Assembly (NCBI GenBank): GCA_964532425.1
Contig: CAZHIA010000003.1
Coordinates: 5,594 to 69,593, forward strand
Length of the DNA stretch: 64,000 nt
From: an uncultured Candidatus Saccharibacteria bacterium
GTDB taxonomy: Bacteria; Patescibacteriota; Doudnabacteria; UBA920
Direction of reading: 5' to 3'
The notes under the pieces are model-generated. The model had not been told where the DNA came from and did not search any database. It worked only from the letters and a program-made list of their open reading frames with translations. Made by a program: the position numbers and the translations under genes. Of the stretch, positions 1 to 64,000 are shown one piece after another. Within the stretch, counting starts at the first letter, position 1, and each line of letters starts with the position of its first letter.

Positions 1-289
1 AGCCCTGCTCGGGATAATACAGGTACGCATACTTGATGCTGCCAATAAATTCGTAACGATTGAACAGTTCTACTTTCGACAGATCCAAATCCATACCCAT
101 TTCTTCCTTGATCTCCCGGACCAAGGCCAGGTCCGGCGTCTCTTCCCTTTCCGCTCCCCCGCCCCAAAATCCGAAATGGCTGGGAAGCACCCGGACATCA
201 GCGGATCTCCGTTGTAAGTAGACACGAAGCTCGTCCCCATCGCGCCTCAAAGGGATCAAAATTGAATTTTGTCGTTTTATGGCTTGCAT
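1..289 (-). CDS. NUDIX hydrolase (partial; C-terminus beyond window start)
   Basis: Reverse-strand ORF starting at ATG (complement 287-289). Translation MQAIKRQ...GGGAERKEETPDLALVREIKEEMG matches the Nudix box GX5EX7REUXEEXGU. Runs off the window edge. Confidence 0.7.
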   Translation of the reverse strand, partial: MQAIKRQNSILIPLRRDGDELRVYLQRRSADVRVLPSHFGFWGGGAEREETPDLALVREIKEEMGMDLDLSKVELFNRYEFIGSIKYAYLYYPEQG

Positions 290-299
290 AAGTAGAATA

Positions 300-328
300 T
301 TGACCTGAAACTGCTATTATTGTATCAT
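300..328 (+). promoter_or_regulatory. sigma70-like promoter: TTGACC, 17 nt spacer, TATCAT
   Basis: TTGACC at 300-305 and TATCAT at 323-328 with a 17-nt spacer, about 10 nt before the AAGGAGG RBS of the downstream HTH gene. Confidence 0.5.
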
Positions 329-351
329 TGTTCTACTTAAGGAGGAATACT

Positions 352-537
352 GTGGAATCGAATCCACTCCAACAAGCGCTCGCGGACTACTTTCAAAAAC
401 ACCCGAACACCGAACGGCAGCTTGCCGATGAGCTCCGTATTTCCCACCCCACGATGATGCGTTGGAAGAATGGCAGGAGCAGGCCGCATCGGGCAATCGA
501 AGACCAGACCATCGAGCACATCAAAGCCAAAACGTAG
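352..537 (+). CDS. small helix-turn-helix DNA-binding protein (XRE-like), 61 aa
   Basis: SD AAGGAGG at 339-345 followed by an in-frame GTG at 352. The motif QLADELRISHPTMMRWKNG is a typical HTH. The ORF track begins at a TTG at 328, but the GTG after the SD is the better start. A terminator follows. Confidence 0.55.
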   Translation: MESNPLQQALADYFQKHPNTERQLADELRISHPTMMRWKNGRSRPHRAIEDQTIEHIKAKT

Positions 538-540
538 CAC

Positions 541-576
541 CAAAAAGACCCTCAGCAATGAGGGTCTTATTTTTAT
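541..576. terminator. bidirectional rho-independent terminator (hairpin AAGACCCTCA/TGAGGGTCTT plus T-run)
   Basis: Perfect 10-bp stem at 545-568 flanked by T-runs on both strands. Sits between the convergent HTH gene and secA. Confidence 0.7.
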
Positions 577-3323
577 ATATTCTTTCCGTGGCACTTCTTA
601 AATTTTTTATGCGATCCATCAGGATTTTTCGCTCCACACGGGCAGGCATCGTTGCGGCCGACTTTGGCCAGGTCTTCGGGCGACATCTTGAGCTGGCTGG
701 CTAAGGCTGTCAAATCCCCGCTTCCGCCGGTTTGGACTGGGGCGCCGGAATCGGACTTGTTGAGTACCACCTGCTGCGGTGCCGCTTCTACGGTCTGAAT
801 GTTTACACCGACATGAAAAATGGTATAGACAATCTGTTTGTTGACTTCGGCTAGCATGCGCTGGAACATGGTATACCCTTCTTTCTTGTATTCCACCAGC
901 GGGTCGCGCTGGCCCCAGCCGCGCAAACGCACGCTGTCGCGCAAGTGATCCATGGTATCCAAGTGTTCCATCCAAAGATTGTCGACCGATTGCAGGGCCA
1001 CAAAACGCTGGGCACCTTCGAAGATCTCCTTACCCATTTGCTTTTCCCGCTGATTCCAAAAATCCTCAGCGAACTTATACAAGCCGTCGGCAATGGCGAA
1101 CTCGCGGTCAGCCGCGTTCCCGCTTTCTTCTTTGATCTTGTTCACCAGATTCTGATCCACCGGTATTATGGTCGCCACAGATTTAAGCAGCGCGTCCCAA
1201 TCTTCCTTTTTGCCGCCATTCTCATCAAACGAATTCAAATTGATAGTGACCAGCTCGGTGATTTCCTGCTTGACCAGGTCCAAAATTTCAGTCTTTAAAT
1301 CCACGTCTTTGCTTTCCGGCGAGCCGGCCAAGTAGCGTCTGCGCCGCTTGTAGATGACATTGCGCTGATGGTTTAAGACGTCGTCAAATTCCAATACATG
1401 TTTTCTGGTATCGAAGTTCAGACCTTCAATCTTCTTCTGTGCCTGTTCAATTGACTTGCTGACCATGCCGGCTTCAATGGGCTGGTCGTCCGGCAAACCA
1501 AGGGTGTTCATGAGATTCTTCATACGCTCGCCGCCGAACAGACGCATCAGGTCATCTTCCATGGACACGAAGAATTGCGAAGAGCCCGGGTCACCTTGGC
1601 GTCCGGCGCGACCACGTAACTGGTTGTCGATGCGGCGCGATTCATGCCGTTCAGTCCCCAATATATGCAGTCCGCCGGCTTCTCTTACAATTTTCGCTTC
1701 TTCAGCATCAACCGGGTTGCCGCCGAGCAGAATATCGACACCGCGGCCGGCAATATTCGTGGCTAAGGTAATCTGTCCTGGACGGCCAGCCTGGGACACG
1801 ATATGGGCTTCGCGTTCATGGTTCTTGGCGTTCAAAAGCTCGAAGGGCAGGCCTTCTTTTTTCAAATATTCAGCCAGCATTTCATTTTTAGCAATACTGA
1901 CCGTACCAATGAGCACGGGTTGTCCTTTTTGATAGCGTTGCTTGACCTCGGCAGCGATAGCTCTGAATTTGGCTTCTTCGGTCTTATAGACCGCGTCCTG
2001 CTGGTCGCCTCTCACCATCGGCTTGTTCGTCGGAATCTGTTCGACCGTGAGTCCGTAAATTTTGAAAAATTCTTCTTCTTCGGTCTTAGCCGTACCGGTC
2101 ATGCCGGACAACTTAAAATATAACCGGAACAAGTTCTGGAAGGTGATGGTGGCCAGCGTCTTGCTCTCCTGCTGGATTTTGACATTCTCCTTGGCTTCGA
2201 TGGCCTGGTGCAAGCCTTCGCTATACCTGCGTCCGAACATCAACCGTCCGGTGAACTCGTCAACGATGATAATTTCACCTTCGCGTACCACGTAATCGCG
2301 GTCTCGCTTGAACAAAGCCCGGGCACGCAACGCCTGCTCGATGTGGTGGATAGTAGCCACGCCTTTGCTGGTATCGTAAATATTGGGGACATTCAGAATT
2401 TTTTCGATCTTGGTAATACCCACGTCGGAAAGACTGGCTGCTTTGTGCTTTTCATCCACCGTATAATCCGCATTCTCTTCCAGCCGGTCCACTAGCTTGG
2501 CAAAATCGTAATACTTCTGGGTTGGTTCGGCATCGGGTGCGGAAATTATCAACGGGGTTCTGGCTTCATCGATCAAGATGGAGTCGACTTCGTCTACAAT
2601 GACAAAGAATAATTCGCGCTGGACCATCTGTTCGAAATGCTGGACCATATTGTCACGCAAATAGTCAAACCCGAACTCATTGTTCGTGCCATAGGTAATA
2701 TCGGCCCGATAAGCTTCCTTACGGGTAATAGGTCGCATATGTTTGACATCCATAACCAGCCCTTGCGTCTCCCCTTCCAGTCGCTCGATCTCTTCCTGTT
2801 CGGGCTTGTACTGGTTGTCGTATAAAAACGAAGCTTCATGCTGAATTGAAGCGACGGACAATCCTAAATACGCATAAATAGGGCCCATGAGACTCGCTTG
2901 CCAGCGTGCCAAATAATCGTTGACCGTCACCAAATGAGCGCCTTTACCGGCCAGCGCATACAAAACCAAGGGCAGTGTAGCGGTTAAGGTTTTACCTTCA
3001 CCGGTCTTCATTTCCGCGATTTTGCCATTTGAGAGGGTGAACCCGCCGACCAACTGTACGTCATAATGAAACTGGCCGATAGAGCGCTTGGCCGCTTCGC
3101 GGGTGAGAGCAAAAACGCGCGGCGCAATTTCGAGCAGCCGCTTCTGTTTGTCCTTGTCCGACTCCAGTTCGGTGAGTTGCATCCGAAAATCCAAAATTTC
3201 CTTCTGAATCTGCTCCTGGGTCAATGCCGCAACCTCATCTTTGCAGCCGTTTACTTCGTCAAGCTGGGACCTATATTTATCCAATGGGTTTTTATCCCCG
3301 AAAAGATTGCTTAAAAAAGACAT
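573..3323 (-). CDS. secA: preprotein translocase ATPase SecA
   Basis: 916-aa ORF with DEAD-like motor motifs and the C-terminal zinc-binding tail CPCGAKNPDGSHKKFKKCHG characteristic of SecA. Confidence 0.95.
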   Translation of the reverse strand: MSFLSNLFGDKNPLDKYRSQLDEVNGCKDEVAALTQEQIQKEILDFRMQLTELESDKDKQKRLLEIAPRVFALTREAAKRSIGQFHYDVQLVGGFTLSNGKIAEMKTGEGKTLTATLPLVLYALAGKGAHLVTVNDYLARWQASLMGPIYAYLGLSVASIQHEASFLYDNQYKPEQEEIERLEGETQGLVMDVKHMRPITRKEAYRADITYGTNNEFGFDYLRDNMVQHFEQMVQRELFFVIVDEVDSILIDEARTPLIISAPDAEPTQKYYDFAKLVDRLEENADYTVDEKHKAASLSDVGITKIEKILNVPNIYDTSKGVATIHHIEQALRARALFKRDRDYVVREGEIIIVDEFTGRLMFGRRYSEGLHQAIEAKENVKIQQESKTLATITFQNLFRLYFKLSGMTGTAKTEEEEFFKIYGLTVEQIPTNKPMVRGDQQDAVYKTEEAKFRAIAAEVKQRYQKGQPVLIGTVSIAKNEMLAEYLKKEGLPFELLNAKNHEREAHIVSQAGRPGQITLATNIAGRGVDILLGGNPVDAEEAKIVREAGGLHILGTERHESRRIDNQLRGRAGRQGDPGSSQFFVSMEDDLMRLFGGERMKNLMNTLGLPDDQPIEAGMVSKSIEQAQKKIEGLNFDTRKHVLEFDDVLNHQRNVIYKRRRRYLAGSPESKDVDLKTEILDLVKQEITELVTINLNSFDENGGKKEDWDALLKSVATIIPVDQNLVNKIKEESGNAADREFAIADGLYKFAEDFWNQREKQMGKEIFEGAQRFVALQSVDNLWMEHLDTMDHLRDSVRLRGWGQRDPLVEYKKEGYTMFQRMLAEVNKQIVYTIFHVGVNIQTVEAAPQQVVLNKSDSGAPVQTGGSGDLTALASQLKMSPEDLAKVGRNDACPCGAKNPDGSHKKFKKCHGKNI

Positions 3324-3398
3324 AATAACGAAAAGTCCTTTCTGGTGGAATACCGTTTAACCAGATAATTGTACCAGAAAAGTCCCTTTTTGACCACC

Positions 3399-3432
3399 AT
3401 ATATAAAATAGGGAACGGGCCAGCCCGTTCCC
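3399..3432 (-). terminator. rho-independent terminator downstream of hpf
   Basis: Hairpin GGGAACGGGC..GCCCGTTCCC followed on the minus strand by TATTTTATATAT. Confidence 0.6.
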
Positions 3433-3445
3433 TGCGAGTGCGTAT

Positions 3446-3775
3446 TTATATCAATTCTTTCAATGGTTTTTTTCGGCGGCGCTGGGTAACTTTCTTTGCT
3501 TTCGTTTTAGTCAGCTGCTCCTTGATTTTAGGCAGCACCAGGTCAAAGGCCGCATAAATATCCAAGCCCCGCGCTTCGGCATAATGTCCCCTGGGTTGAA
3601 TGTCGATCTCCGCGCGGAACGGCGGCTCCTTGGTCCGCTTTTTATCAACTTCAATCTCTACGCGGATCTTGTCTTCGGGCTTGATAAACTTGGACAAAGC
3701 ATCTAGCTTATCTTCTATAAATGACTGGATCGCCGGGGTCAGGGTGGTATTGGTGGCCTTGATGTTTAGGTTCAT
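3446..3775 (-). CDS. hpf: ribosome hibernation promoting factor / ribosome-associated inhibitor (HPF/RaiA family)
   Basis: [30 protein letters not shown]...[20 protein letters not shown] matches the sigma-54 modulation / YfiA family. Start placed at the internal Met (complement 3773-3775). Confidence 0.8.
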
Positions 3776-3865
3776 AAGATTAGTGATTAGTGAATAGTAA
3801 TTAGTAAATAGTGATAAAACAGCACCCAAACTCTTCGCTTAACACTAAGCACTATTAGCTACACG

Positions 3866-3876
3866 TATTATATCAG
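3866..3876 (-). promoter_or_regulatory. extended -10 element TGATATAAT upstream of hpf
   Basis: Minus strand reads GTCTGATATAATACG, a TGnTATAAT extended -10. It is followed by a repetitive CACTAAT-rich 5' leader. Confidence 0.35.
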
Positions 3877-3893
3877 ACGGGCCATGTGGATGG

Positions 3894-4964
3894 CTAAAAT
3901 CCCACGAATTCCGGCTCAATTTCCAGGTCCACGTCAAATGCTTCTTTTATAGTCCGCAGCACATAGTCCCGCAGTTCCAACACGTCCCGCGCGGTAGCTG
4001 TTCCGGTCGCATTCAATACAATAGCAGGCTGTCGGGGGTTAACCTGCGCACCTCCGACTTGGAACCCCTTCAAATTGGCAATATCCAAAAGGAAAGCCGT
4101 GGGTGTCTTATATCCTTGAGGTACGCGCAGCCGGTCTTTCATTGCCGCTAGTCGCGTTGCCGCTTCCTGCCCGTACTTCTCAGATACAACCGTTTCTATC
4201 CGTACCAGATGCTCTTCGGTGATCAGCGGGCCGCGGAAGAACGACCCAGCGCTTCCATTAACCGGTCCTGAGGGATACGGGAATTTGGTATCCCGGATGG
4301 CTGTGATTGCTTCTCGGATCTGCTGCTGGTTAGGATTTTGGATACCACGATCGGTAAAATATTTCTGAACATCTCCATACGAAATGTTTGGCGCCGGTAG
4401 TTTGGACAATTCGAGAGTCACCGACAAAATGACATAAGCTCCCCTTCTCGTCGTGTTAAAAATACTCTTACGGTATTCAAAAGAGCACTCCTTATTGGAC
4501 ACGGTTTTAATCTGGCCGTCCGCGATATCGAACACCTCGACGTTTTTTACCACCTGGCTCGCTTCTTGGCCGTACGCCCCGACGTTCTGGACTGCAAAAG
4601 CGCCGCACGTACCCGGTATATGCGAAAGGTTCTCCATCCCCCACCAGCCGCGTTCCACCGCCCAAGCTACGGCATGGTCCCAATCTTCGCCAGCTGCAAG
4701 TTTAATCGCAACATGAGTATCTGTCTCCTCAATAATCTCTCGCCCCTCCATGGAGGGGTGAATAACCAACCCATGGAAACCTTCATCGGAAACTAAAATA
4801 TTGCTGCCGCCTCCCAATATAAAAACTGGCAAACGGCGCTCTGCCGCATAACCAAAAGCTGTCTGGAGATCTTCTACAGACCGAGGTTCACAATAATGTG
4901 TCGCCGGCCCGCCGATAACAAAAGTGGTCAGCGGCGCAAGCGGTATATTGTTCCGAATTTCCAT
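3894..4964 (-). CDS. murB: UDP-N-acetylenolpyruvoylglucosamine reductase MurB
   Basis: N-terminal FAD-binding PCMH signature LAPLTTFVIGGPA...ILGGGSNILV. The 356-aa length fits MurB. Adjacent to murC. Confidence 0.85.
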   Translation of the reverse strand: MEIRNNIPLAPLTTFVIGGPATHYCEPRSVEDLQTAFGYAAERRLPVFILGGGSNILVSDEGFHGLVIHPSMEGREIIEETDTHVAIKLAAGEDWDHAVAWAVERGWWGMENLSHIPGTCGAFAVQNVGAYGQEASQVVKNVEVFDIADGQIKTVSNKECSFEYRKSIFNTTRRGAYVILSVTLELSKLPAPNISYGDVQKYFTDRGIQNPNQQQIREAITAIRDTKFPYPSGPVNGSAGSFFRGPLITEEHLVRIETVVSEKYGQEAATRLAAMKDRLRVPQGYKTPTAFLLDIANLKGFQVGGAQVNPRQPAIVLNATGTATARDVLELRDYVLRTIKEAFDVDLEIEPEFVGF

Positions 4965-4970
4965 GTATGT

Positions 4971-6425
4971 TTAGAGATTGTCTTTGAGCTCGTATGCCAG
5001 CTTGTTGAATGACCCCACAGCCATGACAATAATCACATCGTTCGGCTGGGCGTGCTGTTTAAGCAAATCCAAAGCTTCCTGCTTAGTATGAACAAGATGT
5101 TTGCGTTCATCGGGCAGTTCGAGGGCCTGGACCACCTCTTCTGAGGTGATAGTAGCATCTTTCGCTGACTCCCGCGCGGGATAAATTTTGGAGATGACCG
5201 CCTCATCAGCCGCGTCGAACGCTTTGGAAAGTTCAGGAAGCGTGGCTTTGGTCCGGCTAAAGGTGTGTGGCTCGAATACGGCCCAAATCTTGGCATTGGG
5301 ATAGCGAGTCCGCGCGGCTTCCAAAGTTTCCTTGACCGCAGTCGGGTGGTGGGCATAATCATCAATAAGCGTTATACCATTCTTCTTACCGACCAATTCA
5401 AATCGCCGCTTAACCCCCAAATAACTTGCCAGTTCCAGCATAATCTGATCTTGCGGAAATCCCAGCGCTCTGAGCAATGCCACCCCTGCCAATGCGTTAT
5501 AGACGTTGATCTTTCCAGGAAGCTGGATTTTATACTGCTCAGTTTTGTCCATCAGTTGCTGCGTCAAATCCCGAGAAAATTTATTACGCACTTCGATTGT
5601 GGTAAATTCTTCCCCATATTCGACCGTAACTGCCTTATAATCAGCTTCGTTATCTATGCCAAAACTGACGCTGCTGACTTCGGTCCGATTGATGAGTTTA
5701 CTTAAATTTACATCATCCGCATTGTAGATGATCAGCGCGTCTTCGGGCAGATTCGCAATAAGCAGGGAAAATTCTTCCTCCATAGCCTCGAGATTCTCAA
5801 ATACGTCAGGATGGTCGAATTCCAAATTTGTCAGCACCGCAATGTCAGGCCTATAGTAATGGAATTTTGGCGTCGGATCATCAAATTCCGATTTGTACTC
5901 ATCGCCTTCGAACACGACATAATGGCCATCGCCCCAATGAAAATTGCTGCCATAATTTTGCAGTACAGCACCAGCCACGAAACTACTATCATCAAGATTC
6001 TTGAGCAAGTGGCCAACCAGTCCAGTGGTGGTGGATTTGCCGTGTGTGCCTGCTACAACAATGCGCAAGGAACTTTTGGTCAGTTCCCCTAAGAGCTCCG
6101 CGAACGAACAATGTCGCAAACCATGTTCTATGATATATTTTACTTCCGGATTTTGCATACCCTCACCGGCGGAAAGTATATGCAAGTCCGCCTTGGCGTT
6201 CTGGACCCGTTCCGCGTTATAGCCTACTTCGTACGGAATTTTTTCTCGGTCTAAAACGTCTTTGGACGGCGAATAAACCTCTGTGCTGTCGGAACCCGAA
6301 ACCTCATAGCCGAGTTGTTTTGCTATGCCTGCGGCAGCGGACATGGCAATGCCGCCGATGCCAACAAAATATATTTTAGCGCCAGGTTGGAGAATTTCTT
6401 CAAGGGATTGTTCGGTTTGAGTCAT
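4971..6425 (-). CDS. murC: UDP-N-acetylmuramate--L-alanine ligase MurC
   Basis: Mur ligase motifs IYFVGIGGIAMSAAA and GTHGKSTTTGL. Start chosen at the internal Met (MTQTEQ...) typical of the MurC N-terminus. Confidence 0.9.
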   Translation of the reverse strand: MTQTEQSLEEILQPGAKIYFVGIGGIAMSAAAGIAKQLGYEVSGSDSTEVYSPSKDVLDREKIPYEVGYNAERVQNAKADLHILSAGEGMQNPEVKYIIEHGLRHCSFAELLGELTKSSLRIVVAGTHGKSTTTGLVGHLLKNLDDSSFVAGAVLQNYGSNFHWGDGHYVVFEGDEYKSEFDDPTPKFHYYRPDIAVLTNLEFDHPDVFENLEAMEEEFSLLIANLPEDALIIYNADDVNLSKLINRTEVSSVSFGIDNEADYKAVTVEYGEEFTTIEVRNKFSRDLTQQLMDKTEQYKIQLPGKINVYNALAGVALLRALGFPQDQIMLELASYLGVKRRFELVGKKNGITLIDDYAHHPTAVKETLEAARTRYPNAKIWAVFEPHTFSRTKATLPELSKAFDAADEAVISKIYPARESAKDATITSEEVVQALELPDERKHLVHTKQEALDLLKQHAQPNDVIIVMAVGSFNKLAYELKDNL

Positions 6426-6541
6426 AACTGAAGCCAACATTTGACATTTAACCATTAACATTTGACCACCTTGGGCTTTGTCAAAGGTCAAATGTCACAT
6501 GTTAAATGTTATATTTTAATTGTTAATGGTTAATTGTTGAT
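6426..6541. repeat. intergenic word-repeat / palindromic element (ACATTTGACC / GGTCAAATGT family)
   Basis: TGACATTTAACCATTAACATTTGACC ... CAAAGGTCAAATGTCACATGTTAAATGTT ... TTAATGGTTAATTG. Contains the inverted copy of the ACATGTGACATTTGACCTTTG core also found at 26409 and 29713. Confidence 0.7.
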
Positions 6542-7516
6542 TTATGTTTTCACCATCTGTTTCGCTTTTTCTTCAATCAAAAGTTTAATCTGCGCGGCAT
6601 ATTCCGCGGCGACTTCCCGTCCGGCACTGTAGTAGGGTTCAAATTGGAAAATTTTACTACGATGCAATAACGGGATATCCGGAGTGATCATTAAATCGCA
6701 TGACCAGTCTTGCTGCCGCTCTTCCTGTTTACTGGCCTTAATGGCCAAATCCAGACTTTTGCCAAGGACCGTAAAAATTCCCGGCTTTTCTTCCAAATCA
6801 ACCTCGTCTTCATTCCGTAACCCATTCATCCACGACTCGATCTGTTCGATAAAGAATAACTTCCGTAAAACCCGGATAATGCGGTGCAGATTGAGCTGTG
6901 TTTCGGTAAATATGAACTTTGTGCCCCGCATGTTGATGCCGATCTTAATATCCATTCCCGCCTCATGCAATATATGCAAAGGCACCTGATTTAAAAGACC
7001 ACCGTCAACGAGCGTTCTTCCACCCCACTTCGCAGGCTCGAAAATTCCCGGTAAGGTACAGGAAATACGTGCAGCTTTAGCGATATCACCCATGGATAGC
7101 AGCACGAGTTCCCCGTTTTCGATGTCTACGGCTAAAAATCCAAGCAGCGGCCGCACTTCTTCAAAGGCCATATTGCCGGTGTACTTCCGAAGTTCTTCCT
7201 CAAGCAGGTCCAAGGAGTAGAGCCCGCCCTTATTCTGACTAGGAACGATTAAGCCGCGTAAAAATTTCTCATCGATCGATGAGAAGGTATCTTTCAACTC
7301 ACGCAGCTTCCCACAAGCGAATGCAGCTGCAACCAGAGAACCCCCAGAGCTGGCGGCGATATAATCGATGGGTATACCCTGCTCGGCCAGGACTTCCAAA
7401 AAGCCAATATAGAAAGTGATCCGGTTACCGGACCCGCTCAGCGCCAGGCCGACCGTCGGCCGGCTACTGCCAGGTAAATTACCCATGGAGAGCATGTTTA
7501 ATAATAATGTCCGCAA
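6542..7516 (-). CDS. patatin-like phospholipase
   Basis: GLALSGSGNRITF oxyanion motif and AASSGGS (GxSxG) serine motif. The 5' end overlaps the murG 3' end, and alternative starts at 7495 or 7486 are possible. Confidence 0.8.
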   Translation of the reverse strand: MRTLLLNMLSMGNLPGSSRPTVGLALSGSGNRITFYIGFLEVLAEQGIPIDYIAASSGGSLVAAAFACGKLRELKDTFSSIDEKFLRGLIVPSQNKGGLYSLDLLEEELRKYTGNMAFEEVRPLLGFLAVDIENGELVLLSMGDIAKAARISCTLPGIFEPAKWGGRTLVDGGLLNQVPLHILHEAGMDIKIGINMRGTKFIFTETQLNLHRIIRVLRKLFFIEQIESWMNGLRNEDEVDLEEKPGIFTVLGKSLDLAIKASKQEERQQDWSCDLMITPDIPLLHRSKIFQFEPYYSAGREVAAEYAAQIKLLIEEKAKQMVKT

Positions 7517-8567
7517 TTCCGCGCGCGCCGTCTTTCGGCATAATGTGCGAGATGTTGTTTTTCAATTCTTTCTGCAATGTGATATTAAATAGCAGTTTCC
7601 TGATCACGCGGACGAGCAGCTCGGGTTCCGCGGCTTCCTGTTCGATCACAATGGCCGCGCGCGCCCTGCCGAGCAGTTCGCCATTCTGTTCCTGGTGGCT
7701 GCTTGGCATAGGGATGATTATAGCAAGCTTGCTCAGGTTCGACAACTCCGTAATAGTGGCCAGGCCTGCCCGGCCGAGCACAATGTCCGCCGCAGCGTAG
7801 GCGTCTCCCATATTATTGATAAACGGGTGGGGCTGGTATCGCGGAGCCGGGACCGCCGCAGTCCGCCCCCCGGTCACATGCAACACCTGGATGTACTTGG
7901 TCAGCTCAGGCACGGCTTTCGCGATAAGAGAGTTAATAAAACTGGCGCCTGTCCCGCCGCCGAACGCCAACAGAACCGGCATGTGACTATCGAGTCCGAA
8001 CGCCTTCAGCCCTTGTTCTCGGGAAATTCCAACCAGCTCTTTCCTGAACGGATTGCCAGTTACGACGACCTTGGACTGCGAATCTTTATAGTCGAGGCCT
8101 GCACCCGAAGTGAAATCCTTTTCAGAACTTTCGAATGTCACCGTAATTTTTTTTGCACACATTTGGCACAGCACATTAGCCAGGCTAGGGACGACATCCT
8201 GCTGGTGAATAATGACCGGCACCCGCTTCAACCAGGCCGCCCACAGAACAGGAACTTGGACAAAACTGCCGGTCCCGAATACGACATCAGGTTTAAACTT
8301 TCCAATAAGCTGTAACGACTGGAAGAATCCCACTATCACCTGAAAGGGCATGACGAAATTGGCAAAAGAAAAATATCTTCGCAATTTGCCCGCAGTGATG
8401 GGAACGAATGGGATGCCCGCATTGGCCACCATCCCCTCCTCCGGCCCTTTTTTGGTGCCGATCATGAGGAATTCTGTTTTATTCTTTTGTTCCCTAATTT
8501 CCCGGGCGACCGCGAGCAGTGGAGAGACTGACCCCCCGGTGCCTCCGCCGACAAAAAGAATTTTCAT
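7479..8567 (-). CDS. murG: undecaprenyldiphospho-muramoylpentapeptide beta-N-acetylglucosaminyltransferase MurG
   Basis: MKILFVGGGTGGSVSPLLAVA is the MurG G-loop. Start placed at the internal Met (complement 8565-8567). Confidence 0.85.
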   Translation of the reverse strand: MKILFVGGGTGGSVSPLLAVAREIREQKNKTEFLMIGTKKGPEEGMVANAGIPFVPITAGKLRRYFSFANFVMPFQVIVGFFQSLQLIGKFKPDVVFGTGSFVQVPVLWAAWLKRVPVIIHQQDVVPSLANVLCQMCAKKITVTFESSEKDFTSGAGLDYKDSQSKVVVTGNPFRKELVGISREQGLKAFGLDSHMPVLLAFGGGTGASFINSLIAKAVPELTKYIQVLHVTGGRTAAVPAPRYQPHPFINNMGDAYAAADIVLGRAGLATITELSNLSKLAIIIPMPSSHQEQNGELLGRARAAIVIEQEAAEPELLVRVIRKLLFNITLQKELKNNISHIMPKDGARGIADIIIKHALHG

Positions 8568-8710
8568 ACGATACAACAATCTAGTTAATGGAGTAATCTC
8601 TAATATCGCGAATACAGCGCAAATATACAAATGACTATTGGCCGCTCAAAGAAATAAAGGACGGTGTGCTATATTCGTATATTTGTGCTTGATTCGTATA
8701 TTCGAGATTA

Positions 8711-9832
8711 CTATACAACTTGTTTATATATTTCCATCGTTTCCCGCGCTGCCTTTGCCCAGTCAAACAACTCGCTGCGTTTGAGGCTGTTTATCTGGAG
8801 CTGCTGGTGGAACTGGATATCTTGCGCCAGCAGATGCAATTTTTCGGCAATATCTTCAGGGTCGAGCGGGTTAAAATAAATAGCGGCATTATCATACACC
8901 TCGTTGAACACTTCCAGGTTTGAGACAGCCAGCGGCAAGCCGAATTTCATGGCTTCCACCCCCGGCAGGCCGAAGCCCTCATGCAGCGAAGCGGAGACAA
9001 AGGCATGGGCGCCGCGATACAACGCTGAAAGTTCCTTATCAGTCACATATCCGGTAAATACCAAATGGTCGCGGAACTTGATATCCATGGCTTTGTATTT
9101 CACTTCCGGGTAATGTTTATCCTCTTTTCCGGCAATGACCAGATCAATGTCGTGCCGGTATTTCTTCAGCAGCACATCGAGTCCCCGGGTCAAACTTTTG
9201 ATATTCTTTTTCCGTTCTAGTACGCCAACAAAAAGGAAATATGGCCGGTGCAGCAGGAATCCGGCCCTTACCCGGTCAATGTCACTGGCAGGAACCTCTG
9301 TGGCGAGTGATGTTCCCTCGTACACAACTGAAATCTTCTCAAGCGGAACTTGCAAATAGGATGCGATATCCTTTTTACTGTACTCGGACACCGTAATAAT
9401 GCGCTTACTGCGATGGGCAGCATTCTCAATCACTTTCTTGTACGCCCAAAAATGGATAAGATGGGATTTCTTGGCCCCACTGATCTTATGATGCACCATA
9501 TCGTGGATGGTCACTACATAAGGCCGCTTGTACATTAATGGTACATTGAAGTTCGGAAAATGCATCAGGTCTAGCTGATAAGAGTTCAGCAGCTGTAGAA
9601 ATTTAGTCTGCTCCATCAATGAATAATGGCGAAACGGGGCACTTACGAGCGAAACATTCCCGAGGCCGGAGAATGCCTGCAGATCCTTCTGGTCCGCATC
9701 CAAACCATGGTAAAACAATACGTATGAATTGACGGTGTCCAGCGTGACGATATTTTTCACCAATTCGAAAACATACCTTCCAATACCGCCATGGCGGTTT
9801 CCGAGCATGCGAATATCAATACCGATCTTCAT
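8711..9832 (-). CDS. glycosyltransferase family 1 (GT4)
   Basis: C-terminal EGFGLPGVEAM motif of GT-B retaining glycosyltransferases. 4-bp ATGA overlap with the upstream GT gene. Confidence 0.8.
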   Translation of the reverse strand: MKIGIDIRMLGNRHGGIGRYVFELVKNIVTLDTVNSYVLFYHGLDADQKDLQAFSGLGNVSLVSAPFRHYSLMEQTKFLQLLNSYQLDLMHFPNFNVPLMYKRPYVVTIHDMVHHKISGAKKSHLIHFWAYKKVIENAAHRSKRIITVSEYSKKDIASYLQVPLEKISVVYEGTSLATEVPASDIDRVRAGFLLHRPYFLFVGVLERKKNIKSLTRGLDVLLKKYRHDIDLVIAGKEDKHYPEVKYKAMDIKFRDHLVFTGYVTDKELSALYRGAHAFVSASLHEGFGLPGVEAMKFGLPLAVSNLEVFNEVYDNAAIYFNPLDPEDIAEKLHLLAQDIQFHQQLQINSLKRSELFDWAKAARETMEIYKQVV

Positions 9833-10956
9833 GTGTGGAGTGTATTTAGTCCTTGCAAAATAACGTTGGCAGTCCTGTCCCAATCGAATCGTTCAACCCG
9901 TCGCAAACCGCGGTCTATAAATACGTCCCGTACACGGCCATCGGAAACGAGCTGGCGCAAGGCATACGCAATTTCGGCAGGTTGATAGGGACTAACGAGC
10001 AGTCCAGCCTCTCCTACAACTTCAGGGACGGAAGTCACGTTACTAGCCACGACCGGAGTGCCAACAGCCATCGCTTCGATCGGCTGGAACCCAAACCCTT
10101 CATAAAAACTTGGGTACGCTACGGCTCGGGCTAATTTCAAAATAGCCGCTTTGTCTTCTTCGCTGTCTATATAACCAATGTAGTGAATGAGGCGCCGCTT
10201 ACTGCTGCGCTGCAACGCCTTGAACAGCTCTCCATACTTCCAGCCTTTGCGTCCGGCTACGACGAGATGCATATCGCCGGGCAGCTGCTCAAAAGCTGCC
10301 AGTAATCCGGTCAGATTTTTTCTCGGCTCGATGGTATTTAAAAAAAGGATAAACTCGCCCGGCAGTCCATACCGGTTGCGAACATCGCGCAACACCTCCA
10401 CGCTGATGCTGGGGTGAAATATGGTCCGGTCAATACCCGGGTACGCGACCGTAATGCGGCTCGGCTCTAAATGAAATAATCTGACGAGATCGTCTTTCGT
10501 ATGATGAGAAACTGCAAAAATTGCATCTGCTCGCACAAACGATGACCGGTAACCCAAAAAACGATGCCAGAGCCGGCGACGCAAATCATAAAATTCCGGA
10601 GCGACGACCGGAGACAAATCGTGGACAGTAATAGCCAGCTTTGTCCGTGCTGAGACAGAAAATGGGCTTAAGTTCGGCAAAAACAGGCAATCTATTCGCC
10701 CGACGAGGCTTTCAATATTGATCGCGCGGGTCTTGAAAGCCGCATTCAGGAGCTTGTTAGGAATATGTGATGTTTTGACCTTGGAATTTATAAAATGAAA
10801 ATCAACCGGGTTTCCACCGGTCCAGGAATTATAGAACAATGTGTATTCGTTTTTACGGTCTAGAGCCAGCAGATGGTCTATCAGGTTGACGATATAATTC
10901 TCAACCCCGCTCAATTTTCCGCTGGAGAGACTCCTGAGATCTACTGCGATATGCAC
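9829..10956 (-). CDS. glycosyltransferase family 1 (GT4)
   Basis: [20 protein letters not shown] motif. Translationally coupled to the next GT. Confidence 0.8.
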
Positions 10957-10993
10957 GGTAACAATATCAAAAATTAAATGTCAAAGATCAAAT

Positions 10994-12091
10994 TTACTGT
11001 ACAGCATTGATCTTCTGAAAAATAAAGTCACTCATCTTCCGATTAAATATTTCTTCTGTAAAGTTTGCCGCGTGGCTGACCAGTGCTGCCTGTGAATAGC
11101 GGTTTGCGTTCCATTGTATAATCATTTCTTTTATTGCTTCCTTGTCTGGTTCATAGAAAAATTCGCCGGTGACTCCCGGTCTGACTGTTTCCAACGCTCC
11201 GCCTTTTCCATATGCCAAGGTCGCCGTACCGCATGCCGCCGCCTCAAGCGGCATCAGCCCGAAATCTTCCAGTTGCGGATAAATAAATCCGAGGGCCCCG
11301 CTGTACTGATCGCGCAATTGTTCGTCAGTCACCCGCCCCAGGAACCGAATGGTCTTACCTGCCCGCTTTTTCAGATCGCGTTCATGGCGGCCCGTTCCGA
11401 TCACATGCAGGATCCAACCGATCTCATTGAACACATCTATAACGACATCGAGATTCTTATGCGCTTGGAGCCTGCCGCCAGCCAGAAAATATTTTTCCTT
11501 CGGTACGGTCGGCTTCCAGAAATCGGTCCGAATTCCGGGATGAATAACCACACTGTCCCTGCCATAATACATCTGAATGCGCTGCCTGACCTCTTCCGAG
11601 TTCGCAATGAAGAAATCGACCCGCTGCGCTCCGTCATAATCCCACACTTCCATTCTGTTCAGGAAAAACCTCAGGATATCTTCCACAAAGGGTCGAATAA
11701 CCCACGGAACTTCCTGCCTGACATACTCCTTGTTATGCCAGAGAAAACGGGTCGGCGTATGGCAATAACAAATATGCAGCGACCCTTTCGGTACGGTAAT
11801 ATTTTTGATAAAAGAAGAGCTGGAAGAGACTACTACCTGAAAGCCTTCAAATTTGAGAGAACCGACTGCTGCCGGTATGACGGGCAGCCAGTACTGCAAT
11901 TTAGGAAGCAAGCGATACCAACCGTTAAGCCAGCTGGTTCGAAAGTCATAAGACCCCAGCTGAGATGCAAGCTTTGAATCAACCACCAGAGTGAAAACCG
12001 GACTCTTCGGGAAGAGTTTCCGAATGCTACTGAACACCTTCTCAGCGCCGCCGAGCTGAGTAAAGCTATCGTGAGCTAAGGCAATTTTCAT
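10994..12091 (-). CDS. glycosyltransferase family 1 (GT4)
   Basis: GT4-like motif near the C-terminus (LEAAACGTATLAYGKGGALE). Start set at MKIALAHDS. The longer ORF N-terminus is just the translation of the intergenic TTGACAAAAT repeats. Confidence 0.7.
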   Translation of the reverse strand: MKIALAHDSFTQLGGAEKVFSSIRKLFPKSPVFTLVVDSKLASQLGSYDFRTSWLNGWYRLLPKLQYWLPVIPAAVGSLKFEGFQVVVSSSSSFIKNITVPKGSLHICYCHTPTRFLWHNKEYVRQEVPWVIRPFVEDILRFFLNRMEVWDYDGAQRVDFFIANSEEVRQRIQMYYGRDSVVIHPGIRTDFWKPTVPKEKYFLAGGRLQAHKNLDVVIDVFNEIGWILHVIGTGRHERDLKKRAGKTIRFLGRVTDEQLRDQYSGALGFIYPQLEDFGLMPLEAAACGTATLAYGKGGALETVRPGVTGEFFYEPDKEAIKEMIIQWNANRYSQAALVSHAANFTEEIFNRKMSDFIFQKINAVQ

Positions 12092-12290
12092 AGAATTGAC
12101 AAAATCGACGAAATTGACATAATTGACAAAATTCGGAAACAAAGAAATACAGTAGAAACACTATAGAAATATGGTAGAAATACAATTGTATTTCCATGTA
12201 TTTCTATTGTATTTCAATCGTATTTCTCTCTGATGTTTGTATAATTTTGTCAATTTTTTAAATTATGTTCAATTTTGTCAATTATTAATA
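12092..12290. repeat. composite intergenic palindrome (about 200 bp) built from AATTGACAAAAT and GAAATAC words
   Basis: Left arm AATTGACAAAATCGACGAAATTGACATAATTGACAAAATT and right arm AATTTTGTCAATTTTTTAAATTATGTTCAATTTTGTCAATT in inverted orientation. The core is GAAATACAATTGTATTTC (perfect 18-bp palindrome) flanked by GTATTTC repeats. Confidence 0.8.
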
Positions 12291-13721
12291 GTCTTCCCTC
12301 GACTTCGCTCCGAACAAAAGCAGGTAAAAGCTTTTTGCGAGAATCTTAATATCCAGCCATAAAGACCAATTCTCAATATAATAGGTGTTCTGACGGATCT
12401 CTTCCTCGAACGGCAAATCCGGCCAGGAGACCTGGGCAATCTGCGACATGCCGAAGATGCCAGGCTTGATAGAGAACATGCGGCGGTAGCGGTTGCGATA
12501 ACGGTCGACTTCGTCGAGTACGTGAGCGCGCGGTCCGACCATGCTCATATCCCCTTTCAGCACATTCCAAAACTGGGGAATCTCATCCAACTTCGTCTTG
12601 CGCAAAAATCGCCCGACTTTCGTCACGCGCGGGTCATCCTTGATCTTTAAGAAAGGTCCCGAAGCTCCGCCGCGGCTATTGATCTTCCAGAGCTGCTGGC
12701 GCACTTCTTCTGCCTGGCTGCCTCCGTATTCTGCGCCGACGCTTAAGTGAGTATACATGGTACGGAACTTATAAAAATTAAAATCTCGCCCCCGGCCTCC
12801 GCGCAACGCGGCATAAATGATCTTACCCCTGCTATCAATTTTAATTGCAAGTGAAATGATGATAAAGAATGGCAGCGTAAGCACCAGGCAAATAAGTGAA
12901 GCAATGACATCGAAGATGCGCTTCGCCACTTGGCCCCAGCCGTCCAGCGGCGTATTTTTCAAAGCAATGACAGGAATACCCTGAAGGTTATACATTTCAA
13001 CCGAATTACGCTGAACCTCGAATAGGTTCGGAACGAAGCTAAAGCTCAGTCCTTTGTTTCTGGCAAATTGCACCAGTTTCAAATTCACTTCGTCGCCGAG
13101 TGTGGGATTAGCCTGAATGATCTCGTCAATGCGCTGCTGCACATAGAGTTGTTCCAGTTCGTCCAGAGTTCCGTCTGTAAACTTTAATTCAGCACTGACT
13201 TCGTAGCCGTATGCTTTGTTTTTATAGACACTTTCTATCACGCTGGCATTATTCTCGTACCCGTTAATAATCACCAGCCGGTGCAAACCGATGTTTCGCA
13301 AGAATAGCAGCGTTTGAATGCCGCGGAGGACCAGTCTGCCAAAAATGACGAACAGGATACCCAGTGCCCAGGTTGCCAAAATAATAAAACGGGACGGGAA
13401 AATGGTCTGGTCGAAGAAGAACAGTAGCATCACAATAAGCAAGCCCAAAGAGACACCCACAACGATGCGTCCGAATTCATCCTGAAACTTGCGCGTGCCC
13501 CGCAAATTGTACAGCCCGAGCATTGCGAAAATGAGTATGAGAAACGGGACAATTTTGTTCGTCGTGACCAAAAAATCATGCAACTGCAGCTGGTAGATGA
13601 TTGGCTTGGAGATAATCATCGTCTGCTGGCGCAAATAAAAAGAAACTATACCGGCGCAGAGCAGCATGATAGCGTCCACAGGTATAGAGACCAGATTGAA
13701 TACGAGCTCGGTTTTCTTCAT
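12285..13721 (-). CDS. polyprenyl-phosphate hexose-1-phosphate transferase (WbaP/bacterial sugar transferase family)
   Basis: N-terminal multi-TM region plus C-terminal sugar transferase domain ([19 protein letters not shown] ... [38 protein letters not shown]). Confidence 0.85.
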
Positions 13722-13832
13722 GTCTTTTTCCTACCCTCTTCCCTGCTGGAAAACAGCAGAAAGAGGGGTAATACAACAGTTATAGCTATAGCAATTATAC
13801 CATTTATGCCCAAAAAATTCCATGGCTGTTTA

Positions 13833-13877
13833 AAGGCATAAAAAATACCACTTCTCAAATGAAAAGTGGTATTTTTA
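13833..13877 (-). terminator. rho-independent terminator after RNase P RNA
   Basis: Perfect hairpin AAAAATACCACTTTTC/GAGAAGTGGTATTTTT with U-run on the minus strand, immediately 3' of rnpB. Confidence 0.7.
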
Positions 13878-14280
13878 GGCTTCCAGCAAACTCATAAGCC
13901 GAATTCTGTTTGAAACAATCATCTATCTGGGACTGACATTGCTGCCAGCCTCGAGCGGCCTACCAAACTTGGCCTTGCGCTCTGGTAAGGATTTAGCCGT
14001 TTCACCCTCTATGTTGCCATGGAGGATCGCCCTGTACCAGTCGTCCCCCTAAGGAGGACTCCGGTTCAGGGCGCTTTCACCCTTTCGGGTTCAAGCGTTT
14101 CTGTTCGCACCTCTAAGGTTACCCTCGGCGGGCGTTACCCGCTACCATTGTTGATTTTTCTAAAGAGTTGCCCTCTTTAGAACCATCAACCGAGTGTTCG
14201 GACTTTCCTCCCCGCCCTTTGGATTGCATAGAAAGACTATTGTGAATTCTTAGCCTGAGATGTCCCCACGAACTTCCGTA
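13878..14280 (-). ncRNA. rnpB: RNase P RNA (bacterial type A); 5' boundary approximate
   Basis: Minus strand contains GGAGGAAAGUCCGAACAC (P4 5' strand with the conserved bulged U), ACAGAAUUCGGCUUAUGAG (P4 3' strand with covarying GG>AA / CC>UU), AGGGUGAAAGCG and GGGUGAAACGG motifs, and ends at a strong terminator. I could not resolve P1, so the 5' end is uncertain. Confidence 0.8.
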
Positions 14281-14487
14281 TTTCTTTAAGGCTCGTTCTC
14301 TTGCCAAAGCGTCTTTCTTTTCAGCATATGCTTCGTAATATACCAATCTAAAAGGTGTATATGCTTTTGTTGATATTTCCTGACCTGCATTATGTTCAGC
14401 GAACCTACGTTTAAGATCATTAGTTTGGCCAATATAAACAAATCCTTGTTTATTGGCCAGACTTTTGATTACGTAGACATAATGCAT
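14119..14487 (-). CDS. GIY-YIG nuclease family protein (small YhbQ-like); ORF tail reads into the rnpB 5' region
   Basis: MHYVYVIKSLANKQGFVYIGQTNDLKRRFAEHN is the canonical GIY-YIG motif. The domain ends around 14235. The open frame continues with low-complexity sequence through the RNase P RNA 5' part on the same strand. Confidence 0.7.
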   Translation of the reverse strand: MHYVYVIKSLANKQGFVYIGQTNDLKRRFAEHNAGQEISTKAYTPFRLVYYEAYAEKKDALARERALKKYGSSWGHLRLRIHNSLSMQSKGRGGKSEHSVDGSKEGNSLEKSTMVAGNARRG

Positions 14488-14621
14488 ATGCAATCCAAAG
14501 AGCGGGGCGATTGTTCGATTTGCTGAAAGCTTCACAAATCATAGCAAAAATTGGGCATTCTGTCAATATAAGAAAAGCCGCCCCAGAGCATCTGGGACGG
14601 CCACAATGGTGCGCAAACTGA

Positions 14622-14936
14622 CTATGCGCTGGCGGCATGTGCGAGATGATAGCGTCCTCGCCGAGTCGGCTGAGGCCGTTTCTGCTCACTGTGGATCTCG
14701 ATGGTCTTCAGGTATTGGAAACCCGCCTTTTTCAGATTTTCCTTGACGGGATGTTCCAACACCCTGTCATCCATCTGGATCCGGTACGTACCGTCGATGA
14801 GTGCAAAATCGTTGCCGTGGCGTGCCACTTCGAGGTCAGGAACAATGATTCGCAACCGCGAATTTAGGTATCTGAGCTGTTCTCTGGTATTGCCGTTTCG
14901 CAAATCATTTCCTGGCACAAAGCAAATATGCACCAT
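14622..14936 (-). CDS. hypothetical protein (104 aa)
   Basis: Clean ORF co-directional with neighbours (MVHICFVPGNDLRNG...). No family recognised by eye. Confidence 0.4.
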   Translation of the reverse strand: MVHICFVPGNDLRNGNTREQLRYLNSRLRIIVPDLEVARHGNDFALIDGTYRIQMDDRVLEHPVKENLKKAGFQYLKTIEIHSEQKRPQPTRRGRYHLAHAASA

Positions 14937-15020
14937 TTATAACTGCCTCCTGGGGTAATGTGAGTACTAGCCATATGGCTATAACATACATTTAAGCACT
15001 CTCCTACTCCCCTGTCAAAT

Positions 15021-15060
15021 AGCTAAAACACCCCGCCCTTTGCTGCAAAGGGCGGGGTGT
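15021..15060 (-). terminator. rho-independent terminator
   Basis: Hairpin ACACCCCGCCCTTTG/CAAAGGGCGGGGTGT, downstream of the SIMPL-domain gene. Confidence 0.65.
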
Positions 15061-15072
15061 TCGACTATAAAA

Positions 15073-15852
15073 TTATTTCACTTCAAATATCACACTCATG
15101 GTTTCGGTAATATCCTGGCTGCCAGGCTGAATATCAGGAGCGATCGATTTGGCTTCATTCATCGCCGCTCCGCCCCTACCGGCCGCGTAATCCATGGCGT
15201 ATGGGACCGGCCCTGGAAAACTCGTATTAGATTCGGAAACGCTCACGATCTTCCCGAGGGTTAAACCTGCTTCGGAAGCGAGTTCCTGCGCTTTGGTTTT
15301 GGCATTGGCAATAGCCTGTTTGCGGGCTTGCTGCTTGAGATTGTCAGGATCGTTGAAGCTAAAGCTGACATTCTGGATCTCATTCGCTCCGTTATTAACG
15401 GAACCATCCAAAATGGCTTCCAATTTTGTCTGACCCTTGTCAATATCGTGAACTTTAACCGTTACGGTCTGATTGCCCTGGTAGCCGATAATGCGTGCCG
15501 TGCCATTGCTCCAGTCTTGCTGCGGATAGAAGTTGTATTGGGACGTCTTAATATCTTTGGCATCGATCCCTTGCTGTTTGATGAACTCAATAACTTTGTT
15601 AACCTTGGTATTGTTCTGGTCTTTAACATCCTTGGCCGTGGTCCCCTGGGACATGACCCCGATGGTTACAGTAGCCAGATCCGGCGTAGCCTGCACCTTT
15701 CCATCAGCTGAAACAGCCATGGTCTGGGCCGGTTTCCTATTCTTGATCTTGTCATTCAAATCCGTCCCTTTTTGGACAATCAAAATGGCCACAAAAATAA
15801 CGAGTAGTGCGCCCAGGGTGACAACAAGCCACTTTGGCAAGGTTTGATTCAT
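15073..15852 (-). CDS. SIMPL domain (DUF541, BP26/YggE-like) periplasmic protein
   Basis: N-terminal TM/signal (WLVVTLGALLVIFVAILIV), then a beta-rich domain whose pattern resembles SIMPL/DUF541 proteins. Confidence 0.5.
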   Translation of the reverse strand: MNQTLPKWLVVTLGALLVIFVAILIVQKGTDLNDKIKNRKPAQTMAVSADGKVQATPDLATVTIGVMSQGTTAKDVKDQNNTKVNKVIEFIKQQGIDAKDIKTSQYNFYPQQDWSNGTARIIGYQGNQTVTVKVHDIDKGQTKLEAILDGSVNNGANEIQNVSFSFNDPDNLKQQARKQAIANAKTKAQELASEAGLTLGKIVSVSESNTSFPGPVPYAMDYAAGRGGAAMNEAKSIAPDIQPGSQDITETMSVIFEVK

Positions 15853-15972
15853 ACAATCTTTCGCTGATACATGGATTGCGCGGAGAATGCCGGATCCTGT
15901 ATCAAATTAATTTCATTATAATTATACGCTACCACAAGCAAAAGGTAACTGTGTATAAAGCGACATAAACCA

Positions 15973-18900
15973 TTATGAGATTGCAATAGTTTTATTGAGC
16001 ACACCTTGCTTGCCGATCGTAACTTGCCCTTCATACACCAATACTGCACGATCTTCGGAAATCTCCTTTACTTTAAGCAGATATGTTCCCGGTTGGCTCT
16101 TGAGGAAGAAAACCCCGTTCGGTTTTGTAACAGCTTTACCCATGACAATAGTGGGGAGAGCCACCGGAGAGAGCTCTAAATACAATCCGCCGACATCTCT
16201 GCTGCCGGCCAGACGACCGAGCAATCTCGCATGGGGAACGACCTTCCTGAGCACAGCAAGCACGACATACACTGCCAGGAATAATCCATTGAGCCAATTT
16301 GGCCTCATTGCAAATACCAGCAATGTCCAAGCCAGCCCCGCCCAAAAAACAAGCTCCAAAGTTATATTCAATATGTGCTCGATGCGGGGATGGAATTTGA
16401 CGATCCTTTTTTTGTCTTCCTGGTTCCAATCAAAGGCCTGCTGATCCATCGGAATATTCGGCGTCAGTGGCGCAGAACCATTGCGAACACTCAATTCTTC
16501 CCCATGGTAGACATTTTCATAGATGCCGTCACTTGATCCTGCCACGTGCACGGAAGGGAAAGTGTAGTTAGTTTTTCTTGCCCGGATTCGGTACAGTCCC
16601 GGCTTATCGAGGAAACCAAACTTCCCGTAGAGATCGGTAATGGCATGATCCACTTCTTTACCGGAACGAACGTCTATTAAATCAACCAATACCGGATCGA
16701 GCGGCTGCTTATTCTTACTGTCATAGACCGTTCCCCAATGCCGCCGGCGGGCACGTATTCCAAGCATGCCGAGCAGTCCATACACCAACCGAAGGAAATA
16801 CAGCCAGATGTCAGAAGCGCTGCCGGCATTCATGGACAAACCATACGTCGAAAGTGATGATTCAAGAGTTAACGTAGTCGGCGCAATAGCAATAGTGGCC
16901 ATTCTTGATGTCAATTCCATTGATCGCAGCTGCGGCATAGACACTATACCGGTTCGACCAGCGGAAATTTTTTCGCCCAGTTGCCGAACCACGTTTGAAG
17001 CAACACTGGTGATTCCTTCAAGAACCGGCGATATTGGAGTAACTGGCGATGCAGGAATACTGCCGGAACCACCAGAAGGCGGCTGCTCTCCAGGTATCTG
17101 CTGAATTGGCGTCGAGGATCCGGCCTGGCTTCCAGGCAAAAGGTTGCCAGTTTGATGAGGAGGATTTTCTGCAGGTGCCACCGGCGGCTGTACCGAGTCC
17201 GGGTCACGGTGAGAAGCGGGTTGATTGCTGACCGGAGCCGGCTCAGGCGGCAGCGGTACTAAGACAGGCTCCCGACCGGTATCTGTCGGCGGCACTGACG
17301 GGGTTTGAGGAGGAGCTTGTGAAACCGGCGGCGTCGCGGGTCCACCACCTCCCCCGCTCGGTGGATTCTGAACAGGTAAATCGCAAGCCGACGTAGTAAT
17401 GTCTAGAGCAGGAGAAAAACCGGTCTCCTGGGCATTAGCATTCCTCGCTTTAACATGGAATTGGTAATGACTGTTGCATGCCAGCCCGGATACTGTTGTG
17501 GTGGTCGCAGATATCCAAGAGGTCGTGGTGCTTGCCGTCATATTTTCGACCTGATATTCCGTCCCAATCGGATTTCCATTAGCATCCCATGTTAGCCCTA
17601 CCGCAGTAGCGGTAACCGTTGTCGTCGAAACATTTCCCGGGACATTCGCGAGCGTGTACGCAAACACGTCCGGCGCATAACCGCTCGTATTGTTTGCGTT
17701 CGTGACGATAGCGTAAAAATCGTACTGGGTATTTGGCACCAGGCTGGTACTGAGCCAGCTTGCGTTTGATGTCGTAGCGCTGCTGCCGGCTGTGGTTCGG
17801 TTAAAGTAGCGGTATGGTTGAGCAGCCAGTCCATACGCTGCATCAGCTGAGCCGGTTAGAGAAACACTAACCGAACTTGCAGTTACCGCAGAAACAGACA
17901 GCGTGCCTGGAACAAGTGAGGTGAGGTTTTGAAATAGAATCGAGTCAGTTACCCTGCCCGAGCTCTGGCCTGAGCCATTCAGGAATTTTGCATAAACCGA
18001 ATACGTACCATTTCCGCAGCTCCCCAAATTTTGGCAAATATCCCATGACTTTGTCGTTACATACGACTCAGGAGTCGCATCGGATAAGTCAGGTAAATTG
18101 GAAACCAGCATCAGCGTGGTTCCCGGCTGACCGGTAAGCTGGAGCGTAACATTCCGAGTCGACGTGATCGGGTCGTTTTGGTTTACATAAACACTGAAGC
18201 CCAGCGTTTCACTGCCTGAAGCCCACGGATCGAATGTGCCTCCCCCGCCAGAAGCAGCAGCTCCTTGAACTGAAACCTGACTGCTCAGCAGTGCTTCGCC
18301 GACATTTCCCGCATTGTCGAACACTCTAACTTTATAGTGGTACGTACCCGCTGGAAGGTTAGTGTCCGTCCAAGTTGTTGCCGCAGTAGATCCGGAGTTG
18401 TCCCAATTATCCGTATTGGAAAATACATACGGGGCAACACTCAATCCGGATTCAGCATCCTGGGAACCCGAAACAGCAATCGTAACAGAACCAGTACTCG
18501 TGCTGACTAAGGACAACGTTCCCGAATTCGGTAAAATAGTATCTATCCTGAAGGCAACCAGCCCATTATTTGCCACAGACCAAGGAGATTCCGCCCCTGC
18601 CTGATCCAAAGTTTTGACTCTCCAATAATAACCACTAGCCGAATCCGGCAGGACTTGCGCGCTTGAGCCGACGGAATAGAAACCGGATCCGGCATTTTGA
18701 CCGACGACAAAAGTTTTATCCCCTTGCGCGGCAAGAGCAGACGTATAGTCCACGGACAGTCCGCTAAAATCACTCGTCGTGGAAATTTGCATGCGGTAAC
18801 CGACTAAATCGGACGCGTCCGGATCAGTCAGGTTAAAATGCAAATCCGGTTGAGCAAGATTTATCCAGCTCCCATTGACCAACGGGCCGTTACCGAGGTA

Positions 18901-21900
18901 TGCGGGACTGTTTGGATTTTGATTACAGGGGGAAGCCGGCGGACTGACCATTGCGCTGTACGCGGTTTCGACTCCGTCATGGTTGCGGGCTTTGACGTGA
19001 AAAGAATATGAGTTTCCACATGACAAGCCGGCAAAAACAGTGCTCGTTGCCGTAACCCAACCTGAATTGGACGTAGCACTTGAGTTCTCGGCATAATATT
19101 CGGTTCCAGGAGGGTTTCCGTTCGTGTCCCAGGTTAAACGGACCGATGTGGCAGAAAGTACGGTCGTAGTGGCATTGGTTGGAATCTGTGCAGCTGTATA
19201 AATACTGCTCGTTGCGGTACTTGCCGAATTACCGGCGATATCAACCACCTGGGATTGAAACACGTATTTGGTGTTCGGCGTGAGGCCGCCACTGGTCCAC
19301 GTCGCGCCTCCCGGCGTACTCGTCGCCGAATTCGTCAGGTTGATAAAGTTATACGAAGCTATCCCGGAAAGATTATCCGAAGCTCCGGACACCACAACAT
19401 CCACATGGTCCGGATTCAGCCAATTAAACGTAATGGAACCGGGGTTCGGAGGAGTCGAGTCGAGTTTGAATGCTATACTTCCCGAATTAGCAAGGCTAAA
19501 CGGTGACGTTCCGCCGTTGCCATCAATCGCCTGCACCTCCCAATAGTACGAGCTATTATCGGACAAAACCTGCCCAGGCCCACCAATAGCATACGTTCCT
19601 GTACCAGCCAGCTGCCCCACGGTGAAACCATAGGAACCCTGCGGATTAAGCGCTGACGTGTAATCGAGCTGCGAAGAAGAAAAATTACTATTGGTATCTA
19701 TCCGAATGCGATACTTCACTGAATCCGCCCCATCAGGATCAGAAAGGTTGAATGTAAAATATGGGGACGTACTTGCAGTCCAGGTATTGGTCACGAACAG
19801 GTTCGGACCAAGCGAGCTCGGCGAATTCGGCGCATTGTTGGGAATGCCGGTGGTAATGGTTTTGTCTGTTCCATAGACCGACCCCTTTAAGTTCATGGCA
19901 AACATACGGACATGGTAGGTTGTTGACGGAGCCAGTCCGGTTAATGACGAAATGAAAGTCCCGCTCGCATTCGTTATCCCATTGCTCGCCACAGAACCGG
20001 CAGTGTCATACAACTTAAACTCCGCAACAGCGGTATTTCCGCCCCCGTTATTCGCGGAAATATTTAAACGATATTTTGCGTAAGGCGTTGTGTTGACGAA
20101 ATTAAAAGAACGCGATTCTCCATTTGCCCAGCTGACTTGGTTGGAAATTGATTGCAAGCTCACCCAAGCGCTTCCGTCCCATGCTTCAAAAGTCCAGTTG
20201 CGAGGAGAGTCGCCGCCGCCGGAATAATTATTTCCGGTTATCGTATACTTGTTGACGACAGTCGAAACAGGAAAATCGTATTCTAAATCATAACTCATCC
20301 CTTGGTTGGATGACCAGTATGTGTTCGGATTACCATCAAAAGCATTTGAGGCAGAACCGATGTTTGCTTTTGACGCGGCAGCGGTACCAGTCTCAAGAAT
20401 AGCCAGATTTACATTCGGCACGGACGGGTTTGGATAGGTTGCCCACACGCTCCCGTAACCAGTGATCTGATAAAATGGTAAATCTAAAATTGTGCCGTGG
20501 CCAGTGGCGGTTGTAGACAGAATGTCGGTAACGTCATCGGAGGTGACACTCGGTACTGACGCCGGATAGAGCGAGCCAGCCGCTCCAGCGCCGTAACCAA
20601 CCCCTCCGGAAACACTGCGTGAGACGCTGTTATTATAGACGGAGCTTAACACTGAAATCCTACCGCCGCTTCCACCACCGCCGTTATTGCAACCGTTCCC
20701 CCCGTTTGAAGTTAAACTACCGGAGCCGGCAAAGTTTGTGGTGGTGATGAAAATACTCCCGCCGCTTCCACCACCCGGACTCCAACAATTGAATGCGTTA
20801 GAACCGTTTGCAGAAATTACTCCATCAACGGTAGTTGTGCCGGTTACACTGAAAATCGCCGCACCGCCACCCGCACCACCTCCGTCATTCGAACTGCCGA
20901 ACTGACTTGAGTTCCCCCCACCACTCCCAAGATCGACTGGATTCACCAAGGACCCATAGGGGCTACCAGCATTCACCGCAGACCCGTTACCACCAGAACC
21001 ACCATATGACCCTCCGGCATTATTGTCACGAGGAGTTATTTGGGAGGTTCCCGGCCCCTGCCCGCCGACGTATCCGCGGCCGTTAACGTTTACCGAACCA
21101 CTGCCGCTTACGGTAAGGTTTCCGTTTACCTGCCAATTCAATTTATAGAGACTCGCCGAACCAGTTGTGGCGGTTGTGTTATACGCATGGGTCAACATAC
21201 CGTCAATTGTCACATTATTATACGTTCTACTCGCACCCAGTGCCGCCACCACAAGAGTTGTGCCCGAAGGGATTGTAATGTTCTGATTCTGCCTCAGCAC
21301 CGCAAGGTCACCACCACTGTCAACAACAGTGCCGGACCAAGTCAGGGACGAATAGGAGAACGATGTGCCCGATTGCGCGTAGTATGCCGAGTTGCTTAAG
21401 ATTGTCAGGACAGTTGATGTAGATGAGGATCCAACCAGGTAAACGGCTGCATTATTTTTTAGAGTCACACTATCCATCACAAAAACAGGCAACGGAGTCT
21501 TTCCATACCCACGCTCGTCTGTCGCACCAGATGAATTCAGGTTGTTGTTATCGAGAAGCAAGTCTCCATTTGCTTGGGCTGCGGCTTTCTTGTACAGCGT
21601 TCCACTGCCGCCATAGTTTGGCCATGTGGTTCCGCTGTAATAGGCATAGCTCACCGAAGACACATCTGTCGTGTACTTTATCGCAATACGACCCCCGCTC
21701 CCGTTACCAGAGGCGTTTCCGCACGCATTACCGCCACGCGCGGTGATTGCACCGTTACCCGCCAGAGTTCTCGTCACCACATTAACGCTTCCCCCGCTGC
21801 CGCCACCGGCATCCCAGCAGCTAAACGCATTCCCCCCATTAGCAGAGATAGCACCACTGACGGTCGTAGTAGCCGCTACGTTCAGAATGATTGAGCCTCC

Positions 21901-24354
21901 GCCGCTCCCGCCACCATCGTTCGAACCGCCGAACGCGGTAATATTACCACCGCCGCTCCCGAGATCGGTAGGGTTAGTTATCGAACCGTATGTACCGGTC
22001 GCATTCACCTGGCTGCCGTTTCCCCCACTGCCTCCATAGGAGGCCCCGGCATTAAAATTGTGCGGCGTTATTTGAGCTGTCCCCGGACCATATCCTCCGG
22101 TAAAACCTTTCGAGTCAGCCGAAATAGAGCCGCTGACAGTTAAGCTGCCGCCAATATTTGCATTAATCCTTCCTCCGATTGTGCCCGAGGTTGCAACACT
22201 GTGAGTAACTACTGCTCCGGAATATACAATAAAATCCCCGTTTGTACTTAATGGCGCAGACAGGGCGTCATAATTAAAATTGAGGACTGACGCAACCCCT
22301 CCACCCACGACTCCGAGCGTCAGTGAGTTTATTGCAGTCGGACCGTTTATATTGACAGTCGCAGCTGACGCTATCACCGCATCATCTGTTGGTCCAGGGA
22401 CGCTACCGCTGCTCCAGTTTCCACCGTCTTCCCAATTATTCGTACCTGCCCCGCCGGTCCATGAGACCGCTGAATTATAGGCATCGGCGCGAACTCCACC
22501 AAAATCAAAAACCATGTGATGATCTCCCGTACGGAGGTCAAGAAATTTTACGGTAGCCACACTATCACATTGCCACTGGGGAACGTACACGGAATGGTCA
22601 GGACGCTCCTGGACACTAACCGCCTGATCGCCGCAGGCCAAGCTCTCAAACTGCATATCGGCCACGGTATCCTGATCAGCCGGCGAGATCACTAAGTCGG
22701 AAACTCCCGTGGTCATGAATTCGATATCCCAATACTGACCAGTTATCGGATGGGAATATACGTTCAGTACCGAAATTTCTACTGTCGGGTCGACAATGAC
22801 CGGATACGAGGCATCCTTGAGCCACTCGGCGTCCGGGATAACAGTGAGCAAATTATTCTTAAGCTTTAGTTCCAGCTTCTGGCTGACACGGCCAGCACTA
22901 TCGCTCATTTGTGGAGCGGTGATTGAATACAGTTTGTAGAGCGATTGGCCGAGATATCCTTTTTTGTAGAGGTCAATTCTGTTTGGTGAAGCTTGAAGGA
23001 AGTCGTAAGTATCCATATTCAGCAAATACCGGAATTTACGGGGATGGTGAGAATTTTTCAATACAATAGATTCTTTCAAACTTCTTGCAGAGATGTCGTA
23101 CTTCACATCAGTATTCTCAAAAACATCCGAATACGTTACCGTATCACCGGACCTTGTTCCACCTGCTGCTGCCCGAGAACCAATCATAAGCATGGACAGC
23201 ACACTTGGCGCTGGCGACGACCCTTCCGCAATGGTAATCGGTTGTGACAAATCACTCGGTAAGGCAACGTCCGCGGTTTTGGTGGAACGGTGGATCAGCG
23301 AAAATTTCTGCTGGTCTCTGAGTCGATCCTGCAGTGTGTCCGAATTCTGCACTACCCCTTCCTCAGCGACCGGTTCAGAGTATTCGGCTTTAATTTTAAC
23401 TCCATCGATGGAAAGCAGTGCATCGCTCTCATCTCCCTCTCGTAAGGAACCGGGAATGAATCGCATACGAACAGTACTGCTTCCAATTTTCGTCAAAAAA
23501 GGACGAGGAAGCTCATATTCGATAAAGCCACCCATGGCGGCGTTGGAAAATCCGCCATCCAAATTGACCACTCCTGCTTTTTTCCAGGTCTGGTCCTGGT
23601 CAAAATATTCGACTTGCAACTTGGCACCAGGCAGCGGTACAGAAGCCATCGAAATATCAATCTTTAACGTTCGTAGGTAGTCAAGATTTGGAAGGGTTGT
23701 CGAGGAGTCCTCCTGGTGAAAACCAGAAAATTCAAGATCGTAGGCAGTGGCAGAATCCTCCTGGTTTTCATTCGGACTTTGTGTGACTGATGGCTCAGTT
23801 GTGGTTGCTAATACGGACGACTCCGAGCTGCTCGGAGCGGCCTTGTCATCAGAGACGACAGGGTCTGAAATTTGTGGCACAAGATCTGCGCCAACCTCTA
23901 CCGGACCAGAACTGGCAACAGTACTTGTCGCAGCGAGGTTTGCCAATTCTGATTCAATACCAAACGCCTGAACAGCCTGAGTAACATCATCCCCAGCAGA
24001 AGATTTTTCTTCCAGATTGCCAAGAAAACTCAGCTGAGCAGAATTCGACGAAGTAAACATTGATGAATCAGCGTCTGCACCAAGCTCAGTTACGAGAGCA
24101 TTATTTACATTCTTCCAAGCAAATTTTTGGCCACCAGCCCCTGCTACTGCGGTCACCACTTGCGGAACGAATCGCAAGCTGTACAGACTATTGTTTTGGT
24201 CACCTGGAGCGTCAGATTGGCTGGTCGTATCGGCTTTCACGAGGATAACACCAGACTGAAATAATTGCGCAACAAAAAAAACGGCCACCAGAATTCTGGT
24301 TGCTAAAACGGCTAACCTGGGGTAAGTTTTATTTCTGGTTTTTATCAGTTTCAA
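15973..24354 (-). CDS. giant secreted/surface protein (2793 aa) with signal peptide, Gly-rich beta-helix-like repeats, FN3/Ig-like repeats, F5/8 type C (discoidin) domain, Pro-rich stalk and C-terminal TM anchor region
   Basis: N-terminal MKLIKTRNKTYPRLAVLATRILVAVFFVAQLF. Repeated GGSGGNGS / NGGNAFSCW tracts. NAFDGNPNTYWSS discoidin-like motif. Duplicated ~110-aa modules (SSLGPNLFVTNTW... / AYLGNGPLVNGSW...). PPSGGGGGPATPPVSQAPPQTPSVPP linker. C-terminal hydrophobic helices and a carboxypeptidase-regulatory-like segment (VLVDLIDVRSGKEVDHAITDLYGKFGF). Confidence 0.85.
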   Translation of the reverse strand: MKLIKTRNKTYPRLAVLATRILVAVFFVAQLFQSGVILVKADTTSQSDAPGDQNNSLYSLRFVPQVVTAVAGAGGQKFAWKNVNNALVTELGADADSSMFTSSNSAQLSFLGNLEEKSSAGDDVTQAVQAFGIESELANLAATSTVASSGPVEVGADLVPQISDPVVSDDKAAPSSSESSVLATTTEPSVTQSPNENQEDSATAYDLEFSGFHQEDSSTTLPNLDYLRTLKIDISMASVPLPGAKLQVEYFDQDQTWKKAGVVNLDGGFSNAAMGGFIEYELPRPFLTKIGSSTVRMRFIPGSLREGDESDALLSIDGVKIKAEYSEPVAEEGVVQNSDTLQDRLRDQQKFSLIHRSTKTADVALPSDLSQPITIAEGSSPAPSVLSMLMIGSRAAAGGTRSGDTVTYSDVFENTDVKYDISARSLKESIVLKNSHHPRKFRYLLNMDTYDFLQASPNRIDLYKKGYLGQSLYKLYSITAPQMSDSAGRVSQKLELKLKNNLLTVIPDAEWLKDASYPVIVDPTVEISVLNVYSHPITGQYWDIEFMTTGVSDLVISPADQDTVADMQFESLACGDQAVSVQERPDHSVYVPQWQCDSVATVKFLDLRTGDHHMVFDFGGVRADAYNSAVSWTGGAGTNNWEDGGNWSSGSVPGPTDDAVIASAATVNINGPTAINSLTLGVVGGGVASVLNFNYDALSAPLSTNGDFIVYSGAVVTHSVATSGTIGGRINANIGGSLTVSGSISADSKGFTGGYGPGTAQITPHNFNAGASYGGSGGNGSQVNATGTYGSITNPTDLGSGGGNITAFGGSNDGGGSGGGSIILNVAATTTVSGAISANGGNAFSCWDAGGGSGGSVNVVTRTLAGNGAITARGGNACGNASGNGSGGRIAIKYTTDVSSVSYAYYSGTTWPNYGGSGTLYKKAAAQANGDLLLDNNNLNSSGATDERGYGKTPLPVFVMDSVTLKNNAAVYLVGSSSTSTVLTILSNSAYYAQSGTSFSYSSLTWSGTVVDSGGDLAVLRQNQNITIPSGTTLVVAALGASRTYNNVTIDGMLTHAYNTTATTGSASLYKLNWQVNGNLTVSGSGSVNVNGRGYVGGQGPGTSQITPRDNNAGGSYGGSGGNGSAVNAGSPYGSLVNPVDLGSGGGNSSQFGSSNDGGGAGGGAAIFSVTGTTTVDGVISANGSNAFNCWSPGGGSGGSIFITTTNFAGSGSLTSNGGNGCNNGGGGSGGRISVLSSVYNNSVSRSVSGGVGYGAGAAGSLYPASVPSVTSDDVTDILSTTATGHGTILDLPFYQITGYGSVWATYPNPSVPNVNLAILETGTAAASKANIGSASNAFDGNPNTYWSSNQGMSYDLEYDFPVSTVVNKYTITGNNYSGGGDSPRNWTFEAWDGSAWVSLQSISNQVSWANGESRSFNFVNTTPYAKYRLNISANNGGGNTAVAEFKLYDTAGSVASNGITNASGTFISSLTGLAPSTTYHVRMFAMNLKGSVYGTDKTITTGIPNNAPNSPSSLGPNLFVTNTWTASTSPYFTFNLSDPDGADSVKYRIRIDTNSNFSSSQLDYTSALNPQGSYGFTVGQLAGTGTYAIGGPGQVLSDNSSYYWEVQAIDGNGGTSPFSLANSGSIAFKLDSTPPNPGSITFNWLNPDHVDVVVSGASDNLSGIASYNFINLTNSATSTPGGATWTSGGLTPNTKYVFQSQVVDIAGNSASTATSSIYTAAQIPTNATTTVLSATSVRLTWDTNGNPPGTEYYAENSSATSNSGWVTATSTVFAGLSCGNSYSFHVKARNHDGVETAYSAMVSPPASPCNQNPNSPAYLGNGPLVNGSWINLAQPDLHFNLTDPDASDLVGYRMQISTTSDFSGLSVDYTSALAAQGDKTFVVGQNAGSGFYSVGSSAQVLPDSASGYYWRVKTLDQAGAESPWSVANNGLVAFRIDTILPNSGTLSLVSTSTGSVTIAVSGSQDAESGLSVAPYVFSNTDNWDNSGSTAATTWTDTNLPAGTYHYKVRVFDNAGNVGEALLSSQVSVQGAAASGGGGTFDPWASGSETLGFSVYVNQNDPITSTRNVTLQLTGQPGTTLMLVSNLPDLSDATPESYVTTKSWDICQNLGSCGNGTYSVYAKFLNGSGQSSGRVTDSILFQNLTSLVPGTLSVSAVTASSVSVSLTGSADAAYGLAAQPYRYFNRTTAGSSATTSNASWLSTSLVPNTQYDFYAIVTNANNTSGYAPDVFAYTLANVPGNVSTTTVTATAVGLTWDANGNPIGTEYQVENMTASTTTSWISATTTTVSGLACNSHYQFHVKARNANAQETGFSPALDITTSACDLPVQNPPSGGGGGPATPPVSQAPPQTPSVPPTDTGREPVLVPLPPEPAPVSNQPASHRDPDSVQPPVAPAENPPHQTGNLLPGSQAGSSTPIQQIPGEQPPSGGSGSIPASPVTPISPVLEGITSVASNVVRQLGEKISAGRTGIVSMPQLRSMELTSRMATIAIAPTTLTLESSLSTYGLSMNAGSASDIWLYFLRLVYGLLGMLGIRARRRHWGTVYDSKNKQPLDPVLVDLIDVRSGKEVDHAITDLYGKFGFLDKPGLYRIRARKTNYTFPSVHVAGSSDGIYENVYHGEELSVRNGSAPLTPNIPMDQQAFDWNQEDKKRIVKFHPRIEHILNITLELVFWAGLAWTLLVFAMRPNWLNGLFLAVYVVLAVLRKVVPHARLLGRLAGSRDVGGLYLELSPVALPTIVMGKAVTKPNGVFFLKSQPGTYLLKVKEISEDRAVLVYEGQVTIGKQGVLNKTIAIS

Positions 24355-24755
24355 AATAATATTCGCCTATTTCCTATATATTTATTATAACAATGTTACG
24401 TCAAATTTTCGAAAAAAATTCAATATTTTTTATAAAAAATATATCAAAAATTTCAAATCTAAAGACATTGGTAATATGAAAAAAGTTAATGTGATATTTG
24501 TGACGGATTTTCATTTTACAAAACTTTCTTATCATTTTGCTCGTACCGCATTTAAAGTATAGTACTTTTTTATTTCACCCTTCATTCATTAATCAAATCT
24601 GATCTGATTTAATTGCAGTAAATCTCATGATTTTAGCTATATGTTATCCACATAAATTTATAAAATAGTAATTCAGGGTAGGGGTACTTTTGCGGTACGG
24701 GATTGACGGTTGACCCATTCTAATTTTCATTGAACTCTTTTGAAATCAATCGATA

Positions 24756-24784
24756 TTGACTTTTAATGTTTGAAGCTCTATCAT
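24756..24784 (+). promoter_or_regulatory. sigma70-like promoter: TTGACT, 17 nt spacer, TATCAT
   Basis: TTGACT at 24756-24761 and TATCAT at 24779-24784 with a 17-nt spacer, in a 450-bp AT-rich divergent region. Followed by the AGGAGG RBS of the small gene at 24807. Confidence 0.5.
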
Positions 24785-24806
24785 ACCAGGATACTAAGGA
24801 GGCTCC

Positions 24807-25049
24807 ATGGATTATCAGGCTGAATATGACCGCCTGCAACAGGCATGGGACGAAGCCCTTGACCGGGTCTACGATACCAATGAACATACCAAAGTCGTGG
24901 CGTTCACCCAAGACCATCGCGCAGTAACGGACGTTGCGATATACCTGGAGGACAATCGGGCAAACCTAACCGTTGAAGAGACTTTCTTTCTTCAGGTAAC
25001 TGTTGAGCTTCGCAAGGTTGCGCAAAAGATCAGGGAACACAAATCGTAG
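24807..25049 (+). CDS. hypothetical small protein (80 aa), paralog of 25373..25603
   Basis: Strong SD AAGGAGG 7 nt upstream. Weak but consistent similarity to the convergent downstream ORF (DEAL, V.F.QD, YL.DN..L blocks). Confidence 0.6.
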   Translation: MDYQAEYDRLQQAWDEALDRVYDTNEHTKVVAFTQDHRAVTDVAIYLEDNRANLTVEETFFLQVTVELRKVAQKIREHKS

Positions 25050-25303
25050 GACTGGAGGATAATGTGGCAATATGCAATAGGAGCAATGACACGGAAGCAT
25101 AGAAACGGGCAACAACGATCTGCCGTGCGATAGTCCCGCAGGCGACCGTGCCTTGTTCAATCAGGCAGGTGTTGACGGCCCGGTAACAGGAGCCGAGATC
25201 AAACAGCATTTCCTCAACAGCTCTCCCGAGCCGATCCGAACCGGCAAAAAATCAATCCCCGCCTCCAGCCTGCCCGGCCGGCGCTCAGCCGATTAAAAAT
25301 CAA

Positions 25304-25340
25304 ACGACCCGAAATGCAATTTCGGGTCGTTCTTATTTTG
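25304..25340. terminator. bidirectional rho-independent terminator
   Basis: Hairpin ACGACCCGAAAT/ATTTCGGGTCGT with T-runs on both strands, between the two convergent small paralog genes. Confidence 0.65.
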
Positions 25341-25372
25341 TCATTCTCGAAAGAGGCTGGGGTTCATGAAAG

Positions 25373-25603
25373 TCATGGCGACTTGACTGCAATCTTATGA
25401 TACTCGTAGGCCGCACTGAGCATGTAGATTTCCCCATCCGACAACGCATTAACGTTGTCAGCCAGATAGTTGCCGATCGCTTGAGGATCAGTACGATCCT
25501 GTACAAACACAACGGCGGAAGAATCAGGTTTGGAACTCCTGGCACCTCTGAGCGCTTCATCGTACAGCGTTTTCAATAATTCAAGCTCCTCTTCTCGGGT
25601 CAT
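25373..25603 (-). CDS. hypothetical small protein (76 aa), paralog of 24807..25049
   Basis: SD AGGAGG upstream of the ATG. Shares conserved blocks with the 24807 protein. Confidence 0.6.
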   Translation of the reverse strand: MTREEELELLKTLYDEALRGARSSKPDSSAVVFVQDRTDPQAIGNYLADNVNALSDGEIYMLSAAYEYHKIAVKSP

Positions 25604-25770
25604 AAAATCCTCCTGTGGCTGTGCGCATTTTACTCGATTTTACGTACCTCGTCAAGAATATTTTACCAACCCTTGGGTATTGAAAAGTTATCGGACCACC
25701 TTGAAAGAAATAGATGTGCAGTGGATAGATGGATTGCCAGGTTTTAGACATGCCTTACTCGGAATTACCT

Positions 25771-25800
25771 GCAAATAAAAACACCCCTATTCGGGGTGTT
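25771..25800 (-). terminator. rho-independent terminator after rpsI
   Basis: Hairpin AACACCCCTATTCGGGGTGTT followed by a U-run on the minus strand. Confidence 0.6.
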
Positions 25801-25838
25801 TTGATCTGTGTAATCTGCGTGCAGGAGTGATCTGCGAT

Positions 25839-26408
25839 CTAGCGTTTAGCCCACTGCGGGGAGCGGCGAGCTCTCTTGAGTCCGGGCTTCTTGCGTTCCT
25901 TTTCGCGCGGGTCGCGGGTAAGGAAACCGTTCTTCTTGAGCACTTTGCGAATATCATCAGAGAGGCCGGCAAGCGCCATGGAAATACCGTGGCGCAAGGC
26001 CTGGGCCTGGCTGTGCGGACCGCCGCCGGAAACGTTGGCCGTGAAATGAAAATCACTGGCCAGACCGGTCAACTGGAACGGTTTTAAAGCTTCTTCACGA
26101 TAGAAAGAGTAGCCGAAATAATCCTTGAGCGGTTTCTTGTTCACGACCGATTCCCCTTCTCCGGAGAATAATCGCACGTTGGCGATGGAGGTCTTGCGGC
26201 GTCCAGTCGAGAAAATATACTTGTCCTTGGACAAGTGCGGCTTTACGGCAATCACTGGAGTCTCGGCGACGGCAGCGGCTGCAACAACCACTTCCTTTTC
26301 CTTGGCCGGCTCTTTCTTCTTTACGGTGCGCGGCTTGCGCGGAGCCTTGGCTCCGGCGGCTGCGGTTTTCGTAGTCTTAGTTGGCATAATACTTAGTACA
26401 TGTGACAT
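25839..26408 (-). CDS. rpsI: 30S ribosomal protein S9 with Lys/Ala-rich N-terminal extension
   Basis: C-terminus GFLTRDPREKERKKPGLKRARRSPQWAKR and core YIFSTGRRKTSIANVRL are canonical S9. About 55 extra N-terminal residues rich in K/A/P. Confidence 0.9.
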   Translation of the reverse strand: MSHVLSIMPTKTTKTAAAGAKAPRKPRTVKKKEPAKEKEVVVAAAAVAETPVIAVKPHLSKDKYIFSTGRRKTSIANVRLFSGEGESVVNKKPLKDYFGYSFYREEALKPFQLTGLASDFHFTANVSGGGPHSQAQALRHGISMALAGLSDDIRKVLKKNGFLTRDPREKERKKPGLKRARRSPQWAKR

Positions 26409-26476
26409 TTGACCTTTGACATGTGACAGTCAGTATCAAATGTTAATGGTCAAATGTTAATGGTCAAATGTATGAT
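26409..26476. repeat. intergenic word-repeat element (ACATGTGACATTTGACCTTTGACATGT core plus GGTCAAATGTTAAT repeats)
   Basis: CATGTGACATTTGACCTTTGACATGTGACAGTCAGTATCAAATGTTAATGGTCAAATGTTAATGGTCAAATGTA, near-identical to 29713-29775. Confidence 0.8.
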
Positions 26477-26902
26477 CTATATCTTCTTATCTACCTTAAA
26501 GGAATGCTGTGTTCCTTCGACCAGTTTGAGGCGGGCCATGAGCTTCTTGCGGAATTTGAGGTCATCAAGCATGTTGTAGACGGCGCGCTTTAAAACCTGC
26601 TCAGGGTGCTTTTGCAGCTCGGTCTTGAGGGTAGTCGACTTCAGTCCACCGAGATATCCGGAGTGGCGGTAGTACTTTTTCTGCTCGAGCTTCCGTCCCG
26701 TGAATTTAAGCTTGTCGACGTTCGTAGCAACCACGAAGTCACCCATATCCATGTGCGGAGTAAACGCACGCTTGTGCTTACCGCGCAGGAGGTTTGCAAT
26801 CTTGCCGGCAACGCGTCCCATGGTCTGGCTAGTGGCATCGACTTCGATCCACTGCCGCTTGATCTCGGAGACTTTGGGTAATGTTATTTTCTGGCTTTTC
26901 AT
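26477..26902 (-). CDS. rplM: 50S ribosomal protein L13
   Basis: IEVDATSQTMGRVAGKIANLLRGKHKRAFTPHMDMGDFVVATN matches L13. Confidence 0.9.
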   Translation of the reverse strand: MKSQKITLPKVSEIKRQWIEVDATSQTMGRVAGKIANLLRGKHKRAFTPHMDMGDFVVATNVDKLKFTGRKLEQKKYYRHSGYLGGLKSTTLKTELQKHPEQVLKRAVYNMLDDLKFRKKLMARLKLVEGTQHSFKVDKKI

Positions 26903-27022
26903 AAATGTATCGAATCTACGAATCAGACGAATCTTCGAATGTTCTGCGAATCTACGAATCCCTACATTCGTAGTCCTTCGTAGATTCGTTCCATTCGTTG
27001 ATTCGATGTATTAACTGTTAAC
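26903..27022. repeat. imperfect 110-bp palindrome built from ACGAAT/ATTCGT words
   Basis: CGAATCTACGAATCAGACGAATCTTCGAATG...TACGAATCCCTACATTCGTAGTCCTTCGTAGATTCGTTCCATTCGTTGATTCG, centred on TACGAATCCCTACATTCGTA. Confidence 0.75.
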
Positions 27023-27367
27023 TTATTCTACAAATTCCAATACTGCTTTGGACTTCCCCGCTTTGGGATCGTTCAATTTGGTAAGCCGGGTATAACCGCC
27101 CTTGCGCTCTTTGAACTTTGGCCCAAGTACTTCCAGGGCTTTCTTCGCAGCCATCGGAGTCAATTTAGACAGCAGTAACCTGCGGGAATGCAAGGAATTA
27201 ACCTTCGCTTGGGTTACCGCCTTTTCAACATAACTCTTTGCGGCGCGGGCATTGGCATAGCTCGTCTCGATGCGTTCGTACAAAATTGCCGAAGAGGCCA
27301 AGGTGCGGAGCAGTTTGCGCTTGTGGTCGGTTCCCTTACCGATTTTCTTCTTTTTTGCGTGGCGCAT
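27023..27367 (-). CDS. rplQ: 50S ribosomal protein L17
   Basis: MRHAKKKKIGKGTDHKRKLLRTLASSAILYERIETSYANARAAKSYVEKAVTQAK matches L17. Confidence 0.9.
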   Translation of the reverse strand: MRHAKKKKIGKGTDHKRKLLRTLASSAILYERIETSYANARAAKSYVEKAVTQAKVNSLHSRRLLLSKLTPMAAKKALEVLGPKFKERKGGYTRLTKLNDPKAGKSKAVLEFVE

Positions 27368-27463
27368 AATGTTAGTTCAAAATTTAAAGTTCAAAATGCA
27401 AAATTTAGGTGCCGCTTCGCGGCTTCTATAATTTTTCATTTTGCACTTTTCACTTTTAATTGA
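27368..27463. repeat. repeated r-protein leader element (copy 1): AGTTCAAAATTTAAAGTTCAAAATGCAAAATTTAGGTGCCGCTTCGCGGC...
   Basis: About 60 bp nearly identical to 29125-29185. Contains the GCCGC-TTC-GCGGC hairpin and AU-rich tracts. Lies immediately upstream of the rplQ start codon, which has no SD. Confidence 0.8.
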
Positions 27464-28402
27464 TTATTGTCTTCCTAAGAAATCAAGGATCTCTTTCACG
27501 GTTTTCTCCCCGAGTCCTTCCATGTTCGAAATGTCGTCGCTATTCAAGCCTTGCAGCTGGGTCAGCGTCGTCACCCCGTTCTTGGTCAGTGCATTCTTGG
27601 CGCGGGTAGACAAAGGAGAAGCTTCAATTTCATTTTCTCCTGCCGGTTCCGCCATGGCGACAGCGCCTTCCAGCACCGGGGCATCCACAGCCGGCTGAAG
27701 CTCAGCTGGAGCAGTGAAGGTGTCAGAGAAGATCATGGTAAAGTGGTCGACCAGGATATGAGCCGCGATATCAAAGGCTTCTCCGCCTTCAATGCTCCCG
27801 TCAGTCTCCAGGACCATAACCAACTTTTCATAGTTCGTGAATTGTCCCACGCGGACATTCGACACATCGAAGTACGCGCTGCGGACTGGGGTGTAGATTG
27901 CATCAACGCCGATCACACCAACTTCCGGCTTAACGTTCTCGCGGGTCTCAACGGGCTGGTATCCCCTGCCTTGCTCAACCGTGATCTCCATGTCGAACTC
28001 GGCATTCTTGTTGTCCAGCGTAGCGATATGTAGGTCTTTGTTGATGACCTGAACCTGGTCGGTTTCCTTGATATCAGCCGCGGTCACCACACGTTCACCC
28101 TTGACCTTCACCTGAAGCTTCACCGGTTCAGCGGAAAAGCTCTTCACTCTGAGTTGCTTGAGGTTGAGGATGATCTGGATGACGTCTTCCTTGACGTTCG
28201 GAATGGTAGAGAACTCGTGGTCAACGAACTTGATCTTGACCGATGTTACAGCTGCGCCAGGCATAGAGGACAAGAGTACTCTCCTCAAAGCGCTGCCGAT
28301 GGTCACGCCGTAGCCAGGGTAAAGCGGCTCGAGCGTTAAGCTGTACTTATTGCTGCCCAAGGATTCTACCTTGGCCCGATTGGGAAGTGGAATTGCTTCC
28401 AT
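27464..28402 (-). CDS. rpoA: DNA-directed RNA polymerase subunit alpha
   Basis: NTD LTLEPLYPGYGVTIGSALRRVLLSSMPGAAVTSVKI and CTD NALTKNGVTTLTQL are typical RpoA. Confidence 0.92.
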   Translation of the reverse strand: MEAIPLPNRAKVESLGSNKYSLTLEPLYPGYGVTIGSALRRVLLSSMPGAAVTSVKIKFVDHEFSTIPNVKEDVIQIILNLKQLRVKSFSAEPVKLQVKVKGERVVTAADIKETDQVQVINKDLHIATLDNKNAEFDMEITVEQGRGYQPVETRENVKPEVGVIGVDAIYTPVRSAYFDVSNVRVGQFTNYEKLVMVLETDGSIEGGEAFDIAAHILVDHFTMIFSDTFTAPAELQPAVDAPVLEGAVAMAEPAGENEIEASPLSTRAKNALTKNGVTTLTQLQGLNSDDISNMEGLGEKTVKEILDFLGRQ

Positions 28403-28513
28403 ATGTGAGACCCCCTAAGTTTAAGACTTAAGCCGGACGCGGAACGCGTTCGGTGAATTGATACTATGAATGAAGACACATGCGTTCGAATTGTCGAAAC
28501 ACATGAATCTCCT

Positions 28514-29122
28514 TTATGTGCGGCTATAATGTTCAACAATCAACTGGGTGTTGATGGTGTTGCTGATCATTTCCGGCGTGGGCTGTGTCAATACTTTACC
28601 GGAGAGCTTCTGTGAATTCAGCTCCACCCATTCCTGGGTCTTGGAGTTTTTAAGCTGCTCCTTCAACTTTTCCACGAAGGCCTTGCTCTGCTTGACTGCG
28701 CGGATCGCAACGGTATCGCCGACTTTCACGCTGTATGACGGGATATCGACTTTCTTGCCGTTAACTTCGAAGAATCCATGGCTGACAAGCTGGCGGGCTT
28801 GGGCGCGGGTCGCGGCAAAACCCAGACGGAACACCACATTGTCGAGGCGCAACTCGAGCATCTTCAATAAATTGTCGCCGGTTACTCCAGGTTGCTTCAA
28901 TGCCTTCTCGAAGTAAATGCGGAATTGGCGCTCGAGTACTCCGTAATTGATTTTGGCTTTCTGCTTCTCACGAAGCTGCAAGCCGTATTCAGACGGGCGG
29001 CTGCGGCCCTGGCCATGCTGGCCAGGGGCATAGGCTCGCTTTTGAAGGATCTTGGCATCCTTATCCGTAAAGGCCATGCCAAACCTTCTCGCCTTTTTTA
29101 CTTTAGGTCCTGTGTATCGCAT
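28514..29122 (-). CDS. rpsD: 30S ribosomal protein S4
   Basis: MRYTGPKVKKARRFG...LESRLDNVVFRLGFA is canonical S4. Confidence 0.92.
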   Translation of the reverse strand: MRYTGPKVKKARRFGMAFTDKDAKILQKRAYAPGQHGQGRSRPSEYGLQLREKQKAKINYGVLERQFRIYFEKALKQPGVTGDNLLKMLELRLDNVVFRLGFAATRAQARQLVSHGFFEVNGKKVDIPSYSVKVGDTVAIRAVKQSKAFVEKLKEQLKNSKTQEWVELNSQKLSGKVLTQPTPEMISNTINTQLIVEHYSRT

Positions 29123-29232
29123 AATAGTTCAAAATTTAAAGTTCAAAATGCAAAATTGAGGTGCCGCTTTGCGGCTACTATAGATGTCCGCCGAAGGCGG
29201 ACTCCATAACTTTTCATTTTGCACTTTGCATT
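29123..29232. repeat. repeated r-protein leader element (copy 2)
   Basis: AGTTCAAAATTTAAAGTTCAAAATGCAAAATTGAGGTGCCGCTTTGCGGC plus a second hairpin CCGCCGAAGGCGG. Immediately upstream of the SD-less rpsD start. Confidence 0.8.
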
Positions 29233-29703
29233 TTACACTCTCCTGGGTTTCTTGGGACGGACTCCGCCGTGCGGAATAGGAGTCTGGTCCTTAATGGATA
29301 ACACGTTGAGACTGGAGCCTTGCAAGGCTCTGACTGCCGATTCACGTCCGCTGCCGATACCCTTAATGAGCACATCGACTTCGGAAAGGCCGCGATCGCG
29401 GATCCTGGTCAGGACGTCTTCCATGGTCTTCTGGCCGGCGTACGGAGTGGACTTCTTGGAACCTTTAAAACCGATTTTGCCTGCACTGCTCCAGATAATC
29501 ACATTGCCATTCACATCAGTCACGGAAACGATGGTGTTATTGTACGTGGAGTTGATGTAAATCTTGCCTTTAGTGATCTTCGCCTTGGATTTCTTCTTTT
29601 TAGACTTGATCTTCGCAGTAGCATCCGTAGCAGCTGTTTCTTCGGCGGCAGGAGCGGCAACGACGGTCTCTTCGGTAATTGGATTGGTAAGTTCTTCTGC
29701 CAT
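29233..29703 (-). CDS. rpsK: 30S ribosomal protein S11
   Basis: [44 protein letters not shown] matches S11. Start set at MAEEL. Confidence 0.9.
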
Positions 29704-29780
29704 AAATAATCTGATACATGTGACATTTGACCTTTGACATGTAACCGTCAATTGTCAAATGTTAATTGTCAAATGTTAGC
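29704..29780. repeat. intergenic word-repeat element (same family as 26409)
   Basis: CATGTGACATTTGACCTTTGACATGTAACCGTCAATTGTCAAATGTTAATTGTCAAATGTTAGC. Confidence 0.8.
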
Positions 29781-30170
29781 TTAGGTTTTTTCTGCCGATC
29801 CCTTGCGTCCGCTGCCGGCGGTCTTTCTGACGTTGCCGCGGCGGGTGCGGGAGTTGGTTTTGGTGCGTTGGCCGCGAACCGGAAGGCCGCGAATGTGGCG
29901 GATACCGCGATACGCGCCGATTTCCTTGACGCGTTTGATATTCAGCAGCACCTGCTGGCGCAATTCACCTTCGACCTTGTAGTTCTTTTCGATATAGTCA
30001 CGCAAGCGGTTGAGTTCGGCCTCGGTAAGGTCCTTCGTCCGCTTGTCAGGGTCGATGTTGGTTGCAGCCAGGATCTTCTTGGACATCGAGAGCCCAATGC
30101 CGTAAATATACGGCAAAGAAGCTTCAATACGCTTTTCGTTCGGAATGTTGATTCCAGCTATTCTCGCCAT
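29781..30170 (-). CDS. rpsM: 30S ribosomal protein S13
   Basis: [26 protein letters not shown] is canonical S13. Confidence 0.92.
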
Positions 30171-30264
30171 AGATATATGTTAACTTTTTAGCTCCTTAGC
30201 TCATAACGGGTGCGTTGTGTAGTCCGTAATAAGCTAACGAGCAGAAAGCTAAGCCCGAGAGAGC

Positions 30265-30378
30265 TTAACCTTGGCGCTGCTTATGCTTGGGATTTTCGCA
30301 AATGATATAAATGCGACCGAACCGCTTTACCACCTTACACTTCTTGCACATCGGTTTCACACTGGCGCGTACTTTCAT
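30265..30378 (-). CDS. rpmJ: 50S ribosomal protein L36 (37 aa; below ORF-track cutoff)
   Basis: Minus-strand translation [37 protein letters not shown], the zinc-ribbon L36 signature C..C...C..H. Confidence 0.85.
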
Positions 30379-30485
30379 ACAGTTAAAAATTCAAAATTAA
30401 AATTTAAAGTTGACTAAAACGCCTGCAAAGCCCCGGCGTTGACCCTGTTGGGCGGCGGGATAGGCTTTGCGCTGTTAACTTGTAA

Positions 30486-30737
30486 TTATCTGAGTCGTCT
30501 GGTGATTCGTCCTCGAGACAAATCATACGGCGTAAACTCCATGATAACCCGGTCTCCAGGGAGGACCCGGATCTTGTTCATGTGCATTTTTCCGGACAGA
30601 TGTCCTAAAACCAGCTGGCCTGAGTCCAGCTGGACACGAAAAATGGCATTAGGCAAATTCTCGATGACTTTGCCCTCGAGCTCAATGACGTCTTTCTTTG
30701 TCCCAGACTTCCCAAAGTCTTGATTACGGTTTTGCAA
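30486..30737 (-). CDS. infA: translation initiation factor IF-1 (apparent TTG start)
   Basis: [68 protein letters not shown] matches the IF-1 S1-like fold. The ORF track's first codon is TTG and there is no in-frame ATG. Confidence 0.85.
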
Positions 30738-30907
30738 AGAAGGTATTTGAATTTATTAAATTCCCGTATATTATAGCACAGGTTCCAAATATGTCAAATA
30801 TAATGGTGACTTTAGCTGTCAGCTTACAGCTTATAACTTTCAGTTTGACAATTTATCAATAAATCAGTATAAATAATTTTACCAATAACCCTTTAAAATA
30901 GCATGAT

Positions 30908-30947
30908 TTATTAAGAAAAACCTCCGCCAACAGTGGAGGTTTTTTTG
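30908..30947 (-). terminator. rho-independent terminator (hairpin AAACCTCCGCCAAC/GTGGAGGTTT)
   Basis: Downstream of the 30996..32690 gene. Flanked by AGCTTATAGCT-type motifs. Confidence 0.6.
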
Positions 30948-30995
30948 GCTTCTGCTATAAGCTAATACCTATAACCTGAAAGCTTCTCGTTTTAA

Positions 30996-32690
30996 CTACT
31001 TTTCCACCCTCACCTCTATCTCCCGGGCAAACCATGGGAAGCTGTTTTGCCAGGACGGAGCTATTGTAATATCAATCTGCTCGATCTGCTGGTTAGATTT
31101 CAGTATTTCATTGGCTTGTTGGCGGGACTTCCCGACGAGTTGGGATTTTATGTCACCGAGATCCAGGTCATACACAGCCTTGCTTTCATAATGTACGGTT
31201 ATAACCGCCAGGTTCTGATTCAGGTCGATCGACTTTAACTTATAGTTGATTGGATCGGGGGAAGATTCTAAAACCTTGTCAGCTGACAATGTCGAACCAA
31301 TGCGGTCAGAGATGAGCTTTTTGAGCTCATCCTGGTTAAATGCAAGCCCGGTCACCTTAGCCTTCAAGGTGGCGGTAAAACTAGGACTCTCTGCTCCCGC
31401 AGCTTTGTCAGTAGTGAAGGACAACGGTTCCAGCATGTAAGATTTTTGGGCAAAACTCAGGTTTTGACCGGCCAGTTTATCATTTAGCTCATTGAGCAGC
31501 TTCTGGCCAAGCGCGGCCTGGCTGCTCGCGATGTCCTGCTCAGAAACGACCGATAAATACCTGGTGGTACCTCCGGTCACGGCTGTGGCAGTTTTAGCGA
31601 ATAGGAATTGGGGCTTGCTGCCGAAAACCTGGTTAGATATTTCCATGCGGGTACCGGCAGGCACGTTCGAGTCTTCCCCGCCCTGCTGCGCTATGACCTC
31701 TACCGGTTCTGATAGGGTAGCTTCATCTACTTCTTTTGTATAAGGATTTTTATACGCAGTCGGTCGGATGCCGGAAACATCCTCGGTAAGCACATACGTT
31801 TTACTACCGACCGTAAAGGTGGTCGTCGAAGCTTTTAAATTCAGGGGTGCCCGGGTAAAATTATAAATTTGTACCGTTCCCAGCGCCCGGTTCCCTACCT
31901 GTTTTTTCCCCTGGCTGTCGTACTTGCCGCTGACTTCTACGGTGTCAGATACCGGGGTACCGGGAAGCTGCAGCGCATCAGGATTCGGCTGCTGTGTCTG
32001 ACTGCTGATGGTAATTTCCATATCGCGCGTGATCGGCTCTGTCTTTGGGTATACGACCACCGAAGCGCGCGGAAGCACCACAAACACCAGGACCAAAATG
32101 ATAACCAGCGACAACGCTACCAGCCCCGTCAGAAACCTGCCATAAAAGTGACTGCGCTTCTTGGCTGTTTCTTCCTGGTTTGTGAACGGGAGTTGTTCTT
32201 CGTCAAAGATCAGATCGGATGTATCCTCCCCGGGAGCGTCCTTATAAACTGTTTTGTGGGTCACCTCTACTTTCGGGGCGGCGCGATGGACCTTCGACTC
32301 ATGAGACTTCTCTGTGTGTTTGATTGGTTCGGAATGTTTGACTGCGACCTTGCTTGCGGCAGCCGGTTTTTTTGCGATCTGGGTGGAAATAGGATGGGTC
32401 GGCCGGACATCGGATACCGCGCTGGGCGACTTGGGCCGCGGGAGAGTTTTCAACCCAAACCCGGCTTCTTTGGCGTATAGTTGGCCGCGTTCATCCATGG
32501 TAAGGATAAAAACCTCCCTGCCCAGCAGGTCGACCTGCTTCTTAAGCAGTCTCAGGTTTATGCTGTCATTAAATAAAAAACAGCGCTTTGGACAGACCAA
32601 AACCAGCTGCTCGGCCTTCTCGCGCTTGATCCGGGTTACGATCTTGGAAACATCATCTTCGAGATTGATATAGATGCTGGGTATGGGCAT
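30996..32690 (-). CDS. hypothetical single-pass membrane protein (564 aa)
   Basis: About 190-aa cytoplasmic N-terminus, K/H/P-rich linker, one TM (FLTGLVALSLVIILVLVFVVL), about 350-aa extracytoplasmic domain. No family recognised. Confidence 0.5.
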   Translation of the reverse strand: MPIPSIYINLEDDVSKIVTRIKREKAEQLVLVCPKRCFLFNDSINLRLLKKQVDLLGREVFILTMDERGQLYAKEAGFGLKTLPRPKSPSAVSDVRPTHPISTQIAKKPAAASKVAVKHSEPIKHTEKSHESKVHRAAPKVEVTHKTVYKDAPGEDTSDLIFDEEQLPFTNQEETAKKRSHFYGRFLTGLVALSLVIILVLVFVVLPRASVVVYPKTEPITRDMEITISSQTQQPNPDALQLPGTPVSDTVEVSGKYDSQGKKQVGNRALGTVQIYNFTRAPLNLKASTTTFTVGSKTYVLTEDVSGIRPTAYKNPYTKEVDEATLSEPVEVIAQQGGEDSNVPAGTRMEISNQVFGSKPQFLFAKTATAVTGGTTRYLSVVSEQDIASSQAALGQKLLNELNDKLAGQNLSFAQKSYMLEPLSFTTDKAAGAESPSFTATLKAKVTGLAFNQDELKKLISDRIGSTLSADKVLESSPDPINYKLKSIDLNQNLAVITVHYESKAVYDLDLGDIKSQLVGKSRQQANEILKSNQQIEQIDITIAPSWQNSFPWFAREIEVRVEK

Positions 32691-32749
32691 ACAAAAATAG
32701 CTGTTTACCTACAGCTATTGTAGGATAATCGGAAAAGGAAGGCAAGGGA

Positions 32750-32863
32750 AAAGAAATGACAAAAATGACATAATTGAACAAAATTGACAAAATTATATAA
32801 CTGCATCTGCAGTTTAATTTTGTCAATTTTGTTCAATTTTTTTAAATTTTGCTCAATTCCCCC
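32750..32863. repeat. composite intergenic palindrome (TTGACAAAAT family), copy 2
   Basis: GAACAAAATTGACAAAATTA TATAACTGCATCTGCAGTT TAATTTTGTCAATTTTGTTC: perfect 20-bp inverted arms around a CTGCATCTGCAG core. Confidence 0.8.
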
Positions 32864-34030
32864 TTATACCAAGCCCTTATACCCTAATCGCTTCGTAAAG
32901 CTGATATTTTTGCTGTTCTCCACCTGCGGCTGGTTGAACGGGTCCACGCCGCGCAGCGCTGAAGCGTAGACTGCGTAGAGCTGCCAGAACGCGGTCAACT
33001 GACCGATCTCCTGGGCCGAAAAACCGGCTGCCGCCAAGTGGACCAGCGGAATGCCGTGAATGCGGGCGTCCTCCATGGTGCCCTGCAATTCGCATTCCAT
33101 AGATTGCTCCAGTGGAATTTTGTTCAGGTCAAAGAGCGCCCGACTCTTCAGTTGTACGCTGTGGATGGAAGCCGGCAAAATATTCACGGTCGGATGCAAA
33201 AAAGTCTCAGTTGAAACAAAGAACCCGCAGATATTTTTTTGCCCTCCGAAAAACCGCTGATTGGTATGATGCTGGGATTCCGGCGCCTCATGGGCAAAAT
33301 ATGTCTGGCCTTTACCGTCCTTGCCGAATGATTCGTGGCACAGCTGGACGATTAGACTGCTGAGTGGAAACAGATTGTGGCTATAGAACGGCATAAAGAC
33401 GTCCACATACCCATCCTGTTCCAGCTGCCAGAACACGCTCGCGGCCTTAAAAGCCAGATTGTCTTTCGGATACTGGGCGTAAACTGCCCGGGCGCCTTCA
33501 TAGAGGCTTTTCACATCCAGCCCACAAATCGCAGCCGGCAACAGCCCGACTTCGGTCAAGCCAGTGTACCTGCCGCCGATCGGCGGATGCATGACAATCT
33601 CCATTTTCAGCTTTTCCGCAATCGCCCGTACCGGACTGGACCTACCGGTTACCACCACCATGGGATACTCGGTAAACTGCATCATCGCCTCTATCTGCGT
33701 TGTGTTTTCGCCGGATTTAGTAATCGCCATGACCAGTGTATTCTCTGGTTTGAGGGCACTCTTGAGCTCGTAAATATAATCAGGGTCAGTAGTATTCAAA
33801 AAAAATGCACGTTTGGTTGCCTGGTACTTCAAGGCGTGGTAAAAGCCGTAAAAACTCGTAATACTGCCGCCATGACCGATGACCAAAATATTTTCGTACG
33901 CCGTGAACTCTCTGGCATATTTGTCCATCAGATCAAAATCCGGCTGATAGCCCAAAAACGCCGGCGCTTCGGGCAAAAGCTGGAGGTCAAGCGTTTCCGG
34001 CTCAGGGCAATTATAAAAATCGAGTTTCAT
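32864..34030 (-). CDS. pgi: glucose-6-phosphate isomerase (SIS-domain PGI)
   Basis: VIGHGGSITSFYGFYHAL and MAITKSGENTTQ (SKSG-T motif) of phosphoglucose isomerase. Confidence 0.65.
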   Translation of the reverse strand: MKLDFYNCPEPETLDLQLLPEAPAFLGYQPDFDLMDKYAREFTAYENILVIGHGGSITSFYGFYHALKYQATKRAFFLNTTDPDYIYELKSALKPENTLVMAITKSGENTTQIEAMMQFTEYPMVVVTGRSSPVRAIAEKLKMEIVMHPPIGGRYTGLTEVGLLPAAICGLDVKSLYEGARAVYAQYPKDNLAFKAASVFWQLEQDGYVDVFMPFYSHNLFPLSSLIVQLCHESFGKDGKGQTYFAHEAPESQHHTNQRFFGGQKNICGFFVSTETFLHPTVNILPASIHSVQLKSRALFDLNKIPLEQSMECELQGTMEDARIHGIPLVHLAAAGFSAQEIGQLTAFWQLYAVYASALRGVDPFNQPQVENSKNISFTKRLGYKGLV

Positions 34031-34066
34031 ATTTTTAGCTTATAGCTTTTAGCTGTCAGCTTATAG

Positions 34067-34432
34067 TCAGGCAGCGGGTGTTAATTTTTTGATAATTACA
34101 TTTAACATTTTCATTACCTCTATCGCGAGGGAAACGACTTTGGCATATGATTGTTCATCGCAAAATCCAAGTTTGTGAGCAATCTCTATTTGCGTTTCCA
34201 ATTCCGCCCCTGAGGCCAAGGCAATAATTAAGAACTGACGAAAGTCCTTCCTCGTTCCGCGTGTCCTCCCTTCCGCAATATTCGACGGAATGGACACGGC
34301 ACACCTTCTGCTTTGCGAAACCAAACCGAACAATTCGGATTTGGGATAGCATGATGTCATTTGATATACAGCAATAACCAAATCCATCGATTTCTGCCAA
34401 ACGATTAAATTTCGATAGCTCTCGATTGGCAT
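34067..34432 (-). CDS. four-helix-bundle protein (TIGR02436; 23S rRNA intervening-sequence protein family)
   Basis: YRNLIVWQKSMDLVIAVYQMTSCYPKSELFGLVSQSRRCAVSIPSNIAEGRTRGTRKDFRQFLIIALASGAELETQIEIA is a near-consensus match to this family. Flanked by inverted AGCTTATAGCT-type repeats. Confidence 0.85.
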   Translation of the reverse strand: MPIESYRNLIVWQKSMDLVIAVYQMTSCYPKSELFGLVSQSRRCAVSIPSNIAEGRTRGTRKDFRQFLIIALASGAELETQIEIAHKLGFCDEQSYAKVVSLAIEVMKMLNVIIKKLTPAA

Positions 34433-34467
34433 TGGTGTTCTATAAGCTATAAGCTGGAAGCTAAAAG

Positions 34468-36288
34468 CTACTCAACCGTCGCCTTAATCCTCCTCACTCC
34501 TGCCGAGGAGGCTTCTTCTTTTTGTATTTTGAAATTACCGATCATTCCGGTATGTTCGACGTGCGGGCCGCCGCAAAATTCGCGGGAGACTACTTCATCC
34601 GTTTTGGGATCGTATACGGTATAGACGGAGACCGTATCCCCGTATTTTTCTCCGAATACGCCGATGGCATTCAATTTCTTAGCTTCTTCCAAAGGTAAAA
34701 CATCTTTTTTCACCGTTAGATCACGATTGATCCAATTATTAACCATTTTCTCGACTTCCTGCTTCTGTTCGTCGGTCATTTTTTCGCCATGCGTAAAATC
34801 GAACCGCGTGCGTTCTTCGGTAATATTACTCCCCTTTTGCCAGACGCTGTCGCCAAGCACTTTGCGCAAAGCAGCGTTCATCAAGTGGGTAGCCGTATGC
34901 AGCCTCACGATCTTGTCACTATGACTGGCTAAGCCGCCTTTAAATTGGCCTGCACTGGCTGTGCGGGAAAGTTCCTGGTGCTTTTTGAACTCCGATTCGA
35001 ACTCGGTCTTGTCGATTTGCTGGCCCATTGATTCGGCAAGTTCTTTGGTCAGCTCCCAGGGAAAGCCGAAAGTTTGGTAGAGATCGAAGGCATCCTTGCC
35101 GGTTAACCCCTGCTCCCCTGTACGGGAGGGTCGCGACCCTCCCCTACTCTGTATGATCTTTTCAAATTCCTTCAAGCCCTTTTCCAGCGTGGCCTCGAAC
35201 TTCTTCTGCTCTCCCTCGATCACGGCAAATATCCGCTCCGACTTATCGATCAAATCAGGATACGCTTCGGCATACGTTGCCACTACTTTGCCGATCAAAG
35301 CCTTCAGCCATTCATGCTTGAGTCCTAAAAGTCTTCCCATGACCATGGCGCGGCGCAGCAGGCGACGCAAAACGTAGCCGCGATCCTTATTGGACGGATC
35401 TACGCCGTCACCCACGATAAAGACCGAAGCCCTGATGTGGTCAAGCACGATCCGGGCTTTTTTCACCTCGTCGTTGGTCATAATGGCCTGGTCCAAGGCG
35501 ATCACTTCCCACATCGGTTTGAACAGCTCGGTATCGTAGACGGAACTGTGGCCATTCAAAGCGACCAGGGTACGGTCTAAACCCATACCGGTATCAACAT
35601 TCGGCTTTGGCAGCGGGGTCAGCGTACCGTCCGCATGCTTTTCGAACTGCATAAAAACGTCGTTCCAGATCTCGACCCAGCGCTTGTCGTTCTTCGTCTC
35701 CGCAAAATTCTTCGGCGCTGGAGTGCCGTCATCAACCCAATAGAACATTTCCGTATCCGGCCCGCACGGCCCGGTCGTTCCCGCAATCCACCAGTTATCT
35801 TCCTTAGGCAAATACGCAATACGCTCTTCGGGCACGCCAAGAGATTTCCACATCGAAGCCGCTTCTTCGTCGCGCGGAGCATCACTGTCACCGGCGAAGA
35901 CCGAAAACGCCAAACGCTCGAGCGGCAGCCCGAGATGTTTTGGATCGGTCAAAAATTCGAAGCTCCAGGAAATGGCTTCTTTCTTGAAATAGTCGCCAAA
36001 GCTCCAATTGCCGAGCATTTCGAAAAACGTCAGGTGGGTGTTATCCCCGACTTCGTCGATATCGCCGGTACGGATGCACTTTTGCACATCGGTCACGCGC
36101 GTACCGCCCGGATGATTCTCGCCCAAAAGGTACGGCACCAGCGGATGCATGCCGGCAGTGGTGAACAAAACGGAAGAGTCATTTTCCGGCACCAGACTGG
36201 CGGACGGAATTATTGTGTGGCCTTTGGACTTGAAGAATTCCAAATATTTGGTACGGAGTTCTTGGGCTGTAATGTGGGACATAAGCAA
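34468..36288 (-). CDS. alaS: alanine--tRNA ligase, short form (catalytic, tRNA-recognition and editing domains; no C-Ala domain)
   Basis: ELRTKYLEFFKSKGHTIIPSASLVPENDSSVLFTTAGM ... FEMLGNWSFGDYFK ... HTATHLMNAALRKVLGDSVWQKGSNITEERTRFDFTH editing motif. 606 aa. Carries the in-frame palindromic insertion at 35120-35147. Confidence 0.9.
   Translation of the reverse strand: MLMSHITAQELRTKYLEFFKSKGHTIIPSASLVPENDSSVLFTTAGMHPLVPYLLGENHPGGTRVTDVQKCIRTGDIDEVGDNTHLTFFEMLGNWSFGDYFKKEAISWSFEFLTDPKHLGLPLERLAFSVFAGDSDAPRDEEAASMWKSLGVPEERIAYLPKEDNWWIAGTTGPCGPDTEMFYWVDDGTPAPKNFAETKNDKRWVEIWNDVFMQFEKHADGTLTPLPKPNVDTGMGLDRTLVALNGHSSVYDTELFKPMWEVIALDQAIMTNDEVKKARIVLDHIRASVFIVGDGVDPSNKDRGYVLRRLLRRAMVMGRLLGLKHEWLKALIGKVVATYAEAYPDLIDKSERIFAVIEGEQKKFEATLEKGLKEFEKIIQSRGGSRPSRTGEQGLTGKDAFDLYQTFGFPWELTKELAESMGQQIDKTEFESEFKKHQELSRTASAGQFKGGLASHSDKIVRLHTATHLMNAALRKVLGDSVWQKGSNITEERTRFDFTHGEKMTDEQKQEVEKMVNNWINRDLTVKKDVLPLEEAKKLNAIGVFGEKYGDTVSVYTVYDPKTDEVVSREFCGGPHVEHTGMIGNFKIQKEEASSAGVRRIKATVE
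35120..35147. mobile_element. 28-bp palindromic element GTACGGGAGGGTCGCGACCCTCCCCTAC inserted in-frame in alaS
   Basis: Near-perfect palindrome centred on TCGCGA. Same architecture and termini as the elements at 59381, 39389 and 41359. Encodes the GGSRPSRTGEQG-type insert in AlaRS. Confidence 0.6.
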
Positions 36289-36383
36289 TAGTTATTTCAC
36301 GGATACACGGACTTCGCGGATGACGCGGAGCCCTTCAGCGGAATCCGCGTTTTCAGCGTATCCGCGAGAGAACTGAAATTGAG
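36289..36383 (-). promoter_or_regulatory. alaS upstream leader with multiple CGCGGA/TCCGCG inverted repeats
   Basis: CGGATACACGGACTTCGCGGATGACGCGGAG...CGGAATCCGCGTTTTCAGCGTATCCGCG. A possible operator or structured leader (E. coli AlaRS autoregulates via a palindrome at its promoter). Confidence 0.3.
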
Positions 36384-36854
36384 TTAATCAATTTTGTGAT
36401 ATTTCCTTACTAACCACTCCGATACATACCCAGTATACTTTCTTCTTACTTTGTCTGGCATATTTCGGTAGGCTCCAATAATTCCCCGGCAGCTTTCCGT
36501 TTCGCACTTGCACTGCATCCGCCACCAGGTGCTATCCTCGGTCATTTCATAGTCCCAGGTAATCTCCTCGCCAGGTTCTATATCCCGCATCGCCACGACT
36601 TCGACTAAATTCCGAATGCCACAATTCGGCTCGCATGAATGATTGATTAAATGGGCAGATCCGGCCGGCATGCGCCATTTCGCCGGGGCGATTTGAATGG
36701 AGTGGTGAAGCTCGTAGGAAGTAAAGTCGTCCTTTGCCGTAAGTATTTTTCCGTCAAAAGCCTCAACTAACTCCCCTTTCTTAATCTTTTCAGTAACAAA
36801 AACTCCCCAGCCGCCTACGCGACTTTTTTTTACCTTCAATTTCGGATTTTTCAT
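36384..36854 (-). CDS. SET-domain protein (putative protein-lysine methyltransferase)
   Basis: NHSCEPNC and EITWDY motifs plus a C-terminal Cys cluster (post-SET-like CKCETESC). Confidence 0.8.
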   Translation of the reverse strand: MKNPKLKVKKSRVGGWGVFVTEKIKKGELVEAFDGKILTAKDDFTSYELHHSIQIAPAKWRMPAGSAHLINHSCEPNCGIRNLVEVVAMRDIEPGEEITWDYEMTEDSTWWRMQCKCETESCRGIIGAYRNMPDKVRRKYTGYVSEWLVRKYHKID

Positions 36855-37060
36855 GAATACTTCTATTCGGAAATGGCCGGGCGGTAAGCCCGGCCAGTCT
36901 ATAATTTTGCAATTTCTGATTACTTGCCGGAGGTGATAAATTTTTTAATTGTAATTCGTTTTGTCTTGTCCGCCAAAGCCTTGCATTGCCCGGCATAACC
37001 CTGCCTACCGGCAGGCAGGTTTATGCGAAGCCGGGGCGACGGCGGATCAATTTTATTTAT

Positions 37061-38383
37061 TTACTTCGTCACTTCTTCCAAGGCCTTGTCCATCTGAGGA
37101 TCCTGGCCCTTGTCCACGTTCTCCTGGGTCAAGGTAACCTTCACGTCCGGTTCCAAACCGTCATGGTTCAGGTTTTTGCCGCCCGGGGTGATCCACTTGG
37201 CCACTGTGATCTTTAAGGCACTGCCGTCTTTAAGGGAAACTAATTCTTGGACACTACCCTTGCCGAAGCTCTTTTCTCCAATAAGTTCCGCTGCCTGGTG
37301 GTCATGCAAAGCTCCGGAAAGGATTTCCGCAGCCGAAGCGCTGCCGCCGTTAATCAGAACCACGGTTTTCACACCTTTAAGCTTGGCCTGGCCTTCCGCA
37401 TTGTATTTGGTCGGGTCACCCTCGCTCTTGGCTTCGGTTACCACCAGGTCTCCGGGAGCAAGCCAGTTGGAAGCCACGTCGACTGCAGTCTGCAAATAAC
37501 CGCCAGGGTTGTTGCGTAAATCGATCACAATCCCATTAACGTTCTTGGTCAGGATATCGTTCACTGCCTGGTCAAACAAGGGCTTAGTATCGTCGCCGAA
37601 CTGGGAAAGGGTAACGACTGCAATTTTCTTTCCATTCACATCTTTATAATCCCACTTCACGCTCTTCACTTTAATCTCGTCACGCACGATCGGCACATCG
37701 AACGGTTTATCCTTGCCCTGGCGGATGATCGTAAGCGTCACTTTGGTACCTTTGTCGCCGCGGATCTTGGCCACTGCCTGATCAACTGACCATTCAGCGG
37801 TCGATTGGCCATTGACCGCAGCCACTACGTCTTTGGCCTGCAGTCCCGCTTTTTGTGCAGGTGAACCGTCAATGGGCGCCACAATAGTAATGACACCGTT
37901 CTTCTGTCCGATCTCAGCGCCAATGCCGAAGAATTTGCCGCTTAGGTTTGTTTGGAAATCTTTTAATTCCTGCGGTTCAAAAAATGTAGTGTAAGGATCA
38001 CCTACCGAAGACACAGCTCCCTGGATGGCACCATACAACACCTTTTGCTGATCAACCGGCTTATCGATGTACTTGCTGTTTAACGTGCTGACAGCGTCCC
38101 ACAGCAGGTTATAATCCACTACTTGCGGCTGATTGGCTTGGTTGACGACCTTAAATTCCTTAGGAATAAAAATAAAGCCTCGATGGCCGGCGGCATATCC
38201 CGCACCGTAGCTGATTCCGACAATGAGCAGGACGGCGATGATTCTCACAAACAAATTATTACGGAGCGGAGCCGGGACAGCAGCGGAAGCAAGCGGTGCG
38301 GCAGCAGGCACAGCATGGGCGCTGGGGGCCTGAGGGACCGGAGGTTGCGCATTCTGGTTCTGGCTGTTTTCAGATGAATCCAT
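37061..38383 (-). CDS. ctpA: carboxyl-terminal processing protease (S41, PDZ-containing)
   Basis: PDZ segment GIGAEIGQKNGVITIVAPIDGSPAQKAGLQAKDVV and S41 catalytic region GGSASAAEILSGALHDH. N-terminal TM anchor. Confidence 0.88.
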   Translation of the reverse strand: MDSSENSQNQNAQPPVPQAPSAHAVPAAAPLASAAVPAPLRNNLFVRIIAVLLIVGISYGAGYAAGHRGFIFIPKEFKVVNQANQPQVVDYNLLWDAVSTLNSKYIDKPVDQQKVLYGAIQGAVSSVGDPYTTFFEPQELKDFQTNLSGKFFGIGAEIGQKNGVITIVAPIDGSPAQKAGLQAKDVVAAVNGQSTAEWSVDQAVAKIRGDKGTKVTLTIIRQGKDKPFDVPIVRDEIKVKSVKWDYKDVNGKKIAVVTLSQFGDDTKPLFDQAVNDILTKNVNGIVIDLRNNPGGYLQTAVDVASNWLAPGDLVVTEAKSEGDPTKYNAEGQAKLKGVKTVVLINGGSASAAEILSGALHDHQAAELIGEKSFGKGSVQELVSLKDGSALKITVAKWITPGGKNLNHDGLEPDVKVTLTQENVDKGQDPQMDKALEEVTK

Positions 38384-38464
38384 AAAAAATCTTATATTTT
38401 CCTGTTAAATATAATGAGCAGATGGGAATATTATAACACAAATAGGTTGCGTGATGCCAATAAA

Positions 38465-38562
38465 ACATTTAACCTTTGACAATTGACATTTAACCGATGA
38501 AATCAAAATCATCGTGTGGCATTATGTCAAAAGTTAAAGGTCACAGGTCAAATGTTGGGAAC
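38465..38562. repeat. intergenic word-repeat element (ACATTTAACC/TTGACA family)
   Basis: AACATTTAACCTTTGACAATTGACATTTAACC ... AAAGTTAAAGGTCACAGGTCAAATGTTGG. Confidence 0.6.
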
Positions 38563-39555
38563 TCACCTGCTTACCCTCGGATCACTCTTAACAGAATTGA
38601 TGACGATCAGTGTCCACATCCGCGCATAAATGCCGCAATAGACCAGCCAATTGAACCAAAACGGATATTTTTCGCGATAATGCTTGCGGTAAAAAATCCA
38701 CATAGCGTCATGGAACCAACGGAGGGCTTTGGTTGCGACCTTGCGGCTAGATTCGCCTTTGTAATGAGTAATGAACGTTTGAGGATAGTACCAAACCTTA
38801 AAACCCGCTTCCTTGCAGCGCCAGCACCAGTCCAGGTCTTCGCCGTACATGAAAAACGTTTCATCCAGCAGCCCGATCTTTTCGACAACATCCTTCCGCG
38901 CCAGACAGAAGGCTCCAACCAGACTGTCAATCTCCGATTCCTGGTCAGCCGTCTCATCCGAAAAGTTATACGCCGCATCTCCGGCTACCTTTTGCAAGTG
39001 TAAAAACCGCAGCATGGCATTCCACGGGTTCGGGAATTTCCGCCGCGCCGCGCGATCCAGGCTACCATCCGGCTTCATAATTTTGCACGTGCTCATGCCC
39101 ACATCCGGATGTGTTTCCATAAAATCGAGCATCACTTTGAACGTGTCCGGTTCGACCTTGGTATCGGGATTAAGCAGGAGGACGTAACGTCCGGTTGACT
39201 GTTTAATGCCGATGTTGTTGCCAGCCGCAAAACCGTTGTTGATGTTACGGATAAGCTTATAGCTATCAGCTGTCAGCTTATAGTTTTCGAGCCATTCATA
39301 GGTGCCGTCCGGTGAACCATTGTCGACGATGATAACCTCACCGGTATATTGCGCTCCATGAGGCTGGCTATTGGCTTGCTGTTCGGATGTAGGGGCGACT
39401 ACCAGCCGCCCTTCAGATTGCGGGCGGCCAGTGGCCGCCCCTACAAAAACCACCCTCTTACTACCCCAAATCGAAGGCAGCAGCACTTTAAGGTGTTCTT
39501 TGGACCGGTAGGAAAGAATAATAATGGAAAGATCAAACCTATTGACAGAATTCAT
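38563..39555 (-). CDS. glycosyltransferase family 2 (rhamnosyltransferase-like), with about 40-aa in-frame insertion
   Basis: LSIIILSYRS ... IIVDNGSPDGTYEW ... NNGFAAGNNIGIKQSTGRYVLLLNPD are GT2 motifs. An insert (WGSKRVVFVGAATGRPQSEGRLVVAPTSEQQANSQPHGAQYTG) is encoded by the palindromic element at 39389-39444. Confidence 0.8.
   Translation of the reverse strand: MNSVNRFDLSIIILSYRSKEHLKVLLPSIWGSKRVVFVGAATGRPQSEGRLVVAPTSEQQANSQPHGAQYTGEVIIVDNGSPDGTYEWLENYKLTADSYKLIRNINNGFAAGNNIGIKQSTGRYVLLLNPDTKVEPDTFKVMLDFMETHPDVGMSTCKIMKPDGSLDRAARRKFPNPWNAMLRFLHLQKVAGDAAYNFSDETADQESEIDSLVGAFCLARKDVVEKIGLLDETFFMYGEDLDWCWRCKEAGFKVWYYPQTFITHYKGESSRKVATKALRWFHDAMWIFYRKHYREKYPFWFNWLVYCGIYARMWTLIVINSVKSDPRVSR
39389..39444. 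mobile_element. 56-bp palindromic element GTAGGGGCG...CGCCCCTAC inserted in-frame in the GT2 gene
   Basis: Termini GTAGGGGCG / CGCCCCTAC are exact reverse complements. The inner GCCGCCC / GGGCGGC arms add a second stem. Confidence 0.55.
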
Positions 39556-39595
39556 AAATTGTAGTATAACAAATGGTCAAAGGAGGAAAAAGATA

Positions 39596-39985
39596 ATGTT
39601 TTTTGAAGGAAAACAGGTCTATATTCTCATTATCGAGGAAGGCAAAAAGGTCCTCGCCAATGTCATCGGCTGGCATCTTGAACCAAATGACCAACAAGGT
39701 GCTTTCGAAAAACCCGAAAAGATCCTCTACGAAACCGGCACAGAACGGCTGCCACTGGAGCACAATCACAAGATCCAACTACTCTGTGACCCGACCCTGT
39801 TTGTCAAAGGCGGACCTGAATGGGGAGAATTTGTTCCCCGCAGGGACGACGAACGGAACGGCCGCGGAGTCTTGATTGTTTTCGATGACTTCGACGGCAA
39901 TACGGTGTGCGGGCTCTTGAACTCTCAGTGGTCTGCGTTCGACACCTGCAGCCTGTATGAAGGCTCGCTCCTTGTCTTTCTTTGA
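39596..39985 (+). CDS. hypothetical protein (129 aa)
   Basis: Strong SD AAAGGAGG 8 nt upstream of the ATG. Followed by a terminator. Opposite strand to the flanking GT genes. Confidence 0.55.
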   Translation: MFFEGKQVYILIIEEGKKVLANVIGWHLEPNDQQGAFEKPEKILYETGTERLPLEHNHKIQLLCDPTLFVKGGPEWGEFVPRRDDERNGRGVLIVFDDFDGNTVCGLLNSQWSAFDTCSLYEGSLLVFL

Positions 39986-39999
39986 GCTGTGTCCCGCTT

Positions 40000-40040
40000 C
40001 CGGCCATGCGTCAAAAACGCATGGCCAGCTTTATTTTATT
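40000..40040 (+). terminator. rho-independent terminator
   Basis: Hairpin GGCCATGCG/CGCATGGCC followed by CTTTATTTTATT. Confidence 0.6.
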
Positions 40041-40129
40041 ACAATAATACTGACAGTATTATAGCGCTCTTTCAACACTGTTTTTCAAATGGGCAAAACG
40101 TGCTATTGTTGTATTGAAAAGGTGGGACA

Positions 40130-40513
40130 ATGGAACAATTGAAGTTTATATTCGAGCCGGTTTCGCTGCAAGTTGGCGACACCCTCCGGGTTTCAAAGGT
40201 TGCATGGAAAATATCTCTTACCAACGAGATTGGTTTTGCCACCAAACTCCCGGAAGAATCCACAGAAGTCATCGTGCATGCCTGCGCCTTTATCCCACTG
40301 GCTGGCATCGGTCATTCCGCCCTCAAAGGCATCATCCATTACAGGAACGGAGAACTGTTATTTTACCGGCAAAACCATTTTGGCCATGCCTGCAGAGAAC
40401 CGCTCTACCTTTCCCGTTTCTGGGATGGTGATATCATTACCATCACCAGCACCCCGAGCCGGCACCCTTCATCAATTCAAAACACCCAGATGCCGTGCTT
40501 GACCACTCAGTAG
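40130..40513 (+). CDS. hypothetical protein (127 aa)
   Basis: SD AAGGTGGG upstream. No family recognised. Confidence 0.5.
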   Translation: MEQLKFIFEPVSLQVGDTLRVSKVAWKISLTNEIGFATKLPEESTEVIVHACAFIPLAGIGHSALKGIIHYRNGELLFYRQNHFGHACREPLYLSRFWDGDIITITSTPSRHPSSIQNTQMPCLTTQ

Positions 40514-40549
40514 CGTGCACTATAGACATCCGACGGGCTGGAGGATTTA

Positions 40550-40753
40550 ATGTCGAAGAACAAAACAAGAAAAGCTGAGGTTATGGAATACGTAACTTCA
40601 AAAGATGGTAAGCTGATCGGCCGAAAAGGACAAGAGGTTTACCTTCCAGAAGGCTATGTAGCCCAAGTCATCGCTGTCCCGGTCAACTCGCCGGAGGGAC
40701 AAGTATTAAAATCACACGATGCACGCCAGTGTCCGAACATCGCCTCAACATGA
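40550..40753 (+). CDS. hypothetical small protein (67 aa)
   Basis: SD GGAGG upstream. Terminator downstream at 40810-40838. Confidence 0.45.
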   Translation: MSKNKTRKAEVMEYVTSKDGKLIGRKGQEVYLPEGYVAQVIAVPVNSPEGQVLKSHDARQCPNIAST

Positions 40754-41788
40754 CCTGGCGACATCTCCTGGTCTCTGAACGATTTGGCGCTTCCGCCACA
40801 TTTTCGGCAACTGCCTGAACATTTCAGGCAGTATTTTTAATGTCGAAATTTCGAACAGCACTATATAGCCTAGCATAAAAAATTCCCGGATAAAAAATTG
40901 AGGATAAAAATGCCGCGAATTTTTGACATACATAAAAATATGGTTCTTATAGTTGAGCTGCTTCACCCGCGGACTAATCATTTTATGATGTTTGATAAAC
41001 CCCGACACATCAGCATATCCATTTTTCGATGAGCCTGCACCCCTGCCGTGATAGCCGACCGCCTCAGGCACAAACACGCATTTCCAGCCTGCATTCCGCA
41101 GACGCCACGCCAGGTCAACATCTTCCCAGTAGGAATGGAAGTCCTCGTCGAAATACTCGAACTGACCTTTGGCATTTGGCATTTGACACTTAACCGCTTC
41201 CAAAGCGGTGCGTCGATAAGCACATCCGGCACCGGAAACCGCATCGACGACTAGCTCATTGTCGTACTGGCCCCGATCAATCTCATGCTGCCCGCGGTCG
41301 CGTGCGCGCCCAGATTTGCTAATAGAAACACCGGTCGTGTCTAAAATATTGGTCTTCTGTACGGGACGGCTCGCCTCGCTCGACACGAGTCGAAGCGGGT
41401 CACGACCGTCCCCTACGGGAAATCCAAAATTGCACCGCAACAACTTCCCCGTCGCCGCCCCCACCTTCTCATCTTCAAACACTTTCACCATCCGCTCAAT
41501 GTAATCCGGCTCCATGATAAAATCCGGATTAACCAACTGAAAAAGATCGCTCTGGTATTTCTCGAACACTAAATTGTGCCCTTTAGAAAATCCGATGTTA
41601 TACCCAGGATCTATTATCTCCACCTGGGGGAACTTTTCCGTGAGCAGTTCTTTGCCATGGTCATCATTGCCGCTTATAACCGCCACGACGTGGATATTCT
41701 TGTATGTCTGGTTAAAGATAGCCGAAAAGACCGGTTCAATAAATCGGCGGTTGTTGTAAATGACTTGAATTACGATAACCTTAGGCAT
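40745..41788 (-). CDS. glycosyltransferase family 2 (rhamnosyltransferase-like) with in-frame palindromic insertion
   Basis: GT2 N-terminal fold (VIVIQVIYNN...AVISGNDDHG) and C-terminal DVDLAWRLRNAGWKCVFVPEAVGYHGRG. The segment VGDGRDPLRLVSSEASRPV is encoded by the element at 41359-41416. Confidence 0.8.
   Translation of the reverse strand: MPKVIVIQVIYNNRRFIEPVFSAIFNQTYKNIHVVAVISGNDDHGKELLTEKFPQVEIIDPGYNIGFSKGHNLVFEKYQSDLFQLVNPDFIMEPDYIERMVKVFEDEKVGAATGKLLRCNFGFPVGDGRDPLRLVSSEASRPVQKTNILDTTGVSISKSGRARDRGQHEIDRGQYDNELVVDAVSGAGCAYRRTALEAVKCQMPNAKGQFEYFDEDFHSYWEDVDLAWRLRNAGWKCVFVPEAVGYHGRGAGSSKNGYADVSGFIKHHKMISPRVKQLNYKNHIFMYVKNSRHFYPQFFIREFFMLGYIVLFEISTLKILPEMFRQLPKMWRKRQIVQRPGDVARSC
40810..40838 (+). 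terminator. rho-independent terminator
   Basis: Hairpin CTGCCTGAACATTTCAGGCAG followed by TATTTTT. Confidence 0.6.
41359..41416. mobile_element. 58-bp palindromic element GTACGGGACGG...CCGTCCCCTAC inserted in-frame in the GT2 gene
   Basis: Termini are reverse complements with the same single C/G asymmetry as the alaS copy. Inner GGTCACGACC resembles the GGTCGCGACC core of the other copies. Confidence 0.55.
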
Positions 41789-41830
41789 AAAAATTTAATG
41801 AGCAACATTTGACATATGACATTTAACCTT
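41789..41830. repeat. intergenic word-repeat (AACATTTGACATATGACATTTAACC)
   Basis: Same word family as 6426, 26409, 29704 and 48717. Confidence 0.55.
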
Positions 41831-41972
41831 TACCTGTAGTGCAGGCCCTCGGCCTGCCTGTATTCAAATCGCACTGATCTATGGCAGCCCACGGGGCTGC
41901 ACTACATCAATTCTTTAATTTTGAATCAACTAAAAAGTCGAATCTCAATTATCCAAAGTTTAAATGTTGCAC

Positions 41973-43583
41973 TTATTCTGCTTTCATCTCCTCATATCGC
42001 CTAATTATCCCTCCTGAAAGCCCCAGGGACAACAGGAAAAAGAACAACACCTTGTCATTCATGAGCGTCACGTCAAAGAAGGCAGAGGTAAGGATCCAGA
42101 GCACGACCAACAACTGAAGGAACACAAAAAATACCAACACATCCTCAGCCTGCCGGTGCGCCCAGAGGAAGTTGACGAACGTGTGGAGAATGTTGACCCA
42201 AAACACCGCAAAAGCGATTAGGCCGGCCAGACCCAATTCCACCAGCACTTGGATGTACAGGTTGTGCGCTGACACGAATTTGAGCGGCAAATTGTAGCGC
42301 TTGCTGTGGATCTCGGCTGCCTGCTGGTAGCTTTCTACGCCAGGACCGGAAAGTGAAATGAGAAAGTTGCCCAGGCCCACGCCCTGCGGGTGGCGGGCTG
42401 CAAACTTCAGCGAGTCTTTCCAAATTGCCAGGCGCCCGGCATTACTAACGTCCTCCGGATCGTAAATGCTCTGTGCGCGCTGCAAAAAGTTTTCCTGGAA
42501 TTTGGAACCGAACCGCAGGTAATTAAACGCCCTGTTATAGAGCGGCGAGGCGGCAAAGAATACCAAAATGATAATAAATATCCAGAACATTTTTTTGGCA
42601 AAAAGATGAAATACATTCTTACGGTACAGAACGCCGCTCACGAGCAGTGGCGCCGTGATGCCGACCCAGACAGCGCGTGTTCCAGACAGAATGATGGCCA
42701 GCGAGGCAAACCGGATACCCGACCACAGCCAGTGTCTGACCCGGTCGCGCACCACCAGCACCAGTGCGGTCGCCCAGCCCACGGCCATCATGGTCATGTA
42801 CCCGAATGACTGAGAGTCCGGCATGATGCTGAACATGCGCAGCTCACGGCCTGCGGTATACGAAAACCACGAGTTGGAATATAAGGCAATCCCCGCAAAA
42901 TTAGCACCATAATACAACCTGGTAATAAAGCTGTCCCAAAAGACCCAAAACGTGTCCAGGTTCGTAAAGAATGTCGAGAACAGTTGAATGTACCCGAGTA
43001 GTATGATGGCCGTAAAAGACCAAACCGCATACTTCATGAGCAGAATAGCTTGGGCTCTGGTTTTCAGCACGTTGGCCAGGACAACATAGGGCAGATAGAT
43101 ATTCAGCCAGAAAATTGCCACGCGATACCCCTGCATCGGAAATTTAGCAAAGGTTGCAGTCACCACGACGGCAATTACAAAAAACGCGGCTAAAAATTTA
43201 TCCCATGAAAAAAATTCCAAGCCCGACAGAAAGTTACTCGCTGCTTTGAGTGGGTCGCGGTTACCACCGCTCCGAAATTGCTGCCATACCCCTTTGACCG
43301 CCCATGCCGCAAATAGCACGGCGAACCAAATGCGCCAGACAGACAGCGTATCGAACCTCTTATTGGGTACCGCAACATACCAAGGCACGGACAATACCAG
43401 AAACAACAAACCGTCGAATGGATCCGCCGCAATAAGAAACAACGCGCCGAGCGCCAGCGTGGCCCAAATGATACGGTCAGGCCAGCCGCCCAAGACGATC
43501 ATCAACAGACTGATGAGCTGCCAAAGAAATAATATGAAAATATAGAATCTGGGGTTTTTCAATAGAGCTTTCTGTATGATCAT
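41973..43583 (-). CDS. O-antigen ligase/polymerase-like membrane protein (Wzy_C / WaaL family)
   Basis: At least 10 predicted TM helices. VSAHNLYIQVLVELGLAGLIAFAVF resembles the O-antigen ligase motif. Large periplasmic loop. Confidence 0.65.
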   Translation of the reverse strand: MIIQKALLKNPRFYIFILFLWQLISLLMIVLGGWPDRIIWATLALGALFLIAADPFDGLLFLVLSVPWYVAVPNKRFDTLSVWRIWFAVLFAAWAVKGVWQQFRSGGNRDPLKAASNFLSGLEFFSWDKFLAAFFVIAVVVTATFAKFPMQGYRVAIFWLNIYLPYVVLANVLKTRAQAILLMKYAVWSFTAIILLGYIQLFSTFFTNLDTFWVFWDSFITRLYYGANFAGIALYSNSWFSYTAGRELRMFSIMPDSQSFGYMTMMAVGWATALVLVVRDRVRHWLWSGIRFASLAIILSGTRAVWVGITAPLLVSGVLYRKNVFHLFAKKMFWIFIIILVFFAASPLYNRAFNYLRFGSKFQENFLQRAQSIYDPEDVSNAGRLAIWKDSLKFAARHPQGVGLGNFLISLSGPGVESYQQAAEIHSKRYNLPLKFVSAHNLYIQVLVELGLAGLIAFAVFWVNILHTFVNFLWAHRQAEDVLVFFVFLQLLVVLWILTSAFFDVTLMNDKVLFFFLLSLGLSGGIIRRYEEMKAE

Positions 43584-44677
43584 TTCTGTGTCGTAAGTAC
43601 TTGTAAAGTCTGCCGCGCGCAGCGCTCCCAGCCGAACTGTTGTAAGCGTACCTTGCCTTGTTCCCTAAGCCGCTCAACGAGAGACTGGTCGCAGAGCAAA
43701 GCTTTGAGACAGTTTTTTATATCATTCTCATCGGTTGGGTCAAAATATACCGCCGCCTCCCCTGCCACTTCGGGCATGCTGGAAATGTTGGAAGTAGCCA
43801 CTGGAATCCCGGCATCAAACGCTTCTAACAAGGTCATACCAAACCCTTCATACAGGCTCGGCAATATGAACGCATCCGCCCGCCGCATCACTTCAAGGCG
43901 GTCAGAATCACCTATGTGCCCAAGGTACTCCACACAATCGCGATGTTGCTCTATTTCCTCCATTGACTCCTGGAATTTCCAGCCTTGCCGCCCCGCTATG
44001 ACCAGCTTATGCGGCAGCTCGGGCAGTTCAGTTTTTAACTTGGCAAAAGCACGGACCAAGGCCGGAACATTTTTTCTCGGTTGTAGCGTGGATAAAAAAT
44101 AGACATACCGTTCCGGCAGCCGCTCTGCAATCTTGCCAGCGAGCTGCATACCCGAGGGCGGACGCGGTTCAAATCCATGGTGAACAACTGCAATCTTGTC
44201 AGCTGGCAGGTGGTAGACGCGCATAATGTCCTGTTTGGTGGATTCTGAAACTGCAATGAGGCGCGATGCCGAGCGGGCGGCGAACCAGGAAGAAATCTTC
44301 AGAAAATTACGATTGAACCAGGTTTCCGCTTCGGGATAAAACAGCCATGCCAGGTCATGAATGGTGACCACGCTCTGGCGCGGGTGCACGAGTGGCAATG
44401 CCGAGGCCGGAATGAACAAGACGTCTACCGGATGGAAAAGTATCTCCCAGCTGATGCGCAGCTGCGTCCAGAACAGCGGAAATGGCATAACCTTTACTGA
44501 AAAATTTTTAGGCAAATTTAAAAACCAGTCCTGAGGCTTGGTTCTAAGATACAGAATATACTCATTGTCGCGGTCGAGCGCCGCCAAATGCAAAATAAGC
44601 TGTTTGGCGTAATGTTCTACACCGGTCTTTTGAAGGCTGTTAGCCCGCTCTGCTTCTATGCCAATGCGCATAGGCAT
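43580..44677 (-). CDS. glycosyltransferase family 1 (GT4)
   Basis: EGFGMTLLEAFDAGIPVATSN motif. ATG chosen after a TTG-initiated extension. 4-bp overlap with the downstream ligase gene. Confidence 0.8.
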   Translation of the reverse strand: MPMRIGIEAERANSLQKTGVEHYAKQLILHLAALDRDNEYILYLRTKPQDWFLNLPKNFSVKVMPFPLFWTQLRISWEILFHPVDVLFIPASALPLVHPRQSVVTIHDLAWLFYPEAETWFNRNFLKISSWFAARSASRLIAVSESTKQDIMRVYHLPADKIAVVHHGFEPRPPSGMQLAGKIAERLPERYVYFLSTLQPRKNVPALVRAFAKLKTELPELPHKLVIAGRQGWKFQESMEEIEQHRDCVEYLGHIGDSDRLEVMRRADAFILPSLYEGFGMTLLEAFDAGIPVATSNISSMPEVAGEAAVYFDPTDENDIKNCLKALLCDQSLVERLREQGKVRLQQFGWERCARQTLQVLTTQK

Positions 44678-44707
44678 ATTATACCGCAATTGCAGCCGCG
44701 GGAACAA

Positions 44708-44742
44708 ATACCAAAACTAAAATCAGCCCTTCGGGGGCTGAT
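44708..44742 (-). terminator. rho-independent terminator
   Basis: Hairpin ATCAGCCCTTCGGGGGCTGAT followed by a U-rich stretch on the minus strand. Confidence 0.6.
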
Positions 44743-44747
44743 AGACC

Positions 44748-45047
44748 TTAGCGATTATTCCGGTGGATTCTTGACAGGGGCTGAGTATCCGGCACCTGAG
44801 CGCCATGCTCGCCGGTAGCACCACTTGGTTGCTGCACTGGAAACAGTTCGGCCGCTCGTGCATGGTTTATCCATTGGATACTGAGCAAATCATTCTCAAC
44901 CGCTTGCATTTGAGCTTCGTAGAGTATGATGAAACCCGCCAGCACTGCCACCGACCCCACAATGAACACCGGCCAGAATAAGCCGAGATGCTTTTTCCAA
45001 AATGGAAGAACACCCGGACTGTTCGATTTTTTGGCTTGTTTATGCAT
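44748..45047 (-). CDS. hypothetical small membrane protein (99 aa)
   Basis: One TM (LFWPVFIVGSVAVLAGFIILY). TGATATAAT lies 5 nt upstream of the ATG (possible leaderless transcript). Own terminator directly downstream. Confidence 0.4.
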   Translation of the reverse strand: MHKQAKKSNSPGVLPFWKKHLGLFWPVFIVGSVAVLAGFIILYEAQMQAVENDLLSIQWINHARAAELFPVQQPSGATGEHGAQVPDTQPLSRIHRNNR

Positions 45048-45090
45048 GATTTATTATATCATTATCCCTCAAAATCTTCAAATCGGTTAT

Positions 45091-45567
45091 TCACAAGGCG
45101 CTACTTTTAAGTCTTGACGATTTGAATTTCTCCGGGTAGTGCGGCTTTAATCTGACAATATGTGCATGAATCCCGGCCTGCAGCAGACTGGTTTTTAAAT
45201 TGCTTACATACTCACCCCGCTGATCATACCCCAAGGCAATAATGTCCGGACGTTGCCGCTTGATATGGGGAATGTGATCGCCCAGAGCTCCCAGCACGGC
45301 CCGGTCAACCAAACCGGTCCGACGGACAAACTCCAGCCTCTGGCGCTCGGTATATAGAGGCTTCCGCCCTTTGATCTTTTCAACATTCTTGTCCCGCGCT
45401 ACGGAAACGATCAAATGCGGATGCGAAGCCAAACCCCGGGCTTGCCTAAAAAAGCTCCGATGCCCTTCATGCAGCAGATCGAACGTACCGAAGAGCATGA
45501 TGCGGGTCAGCGTATAATCTTTCTTCAATCGTCTGTGTGCATAAGATATTTTTTTCGGAGTGACCAT
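45091..45567 (-). CDS. cytidylyltransferase-like nucleotidyltransferase (HxGH motif)
   Basis: MLFGTFDLLHEGH matches the (H/T)xGH nucleotidyltransferase signature (TagD/RfaE-domain-II-like). Confidence 0.7.
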   Translation of the reverse strand: MVTPKKISYAHRRLKKDYTLTRIMLFGTFDLLHEGHRSFFRQARGLASHPHLIVSVARDKNVEKIKGRKPLYTERQRLEFVRRTGLVDRAVLGALGDHIPHIKRQRPDIIALGYDQRGEYVSNLKTSLLQAGIHAHIVRLKPHYPEKFKSSRLKSSAL

Positions 45568-45690
45568 ACAACAATAATTGACAAAAATGACAAAATTGAA
45601 CAAAATTGACAAAATTATGCTGCAATTCTATCTTCAATTTTTGTCAATTCTGTCATTTTTTTAAATTTTGATCAATTTCTAACAAGCATT
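45568..45690. repeat. composite intergenic palindrome (TTGACAAAAT family), copy 3
   Basis: AATTGACAAAAATGACAAAATTGAACAAAATTGACAAAATT ... AATTTTTGTCAATTCTGTCATTTTTTTAAATTTTGATCAATT. Confidence 0.75.
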
Positions 45691-47105
45691 TCCTTCACCA
45701 TTACCCACTCCTCTTTTCCCACAAACCCCGTCGCTAAAAGAACAACAATATATGTTCCTGCTCCGGCGGCCAAGGCCAAACCCAGGTTCATGTTCCGCAT
45801 CGGCCAGAGTACAACACCCATCACTGCGGCTGCCAGCAGCGGTTTAAAGAGCGATCTGAGAAAATCAAAATGCGTAATGGAAGACCGAACGAAATAGAAA
45901 TAGAAAGTCCCCTGGAGGAATTCGGAAGCTACGGTCATGCACGCAGCCGCTTTAATGCCAAACAGCGGAATCAGCAGCAAGTTGCCCGCAATGTTTATGA
46001 CGACATTGGCGCCCGTAATTGCTAGGGCTTTTTTTGTCAGCTGGGAAATAACCAAAGAATTGACCGGAATGTAGACGAAGAGAATAGCCGGCGCCCATAT
46101 AAGAATAGACAATACAGGTGCGGCAGCTTGGTACTGGGGACCGGCTACCAGCAGGATCAGTTTGGAAGAAAGCAGCATCCCCCCAACGGCCATAGGCAGT
46201 GCCGCCGCGATCATGAGCCGCACATACTTTTCCAAATGCCTCCGCACTTCGGCAATCGCTCCTCGCGACATAAGTGACGCGAAAAACGGAAAAAGCGTAT
46301 ACGATACGACCGACGGGAAAAATCCGAGCAGATCGAAAATCTTATACGCGGCAGTATAGTACCCCGTTTGTTCATAGCCTTTGAGCAGTGTAATCAAGAC
46401 GACATCTATGCGGTTATAGATGGCGGAGAAACCAACCAGCAGTGCAAACGGCCAGCCCTGGCGGAGTATGTCTTTGATCAACGAAAAATTGAACAGCTGC
46501 AACCCGCGGAGTATTTGCGGATCGCTCAGGTGCTTTTTAATAAAAATTCGATATAAAATCAAGTCTACTACCCCGAATACTAGTTGCACACTGGCCAAAT
46601 ACACGATATACCGGTGAAAAAAAATCGCCGTGAAAATGACCGAGACATTCACGACCGAGTTAATGAAGTTGATCCACGCCACTTTGCGCAAATCCTGATA
46701 CGCCGCCATGACTGCCAAATAGGGATACGTTAAAGCATTGGCAACCATACCGAGACCAGCCAAACCGATCCCAAAAAAGACGGCCCGGTCATAGTGCCTC
46801 AAGAATGCAATTCCGATCAGCGCAGCATACAGCACCGTCGCTATAACGATTTCAAAAGAAAAAAATTGATGGAAAAATTTGCGAGTCTCTCCGGGATTTT
46901 CGCTGATCTTTTTGGTGATGAACTGTTGAATACCGAAATCGACAATAGTCGAAAACAACAACACATACGACAAAATATACTGGTACTGTCCAGACCCGAA
47001 AGGCCCCAGATACCGGAACAACTGCGTGTATGCAAAAAACAACAGGACCAATGCGGCAACCCGGGACAACGTAAGCCAGAAGATGTTTTTTGAAACGACG
47101 TGCAT
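45672..47105 (-). CDS. polysaccharide biosynthesis flippase (Wzx / MOP superfamily)
   Basis: 12-14 predicted TM helices. The N-terminal region and length fit the PF01943 polysaccharide biosynthesis protein family. Confidence 0.7.
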   Translation of the reverse strand: MHVVSKNIFWLTLSRVAALVLLFFAYTQLFRYLGPFGSGQYQYILSYVLLFSTIVDFGIQQFITKKISENPGETRKFFHQFFSFEIVIATVLYAALIGIAFLRHYDRAVFFGIGLAGLGMVANALTYPYLAVMAAYQDLRKVAWINFINSVVNVSVIFTAIFFHRYIVYLASVQLVFGVVDLILYRIFIKKHLSDPQILRGLQLFNFSLIKDILRQGWPFALLVGFSAIYNRIDVVLITLLKGYEQTGYYTAAYKIFDLLGFFPSVVSYTLFPFFASLMSRGAIAEVRRHLEKYVRLMIAAALPMAVGGMLLSSKLILLVAGPQYQAAAPVLSILIWAPAILFVYIPVNSLVISQLTKKALAITGANVVINIAGNLLLIPLFGIKAAACMTVASEFLQGTFYFYFVRSSITHFDFLRSLFKPLLAAAVMGVVLWPMRNMNLGLALAAGAGTYIVVLLATGFVGKEEWVMVKEMLVRN

Positions 47106-47220
47106 GGAAAAGTAAAAAGTTTAAAGTAAAAAGTTAAAAGTTAGGAACCAGAGCAGGCTGCAAGTATAGTACCATAATAGCCGTGATGACACCAAAGAAA
47201 TCGCGAGCAATGTTTGCCTC

Positions 47221-47246
47221 TTAACATGTGCAAGTCATGATATAAT
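47221..47246 (+). promoter_or_regulatory. extended -10 promoter TGATATAAT abutting the start codon (putative leaderless)
   Basis: TTAACA ... TGATATAAT (47238-47246), then ATG at 47253. Confidence 0.35.
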
Positions 47247-47252
47247 GTATAT

Positions 47253-48716
47253 ATGCTGAAAACCAAATTTTCTCCATTTTTTTTCTTACTTGTATTTGCA
47301 ATTGTGCCTTGGCCAGCTTCCGCTGATACTTCAGCCAGTTCTACGATCGGTGATATGAATACCGCAACAGCAACCGCGCCGACATTAACCATAGGAAACA
47401 GCGCGGCAATATCCACAACTACTGCAGGCTCGGTCCTTGGCCTGCAGGCCCCTGCCAAACCCCCGCTCATACAGGCAATCGAGAATGCCAAAGCGCAACT
47501 TGTTCCGGTCAGCTTGAACCATGCATTGACACCGGTCTCCAAGAACATCAAAAATAAAAAAACGAAAAAAACGACCAAGGTTATTACCGGGTATAACCTT
47601 ACGGCTAAAGATATTGCCCTGGCCATTCTCGATCCCGCCACTCAAAACGTTACCATTGTTAAAGGCATGCAGACCGGTAAAACCATGACCTTCAATGATC
47701 CGGCGGCGGATGTTAAATTGACCAGCTTCAATGGCGTCAATAGCCGCTTTTCCGTGAGCCGGCCTGCGGGAGGCACGGTCATTGCCCTAAAATATCTCAT
47801 CACCGGCACGGAATCCAGCAGCAAAGCAGCCATTGAGAATAGCATCTCGGAAGCCATCTACGTCCCCTATTCACCGGCACTTTCCAGCCCGGATGTCGTT
47901 GCCTATGGCGCCAATTACTTAAATGGTGTTATCAGACAGGTTACCGCAGGCTTGCAAGGCCTCCCTTCCCAGGCAGTACCCGGAAAAACCATCACCGAGG
48001 CCATCAAACCGTCACTGGTCAAGGCTCTGGTCTACGCCGAACATACGGATACCGGCAAGATCCTTTCCGGCAATCAAGATGACATCTTAGGCACCATAGA
48101 CCAGTTGAATATCTTGTTTGCTACCAACGAAGAAGACACCTACCGCTACAGCGTCAGCTCGGCCGGCGCCCGCGGTATTGCGCAATTTATGCCCTCCACG
48201 TACGCTTCACTGGTCCAGCGCCACCCTGAAGCGGCGCTGAATCCCGATTTTGTCGCGGGCATGTCCGACCATGTCAACGCCATTAAGGCCATGTATCTAC
48301 TCATCGACGACTATGCCGGTACGGTGCGCGTCAAAGCCCAGCAAGGCTATGCCGAAGGCCAACTGTTCGATTATGGAGCTGCTTCGTACAACGGCGGTAC
48401 CACGCGCGTAGCCAAGGCCGTCAATGCGTTCGGACAAAACTGGAACGCGGACCGGTCAGGCGAGATTGCCAGCATGCAGGCGCAAATCAATTCGCTGTCC
48501 TCGCAATCGAAAACCTTAGCTTCAAAGATCAAGAAGGCGAAGGACAAAAAGACCAAGGCTGATCTGCAGGCGCAGCTGTCCCAAGTCAAGAACCAGCTTG
48601 CCTCCACCTCAAACCAACTGGACACCATGCAATCAGCTACTCTGCGGAATGAAACTGTCAATTACCTGAAAAAAATCTACAATGTCATTCATGTCTTTAA
48701 TGACCAGCAGATTTAG
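47253..48716 (+). CDS. secreted protein with lytic-transglycosylase-like motif and C-terminal coiled coil
   Basis: Signal peptide MLKTKFSPFFFLLVFAIVPWPASA. SSAGARGIAQFMPSTYA resembles the SLT-domain motif S.AGA.GLMQ.MP.T. C-terminal heptad-rich KKAKDKKTKADLQAQLSQVKNQL. Confidence 0.5.
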   Translation: MLKTKFSPFFFLLVFAIVPWPASADTSASSTIGDMNTATATAPTLTIGNSAAISTTTAGSVLGLQAPAKPPLIQAIENAKAQLVPVSLNHALTPVSKNIKNKKTKKTTKVITGYNLTAKDIALAILDPATQNVTIVKGMQTGKTMTFNDPAADVKLTSFNGVNSRFSVSRPAGGTVIALKYLITGTESSSKAAIENSISEAIYVPYSPALSSPDVVAYGANYLNGVIRQVTAGLQGLPSQAVPGKTITEAIKPSLVKALVYAEHTDTGKILSGNQDDILGTIDQLNILFATNEEDTYRYSVSSAGARGIAQFMPSTYASLVQRHPEAALNPDFVAGMSDHVNAIKAMYLLIDDYAGTVRVKAQQGYAEGQLFDYGAASYNGGTTRVAKAVNAFGQNWNADRSGEIASMQAQINSLSSQSKTLASKIKKAKDKKTKADLQAQLSQVKNQLASTSNQLDTMQSATLRNETVNYLKKIYNVIHVFNDQQI

Positions 48717-48855
48717 GAGTCCAACATTTAACATATGACAATTGACCCGTGACCCGTTCTGCTCCGCTCAGGGTCATTCTGAGCTTCCCGAAAAATGCTC
48801 ATTAACCTTTGACCCATACAACCCTGTTAATGGTTCAATGTCAATTATCAATTGT
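48717..48855. repeat. intergenic word-repeat (AACATTTAACATATGACAATTGACCCGTGACCCG ... CATTAACCTTTGACCC...TCAATGTCAATTATCAATTG)
   Basis: Same TGACA/TTGAC/AACATTT vocabulary. Confidence 0.55.
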
Positions 48856-48900
48856 TTAAATAAACCCCGTTCCGCGCAACTGCGGAACGGGGTTTTGTTA
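48855..48900. terminator. bidirectional rho-independent terminator
   Basis: Hairpin AACCCCGTTCCGCGCAACTGCGGAACGGGGTT between convergent genes. Confidence 0.7.
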
Positions 48901-49704
48901 TACCTCTGCCTCAACCCGAGGCACGGTTTCGATCGAGGTCTTCCCTAGCGACTGCATGATACAGAGCCGAATCGCCTCGGCAACTTCGGAATCTTCAGCC
49001 ATGTCAGGCAGAGCCAGCTTGGCTGCCTCCGCATGCTTCTTGATCAAAGCGACGTGGCTACGGATGTCCTCAATCCTGATGAAGCCGAGCAAGAGCTGTT
49101 GCCTGAGCGAAAGCGCAATACGCGCATGATCATTGGTGACCAGCTCCTGCAGCTCATCTTCGCTGAGCGGATGGCCTTCGATGACCTCCAGCTCGGACAA
49201 GGGCGCACTTATAGCACTGAGCAAGGACCTAATTCTTTCGGCTATCGAGTCGGGATTGCCGCCGGTCGGACCCTCAACGAGCGTCCGTAAAAGTGATTGG
49301 GCATGCGTTATGGTTTTCCGGCGCCGGTACTCGTCGAAACTTGCCTGCGCTTCATCCACCACTTCTCCAAAAAACTTGTGGTCGACGCCAAGCTGGTTAA
49401 ATTCCAAACCGAGCGACTTCAGGTGGTCAGCAACATCCAGGCCGATGTTTATCGGCTGGCGAGCTCCCCGCTTGTCATACTCCTCGGGTTCTGAGCAGAG
49501 CAATCCCTGCATAGTCCGGAGCACATAGACTGTTGCATCCAGGCGCGAGGCTTCAGCATGGTGAGCAGCCATAACGCGCTCCATTTCGGCCTTATGCTCA
49601 GCTTTGAGCAATTTGATCTTGTGGAATTGCATAAACAACAGAGCCCACCCCACGACACCGATAGCAACAACCACGAGGTCAAAAAATACTATTCGATCGA
49701 ACAT
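48898..49704 (-). CDS. hypothetical membrane-anchored protein (268 aa)
   Basis: N-terminal TM (IVFFDLVVVAIGVVGWALLF), then a helical soluble domain. SD ACAGGAGGAATG upstream. Confidence 0.5.
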   Translation of the reverse strand: MFDRIVFFDLVVVAIGVVGWALLFMQFHKIKLLKAEHKAEMERVMAAHHAEASRLDATVYVLRTMQGLLCSEPEEYDKRGARQPINIGLDVADHLKSLGLEFNQLGVDHKFFGEVVDEAQASFDEYRRRKTITHAQSLLRTLVEGPTGGNPDSIAERIRSLLSAISAPLSELEVIEGHPLSEDELQELVTNDHARIALSLRQQLLLGFIRIEDIRSHVALIKKHAEAAKLALPDMAEDSEVAEAIRLCIMQSLGKTSIETVPRVEAEV

Positions 49705-49923
49705 GCTTCATTCCTCCTGTTTCCTTTCTCACTCCCTTGCCAGACCGCCTGCTTGGCAGCTGGACTCGCAAGAAAGCGCATTCAGCCCGCTGATGGTTGT
49801 TTTGGTTTTACCTGTAATTAAAGCATTTCCCAACCCAAATGTCAATTGAGGCACCAATACTAAATAAAACTGCCTTTGTATGTCAACAAAGGCAGTGCTA
49901 CTTACCTAAAACCGGCGTATTAC

Positions 49924-50346
49924 TTATTGATTATTGAATGCGTGGTCAAATTCCCGGTTTACTTCCAGCCGCAAAGCCCGGCGGTGCGCCCATGCGCCTA
50001 GCCGAGCTGCGGCGATGAACGATCCGCCAATTGCCGCACAAGCGCTCAACATGAATTCAGCATCCTGCAGCCCTCTGCCGGCGTGGCGCGAGAAATAGAC
50101 CCAACCGCCATTTCCCACAGCCAGAATTAGAGTCTCGATCGCTAATCGGAGCTTATTTGCCGTCCCCTTGAGAACGCCTTCTTTCGCGGCTATCCAAACT
50201 TCGCCAATCATAATCATGGAAAAGATCAGGCAGACGAAACTAGCGAAGGCATTGAACTCCCAGTGAGCCACGGAGGCGTAAATAATCAGCGCGTCCGCAC
50301 CAAGGAAAAGGACAAACATCCATTCATACAACAATCGCAGCCACAT
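49924..50346 (-). CDS. hypothetical small membrane protein (4 TM, about 140 aa)
   Basis: Start at MWLRLL preceded by ACAGGAGGAATG SD, the same motif as the 48898 gene. Confidence 0.5.
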   Translation of the reverse strand: MWLRLLYEWMFVLFLGADALIIYASVAHWEFNAFASFVCLIFSMIMIGEVWIAAKEGVLKGTANKLRLAIETLILAVGNGGWVYFSRHAGRGLQDAEFMLSACAAIGGSFIAAARLGAWAHRRALRLEVNREFDHAFNNQ

Positions 50347-50414
50347 ACATTCCTCCTGTTTTTGTTTGAGATGAATACCTATCATTTAAGCATATCGTTA
50401 CCCATACGTCAATC

Positions 50415-50457
50415 TCCCAATTAAAACAAACCCTCCCGGAAATCTCCAGGAGGGTTT
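50415..50457 (-). terminator. rho-independent terminator
   Basis: Hairpin AAACCCTCCCGGAAATCTCCAGGAGGGTTT. Confidence 0.6.
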
Positions 50458-50474
50458 CGAACTTGCACGAAGTT

Positions 50475-50975
50475 TCATTTTACCGGGTTTTCCGGAGCTG
50501 GCGCCGGGGTGTCGTACACCATCGGCAGGCGCTGGGCGAGAAATTGATTGATCAGCTTGCAGCCGGAATCAATCTGCTTCCTTTTGTCCGGCGAAACACC
50601 ACCCCCCAATAAGAATTCAATTTCGTCAAGCCAGCCAGTTGCCAAGTCCCGGCTCAGTTCGAACACGGCTGAAACCGGGTGCGTCTCGCCTACTCCGAGA
50701 CAAAATCGGTTTCCACTACCGATCCCCATTTTCCTGTTTTTAAGTTTGCTCAAGCACCAACCCTGGGGATATTGTTTTGGATTTCCCAAACAGTTGTGAA
50801 CCACATACCCGCGAGGAAACACAGTGCGGTGACCAAATGTTTCACCCAGCCAAACAATCAGAGCATCGATTGATTGGCGATTCTTTTCCATCAGCTGAGA
50901 GTAATCGCTCCCATACCTGAGCAGTCGGCTTACCGCTTCCGTGAGAGAAGCATTCAAGGCATTAGCAAACGACAT
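50475..50975 (-). CDS. hypothetical protein (166 aa)
   Basis: Clean ORF with a terminator downstream. No family recognised. Confidence 0.45.
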   Translation of the reverse strand: MSFANALNASLTEAVSRLLRYGSDYSQLMEKNRQSIDALIVWLGETFGHRTVFPRGYVVHNCLGNPKQYPQGWCLSKLKNRKMGIGSGNRFCLGVGETHPVSAVFELSRDLATGWLDEIEFLLGGGVSPDKRKQIDSGCKLINQFLAQRLPMVYDTPAPAPENPVK

Positions 50976-51070
50976 TGCAGTACTCCGTGTTTTAGGTCCA
51001 CTTGACCGTTGAGTGTCCTCCTTACATCAGGACTGGCTATTATAATACAACGAGACCGTCCTGTCAAGAG

Positions 51071-51111
51071 CAACAAAAAACGCAAGGCCGGGTTTCAAAC
51101 CCGACCTTGCG
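51071..51111 (-). terminator. rho-independent terminator
   Basis: Hairpin CGCAAGGCCGGGTTTCAAACCCGACCTTGCG with a U-run on the minus strand. Confidence 0.6.
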
Positions 51112-51125
51112 AATGTGAGTGAGTT

Positions 51126-52994
51126 CTATTTTTCTATCGTATCACCCTTGCCGTAACCATCCACTTCCGACTGCGGTAATGTGGTAATCTGCTTCGGCTT
51201 GATTCTGCGGTTGTTGAAGGCTTTCAGAGTTAGCGGCCTCAGCTGTCCTTTTTGCACCAGATAGACCGTACCGTCCTTGTCACCCTTGATGATCGTGCCA
51301 TCCTTGGGCGGGACCGGCATGCCAAGCTGCCACGTACTGGCTACGTCCTGGGAAAAGACGTAATCAGGAGTAATCTTGCGCTGCTTGATCACATAATCGG
51401 AGATGGGGTGCATGGACCCTTCCTTATACTCGTATTGCTGCCCGGTCTTAGAACCGATGGCGAAGAACGTGTAATCTTTAGGCGCCGCAAATCCTCCGGC
51501 TGGCAGCGCGTCCACCTCCTCGGGAGCCAACGAAGCAATCTGCTTATAGCTGAATCCGCGGTTCTTGAAGATTTCACCGAGCACCGGCTGTTTCAGACCA
51601 TTCTGGATCTGATAGACCGTACCGCTATTACTGGCTTTGACCAGAGTGCCGTCAAGCGGCGGCACGAAGCCGTTTTGCGTATACGTGGAAATCTCATCAT
51701 CCGGCACGGAATAGATGGACTTGGCCGTCACCTTGCGCTGGCCGAACGTAAAGGCCGAAAATAGCTTAATCTTGCCGTCCTGGACCAAATATACGGCCTT
51801 ATTCGTGACTCCGCGGATGACCGTGCCGTCTTTCGGCGGCAAGACTGTTCCGTTGTCGAACAGCATGGCATCCTGAGCGCTGACGGTAATTACCTTTTCC
51901 GGATTGAGACCGCGTTGTTTGAGCACTAAGTCAGACGCCAGGTGTTTGATATTATTCTGGAACAAATATTTTTTATTCTCTCCCGCTACCGTCACGATGG
52001 TATCATCGACCGGACCTAAAACCTTGTCGGTTTGATAGCTGTCGAACTCATTCGGAGAAACGACAACTGTGGTGTTCAAATTCAAATTGCGGGCTTGGGC
52101 GACGAACAACGGCACCAATTGTTTGACTCCATTCTGAATTATGTACGTATCGAGCCCGTTGGCGAGCTTCAGGAGCGTACCGTTTGGATATTTGAACCAA
52201 GCCTGAAAATATTTCCAAAAATTATAATTGCCGTTATAGACATGCGGCGTAAAACGGTATAGCGCGGCAGTCGCGCGGTTGGAAAGCTGCAGGGTCTGCT
52301 GCGGCATAATGCCGTCATAGCCGCCCATAGTGTTTTCCAAAGTAATGACGTCCCCGACATGGGAAACGCTGCCGTTGAATTCCGGCCCGCGCCCATTCGG
52401 CGTGGAAAATGATTTCATCAAGGATTTGGCAGCGCCTAAATAACGGTTGCCGCTGGAATCGAAATTCCCGAACAGTTGATAATAGAATCCCGGGTACATA
52501 CTCTGGCTGCAGCCGGTGCTATCGGGGCAGCCGAAGCCCAAAGCAAAATCCAGCGCCCGCTGGAGTCCCTGCTGGTTCGGATCGGAAAAGGCGGTAATCA
52601 GCCCCTGTTCCTTATTGAGTGTGACCAAAATAACTTGCGGGTTCAGGCCGCTGGCCCGCGATGCGTCCCAGATCAATTCGGCTGCCGTACGCAAACGCCC
52701 GAGATTCGGCTGTGGATCATCAAGCCCTTGTTTGAGCATGGTCACCGTCGGCTCTTTGAGTTTGACCAAAAAATCAGGACTCGTATTGGCTAGGACCGAC
52801 CCCTTAATTTCCAGAAACTTTTGAATACCCTGCGGCCCGCCGAATGTTTCCATATCGCCAAACACCTTATCGTCAATAAGTTTTTCCGGATTGAACGCCG
52901 AGTCAACCGCCTGGCCTTGTGCCAGGGCAGGAAGCGGCAATAAGACCAACATGATTATCACAAGCAGCTTGGCGAATTTTTTATTGATGGGCAT
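51126..52994 (-). CDS. secreted protein (622 aa) with N-terminal uncharacterised domain and three C-terminal about 60-aa repeat modules
   Basis: Signal peptide MPINKKFAKLLVIIMLVLLPLPALA. Repeats DGTVIRGVTNKAVYLVQDGKIKLFS... / DGTLVKASNSGTVYQIQNGLKQPV... / DGTIIKGDKDGTVYLVQKGQLRPL... shared with the adjacent S8 protease. Confidence 0.6.
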   Translation of the reverse strand: MPINKKFAKLLVIIMLVLLPLPALAQGQAVDSAFNPEKLIDDKVFGDMETFGGPQGIQKFLEIKGSVLANTSPDFLVKLKEPTVTMLKQGLDDPQPNLGRLRTAAELIWDASRASGLNPQVILVTLNKEQGLITAFSDPNQQGLQRALDFALGFGCPDSTGCSQSMYPGFYYQLFGNFDSSGNRYLGAAKSLMKSFSTPNGRGPEFNGSVSHVGDVITLENTMGGYDGIMPQQTLQLSNRATAALYRFTPHVYNGNYNFWKYFQAWFKYPNGTLLKLANGLDTYIIQNGVKQLVPLFVAQARNLNLNTTVVVSPNEFDSYQTDKVLGPVDDTIVTVAGENKKYLFQNNIKHLASDLVLKQRGLNPEKVITVSAQDAMLFDNGTVLPPKDGTVIRGVTNKAVYLVQDGKIKLFSAFTFGQRKVTAKSIYSVPDDEISTYTQNGFVPPLDGTLVKASNSGTVYQIQNGLKQPVLGEIFKNRGFSYKQIASLAPEEVDALPAGGFAAPKDYTFFAIGSKTGQQYEYKEGSMHPISDYVIKQRKITPDYVFSQDVASTWQLGMPVPPKDGTIIKGDKDGTVYLVQKGQLRPLTLKAFNNRRIKPKQITTLPQSEVDGYGKGDTIEK

Positions 52995-53004
52995 AGAGTA
53001 TCCG

Positions 53005-53165
53005 GTTAATGTTTTTAGTAGAAATTCATTGAAACTGATTGAAATTAGTCGTGTCTCACGATTAGTTTCAATAAATTTCTACCAGTTTCTATTAATTTCG
53101 TGCAGTATGCAGCAACAATTTTGTCAATTTAAAATTTTGCTCAATTTTGTCAATTATAATATATA
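53005..53165. repeat. composite intergenic palindrome (GAAATTGATTGAAATT / TTGTCAATTT words), copy 4
   Basis: GAAACTGATTGAAATTAGTCGTGTCTCACGATTAGTTTCAATAAATTTC plus TTTTGTCAATTTAAAATTTTGCTCAATTTTGTCAATT. Confidence 0.65.
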
Positions 53166-55004
53166 CGCTTCCCCTTTCGGGTAGTTCGGTACATCCTTGT
53201 CCGAGATTATAAAAAGCGGAAATACGTTAAGACCGCGCTGCAGGTAGAAACCGCGGTTAATGGGATGCAAAGCTCCGGCCACTACCCAATATACGGTCTG
53301 GCCGCGGCTGCCCCGGACCAGCGTACCGTCAGTCGGCGCCAAAAACGGCCCTGTAATCCACGAACTGACTTCCGGGTAACTGACCGTGTTAACATCGCTG
53401 AATTTGAAACCGCGCTGCTGAAAAACCTGGTATGTAACCGGCTGCTTTAAACCTTTGGAAATTATATAGACCGTACCGTCGGAGATACCTTTAACCAGGG
53501 TATTTTCGAGCGGAGTCGCATATGCCCCCTCCGGATACATGCTGAGCTTGGCTTGGGACACAATCTTAATGCCGATGCCAAAGAAGCGCTGATTATAGAC
53601 AAAAGAAGAAACAAGCCGCCGCTGGCCGCCCGCAATCTGGTACACCGCATCGGAGTCCTGAGATTTGACCAAGTCACCATCCATAATAGCCGTCACCAGA
53701 TCGCTCTGAAGCGCTTTCACCACATTAATCCTGCCGGTTCCCAGCTTGCCTTTGCACGAACCGCCGCCGCATTGAGTCAGGTTCAAATCATCTATCGGAT
53801 CGACTGCGGAAACAATTCGGTCGCGAATCTGGATATTGGTCGCTGTTGGATACATGGCTTTCAGCAGCACCGCTTCGGCTGAAACGAATGGTGCAGCCAA
53901 GCTGGTCCCAGAAACGTAGGCATACGAATTCGGAGCCAGATTGTTGTTCACCGGCTCATGGTTGATGGTGGAAAGAATGCGCTTGCCCGGGGCGGACACG
54001 TCGATACAATTTTTGCCATAATTGGAAAAAGTAGGCTTCAGGTCATTCTGATCCACCGCAGCTACGCCGATGACCATATTTTGGTCATTATCATTGCAAA
54101 TAGGAAAGACCGGTTTTGCATCAAGATCGCCTCCCGTGGTAGCAACATCGTTTCCGGCAGCGGCAACAATAACCACTCCTTTACCGAATGCGTAAGAAAT
54201 GGCGCTGGCCAGGGCAGCATCATGGGAGAAACCACTGCCACCGAGACTAATATTGATAATAGATGCTTTATGATCGGTGGCCCACACAATAGCTTCTGCC
54301 ACGGTTGCGGCATCACCCCGGCCTTCTGCGTCGAGGGCTTTGAGCGGCATAACCGTCACATTCCAGGCGCCACCTGCAATCCCCTTGTTATTATTCGGTA
54401 CGGCAGCCAAAATCCCGGCGATCAGCGTGCCATGACCGTTATCATCGGAATTCACGTCACCACGGAGGGGCTGGTTGGCCACAAAATCAAAACCGTCAGC
54501 CTTGCGGATACCTTGAAGGTCCTCATGGGTAAAATCTATGCCAGTATCGATGATAGCCACAGTCGCGGTAGCGGTACCGGTAGTTTTTTCCCAGGCAATC
54601 GGGAACCCCGCCTTGGTAAGACCCCACTGTTTGTCAATATCCCGGGGATTCAAAGTAAACCCAGGGTCATTAACCGTCACGGTCTCTTCCTGCATCTGGC
54701 CTAAAGGCTCCAGGGATACCACCGATGACCCGAAGCGGCGCTGTAGTTCCTCTAAAGAATATACGGAGCGGAAGGTATAAATGTTTCTGAATTGCTGTTC
54801 ATGAGAAAAAACAAACCGATGGCGCACATCAGTCCCCGCCTGCTGCAGCACGGCTGCATCATCTGATTTCAATTGTACGACGTAGGAGGCTGGGGCTGAC
54901 GCATTCGCTGGTGCGGTGATACTGCCGGCCATAGCAAAAAAAACTGAGAATATCAGTACGGTTATCGTGATGTGCGTGCGTTGTGAGGCTACCTTTAATT
55001 CCAT
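53154..55004 (-). CDS. subtilisin-like serine protease (S8) with C-terminal triplicated about 60-aa repeat modules
   Basis: Catalytic triad motifs AIIDTGIDFTHEDL (Asp), HGTLIAGILAA (His), GTSLAAPFVSAEAVLL (Ser). C-terminal repeats DGDLVKSQDSDAVYQIAGG..., NTLVKGISDGTVYIISKG..., DGTLVRGSRGQTVYWVVAG.... Confidence 0.85.
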   Translation of the reverse strand: MELKVASQRTHITITVLIFSVFFAMAGSITAPANASAPASYVVQLKSDDAAVLQQAGTDVRHRFVFSHEQQFRNIYTFRSVYSLEELQRRFGSSVVSLEPLGQMQEETVTVNDPGFTLNPRDIDKQWGLTKAGFPIAWEKTTGTATATVAIIDTGIDFTHEDLQGIRKADGFDFVANQPLRGDVNSDDNGHGTLIAGILAAVPNNNKGIAGGAWNVTVMPLKALDAEGRGDAATVAEAIVWATDHKASIINISLGGSGFSHDAALASAISYAFGKGVVIVAAAGNDVATTGGDLDAKPVFPICNDNDQNMVIGVAAVDQNDLKPTFSNYGKNCIDVSAPGKRILSTINHEPVNNNLAPNSYAYVSGTSLAAPFVSAEAVLLKAMYPTATNIQIRDRIVSAVDPIDDLNLTQCGGGSCKGKLGTGRINVVKALQSDLVTAIMDGDLVKSQDSDAVYQIAGGQRRLVSSFVYNQRFFGIGIKIVSQAKLSMYPEGAYATPLENTLVKGISDGTVYIISKGLKQPVTYQVFQQRGFKFSDVNTVSYPEVSSWITGPFLAPTDGTLVRGSRGQTVYWVVAGALHPINRGFYLQRGLNVFPLFIISDKDVPNYPKGEAYIL

Positions 55005-55113
55005 TAAAAATTCAGATTATTCAATGGTTCCATACGGGAATCCATGGCTCACGTCGGGCGAGGCGAACCACCGCTTCCTATAAACTATAACCTACAAACT
55101 ATAAACTATTCCC

Positions 55114-55833
55114 TTATTTGTACTTTCCCGACCACAAATTCAACCGTACTTGAATAACTTCAAGTAGCATGTTGACCATGCCGGAAAACTTCACATGACT
55201 TGCCTCGTCATTGACCCACGTAATAGGCAGCTCCTGGATCTTGCAGCGGGAGCGTCGCGCCAGGGCAAGGATCTCGACATCAAAGGCCCAGCGGTAAATG
55301 GTCTGTTTGGGAAAAATGGCTTGGGCTGATTTGGCCGTAAAAGCCTTAAATCCGCATTGAGTGTCAGTGACACCGACCGGCACCAGAATATGGACAATAG
55401 TCCTAAAGCACCAGCCGAGAAATTCCCGGATCATTTTTTGATCCTTGGCCACATGCGAGCCGGCAATGCGCCGGGACCCGACCACCGCATCAAACCCCTG
55501 GTCAAAGTAAGGCAAGAAATTGCCGATTTCGTCGATCTTGGTGGAGTTGTCCGCATCCATAAATACGCGAACATCTCCGCTTGCTTCCAGCATGCCCTGC
55601 TTGACCACCCACCCTTTCCCGTGATTTTCCTGGTTGTCCAGCAAGCGAATACGCGGAATTTGCGGCTGTAGTTGTTTCACTACTTCGGCGGTATTGTCTT
55701 TGGAACCGTCATTCACCACCACAATCTCCGACTCATAACTCTGCGCCGACAGGTATTCATTGACTGAAATGAGGGTGTGGGAAATGCGGGATGCCTCGTT
55801 ATACGCCGGTATAACGACCGATAATTTTTTCAT
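55114..55833 (-). CDS. GT2 polyprenyl-phosphate glycosyltransferase (dolichyl-phosphate mannosyltransferase-like)
   Basis: KLSVVIPAYNEASRI ... EIVVVNDGSKDNT ... DADNSTK ... GSRRIAG is the typical DPM1/ArnC-like GT2 arrangement. Confidence 0.8.
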   Translation of the reverse strand: MKKLSVVIPAYNEASRISHTLISVNEYLSAQSYESEIVVVNDGSKDNTAEVVKQLQPQIPRIRLLDNQENHGKGWVVKQGMLEASGDVRVFMDADNSTKIDEIGNFLPYFDQGFDAVVGSRRIAGSHVAKDQKMIREFLGWCFRTIVHILVPVGVTDTQCGFKAFTAKSAQAIFPKQTIYRWAFDVEILALARRSRCKIQELPITWVNDEASHVKFSGMVNMLLEVIQVRLNLWSGKYK

Positions 55834-55947
55834 TTTTGATATTTTAATGGCACCTATAGTATACCAAAATCAGCCGCTTTTTCATAATTCCCTGCCTTAG
55901 CAAAGACGAAGGTGTCCGATTTTTTGTTACGAAAAGAACCAGCAGCA

Positions 55948-56406
55948 TTACTGCTGCTGGTGCGAGAGATTTCTGCACTGGGCGGATTGATGCGCATGGA
56001 GCCTGGAGACCACCTGTGCCGGTAGGCACGCGGACAAATCGCTTAAGAGGTCTGGATCCTGTCCTTGGCCGCCGAGAATGGTTTCGATCATTTCCACAAG
56101 CAATAGCATAGCATCTTCTACGAGTGGGTGATCTAAAGCCAGCCGGCTTGAAGTTTGCAGACGCTTAATCTCCCCTTCCAGAAGCTGAAGATCGGAAAGG
56201 TTCAGATTGGTATTCCTGCGTATGCGGCACAAACCTCTCAGCCGAGCAAGCGGTTTTTCGTTTTTCAATGCCTCAATCTGCAAAAGGATTTCCGGATGAG
56301 TGCCGGCGGTGTCCTGGACGGGCTTGAGACGCAAACCTGCTGGTTTACGGTAATCCGAAGTTTCAAAAGTTCTCATACTGCCATCAGTTTCTGCGACGTG
56401 CATCAT
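55948..56406 (-). CDS. hypothetical protein (152 aa)
   Basis: Clean co-directional ORF. No family recognised. Confidence 0.4.
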   Translation of the reverse strand: MMHVAETDGSMRTFETSDYRKPAGLRLKPVQDTAGTHPEILLQIEALKNEKPLARLRGLCRIRRNTNLNLSDLQLLEGEIKRLQTSSRLALDHPLVEDAMLLLVEMIETILGGQGQDPDLLSDLSACLPAQVVSRLHAHQSAQCRNLSHQQQ

Positions 56407-56513
56407 GCCTCCTTACCACCACTATAGCAGCGCGATTTAGGGAACGCAATTCAGATTACGCACGAGCGTCTCCATTCACTATCATATGAAATGTGCCGGG
56501 CAGGGACCGCGCA

Positions 56514-56547
56514 CGATTAAAAACCGCCGCACGGTATCGTGCGGCGG
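56514..56547 (-). terminator. rho-independent terminator after galE
   Basis: Hairpin CCGCCGCACGGTATCGTGCGGCGG followed by UUUUUAAU. Confidence 0.6.
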
Positions 56548-56579
56548 TACATACCCGGCTATTTCGCCTCAACGCTTTT

Positions 56580-57758
56580 CTACACGGAATTTTTTTCCAT
56601 AGAGCGCTGCATTTGCGTCCAGCTGGTAGCAATAATCGTATCCAGGTCCGAATGCTGCAATTCAAACCCAAGCTCTTCCCTGAGCTTCCTGTTGTCAGCC
56701 ACTGTGGCCGGAGCATCCCCGGCGCGGCGCGGTCCAGCTTCCATAGGAATCATGCGTTCCAGAATTTCCGACGCTTTATTGACAACTTCCCGCACGCTGC
56801 TGCCGTGTCCGGTGCCAATGTTGTATATGCGGTAGCTTTCGGTCGCTTCAAGTTTGGCAAGTGCTACGACATGGGCACGTGCGATATCGAGCACATGGAC
56901 ATAATCGCGGACGCAGGTGCCGTCCTGGGTGTTATAATCAGTTCCGTTGATCAAAAGGTACGGACGCTTGCCCAAGACCACTTCCAGAACTATCGGAATT
57001 AGGTGAGACTGGTGCGTCGGCATAATCTCTCCGTCAAAATCGCAACCGCAGGCATTAAAATACCGGAACACCACGGCTTGAAAACCGGAAAAATGGCAGT
57101 GGTATTTAATCAGGCGTTCGGCCAGCAGCTTGCTGTAGCCGTACGGGTTATTCGGACTCAGTTTGGCGGTCTCCGGAATCGGCACAACCTGTTGTTCGCC
57201 GTAGACGGCAGCGGTTGAAGAAAATATGATTTTTTTGACGTCATATTCAGCCATCGCCGAAAGCAGGACAGCCGTATTCAGCGTATTGTTCTTTAAATAC
57301 TTCTCCGGCTCGCGGACCGACTCTTCAACTTCAATACTCGCGGCAAAATGCATGACCGCATAAAAGCGTTCCTGGGCAAAAATATCACGCAGAAGGTTCG
57401 CATCTCCGACACTGCCTTCAATAAAACGGACTCCGGCCGGGACATTCTCGCGTTTACCGCTGGAAAGGTTATCCAGGATGGTCACCTGGTAGCCGGCTTT
57501 TAACAGTTCGCGGGTGGCATGTGCGCCAATATACCCGGCTCCCCCGGTCACCAGAATCCGCCGATTCTGGCTTTCCTGCTGCTGGAGACTCTCGATGGCT
57601 GATTCCAGCACCGCATGGTCGCTGCCGTTCTTAAGCAGCTGGTTGTATTTATCCACGGTCAATACCACTACTTCCGGACGGTTTTGCAGGTTCAGCACCA
57701 TGCCGCCTCCCCTATTTTTCACTTCGGCTATCAACTCTTCTAAATATTGTTGATCCAT
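56580..57758 (-). CDS. galE: UDP-glucose 4-epimerase with about 65-aa N-terminal extension resembling a Phd/YefM-type fold
   Basis: RILVTGGAGYIGAHATRELLKAGYQVTILDN, YxxxK region and C-terminal GalE. Upstream in-frame MDQQYLEELIAEVKNRGGGMVLNLQNRPEVVVLTVDKYNQLLKNG with no Met at the epimerase domain start. Confidence 0.8.
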   Translation of the reverse strand: MDQQYLEELIAEVKNRGGGMVLNLQNRPEVVVLTVDKYNQLLKNGSDHAVLESAIESLQQQESQNRRILVTGGAGYIGAHATRELLKAGYQVTILDNLSSGKRENVPAGVRFIEGSVGDANLLRDIFAQERFYAVMHFAASIEVEESVREPEKYLKNNTLNTAVLLSAMAEYDVKKIIFSSTAAVYGEQQVVPIPETAKLSPNNPYGYSKLLAERLIKYHCHFSGFQAVVFRYFNACGCDFDGEIMPTHQSHLIPIVLEVVLGKRPYLLINGTDYNTQDGTCVRDYVHVLDIARAHVVALAKLEATESYRIYNIGTGHGSSVREVVNKASEILERMIPMEAGPRRAGDAPATVADNRKLREELGFELQHSDLDTIIATSWTQMQRSMEKNSV

Positions 57759-57873
57759 AACCTTAGCGCAAATTAATTTACCCAGGCACCTTTCGCGAAT
57801 GAACAAGCGCCTGAGGCGAAAATATCACTTTCTATGAACCGACAGGCAGAACGATATAAAAAGGTGCCTGGGT

Positions 57874-57918
57874 CAAAAAAAACAGCTTCGTTTTTCAAAA
57901 TCAAGCTGTTTTTGTTTT
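57874..57918. terminator. bidirectional rho-independent terminator
   Basis: Hairpin AACAGCTTCGTTTTTCAAAATCAAGCTGTT with T-runs on both sides. Confidence 0.6.
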
Positions 57919-58061
57919 GATTTTTCGCTTGTGGGTATTTGTACTAAACCAATCATAGCACGGTAAAAAAATAATGCAAATTTTCAGACCTGTAACGTGC
58001 CGATTTATCGGCCGAAAATGAGAAAGCCGATAAAATCGGCACGCTACGATTGTTGAACCTT

Positions 58062-58097
58062 CATAGAAAAAGCCACCCCAGTGTAAGCCAGGGTGGC
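58062..58097 (-). terminator. rho-independent terminator after 58118 gene
   Basis: Hairpin GCCACCCCAGTGTAAGCCAGGGTGGC followed by UUUUUCU on the minus strand. Confidence 0.55.
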
Positions 58098-58117
58098 CGC
58101 AAAGCGCTCGCCTCCGG

Positions 58118-59248
58118 CTAGCGCAAATAGACGTAAGCAGTGCCGATGGTCCCCACATCAGCGGGATCCTTTGTGTTCGTGTAGGTGACCATCAGCAGGT
58201 GGGCCCCGTCGGAAACAATGCCGGTGCCGACCAAATTTTTCGGAACCTGAAGGTTGATCTGGTCGAGTCCCGGAAACTGGGACGGTCCGACGTAGGTGAG
58301 CGCGTTCGGGATCTCCTTGTTGTCCAGGAGAACCTTAAACGTATACCCGGTCATTTTGCGGACCGGATTTGTGCTCGGATCATCGATCCCGAGCCCCGTC
58401 GCCCACAGAATGAGCACATATGAAGGCAACGACGAACTGTACACGGTGGCCGGCGTGTCCTTGCCCGAGGTCGTGTATTTGTCCTTGCCCTCGTTGGCAT
58501 ATTGAATGATCGCCGTGCCCCCGCTCTGGAAGAATCCAGGAACGAGCGGCTTGACCGTCACGGTCATAATATCACCGATCAGCGACCCGAACTGATTCTT
58601 CCGCCGCACATGCACCTGGATGTTTCCGAACGGCGTGAACAACGGAACCACGAAATTGATCTGTGTGTTGCTCACATAGTACAGCTGGGCAGGAGCCCCA
58701 TTGACCAGAACCTCGACATCGAGTGCCGAAGTCGGCAATTGCCCGTTGGCCGTGAATATGGCCGCCGGGTTCAGCGTGAACCCAGTTCCCATGATGGTCG
58801 CGATCTCCATGGGCGCAACTATGCCGTAGGATTGGAACGTAGCGCCATGGACCACACCTAACTCATCGACGGGGTTGTCTTTGTTCACGATCTGAACCCA
58901 TGCACTCGCCGTGGTTGTCGCACCAGTGGCATCGGCACAGGTATACGGGTAGTCTACCGTAACCATCGACAAAGTCGTCGGCAGTAACGCCTGTAACACT
59001 TCTTCTCTGCCCGGCTGCCGCGCTGCGTTGTTATTCCAGACCGCGCGGCAGGATGTTGCATCCGAACCGGCCGCGATGATGAGCCCGAACATGTCCCCGC
59101 TCCGAATGCGGAGCGGATGTCCGGCATCCGTGGTCACGAATGAGTTAACGCCCTTGCCGGGCGGAACCACGCGCGCGATCACGTTGAATTGTGGCGCCGC
59201 CGAAAGCAGGCCGACGGAAAACAAAGCGCAAAATAGTTTGCTTAACAT
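58118..59248 (-). CDS. hypothetical secreted protein (about 376 aa, Ig-like/beta-rich)
   Basis: Start at MLSKLFCALFSVGLLSAAPQ (signal peptide) preceded by SD CAGGAGGGG. Beta-rich, no catalytic motif recognised. Confidence 0.55.
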   Translation of the reverse strand: MLSKLFCALFSVGLLSAAPQFNVIARVVPPGKGVNSFVTTDAGHPLRIRSGDMFGLIIAAGSDATSCRAVWNNNAARQPGREEVLQALLPTTLSMVTVDYPYTCADATGATTTASAWVQIVNKDNPVDELGVVHGATFQSYGIVAPMEIATIMGTGFTLNPAAIFTANGQLPTSALDVEVLVNGAPAQLYYVSNTQINFVVPLFTPFGNIQVHVRRKNQFGSLIGDIMTVTVKPLVPGFFQSGGTAIIQYANEGKDKYTTSGKDTPATVYSSSLPSYVLILWATGLGIDDPSTNPVRKMTGYTFKVLLDNKEIPNALTYVGPSQFPGLDQINLQVPKNLVGTGIVSDGAHLLMVTYTNTKDPADVGTIGTAYVYLR

Positions 59249-59380
59249 CTGTATCCCCTCCTGAGGGTTGTAAACGTTCACCTGTAGCTGTCTCATGACA
59301 GCCATTCAAGTTACACAATAGGCGCACCCTCTCTTGGATGCGCCTGTTTTGGAACTTGATGTTTGTTTAGTATTGTTCCC

Positions 59381-59408
59381 GTAGGGGCCGGTCGCGACCG
59401 GCCCCTAC
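59381..59408. mobile_element. 28-bp perfect palindromic element GTAGGGGCCGGTCGCGACCGGCCCCTAC (intergenic copy)
   Basis: Perfect palindrome centred on TCGCGA, immediately 3' of the giant repeat gene. Same family as 35120, 39389, 41359. Confidence 0.6.
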
Positions 59409-59426
59409 AAATTCTGTCCACTAGTA

Positions 59427-62400
59427 CTAGTTATTCAGTATCAGCCACGAAAGCAACTTCCGCTTCCGGTACACTGCGAATCCTGCCATCGCCAGGGCGC
59501 CAAAGGCCAAAGCCATGGTATCCGCACCGGTCTTCGGGGCAATGAACGCACCCTGGACCTGCGGGGTATTGATGTTGATCCGCACGGTGTTGCCGTACGT
59601 ATTGGTCATGACGTAATTCAGGTTGCTTGCCAGGAAGTACTTGACGCGCACCTGGAAGGACTTGCTGACACTGCCGCCGGCCGGAATGGTGACTGCTGGG
59701 AAGGTAATAACCTGCCCGTTCACCTGGCCGCCGCCGTAATCAACCATGTCCGCAAACGGCAGGACACCGGAGAGGTCATCGGTAATGACGAAGTTGGTCG
59801 CCGGGGAATTACCGTTGTTTGTCACAGTCAGCGTATAGGTGATGAAATCTTCCTTAGATGCAGGCACGGACTGGGCATCCACATTCTTGGTAATGTTCAT
59901 CGCCCGCTTGTTGTAAGTCAGGTTAATGTTACCACCCTGAACCTGGCCGACGTAGACCCAAGCGCTTGCTTGGACCTGGCCGACGTTATCAGCCTGGGCA
60001 TAAGCAATGTTCTGAATGCCGTTCTGACCATAGGTAGTAGTCGTGTAAGAGGAGTTGACTCTGGCCTGGAATGTGATAGTGCGGGACTGGTACGAACCCA
60101 AGTTTCCAATGTACAGCGTGCCGCTGTTGCCAAAACTGTCGGAAGCTCCGGTACCGTCCATCTGCACCGTGCCCGGTACGAAGCTCAAGCCTTGCGGCAA
60201 GGTATCGGTTACGCGCACATTGGTCAGATTCTGACTGCCCGGGTTCTGGACGCGAATCTGGAACTGCACAGTATCACCGCTACTGACTGTAACACTGCTC
60301 TGGTATGAGGCGCCGTTTAATGTGCGCACCAGTTTAGTAATGGTCAGTTGTCCAGGCTGGTTGTATTGCTGGATCACGATAGTGTTAGCAATGAGCAGCA
60401 CGTTGCAGTTGGCATCGTACATATAGAAGGTGTACGAATTACCCGCGGTCATGTTGGTTACCTGGTAGGTACCGTTCGGGCCGCCAGTAATAACCGTGTT
60501 TGACAAGGTGCCCTGGGTAATGCGGATCTGGTTGGAGCCGCTGGAAGACCAGGTCAAAGTTGAGGACCAGGTGTTGCCGTTCTGTACCGGAGTACTAAAC
60601 GTCAGACTGGCATTAGTGTTGACCACGCACTGGTTATTGACATCCTTGCGGATGACCAAGGTCGCCACCAGCGCACCACAGGAAGAGGTGTCATACAGTT
60701 TGACGATGTAGTTCTTATTGGCCTGAATCTGGTTGAATGTATAGGAACCGGGGCTGACGGTAATATTTTGCACCAGCACGACTTCCTGTCCGTTATCCGG
60801 ATTGACGTAAGTCAACCGCATCGGGTTGGAACCGGAATAGCTGTAGGCAATCACGGCCTGGTAGTACCCGTTGCCCATATCGGTAATTGCACCAGTGGTC
60901 AGGCTCACGTTGCTGTTGATGACACAGACCGGGGGCTGCTGGCTAATCTGGACCGTACAGATCGAAGATTGGCCGTTGCTTGTGACTGTTGCGGAGTATT
61001 GGCCGGAGCCACTGAAGACGTTCGAGAACGAAGAACCGCTGCCGGTCCTGCCGTTGCTGGAGGTCCAGGAATACGTGCCATTACCGCCAGTGGCGGTGAA
61101 GTAGACAGTCTGGCCGGAGTTGGCAGTCTGGCTTGCCGGGCTGCACTGCACCTGCTGAGGATTCGGAGGCGTACTGACATTCACGTTACAATTAGCCGTC
61201 GTGCTGCCATCGCTGACCGTTACGGTCTTGCTGCCGCCGCTGGCATAGGAAGTGTTGAAAGAAGAGCCATAACCGCCGGTCGGGTAACCGCCGTTGGCAG
61301 TCCAGGTATAGTTTCCCGTACCGCCGGTAGCGGTAAAGTAGACGGTCTGGTTGACATTGGCACTCTGATTGGAAGGAGAACACTGCAAGGTCTGGGTCGG
61401 CGGAGTGGACACCTGTACCGTACAATTTTGAGACTGTCCGTTGCTGGTTACAGTTGCGGTCTGTTGGCCGGCCTGGTTAAAGACATTCGTGAAGGTATTT
61501 CCGGAGCCGGTCCTACCGTTGGTGGAGGTCCATGAGTATGTACCGTTACCGCCGCTGGCCGAGAAGTACACGGTCTGTCCGGTCTGGGCAGTTTGGCTCG
61601 CCGGGCTGCAGATGAGCTGCGGGTTGTTCGGTTGGTTGACAATAGCCTTACAGGTGGCGGTCTGTCCGCCGCTGGTCACGGTGACAATGTAGCCATTCGG
61701 ATTTGCGGAATTGTAACTCGTGTTAAAGGATAACCCGCTGCCTGAGGTGTTTGAAGAAAGCGGAGCAGACCAGGAGTACGCGCCAGTGCCGCCGGTGGCG
61801 GTGAAGTAGACCGGCTGGCCGACATTCACCGTCTGGCTGGGAGGAGAACACTGCAAAGTCTGAACTGGCGGAGTGCAATCGCGCACTGTAAAACTGACTG
61901 TACGGCTAATGCCGGAAATGGTCGCTGTCTTGGTCCAGTTGCCAATATTGGCCGTGGTCCAGGTTGAACCCACGTCACTCCAGAATCCTAAACCGCCGCT
62001 GCCGGAAACAATCTGGCCGACGTAGTAGTTGTTCTCACCGGTATTCTGGCCGTTGAGGGTGGAATTCCACAAGATCCGTTCGCCAATCAAATTCGCGGTG
62101 GCCACGATGGTGTAACGGGTGTTTTGGCCGACACAGAAATTGTTGTCGGTCGTTAACGTGAAATCTTTTTGCTGTGGCGGAGTCTGGTTCACCGTGACAT
62201 TACAATTGGAGGATACTCCCCCGCTCGTTACGGTGACTGTTTTGGCACCGCTCGTGCTGTAGGAAGTTGAGAAGCTGTAGCCGGAACCGCTCGCCGGACT
62301 GCCGCCATTGGCAGACCAGGAATAGGAACCGTTGCCGCCGGTCGCCGTAAAGTAGACTGGCTGGCCTTGGTTGGCTGTCTGGTTGGAAGGAGAACACTGC

Positions 62401-64000
62401 AAGGTCGGATTCGGAGGCGTGCTAACGTTCACGTTACAATTAGCAGTCGTACTACCATCGCTCACCGAGACAGTCTTTGAGCCGCCCGAAGCATACGAGG
62501 TATTGAACGAAGAGCCGTACCCACCGGTCGGGTAACCACCGTTAGCGGTCCAGGTATAGTTGCCCGTACCCCCAGTTGCGGTAAAGTAGACGGTCTGGTT
62601 AACGTTGGCATTTTGATTGGACGGAGAACACTGTAATTGAGTTGGCGGAGGCGGTGTAACGCCGCAGTTCTTCACGTCAAAAGATACCGTGCGTGAAATG
62701 CCGTTGATGGTCGCTGTCTTGGTCCAGTGACCAATATTGGCCGTGGTCCAAGTAGAACCGACATCACTCCAGAAACCTAAACCGCCGCTACCAGAGATAA
62801 TCTGACCGACGTAGTAATTATTCTCGCCGGTATTCTGGCCATTCAAGGTGGAATTCCAAAGGATTGACTGACCGATCAAATTGGCAGTAGCTGTGATGGT
62901 ATAACGGGTATTCTGACCCACACAGAAGTTGTTGTCAGTAACCAGCGTGAAATCATACTGCTGAGCCGGCTGCTGATTGACCGTGACATTACACGTCGAG
63001 GATTGGCCGGAACTGGTAACGATCACCTGTTTTGAACCGGAAGCAGAATACGTAGTAGAGAAGGACTGGCCATTGCCGGAAGCCGGAGAGCCGCCGGTGG
63101 CAGACCAGGTATAGCTTCCATTGCCGCCCGTTGCCGTAAAGTACACCGGCTGGTTCGGATTAGCAGACTGGGTCGCCGGGCTGCACTGCACTTGTTGGGT
63201 AGGCGGAGTGGCTACAGCGACATTGCAATTCGCTGTGGTACTGCCATCGCTGACCGTAACTGTTTTAGCACCGGATGAAGCGTATGAAGTATTAAACGAG
63301 GAACCATAACCGCCAGTCGGATAGCCGCCATTAGCAGTCCAGGTATAATTACCGGTACCGCCGGTGGCTGTGAAGTACACGGTCTGATTAATATTGGCGT
63401 TTTGGTTAGAAGGAGAGCACTGCAAAGTCTGAGTCGGAGGTGGGGTCGTACCGCAGTTCTTCACGTCAAAAGATACCGTGCGTGAAATTCCGTTGATGGT
63501 CGCTGTCTTGGTCCAGTGGCCAATGTTGGCCGTGGTCCAAGTGGAACCGACATCACTCCAGAAACCAAGGCCGCCGCTACCGGAGACTACCTGGCCCACA
63601 TAATAATTATTTTCACCGGTATTCTGACCATTCAAGGTCGAATTCCACAGAATCGACTGGCCAATTAAATTGGCAGTAGCTGTGATAGTGTAACGGGTAT
63701 TTTGTCCGACACAGAAATTATTGTCTGTGACTAATGTGAAATCATATTGCTGGGCCGGCTGCTGGTTGACGGTCACATTACAATTGGCTGTAGTTCCCCC
63801 GCTCGTAACAGTGACCTGTTTAGATCCGGACGCTGAGTAGGTCGTAGAGAAGGACTGACCGTTGCCATTAGACGGGCTGCCACCATTGGCTGACCAAGAG
63901 TAATTACCATCACCGCCGGTTGCGGTAAAGTAGACCGGCTGGTTCGGATTGGCCGACTGGGTTTGAGGGGAACACTGCAAGGTTGGGTTCTGAGGCGTTG
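59427..64000 (-). CDS. giant repetitive surface protein (partial, at least 1517 aa; N-terminus beyond window) with Ig-like repeat units, two DUF11 domains and LPXTG-like C-terminal sorting signal
   Basis: Alternating about 95-aa (LQCSPSNQ.AN.NQ.VYFTATGG.G.Y.W.ANGG...) and about 110-aa (YDFTLVTDNNFCVGQNTRYTI...GLGFWSDVGSTW...) modules repeated at least 6 times with near-identical DNA. DUF11-like ITYTLTVTNNGNSPATNFVITDDL. C-terminus APKTGADTMALAFGALAMAGFAVYRKRKL. Confidence 0.85.
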   Translation of the reverse strand, partial: TPQNPTLQCSPQTQSANPNQPVYFTATGGDGNYSWSANGGSPSNGNGQSFSTTYSASGSKQVTVTSGGTTANCNVTVNQQPAQQYDFTLVTDNNFCVGQNTRYTITATANLIGQSILWNSTLNGQNTGENNYYVGQVVSGSGGLGFWSDVGSTWTTANIGHWTKTATINGISRTVSFDVKNCGTTPPPTQTLQCSPSNQNANINQTVYFTATGGTGNYTWTANGGYPTGGYGSSFNTSYASSGAKTVTVSDGSTTANCNVAVATPPTQQVQCSPATQSANPNQPVYFTATGGNGSYTWSATGGSPASGNGQSFSTTYSASGSKQVIVTSSGQSSTCNVTVNQQPAQQYDFTLVTDNNFCVGQNTRYTITATANLIGQSILWNSTLNGQNTGENNYYVGQIISGSGGLGFWSDVGSTWTTANIGHWTKTATINGISRTVSFDVKNCGVTPPPPTQLQCSPSNQNANVNQTVYFTATGGTGNYTWTANGGYPTGGYGSSFNTSYASGGSKTVSVSDGSTTANCNVNVSTPPNPTLQCSPSNQTANQGQPVYFTATGGNGSYSWSANGGSPASGSGYSFSTSYSTSGAKTVTVTSGGVSSNCNVTVNQTPPQQKDFTLTTDNNFCVGQNTRYTIVATANLIGERILWNSTLNGQNTGENNYYVGQIVSGSGGLGFWSDVGSTWTTANIGNWTKTATISGISRTVSFTVRDCTPPVQTLQCSPPSQTVNVGQPVYFTATGGTGAYSWSAPLSSNTSGSGLSFNTSYNSANPNGYIVTVTSGGQTATCKAIVNQPNNPQLICSPASQTAQTGQTVYFSASGGNGTYSWTSTNGRTGSGNTFTNVFNQAGQQTATVTSNGQSQNCTVQVSTPPTQTLQCSPSNQSANVNQTVYFTATGGTGNYTWTANGGYPTGGYGSSFNTSYASGGSKTVTVSDGSTTANCNVNVSTPPNPQQVQCSPASQTANSGQTVYFTATGGNGTYSWTSSNGRTGSGSSFSNVFSGSGQYSATVTSNGQSSICTVQISQQPPVCVINSNVSLTTGAITDMGNGYYQAVIAYSYSGSNPMRLTYVNPDNGQEVVLVQNITVSPGSYTFNQIQANKNYIVKLYDTSSCGALVATLVIRKDVNNQCVVNTNASLTFSTPVQNGNTWSSTLTWSSSGSNQIRITQGTLSNTVITGGPNGTYQVTNMTAGNSYTFYMYDANCNVLLIANTIVIQQYNQPGQLTITKLVRTLNGASYQSSVTVSSGDTVQFQIRVQNPGSQNLTNVRVTDTLPQGLSFVPGTVQMDGTGASDSFGNSGTLYIGNLGSYQSRTITFQARVNSSYTTTTYGQNGIQNIAYAQADNVGQVQASAWVYVGQVQGGNINLTYNKRAMNITKNVDAQSVPASKEDFITYTLTVTNNGNSPATNFVITDDLSGVLPFADMVDYGGGQVNGQVITFPAVTIPAGGSVSKSFQVRVKYFLASNLNYVMTNTYGNTVRININTPQVQGAFIAPKTGADTMALAFGALAMAGFAVYRKRKLLSWLILNN

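Follow-up and report, generated by a model that had tools for sequence, protein, structure and literature searches.

Surface-polysaccharide loci, such as those for O-antigen and capsule, contain accessory slots in which conserved glycosyltransferase, Wzy or Wzx flanks enclose a junction whose content differs among related genomes. We analysed a 64,000-nt stretch (the window) of a Candidatus Doudnabacteria genome, which belongs to the CPR (Patescibacteria), bacteria with small genomes and a large share of uncharacterised genes. A comparable junction lies in this window, where three small plus-strand ORFs form an islet that fills the 1189-nt gap from one family-2 glycosyltransferase gene, GT2a, to another, GT2b. 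In contrast to the known slots, the occupants here are not sugar-modifying enzymes; they are small, soluble, family-less proteins, encoded on the opposite strand and apparently transcribed independently, and the commonest of them, the ORF2 family, turns up in other lineages away from glycan loci. In our preferred reading, to which we assign a probability of about 55% as a whole, the islet fills, in a way specific to this genome, a variable slot that separates the two GT2 genes of a conserved Doudnabacteria cell-envelope glycan locus. Our best guess is that it contains young orphan genes alongside one gene for a small binding protein.

What an earlier note on this DNA had lumped together as three small uncharacterised proteins separates into a new CPR protein family, two orphans that are candidate young genes, and one variable slot within a glycan locus that is rigid elsewhere. 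The value lies mainly in correct annotation and in a small, well-defined structural and functional target; no major question is changed.

The islet and its glycan locus

All three ORFs described by the earlier note are present on the plus strand, at 39596..39985 (ORF1), 40130..40513 (ORF2) and 40550..40753 (ORF3), and each does have an SD sequence of its own (GGAGG, GGTGG and GGAGG, respectively). On the left lies GT2a (38563..39555, minus strand; Pfam Glycos_transf_2, E 2e-19), whose ATG has no SD upstream, and on the right GT2b (40745..41788, minus strand; Pfam Glyco_tranf_2_3, E 8e-18), which is convergent with ORF3 and overlaps it by 9 nt at the stop. Genes for a Wzy_C protein (41973-43583) and a GT4 (43580-44707) follow, both again on the minus strand, which carries 29 of the window's 30 ORFs that reach 200 aa; the islet runs opposite to all four flanking genes, as had been reported. 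An identical islet occurs in the independent Logan assembly of run SRR11567520 and is thus not an assembly artefact. A single disrupted gene or an alternative genetic code, conceivable from the shared frame of the three ORFs, was rejected: ORF2 stands alone in the closest relative (locus L002), further in-frame stops are present, and translation table 11 gives normal reading frames for the flanking genes. Rfam covariance models run over positions 38000-42500 gave a sole chance hit (E 0.7), far under the gathering score.

The gene order GT4-Wzy-GT2b-GT2a-S41-AlaRS is conserved in about 25 relatives (15 loci from GTDB species and about 10 from metagenomes). Syntenic GT2a orthologues share 36-62% identity with the window protein, and GT2b orthologues from Doudnabacteria and Patescibacteria MAGs share 42-74%. 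About half of these loci have less than 130 nt between GT2b and GT2a, an empty slot; in the others the slot is taken by unrelated small ORFs, by a methyltransferase or by an uncharacterised 255-aa protein. None of the relatives carries ORF1 or ORF3, and the ORF2 family appears in one of the 15 GTDB species loci. L002 lacks the DNA of both ORF1 and ORF3; its ORF2 homologue begins 48 nt from GT2a and overlaps the tail of GT2b. We found no similarity of the islet to a decayed minus-strand gene (the methyltransferase or the L074 protein) that it might overlie.

This patchy presence agrees with the earlier note, which had regarded the islet as an insertion-like, variable element. The note had also held that three genes found in all relatives and matching known biosynthetic accessory proteins would speak against an acquired cassette. 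Neither part was found: the genes are far from universal, and ORF1-3 and the ORF2 family have no match among curated glycan-biosynthesis accessory proteins in Pfam and NCBIfam.

ORF2 and a CPR-restricted protein family

ORF2 encodes 127 aa. Its SD (GGTGG, 40121-25) lies 4 nt 5′ of the ATG, downstream of a weak promoter-like site at 40082..40109 (TTTTCA, 16 nt, TATTGT), and in the alignment with L002 both the putative -10 region (TATTGTTGTA) and the SD (GGTGGGACA) are kept. A homologue, P0003, shares 63% identity and occupies the same GT2b|GT2a junction. Between the window and L002, ORF2 has a pS of 0.70 and a pN of 0.24 (omega about 0.15), and its dN of 0.29 compares with 0.30 and 0.20 for the flanking GT2 fragments in this one close pair. 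By these substitution rates ORF2 is a genuine protein gene under purifying selection.

A profile search (hmmsearch) recovered about 10 near-full-length relatives of 104-122 aa with E values from 1e-12 to 5e-4. The resulting family, defined by alignment A3, comprises proteins of about 104-127 aa that lack a signal peptide, are mildly acidic to neutral (pI 4.6-7.0) and are predicted to be all-beta. They share the motifs EQL.F.FE.V, GD.L, NE.GF.T, PEG, HY.NG and LW.GD.ITI..LP, with Q3, D17, G35 and D101 invariant. With a local HMM of the family, every member scores an E below 1e-37, and no other protein is retrieved. Searches of 12 members against Pfam, NCBIfam, PADLOC and PHROGs returned nothing usable (for one member each, a chance-level PADLOC hit, E 0.058, and a weak PHROG hit, E 0.052); a metagenome scan with alignment A2 found nothing, and a literature search gave nothing relevant. 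The family is undescribed, and it is restricted to CPR bacteria. Large repetitive profile matches (P0005, P0012, P0014 and P0018) are no domain fusions but artefacts of low complexity or repeats.

An AF2 model built from the family is compact and seven-stranded, with a pLDDT of 85.8 and a pTM of 0.73, while a model from two sequences only was poor (pLDDT 44). With this confident predicted structure the family can now be named and tested. The remote-homology check proposed by the earlier note, a Foldseek search of the model against PDB and BFVD, gave no informative match to any fold: the best PDB hit had an E of 0.42 and a TM of about 0.3, and the best BFVD hit an E of 0.07. The best of these non-significant hits are small barrels, and sequence searches with the family added weak matches, one to SH3_9 and others to LSm3. 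The model is compact and all-beta like the small beta-barrels of the F1-ATPase N-terminal barrel, nsp13 1B, Uba1 FCCH and Sm/SH3-like domains, but no match to any of these is significant and the likeness does not establish membership of a superfamily. Neither sequence searches nor Foldseek gave a significant match to PilZ-like, Sm, SH3 or other regulatory or named beta-barrel domains. The DnaK substrate-binding domain, a candidate raised by weak PDB hits and a grpE-dnaK context, was rejected (hhalign probability 0.4%, E 0.13).

Nine divergent contig groups (the window, L002, L010, L061, L062, L063, L065, the P0009 contig and L151/L152) have the family gene between GT2a and GT2b, on the strand opposite to theirs. 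Its neighbours in other CPR lineages are housekeeping genes with which it is co-directional, in the orders metG-family-tatD and grpE-102aa-family-dnaK, with no glycosyltransferase among the called neighbour genes. At the glycan locus it lacks an upstream partner ORF in L002, L062, L063 and probably L061, and in L002 and L063 it is the only gene between the two GT2 genes. Members are about equally distant from one another (30-44% identity). Given these equal distances and the rarity of the family, vertical descent with many losses looks the same as exchange among Doudnabacteria by recombination through the conserved GT2 flanks. A test of co-divergence between the family and GT2a was uninformative because all pairs are saturated.

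Other GT2 synthases are modulated by small regulatory domains, and ORF2 could by analogy be a dedicated accessory or regulatory subunit of its flanking glycosyltransferases, for instance one that binds GT2a or GT2b and tunes activity or specificity. Nine independent contig groups that place the gene exactly between GT2a and GT2b would fit such a role, as would the SAM methyltransferase, a glycan-type modifier, that fills the slot in L007, L071 and L079. We nevertheless consider this quite unlikely: most relatives with both GT2 genes lack the family gene, ORF2 is encoded on the opposite strand and appears to be independently transcribed, no regulatory domain was recognised, and the metG/tatD and grpE/dnaK placements suggest that the job of the family is not tied to glycan chemistry. 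In the preferred reading, the family would instead be a small cytoplasmic binding or adaptor protein, and not an enzyme, toxin or defence protein. As Foldseek found no informative structural match in PDB and BFVD, "binding protein" is the default assignment here.

ORF1, ORF3 and a proposed foreign origin

ORF1 encodes an acidic protein of 129 aa (pI 4.7) that lacks a signal peptide. Its ATG is preceded at 9 nt by GGAGG (39582-86) and further upstream by a predicted sigma-70-like promoter at 39542..39570, in which TTGACA (39542-47) and TATAAC (39565-70) are separated by 17 nt and the -35 box overlaps codons 3-5 of GT2a. We read this promoter from the sequence; the automatic scan misses it because it accepts only -10 boxes whose sixth base is T. 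Directly 3′ of the ORF1 stop lies a predicted intrinsic terminator (terminator 1, 40002..40039), made of a hairpin at 40002-40026 with a 10-bp stem (7 GC pairs) and a 5-nt loop, followed by the tail TTTATTTTAT. Its folding energy is -21 kcal/mol (z -4.5), a stability reached by 0 of 200 shuffles, and its minus-strand version lacks a U-tail, so it should act on the plus strand only and would end the ORF1 transcription unit. Promoter-like site, SD and terminator together mark ORF1 out as a lone predicted transcription unit.

ORF3 encodes a basic protein of 67 aa (pI 9.2), with GGAGG (40540-44) 5 nt 5′ of its ATG; the public gene call starts at a second ATG at 40583 and gives 56 aa. As no terminator separates it from ORF2, it is probably co-transcribed with that gene. 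Its codon score of 0.078 is the best of its six frames yet falls only at about the 5th-10th percentile of real fragments, and its length alone is within chance expectation. ORF1 scores 0.212, in the usual range for real genes (whose mean is 0.239), and here too none of the other five frames scores higher. By these measures ORF3 is a weaker gene candidate than ORF1.

Neither protein has a detectable homologue in about 15 billion proteins. Among 5.8 billion clusters the sole match to ORF1 is ORF1 itself, and 1.06 Mb of related loci, phages, plasmids, IMG/VR and PDB sequences gave none; ORF3 likewise matches only itself in the protein collection. The weak similarity of ORF3 to phrog_29853 (function unknown, 41-position family, E 3.9e-4) is its only PHROG match. 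The earlier impression that none of the three proteins resembles a known family thus holds, this weak PHROG hit aside, with no meaningful match in Pfam, NCBIfam or PADLOC.

Like orphan or candidate de novo genes, ORF1 and ORF3 are homologue-less, host-like in composition and short, and they lie in an expanded intergenic spot beside an older gene. Unlike well-supported cases of de novo genes, they have no homologous non-coding precursor in a sister genome; with the DNA absent from L002, birth from non-coding sequence is not demonstrated. In our reading ORF1, which is probably expressed, and less certainly ORF3 would be young, taxonomically restricted genes that accumulated beside ORF2, and the unrelated small SD-bearing ORFs of four other islets may have accumulated in the same way. 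Those companion ORFs also carry GGAGG and show no mutual similarity, and in several islets the upstream partner is acidic. We rejected the idea that ORF1, ORF3 and the ORFs in the gaps of relatives are diverged ORF2 paralogues, since BLAST was negative and hhalign scores fell within the shuffle range; the one exception, the L010 upstream ORF, lies just above the shuffle maximum at 1.7% probability. Segmental duplication as the source of the ORF1 and ORF3 DNA was also rejected, a 12-mer being the only repeat found and local alignments not rising above shuffles.

Alternatively, only ORF2 may be a gene, with ORF1 and ORF3 as non-functional frames in spacer DNA and their SD-like motifs and the ORF1 hairpin incidental. 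The lack of homologues, including in the related loci, the absence of both segments from L002, and the low codon score of ORF3, together with the 20% of shuffles in which a third ORF reaches 67 codons or more, point this way. Two ORFs of at least 127 codons arise in a 1189-nt gap in only 0.2% of shuffles, however, and ORF1 has gene-typical codon usage, a TTGACA-17-TATAAC site and a highly stable terminator right after its stop. Perfect GGAGG motifs 9 and 5 nt 5′ of the two ATGs, and the same motif on companion ORFs of other islets, also speak for real genes. We judge it rather unlikely that ORF2 is the only gene.

The earlier note had gone on to place the islet among horizontally acquired modules for defence, toxin-immunity or phage-receptor modulation. 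Several features do recall such conflict modules: the patchy distribution in a surface-glycan locus, the small genes, the acidic upstream partners, and a weak match of the flanking GT4 to the Pfam GT4-conflict model. At the islet border one 12-nt direct repeat, TTTAATGTCGAA, brackets ORF3 and the terminator beyond it, with copy 1 (40546..40557) containing the ORF3 start codon and copy 2 (40836..40847) immediately 3′ of that terminator. These are its only two copies in 64 kb; two or more copies arise in 4 of 100 shuffles, and no longer duplication is detectable. The repeat is possibly an insertion or duplication scar, not significant alone. Like the genes of type II toxin-antitoxin pairs, ORF1 and ORF2 are neighbours that each encode about 125-130 aa, and the product of the upstream one is acidic.

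The composition of the islet is nevertheless that of its host. The ORFs have a GC of 0.47-0.51 and a GC3 of 0.46-0.59, against 0.51 and 0.59 for the host, and all three ORFs have codon scores above zero, each higher in its own frame than in the other five, so that the comparison of GC and codon usage, a check suggested by the earlier note, identifies nothing foreign. ORF1-3 matched no defence family in PADLOC-DB v2 and nothing in IMG/VR, phage and plasmid collections gave no match to ORF1 (the ORF searched there), and the PHROG matches of ORF1-3 and the 12 family members are weak only. No tRNA was found in 25000-55000, no integrase or transposase family matched the flanking genes scanned, and no flanking inverted repeats were seen. 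The strong terminator between ORF1 and ORF2, together with ORF2 homologues that stand alone in several genomes, argues against a toxin-antitoxin pair; where upstream partners exist they are non-homologous, and no toxin or antitoxin family matched. In other lineages, moreover, the family gene is co-directional amid housekeeping genes, and at the glycan locus it keeps to one junction across nine contig groups, with a dN in the window/L002 pair that resembles that of the GT2 flanks. An acquired toxin-antitoxin, immunity, anti-phage or phage-receptor-modulating cassette is thus distinctly improbable, and we have removed the tempting but unsupported label "defence island" from the islet.

Predicted convergent transcription into GT2b

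Both intrinsic terminators of the earlier note were recovered where it had placed them, as hairpins with T-runs at 40002-40026 and 40810-40832. The second (terminator 2, 40810..40839, plus strand) is a GC-rich 10-bp hairpin followed by a T-run, with a folding energy of -22 kcal/mol (z -6.2), and would serve the ORF2-ORF3 unit. It falls among the last ~30 codons of GT2b, at those for LKILPEMFRQ. This 36-nt block is identical in L002: all 11 degenerate codons inside it are unchanged, against 11 of 29 outside (Fisher p 3e-4). The hairpin is restricted to the window and L002 and is absent from all other relatives, though they keep the peptide motif. By the placement of these predicted signals, ORF2 and ORF3 form a second plus-strand transcription unit that ends within the GT2b coding sequence, so that its transcripts would overlap at least 90 nt of the 3′ end of the GT2b mRNA. 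The layout is that of other intrinsic terminators that lie within a convergent gene, near the 3′ end of its coding sequence, and the predicted terminator 2 offers a clean example held at synonymous sites; it differs in being limited to the window/L002 clade.

The islet splits the co-directional GT4-Wzy-GT2b-GT2a-S41 string and would be transcribed convergently into GT2b, in which case expression of the islet and transcriptional read-through to GT2a should work against one another. The main selected function could then lie in cis, as an antisense or transcription-interference switch that uncouples GT2a-S41 from GT4-Wzy-GT2b, with the peptides secondary. Such a switch would account for the overlap with the GT2b mRNA, the synonymous-site constraint on terminator 2 and the -35 box of ORF1 over the first codons of GT2a; in addition, a scan for consensus sigma-70 sites and terminators predicted neither a minus-strand promoter (including one for GT2a) nor a minus-strand terminator in the islet. 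It is highly improbable as the main function, given that ORF2 is under purifying selection at the protein level, that residues and fold are conserved family-wide, and that the embedded hairpin is confined to one clade. In L065, promoter-like sites precede the family gene and a downstream ORF, and the family gene comes with its own, ordinary terminator.

More speculatively, and rather unlikely in full, the GT2b|GT2a junction may be a "gene nursery" within the variable slot of our preferred reading. The ORF2 family, with a fold not in PDB, would be its anchor; independently transcribed, SD-bearing small genes would repeatedly arise there de novo or diverge beyond recognition, and convergent transcription, ended by a terminator in GT2b codons, would tune the surface-glycan operon.

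Between terminator 1 and the putative ORF2 promoter lies a perfect 9-1-9 palindrome (40044..40062), ATAATACTG-A-CAGTATTAT, which is unique in the window (expected 0.01) and is a candidate operator.

Islet architecture and the variable GT2b–GT2a slot

The outcome is modest: a new family of small CPR proteins, two orphans, and a variable slot that comes with an embedded, apparently selected terminator. Between the family-2 glycosyltransferase genes GT2a (38563-39555) and GT2b (40745-41788), ORF1 (39596-39985, plus strand, 129 aa), ORF2 (40130-40513, plus strand, 127 aa) and ORF3 (40550-40753, plus strand, 67 aa) each follow an SD motif at a proper distance (GGAGG at 39582-86, GGTGG at 40121-25 and GGAGG at 40540-44, respectively). 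Two plus-strand intrinsic terminators are far stabler than shuffled sequence: terminator 1 at 40002-40026 plus T-run (dG −21 kcal/mol, z −4.5) and terminator 2 at 40810-40832 plus T-run (dG −22 kcal/mol, z −6.2). The flanks (GT2a, GT2b, a Wzy_C protein and a GT4) are entirely minus-strand, as are 29 of the 30 long ORFs of the window; the sole other long plus-strand gene (47253-48716, 487 aa) weakly resembles T4SS (E 3e-5) and SLT transglycosylase (E 1e-3) proteins. All of the ORFs, SDs and terminators claimed in the earlier note, and their orientation against the flanks, are therefore present. Shuffling the 1189-nt gap yields two ORFs of 127 codons or more in 0.2% of cases, and the identical islet is present in Logan's independent assembly of run SRR11567520.

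The ORF2–ORF3 interval lacks an intrinsic terminator, and this placement of terminators implies two transcription units, ORF1 alone and ORF2–ORF3. A putative near-consensus promoter of ORF1, picked by eye (TTGACA at 39542-47, 17 nt, TATAAC at 39565-70), overlaps the initial codons of the divergent GT2a. A unique 9-1-9 palindrome (40044-62) lies upstream of ORF2, and copies of a 12-nt direct repeat, TTTAATGTCGAA, lie on either side of the segment comprising ORF3, the GT2b tail and the terminator 2 hairpin, with no longer duplication detectable. No Rfam, tRNA or tandem-repeat features were found for the islet region. ORF1, a 42-aa ORF (39989-40117), ORF2 and ORF3 share one reading frame (39524-40753); derivation from one disrupted gene was rejected, as additional in-frame stops and the occurrence of ORF2 alone in the related contig L002 argue for coincidence.

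Orthologues of GT2b (42-74% identical) are found in Candidatus Doudnabacteria and other Patescibacteria MAGs, and the GT4-Wzy-GT2b-GT2a-S41 peptidase-AlaRS string is syntenic in 15 species-level genomes and about 10 further metagenome contigs. Among these relatives the junction differs in length and content, with a gap of 10-125 nt in L003, L004, L008, L009, L012, L013, L014, L016, L072, L073, L076 and L089, and of 350-880 nt in L005, L006, L007, L010, L011, L015, L027, L069, L071/L079 and L074. The longer gaps have contents unrelated to one another: small opposite-strand ORFs in some, same-strand SAM-dependent methyltransferases (L007 7113-7859, L071 4058-4786 and L079 495-1223; 33% identity between L007 and L071), and a 255-aa protein without a Pfam match (L074 1177-1944). 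Because these contents vary, the "inserted islet" proposed earlier stands as a variable slot, empty or filled among relatives; the horizontal-acquisition and defence part of that proposal is not supported. Islet composition is host-like, and the searches run gave no defence, toxin-antitoxin, phage or plasmid signal, so that a conflict module is quite improbable. The islet thus falls among small genes, specific to a lineage, that occupy a variable part of a polysaccharide locus.

A SET-domain protein gene (36384-36854, minus strand; Pfam SET E 7e-17) between the S41 peptidase and AlaRS is confined to this genome: the 15 syntenic Doudnabacteria loci all lack a homologue at that position, which makes this interval the locus's second variable slot. 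Directly downstream of AlaRS is a 23S_rRNA_IVP gene (34067-34432, minus strand; four-helix-bundle, bAvd-like; Pfam E 2e-37), and two giant minus-strand ORFs occupy 15973-24354 (2793 aa) and 59427-63980 (1517 aa).

ORF2 and its protein family

A word-indexed search with ORF2 returned a single relative, P0003 (63% identical), located on the 803-bp ENA contig L002 (ERZ27283013), where its gene is flanked immediately by the N-terminus of GT2a on one side and the C-terminus of GT2b on the other, and the ORF1 and ORF3 DNA is missing. ORF2 is a real gene under selection: codon-level comparison with this homologue gives pS 0.70, pN 0.24 and omega about 0.15, and its dN (0.29) is similar to that of the GT2a (0.30) and GT2b (0.20) fragments. 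When 1.84 billion representatives were searched exhaustively with a profile, about 10 more full-length relatives emerged (104-122 aa, E 1e-12 to 5e-4); the remaining matches were rejected as repeat artefacts. ORF2 thus belongs to an undescribed small CPR protein family, whose 12-sequence alignment, A3, contains invariant Q3, D17, G35 and D101 and the motifs GD.L, NE.GF.T, PEG, HY.NG and LW.GD.ITI..LP.

With A3, AF2 yields a confident all-beta model of seven strands (pLDDT 85.8, pTM 0.73), compared with a pLDDT of only 44 from two sequences. Foldseek returned no significant match to this model in BFVD or in the PDB, where the top hits were generic small barrels (lowest E 0.42, TM about 0.3), and no family member had a meaningful match in PDB sequence profiles, Pfam, PHROGs, PADLOC or NCBIfam. 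A weak lead to DnaK-SBD was rejected. Family members are mildly acidic (pI 4.6-7.0) and lack a hydrophobic N-terminus, and we infer that ORF2 acts in the cytoplasm as a small binding or adaptor protein.

In nine independent contig groups (the window, L002, L010, L061, L062, L063, L065/L100, the P0009 contig and L151/L152) the family gene occupies the GT2a–GT2b junction and runs opposite to the GT2 genes. In two other CPR lineages it is co-directional amid housekeeping genes, in the orders grpE-102aa-family-(PaaX_M)-dnaK-dnaJ (L066-68 4690-5357) and metG-family-tatD-rpsF-ssb-rpsR (L150 713-1498, L153 4001-4336). These housekeeping contexts argue that the family has no intrinsic glycan or defence function, and a role for ORF2 as a glycosyltransferase accessory subunit, which the recurrent junction might suggest, is unlikely. 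Outside Doudnabacteria the gene splits the usually adjacent pairs grpE/dnaK and metG/tatD; the 102-aa ORF preceding it in L066 is coiled-coil-like, and in L150 a DUF559 endonuclease-like gene follows it.

Among relatives the family gene is scarce (1 of 15 GTDB loci). Its members are 30-44% identical, compared with 56-69% for the flanking GT2a proteins, and distances among family members are uncorrelated with those among the GT2a proteins. Such a pattern fits vertical descent with many losses as well as it does recombinational exchange through the conserved flanks.

ORF1, ORF3 and companion ORFs

ORF1 and ORF3 are taxonomically restricted orphans, with no relatives in a 5.8-billion-cluster collection, IMG/VR, PDB sequences or 1.06 Mb of related loci, and no paralogue within the window; ORF1, alone searched there, also has none in phage and plasmid collections. 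Under a host codon model ORF1 scores 0.212, the top among its six frames (real 128-codon fragments, 0.239 ± 0.098; shadow ORFs, −0.086 ± 0.169), its GC3 equals that of the host, and it is probably a gene. The scores of ORF3 (0.078) and ORF2 (0.088) fall around the 5th percentile for real fragments, with the own frame best for each; the length of ORF3 is by itself compatible with chance, and ORF3 is possibly a gene. That both orphans are spurious, as their lack of relatives would allow, is a less likely reading.

Small companion ORFs with GGAGG sites adjoin the family gene in other islets (L010, 104 aa; L065, 96 and 103 aa; L151, 69 aa; P0009 contig, 100 aa), and show no detectable similarity to ORF1, ORF2, ORF3 or each other. 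L065 shows separate promoter-like sites for the family gene and the downstream ORF, and a terminator for the family gene. ORF1 and ORF3 would be young genes built up in a permissive slot.

Terminator 2 and the GT2a start

The GT2b codons STLKILPEMFRQ contain the terminator 2 hairpin and T-run. This 36-nt block is identical between the window and L002, with degenerate codons unchanged at 11 of 11 positions, versus 11 of 29 elsewhere in the fragment (Fisher p 3e-4), and the hairpin is absent in other relatives though the peptide motif is kept. Together these observations indicate nucleotide-level selection for a plus-strand structure that would terminate the ORF2 transcript. It is highly improbable that the islet, which includes a selected protein-coding gene, is a purely cis-acting switch. 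The hairpin follows the ORF2 stop by 33 nt in L002; in the window they are separated by the ORF3 segment. Just past terminator 2, the GT2b 3′ coding region carries a ATAAAAAATTCCAGG-like 15-nt tandem repeat (40875-40910, 2.5 copies).

In islet-free relatives the GT2a start abuts the GT2b stop. The SD motif before the GT2a ATG is absent in both the window and L002 (39553-39600), and only 40 nt separate GT2a from ORF1. This arrangement suggests that GT2a is translationally coupled to GT2b in islet-free relatives and that the islet breaks this coupling. A scan for consensus sigma-70 sites predicts no minus-strand promoter in the islet, which would interrupt the co-directional glycosyltransferase string and set up convergent transcription with GT2b. 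GT2a itself carries a low-complexity, lineage-variable insert (aa ~37-66), different in length and sequence in L002, within which lies a 24-nt imperfect palindrome (39388-39445; arms 83% complementary, 10-nt spacer).

Follow-up and report, generated by a model that had tools for sequence, protein, structure and literature searches.

The minus-strand gene at the end of the 64,000-nucleotide stretch of DNA that was analysed (the window) most likely encodes a Sec-exported, sortase-processed and wall-anchored fibrillar adhesin of a Candidatus Doudnabacteria-like member of the Patescibacteria; the internal repeats of the protein are old and kept under purifying selection. The host is an ultra-small member of the CPR/Patescibacteria, and the protein is a lineage-specific version of a known kind of sortase-anchored adhesin. 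An earlier note on this DNA had described a giant surface protein with DUF11 domains and a sortase-type signal with A in place of L, and this description is supported by the LPXTG_anchor match, the conservation of the motif in 80 orthologues and the presence of a sortase adjoining the orthologous gene. It is predicted that the adhesin is cut at APKTG and joined to the wall, that it forms isopeptide and disulfide bonds, and that it binds a partner. The features of the gene are listed in Table 1.

Table 1. Coordinates of the adhesin gene features and of the downstream palindrome in the window
Feature	Position	Strand	Description
Adhesin gene, 3' part	59427..64000	-	4.57 kb; codes for residues 826-2348 (full length 2,348 aa); frame open to the window edge
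PKD-like Ig array	60927..63980	-	Nine modules of ~78 aa, with a Cys pair bracketing each one; three B modules are interspersed
B module copy 1	63429..63743	-	105-aa Ig-like beta-sandwich; AlphaFold2 pLDDT 93
B module copy 2	62640..62954	-	95% aa and 85% nt identity to copy 1
B module copy 3	61857..62165	-	Shares 87% aa and 76% nt identity with both other copies
Two 'C' modules	60360..60929	-	fn3-like beta-sandwiches, one Cys pair each; own HMM
DUF11/CLIPPER domain 1	59949..60350	-	Pfam, TIGR01451; candidate isopeptide triad K, D, N
DUF11/CLIPPER domain 2	59568..59924	-	Pfam, TIGR01451; K162, D198/D199 and N261 conserved in the family alignment
C-terminal sorting signal	59430..59540	-	TIGR01167 LPXTG_anchor; conserved in 80 orthologues
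APKTG motif	59526-59540	-	Part of the sorting signal
Hydrophobic helix	59469-59516	-	Part of the sorting signal
RKRK cluster	59457-59468	-	Part of the sorting signal
Extra tail LLSWLILNN	59430-59456	-	Part of the sorting signal
Perfect GC-rich 28-bp palindrome GTAGGGGCCGGTCGCGACCGGCCCCTAC	59381..59408		18 nt downstream of the stop codon; no such palindrome expected by chance

The open reading frame has its stop codon at 59427-59429 and continues without an upstream stop to base 64000, giving 1,523 codons in the window. The long frame reported previously was therefore found, and the figure of at least 1517 visible residues turned out to be an artefact of counting from the first in-frame TTG. 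All 1,523 residues were 100% identical to an NCBI protein of 2,348 aa encoded on a 285,837-bp contig (P0041), from which the remaining 825 aa, corresponding to the 5' 2,475 nt of the gene beyond the window end, were obtained. At its N-terminus the full product has a signal or anchor sequence and a domain without annotation; it further contains an Ig-like rod and two membrane-proximal DUF11/CLIPPER domains. The rod comprises 14 PKD-like, 5 B and 3 fn3-like modules bracketed by putative disulfides; 9, 3 and 2 of these, respectively, together with both DUF11/CLIPPER domains, are encoded in the window. In NCBI and JGI, homologues already carry the name 'LPXTG cell wall anchor domain-containing protein [Patescibacteria group bacterium]'.

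The modular repeats that had been proposed were borne out as nine PKD-like (~78 aa) and three B (~105 aa) modules. The Pfam PKD profile matched with 102 bits (cut-off 23.5), and a PKD-B-PKD' super-repeat of 263 aa (789 nt) covers the first three units of the array. The B module matched no Pfam family, and comparison of its model with the PDB returned generic Ig matches only, with a TM of about 0.45-0.55. Neither the N-terminal domain nor the B module contained a ligand-binding domain recognisable by Pfam or PDB structure comparison. The 'C' modules remained below threshold on the fn3 profile (20.4 bits compared to 25). The claim of DUF11 domains was confirmed by two such domains, scoring 67 bits with PF01345 and 75.7 bits with TIGR01451 (cut-offs 24.6 and 24, respectively). 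In domain 1, K13, D56 and N121 of the triad are conserved in the family alignment, and PDB 9IFR matched this domain in sequence with an E value of 6.7e-4, with the Asp of VTDTLP aligned. Experiments have established DUF11 as a stalk domain in fibrillar adhesins that contains an isopeptide bond (PMC12617251).

The repeats had been considered near-identical at the nucleotide level, either because the array had recently expanded, contracted or undergone phase variation, or through an assembly artefact. The sequence comparisons make this reading of the locus, as a contingency or phase-variable one, extremely unlikely. It could draw on the species differences in module number and order, on an N-gap within the orthologous gene on one related scaffold, and on the failure of a short-read assembly from the same strain to span the gene; the break in that contig, however, is at the palindrome and not within the repeats. 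Identity between copies is 87-97% for the protein but falls to 57-85% for the DNA. Pairwise DNA identity over all module types is 53-85% (53-83% for PKD modules, 76-85% for B modules and 68-78% for super-repeats), and the longest exact stretch common to repeats in the gene is 38 nt, with only 9 such stretches of at least 20 nt. Synonymous divergence between copies ranged from a dS of 0.85 to saturation or infinity, with dN/dS of 0.016-0.2. The first two B copies differ at 35 synonymous and 5 non-synonymous codons (dS 0.85, dN/dS 0.016), and the third differs from both with a dS of 1.2-1.5. In several repeat pairs, codon identity at identical residues was close to the random expectation. Since the copies are distinguishable, high repeat identity and assembly collapse are not an issue. 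These sequence data indicate that the repeats are old duplications, each held by purifying selection, and are no substrate for phase variation. Module number and order vary between species, and therefore the rod evolves by long-term module shuffling and not by rapid slippage.

The adhesin ends in FIAPKTGADT, followed by 16 uncharged residues, RKRK and LLSWLILNN. A tripartite sorting signal with A in place of L had been proposed from this arrangement, and the proposal holds: the curated TIGR01167 LPXTG_anchor cut-off was passed (19.3 bits compared to 15.9), with the model stopping at the basic cluster, and the motif is kept in the orthologues. In a 314-aa model of the C-terminal region, helices were predicted at 285-302 and 304-312. 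The possibility that the motif is not conserved in homologs was examined and is contradicted by P, T and G, which are invariant in 80/80 Patescibacteria orthologues. Position 1 is A in 67, P in 11, I in 2 and L in none of them, and 30-35 aa separate TG from the C-terminus in all 80. These findings show that (A/P)PxTG is the pentapeptide of the LPXTG-class sorting signal in this lineage. The orthologues also share a conserved tail at the very C-terminus, of the form [LI]-x-K-[LF]-I-F-x, which lies outside the LPXTG_anchor model. These conserved 8-10 residues past the basic cluster are foreign to a canonical sorting signal.

Of 41 informative close orthologues, 35 have a homologous sortase gene 47-3,424 nt upstream in the same orientation, and the His, Cys and Arg of the neighbouring sortases are invariant. 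Among more distant orthologues (<55% identity, about 680-830 aa), just 1 of 20 loci had a sortase within 10 kb. At the locus L003/L024, a PF04203/TIGR01076 sortase lies upstream of the adhesin orthologue, and this locus is syntenic with the window, sharing the downstream genes for an epimerase, a GT2, an S8 protease, a 621-aa protein and a Wzx-like flippase. The adjoining type of sortase has a length of 400-505 aa, including a long N-terminal extension, and stays below every cut-off of classes A-F; it scored 47.4 bits for class C and 47.3 bits for class D, both below cut-off, and 42 bits against 160 for class E. No sortase homologue was found in the 64-kb window; the gene would be expected over 2.5 kb past base 64000. 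The window encodes SecA, MurB, a Mur ligase and MurG. More than half of CPR genomes have sortases (PMC6744442).

Three other readings of the C-terminus were weighed against sortase-mediated wall anchoring. The protein might be held in the membrane as a tail-anchored type of surface protein, with APKTG as an uncut juxtamembrane segment and the helix and LxxLIF tail as a permanent anchor. The tail is conserved far more than a transient retention signal would require and lies outside the LPXTG_anchor model, which is in keeping with such an anchor, as are the general lack of an adjacent sortase in the distant orthologues and the absence of one from the window. The invariant P, T and G with fixed C-terminal spacing, the match to the curated model and the sortase as immediate neighbour in most close orthologues speak against it, and we regard it as unlikely. 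That the protein instead belongs to a pilus polymerised by a sortase, either as a subunit or as the tip adhesin and comparable to the class C systems of Gram-positive bacteria, is suggested by the nearly equal class C and class D scores of the neighbouring sortase type, by the JGI label 'fimbrial isopeptide formation D2 family' on one homologue and by the DUF11-type isopeptide domains that pilins also contain. This is very unlikely, as a YPK-type pilin motif is absent throughout the 2,348-aa protein, only one sorting-signal protein is encoded per 20-kb locus (80 loci) compared to several pilin genes in pilus loci, and the size and fibrillar-adhesin layout suit a monomeric stalk. The earlier wording "sortase or exosortase" was sustained for sortase only. 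Exosortase, archaeosortase and rhombosortase-type signals (PEP-CTERM, PGF-CTERM, GlyGly-CTERM) have the same layout of motif, helix and basic cluster, but PEP, PGF and GG motifs are absent, LPXTG-class models alone matched (TIGR01167 above and Rumino_NPXTG below cut-off), no PEP-CTERM-type match was obtained and the conserved neighbour is a PF04203 sortase; such a signal has a nearly negligible probability.

The palindrome downstream of the gene was confirmed, though not as a repeated element: no further copies occur in the window, even with 3 mismatches allowed. It would form a 13-bp hairpin without a U tract, with an RNA fold of -31.1 kcal/mol (z -3.5). A hairpin of at least 9 bp, mostly A/T-flanked, occurs at the same position in 68 of 80 orthologous loci, and intrinsic terminators of the orthologues occupy this position as well. 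The hairpin is probably a transcription terminator or 3' stabiliser.

For the wall-anchored adhesin, the following sequence of events may be proposed. After export, the protein would be retained in the membrane by the hydrophobic helix and RKRK cluster. A dedicated sortase, whose gene is immediately upstream in related genomes, would cut between T and G and then join the adhesin to an amine of lipid II/peptidoglycan; the genes of the window include those for MurB, the Mur ligase, MurG and SecA. The CLIPPER domains would form a tough base, probably locked by Lys-Asn isopeptide bonds, and the Ig rod may keep the N-terminal domain and B modules at a distance from the cell for partner binding, most plausibly to the host cell surface.

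Gram-positive LPXTG proteins (MSCRAMM, AgI/II-type) have in common with the adhesin an N-terminal signal, a distal domain, an Ig-like repeat stalk and isopeptide-type domains, as well as the C-terminal order of pentapeptide, hydrophobic helix and basic cluster. The tandem DUF11 model matched the C-terminal isopeptide domains of AgI/II, among many Ig tandems. In contrast to these proteins, the adhesin family has Ala (or Pro/Ile) and in 0/80 orthologues Leu at position 1, an extra conserved tail of ~9 residues past the basic cluster, and a Patescibacterium as host, not a Firmicute or Actinobacterium. CLIPPER stalks (9IFR, Acinetobacter silvestris B9T28_05395) are likewise matched by DUF11, with Lys/Asp/Asn kept and the catalytic Asp aligned, and their role as anchor-proximal stalk (PMC12617251) agrees with the placement in the adhesin. 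Those stalks, however, are long tandem CLIPPER arrays with an OmpA-like anchor, whereas the adhesin has only two copies, with predicted isopeptide bonds, beside a sortase signal.

Closer to the motif itself, experiments showed that SrtB of Clostridioides difficile cuts the T-G bond of both SPKTG and PPKTG (PMC4155245). Its substrates CD2831 (PPKTG) and CD0386 (SPKTG) resemble the adhesin in a small non-Leu position 1, P-K-T-G and an acidic residue nearby, and PPKTG also occurs in 11/80 adhesin orthologues. In the adhesin family, however, Ala is dominant, and APxTG is not among the C. difficile motifs tested; moreover, the adjoining sortase (400-505 aa) meets no class A-F cut-off and is therefore not a class B sortase. 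LAxTG, used with class E sortase in Actinobacteria, is also a lineage-specific Ala-containing LPXTG variant, but there Ala replaces Pro at position 2, whereas the adhesin family keeps an invariant Pro at position 2 and has its Ala at position 1. The engineered S. aureus SrtA-F40 prefers Ala at position 1 and ligates the identical APKTG pentapeptide (PMC9126251). SrtA-F40 is a laboratory-evolved mutant, whereas APKTG in the adhesin is a natural lineage consensus with a natural sortase adjoining in relatives.

The minus-strand frame was found to be open from base 64000 down to the stop codon at 59427-59429, with 1,523 codons in view. The long frame described in the earlier note is real, although its length of 1,517 amino acids was counted only from the first in-frame TTG. 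When a profile search was made with one internal module, a complete database product of 2,348 amino acids (P0041) was retrieved from an NCBI contig of 285,837 bp; it was 100% identical to the window translation at each of the 1,523 visible residues. The gene continues for another 2,475 nt past base 64000. Because P0041 and the window most likely come from the same assembly, P0041 completes the gene but provides no independent check of the repeat count. The N-terminus of P0041, outside the window, is MMKRLNTIFSFKVGMVLAVVVFIGAAAAVALAPRK, and an N-terminal Sec signal peptide was judged by eye to be present.

The protein ends in FIAPKTGADT-MALAFGALAMAGFAVY-RKRK-LLSWLILNN, where 16 uncharged residues separate ADT and RKRK. 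When the 47-aa tail was scanned alone, the LPXTG_anchor model TIGR01167 was matched at 19.3 bits against a cut-off of 15.9, with the match stopping at the basic cluster, and homologue tails scored 21.9-22.4 bits on the same model. A scan of the full 1,523-aa translation at E <= 0.01 returned no LPXTG-class model. Forty homologues of the C-terminal 314 aa were found in the database; all of them share this signal, and JGI and NCBI already list several as LPXTG anchor proteins. When each GTDB species was represented by one genome, a scan gave 80 orthologous loci, all in Patescibacteria, most labeled Candidatus Doudnabacteria and many others 'uncultured Candidatus Saccharibacteria'. Conservation of the C-terminal motif in homologues had been proposed as a test of the signal, and its P, T and G were unchanged in 80 of 80 orthologues. 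Alanine occupies the first position in 67 orthologues, proline in 11, isoleucine in 2 and leucine in none, so that alanine in place of leucine, as first read from this one sequence, is the commonest state in the family. The third position is K in 61/80, the residue preceding the motif is mostly V, I or T with F or Y before that, and 30-35 amino acids follow TG in every one of the 80. Approximately nine extra residues lie beyond the basic cluster, and the last seven have the consensus [LI]-[LMF]-K-[LF]-I-F-[ATNS]. This post-basic tail is not found in canonical sorting signals; in the AlphaFold model, it folds as a second, short helix beyond the transmembrane one. A profile of the sorting signal only, run against 5.8 billion proteins, scored 322 candidates and returned one 60-aa fragment. 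The LPXTG_anchor match above cut-off and the conserved motif show that a sortase-type surface protein had been rightly recognized.

No sortase was found in the 64-kb window by tblastn and Pfam scans. Judged by position, the sortase of this genome would be expected close to the start of the adhesin gene on its upstream side, some 2.5 kb beyond the window end. The closest informative locus, L003/L024, is on a Doudnabacteria MAG contig of 202-425 kb and is syntenic with the window downstream of the adhesin (epimerase, GT2, S8 protease, ~621-aa protein, opposite-strand ~490-aa protein and Wzx-like flippase); upstream of the orthologue, L003 encodes a 498-aa PF04203 sortase. Of 41 informative close orthologues, 35 have a same-strand sortase homologue upstream at a distance of 47-3,424 nt, and roughly half of these homologues are immediately adjacent; in a more distant group of shorter orthologues, only 1 of 20 has such a homologue. 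In L003 itself, an N run interrupts the orthologous adhesin gene (WOOD18 / palsa_1336 scaffold), which is called as 741-aa and 492-aa products, and database entries of the adhesin family are often fragments of this sort.

The L003 enzyme reached the cut-off of the generic TIGR01076 sortase family (40.4 vs. 39.35). Its scores fell below the cut-offs of the class C (47.4 vs. 160), class D (47.3 vs. 165), class E (42.2 vs. 160) and class F (25 vs. 166) models, and the class A and B NCBIfam models gave no match. The sortases of the orthologous loci (L004-L083, such as that of L016) are 400-505 aa long and reached none of the NCBIfam class A-F cut-offs. All 37 sortase sequences keep the catalytic His, Cys and Arg (YISGHSS, LSTCWP, RLVVFG). 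The enzymes begin with a cytoplasmic segment of ~95 aa, which is followed by a single membrane helix and a long linker; the linker contains a conserved D-x-D-N-S-G-N-G-L motif as well as an Asn-rich stretch of low complexity, and the catalytic domain comes last. Sortase genes are known to be common among CPR genomes (PMC6744442). Since SecA, MurB, a Mur ligase and MurG are all encoded in the window, the organism has the Sec pathway and makes peptidoglycan precursors, so that a sortase would have both its export route and its lipid II acceptor.

The domain map of P0041 has the layout of a fibrillar adhesin, with a signal peptide, a distal non-repeat domain, a repeated stalk and a surface anchor (see table). 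In the Pfam scan, PKD (PF00801) was matched in five stretches at 102 bits against a gathering score of 23.5; HMMs built from the window's own modules found nine PKD, three B, two C and two DUF11 modules in the window. A cysteine pair brackets each PKD, B and C module. The 105-aa B module belongs to no Pfam family, and only 98 relatives at E <= 0.001 were found in a library of 1.84 billion representatives; the full-length relatives bear the same C-terminal signal. From a 29-sequence alignment, the B module was predicted to fold as a nine-strand beta-sandwich (pLDDT 93), for which the PDB gave no matches other than generic immunoglobulin domains (TM about 0.45-0.55). The N-terminal domain had no family match, and neither this domain nor the B module gave an informative family or fold match.

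Features of the adhesin P0041 (amino acid positions), of the window and of orthologous loci (nucleotide positions)
Feature	Position	Strand	Content
P0041 signal or anchor sequence	1-31		
P0041 unannotated N-terminal domain	about 44-205		
P0041 after N-terminal domain			one fn3-like C module
P0041 central rod			five PKD-B-PKD' super-repeats, 263 aa each; the fifth closes with a more divergent PKD module
P0041 after super-repeats			three further PKD modules, then two C modules
P0041 C-terminal region			two DUF11 domains, then C-terminal signal
P0041 part within window	826-2348		
Cell envelope and export genes	window 573-8630	-	SecA, MurB, a Mur ligase, patatin-like phospholipase, MurG
'First' giant ORF	window 15973-24354	-	2,793 aa; fn3, F5/8 type C and Rha78A-like Ig domains
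Sole sizeable plus-strand gene in minus-strand block	window 47253-48716	+	weak PF07996 (type IV secretion system proteins) match
Secreted protein	window 51126-52994	-	622 aa; no family
S8 subtilase	window 53154-55004	-	best NCBIfam match mycosin-like, below cut-off
Short-read contig SRR11567520_48748 (L002)	window 55079-59387		
Region of raised GC content	window 58001-64000		
TIG-domain protein	window 58118-59305	-	395 aa
Palindrome	window 59381-59408		
Antisense ORF	window 60768-61535	+	255 aa
N run in orthologous adhesin gene	L003 9400-9560		
Sortase of an orthologous locus	L016 4117-5427		

The DUF11 domains named in the earlier note were found as a pair. PF01345 was matched in two stretches at 67 bits (cut-off 24.6) and TIGR01451 at 75.7 bits (cut-off 24), and the related DUF7507 was also matched in the Pfam/NCBIfam scan of the protein. 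DUF11 has lately been renamed CLIPPER; crystallography and mutagenesis have shown it to be a CnaA-like stalk domain, in which a Lys-Asn isopeptide bond with Asp as the catalyst forms the lock; the bond is missing in some DUF11 domains (PMC12617251). The first DUF11 domain aligned with the 9IFR sequence at E 6.7e-4, the Asp of VTDTLP lying opposite the region of the catalytic Asp-748. The candidate Lys, Asp and Asn are kept in 16-20 of 20 family members in both DUF11 domains, and both may form isopeptide bonds. A model of the two domains (pLDDT 83) resembles tandem Ig-like domains generally, and the isopeptide-bearing C-terminal domains of the AgI/II adhesin were among its matches.

The main correction to the earlier note concerns the repeats, which it had described as near-identical DNA. 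The copies were found to be 53-85% identical at the DNA level. The B modules are 87-95% identical as protein and 76-85% as DNA, the three PKD' modules (window aa 192, 455 and 871) are 92-97% and 74-83% identical, respectively, and the 263-aa super-repeats 72-89% and 68-78%, respectively; over all PKD pairs the DNA identity is 53-83%. The longest exact match within the gene measures 38 nt, and only nine matches have 20 nt or more. Between B1 and B2, 35 codon differences are synonymous and 5 are non-synonymous. Across the repeat copies, dS was 0.85-2.2 or saturated and dN/dS 0.016-0.2 (Nei-Gojobori), and where two copies share an amino acid, their codons agreed only modestly more often than independent codon choice would give, and for some pairs no more often. 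Tandem Repeats Finder reported no array, its 500-nt limit being shorter than the 789-nt period, and other repeat finding was used instead. The DNA divergence, dS and dN/dS indicate that the copies are old duplications, each under purifying selection. They are readily distinguished in assembly and are ill suited to slippage or to frequent homologous recombination. Among the 80 orthologues, the counts ranged from 0 to 6 for PKD, 0 to 3 for B and 0 to 4 for C modules, and their order varied too; the rod is thus plastic in evolution, but over a long time-scale. An active scrambling of synonymous codons between repeats, as a means of avoiding recombination, was also considered. One pair was below random expectation (z = -2.1), none of the others was, with z reaching +4.7, and ordinary saturation fits these values. 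Repeats may look near-identical at the protein level while synonymous sites are near-saturated, and because this is so here, copy-number instability should not be assumed from protein-level identity.

The sequence GTAGGGGCCGGTCGCGACCGGCCCCTAC, which lies 18 nt past the stop codon, is a perfect 28-mer palindrome. Its perfection and its place right after the gene were correctly described; it is not a repeated "element" here, as there is one copy, with no second found in the window even when three mismatches were allowed. RNA folding gave a 13-bp hairpin that lacks a U tract (-31 kcal/mol, z -3.5). GC-rich hairpins of 9 bp or more were found within 80 nt of the stop codon in 68 of 80 orthologous loci; most have A and T runs on their flanks, as a bidirectional intrinsic terminator does. 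Because orthologues carry hairpins in this place, the palindrome is best read as the terminator or 3'-end hairpin of the adhesin gene rather than a mobile or repeated element. The same strain is present in an independent short-read assembly (Logan), where a contig 100% identical to the window over 4,309 nt stops 7 nt inside the palindrome, which shows that the palindrome acts as an assembly break point. Two other window proteins matched only short Logan contigs of the same run, SRR11567520, and an exact 60-nt search of JGI metagenome contigs gave no match.

Several observations were made on the surrounding genes. The first giant ORF has an N-terminal signal-anchor and no C-terminal sorting signal, and it is therefore attached, if at all, by another route. 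Between the adhesin and the epimerase, the TIG-domain protein matched TIGR03437 ('Solibacter uncharacterized C-terminal domain') at 109.8 bits against 29; it is missing from the syntenic locus L003 and may be a lineage-specific insertion. The S8 subtilase and the 622-aa protein are conserved downstream neighbors of the adhesin in L003, and going by gene order it is possible that they are functionally tied to it, for example in processing. The plus-strand gene has a counterpart in L003 in the same position and orientation. GC content is 0.53-0.56 over the end of the window compared to about 0.49 elsewhere, and GC skew reverses sign along the adhesin gene. T, S, G and N account for 48% of the adhesin residues; the raised GC content and the skew are consistent with this extreme composition, with no sign of foreign origin. 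Nothing supports gene status for the antisense ORF inside the adhesin gene, which is probably a by-product of biased Thr/Ser/Gly/Asn codon composition.

The most likely account is that Sec would export the fibrillar adhesin and that a dedicated sortase would cut after the Thr of APKTG and join the protein to peptidoglycan. The CLIPPER domains would form its robust base, and a disulfide-stapled Ig rod of about 20 modules would display the distal domain and the B modules. Use of the C-terminal region as a permanent membrane anchor is less well supported than this account. The same holds for an exosortase signal: at thresholds as permissive as E <= 10, only LPXTG-class models were returned, and none for exosortase, archaeosortase or rhombosortase signals (PEP-CTERM, PGF-CTERM, GlyGly-CTERM). 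A pilus subunit is less well supported too: the YPK-type pilin motif [YFW]P[KR] occurs nowhere in P0041, and each locus has one signal-bearing gene and no pilin gene cluster. Recent expansion, contraction or phase variation, as suggested in the earlier note, would make the gene a contingency locus; DNA copies so divergent, with dS of at least 0.85 and no exact repeat beyond 38 nt, argue against it and leave a phase-variable locus less well supported than the sortase-anchored adhesin.

To our knowledge, host attachment in CPR/Patescibacteria is largely obscure beyond type IV pili. The conserved cassette of a sortase and a giant adhesin, with module content of the rod differing by species, is a candidate attachment determinant in an uncultivated Doudnabacteria-like lineage. 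A wider reading, which we offer tentatively and regard as rather doubtful when taken as a whole, is that the (A/P)PxTG motif, the post-basic tail [LI]x(K)[LF]IF-x and the 400-505-aa sortase make up a Patescibacteria-specific class with essentially one dedicated substrate, in which the cytoplasmic extension of the sortase could read the substrate tail, and that the adhesin would be the principal determinant of host attachment, its species-specific modules setting host range. Recognition of (A/P)PxTG, never LPxTG, as the motif would sharpen the prediction of surface proteomes in this lineage.

In the literature, nothing specific was found on a natural APKTG motif or on the motif or substrates of CPR sortases. 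APKTG appears in the searchable literature as the substrate of an engineered SrtA mutant only (PMC9126251). Since it has so far been addressed only with that mutant, a natural Ala-first sortase could serve as an orthogonal protein-ligation tool. Compared with known systems, the adhesin is a lineage-specific variant of a well-known kind, distinguished by its Ala/Pro-first motif, its extra conserved tail and a long-N-terminus sortase outside the class A-F cut-offs. For the motif, the nearest well-studied parallel is SrtB of C. difficile, which does not accept LPETG and cuts SPKTG and PPKTG between T and G (PMC4155245).
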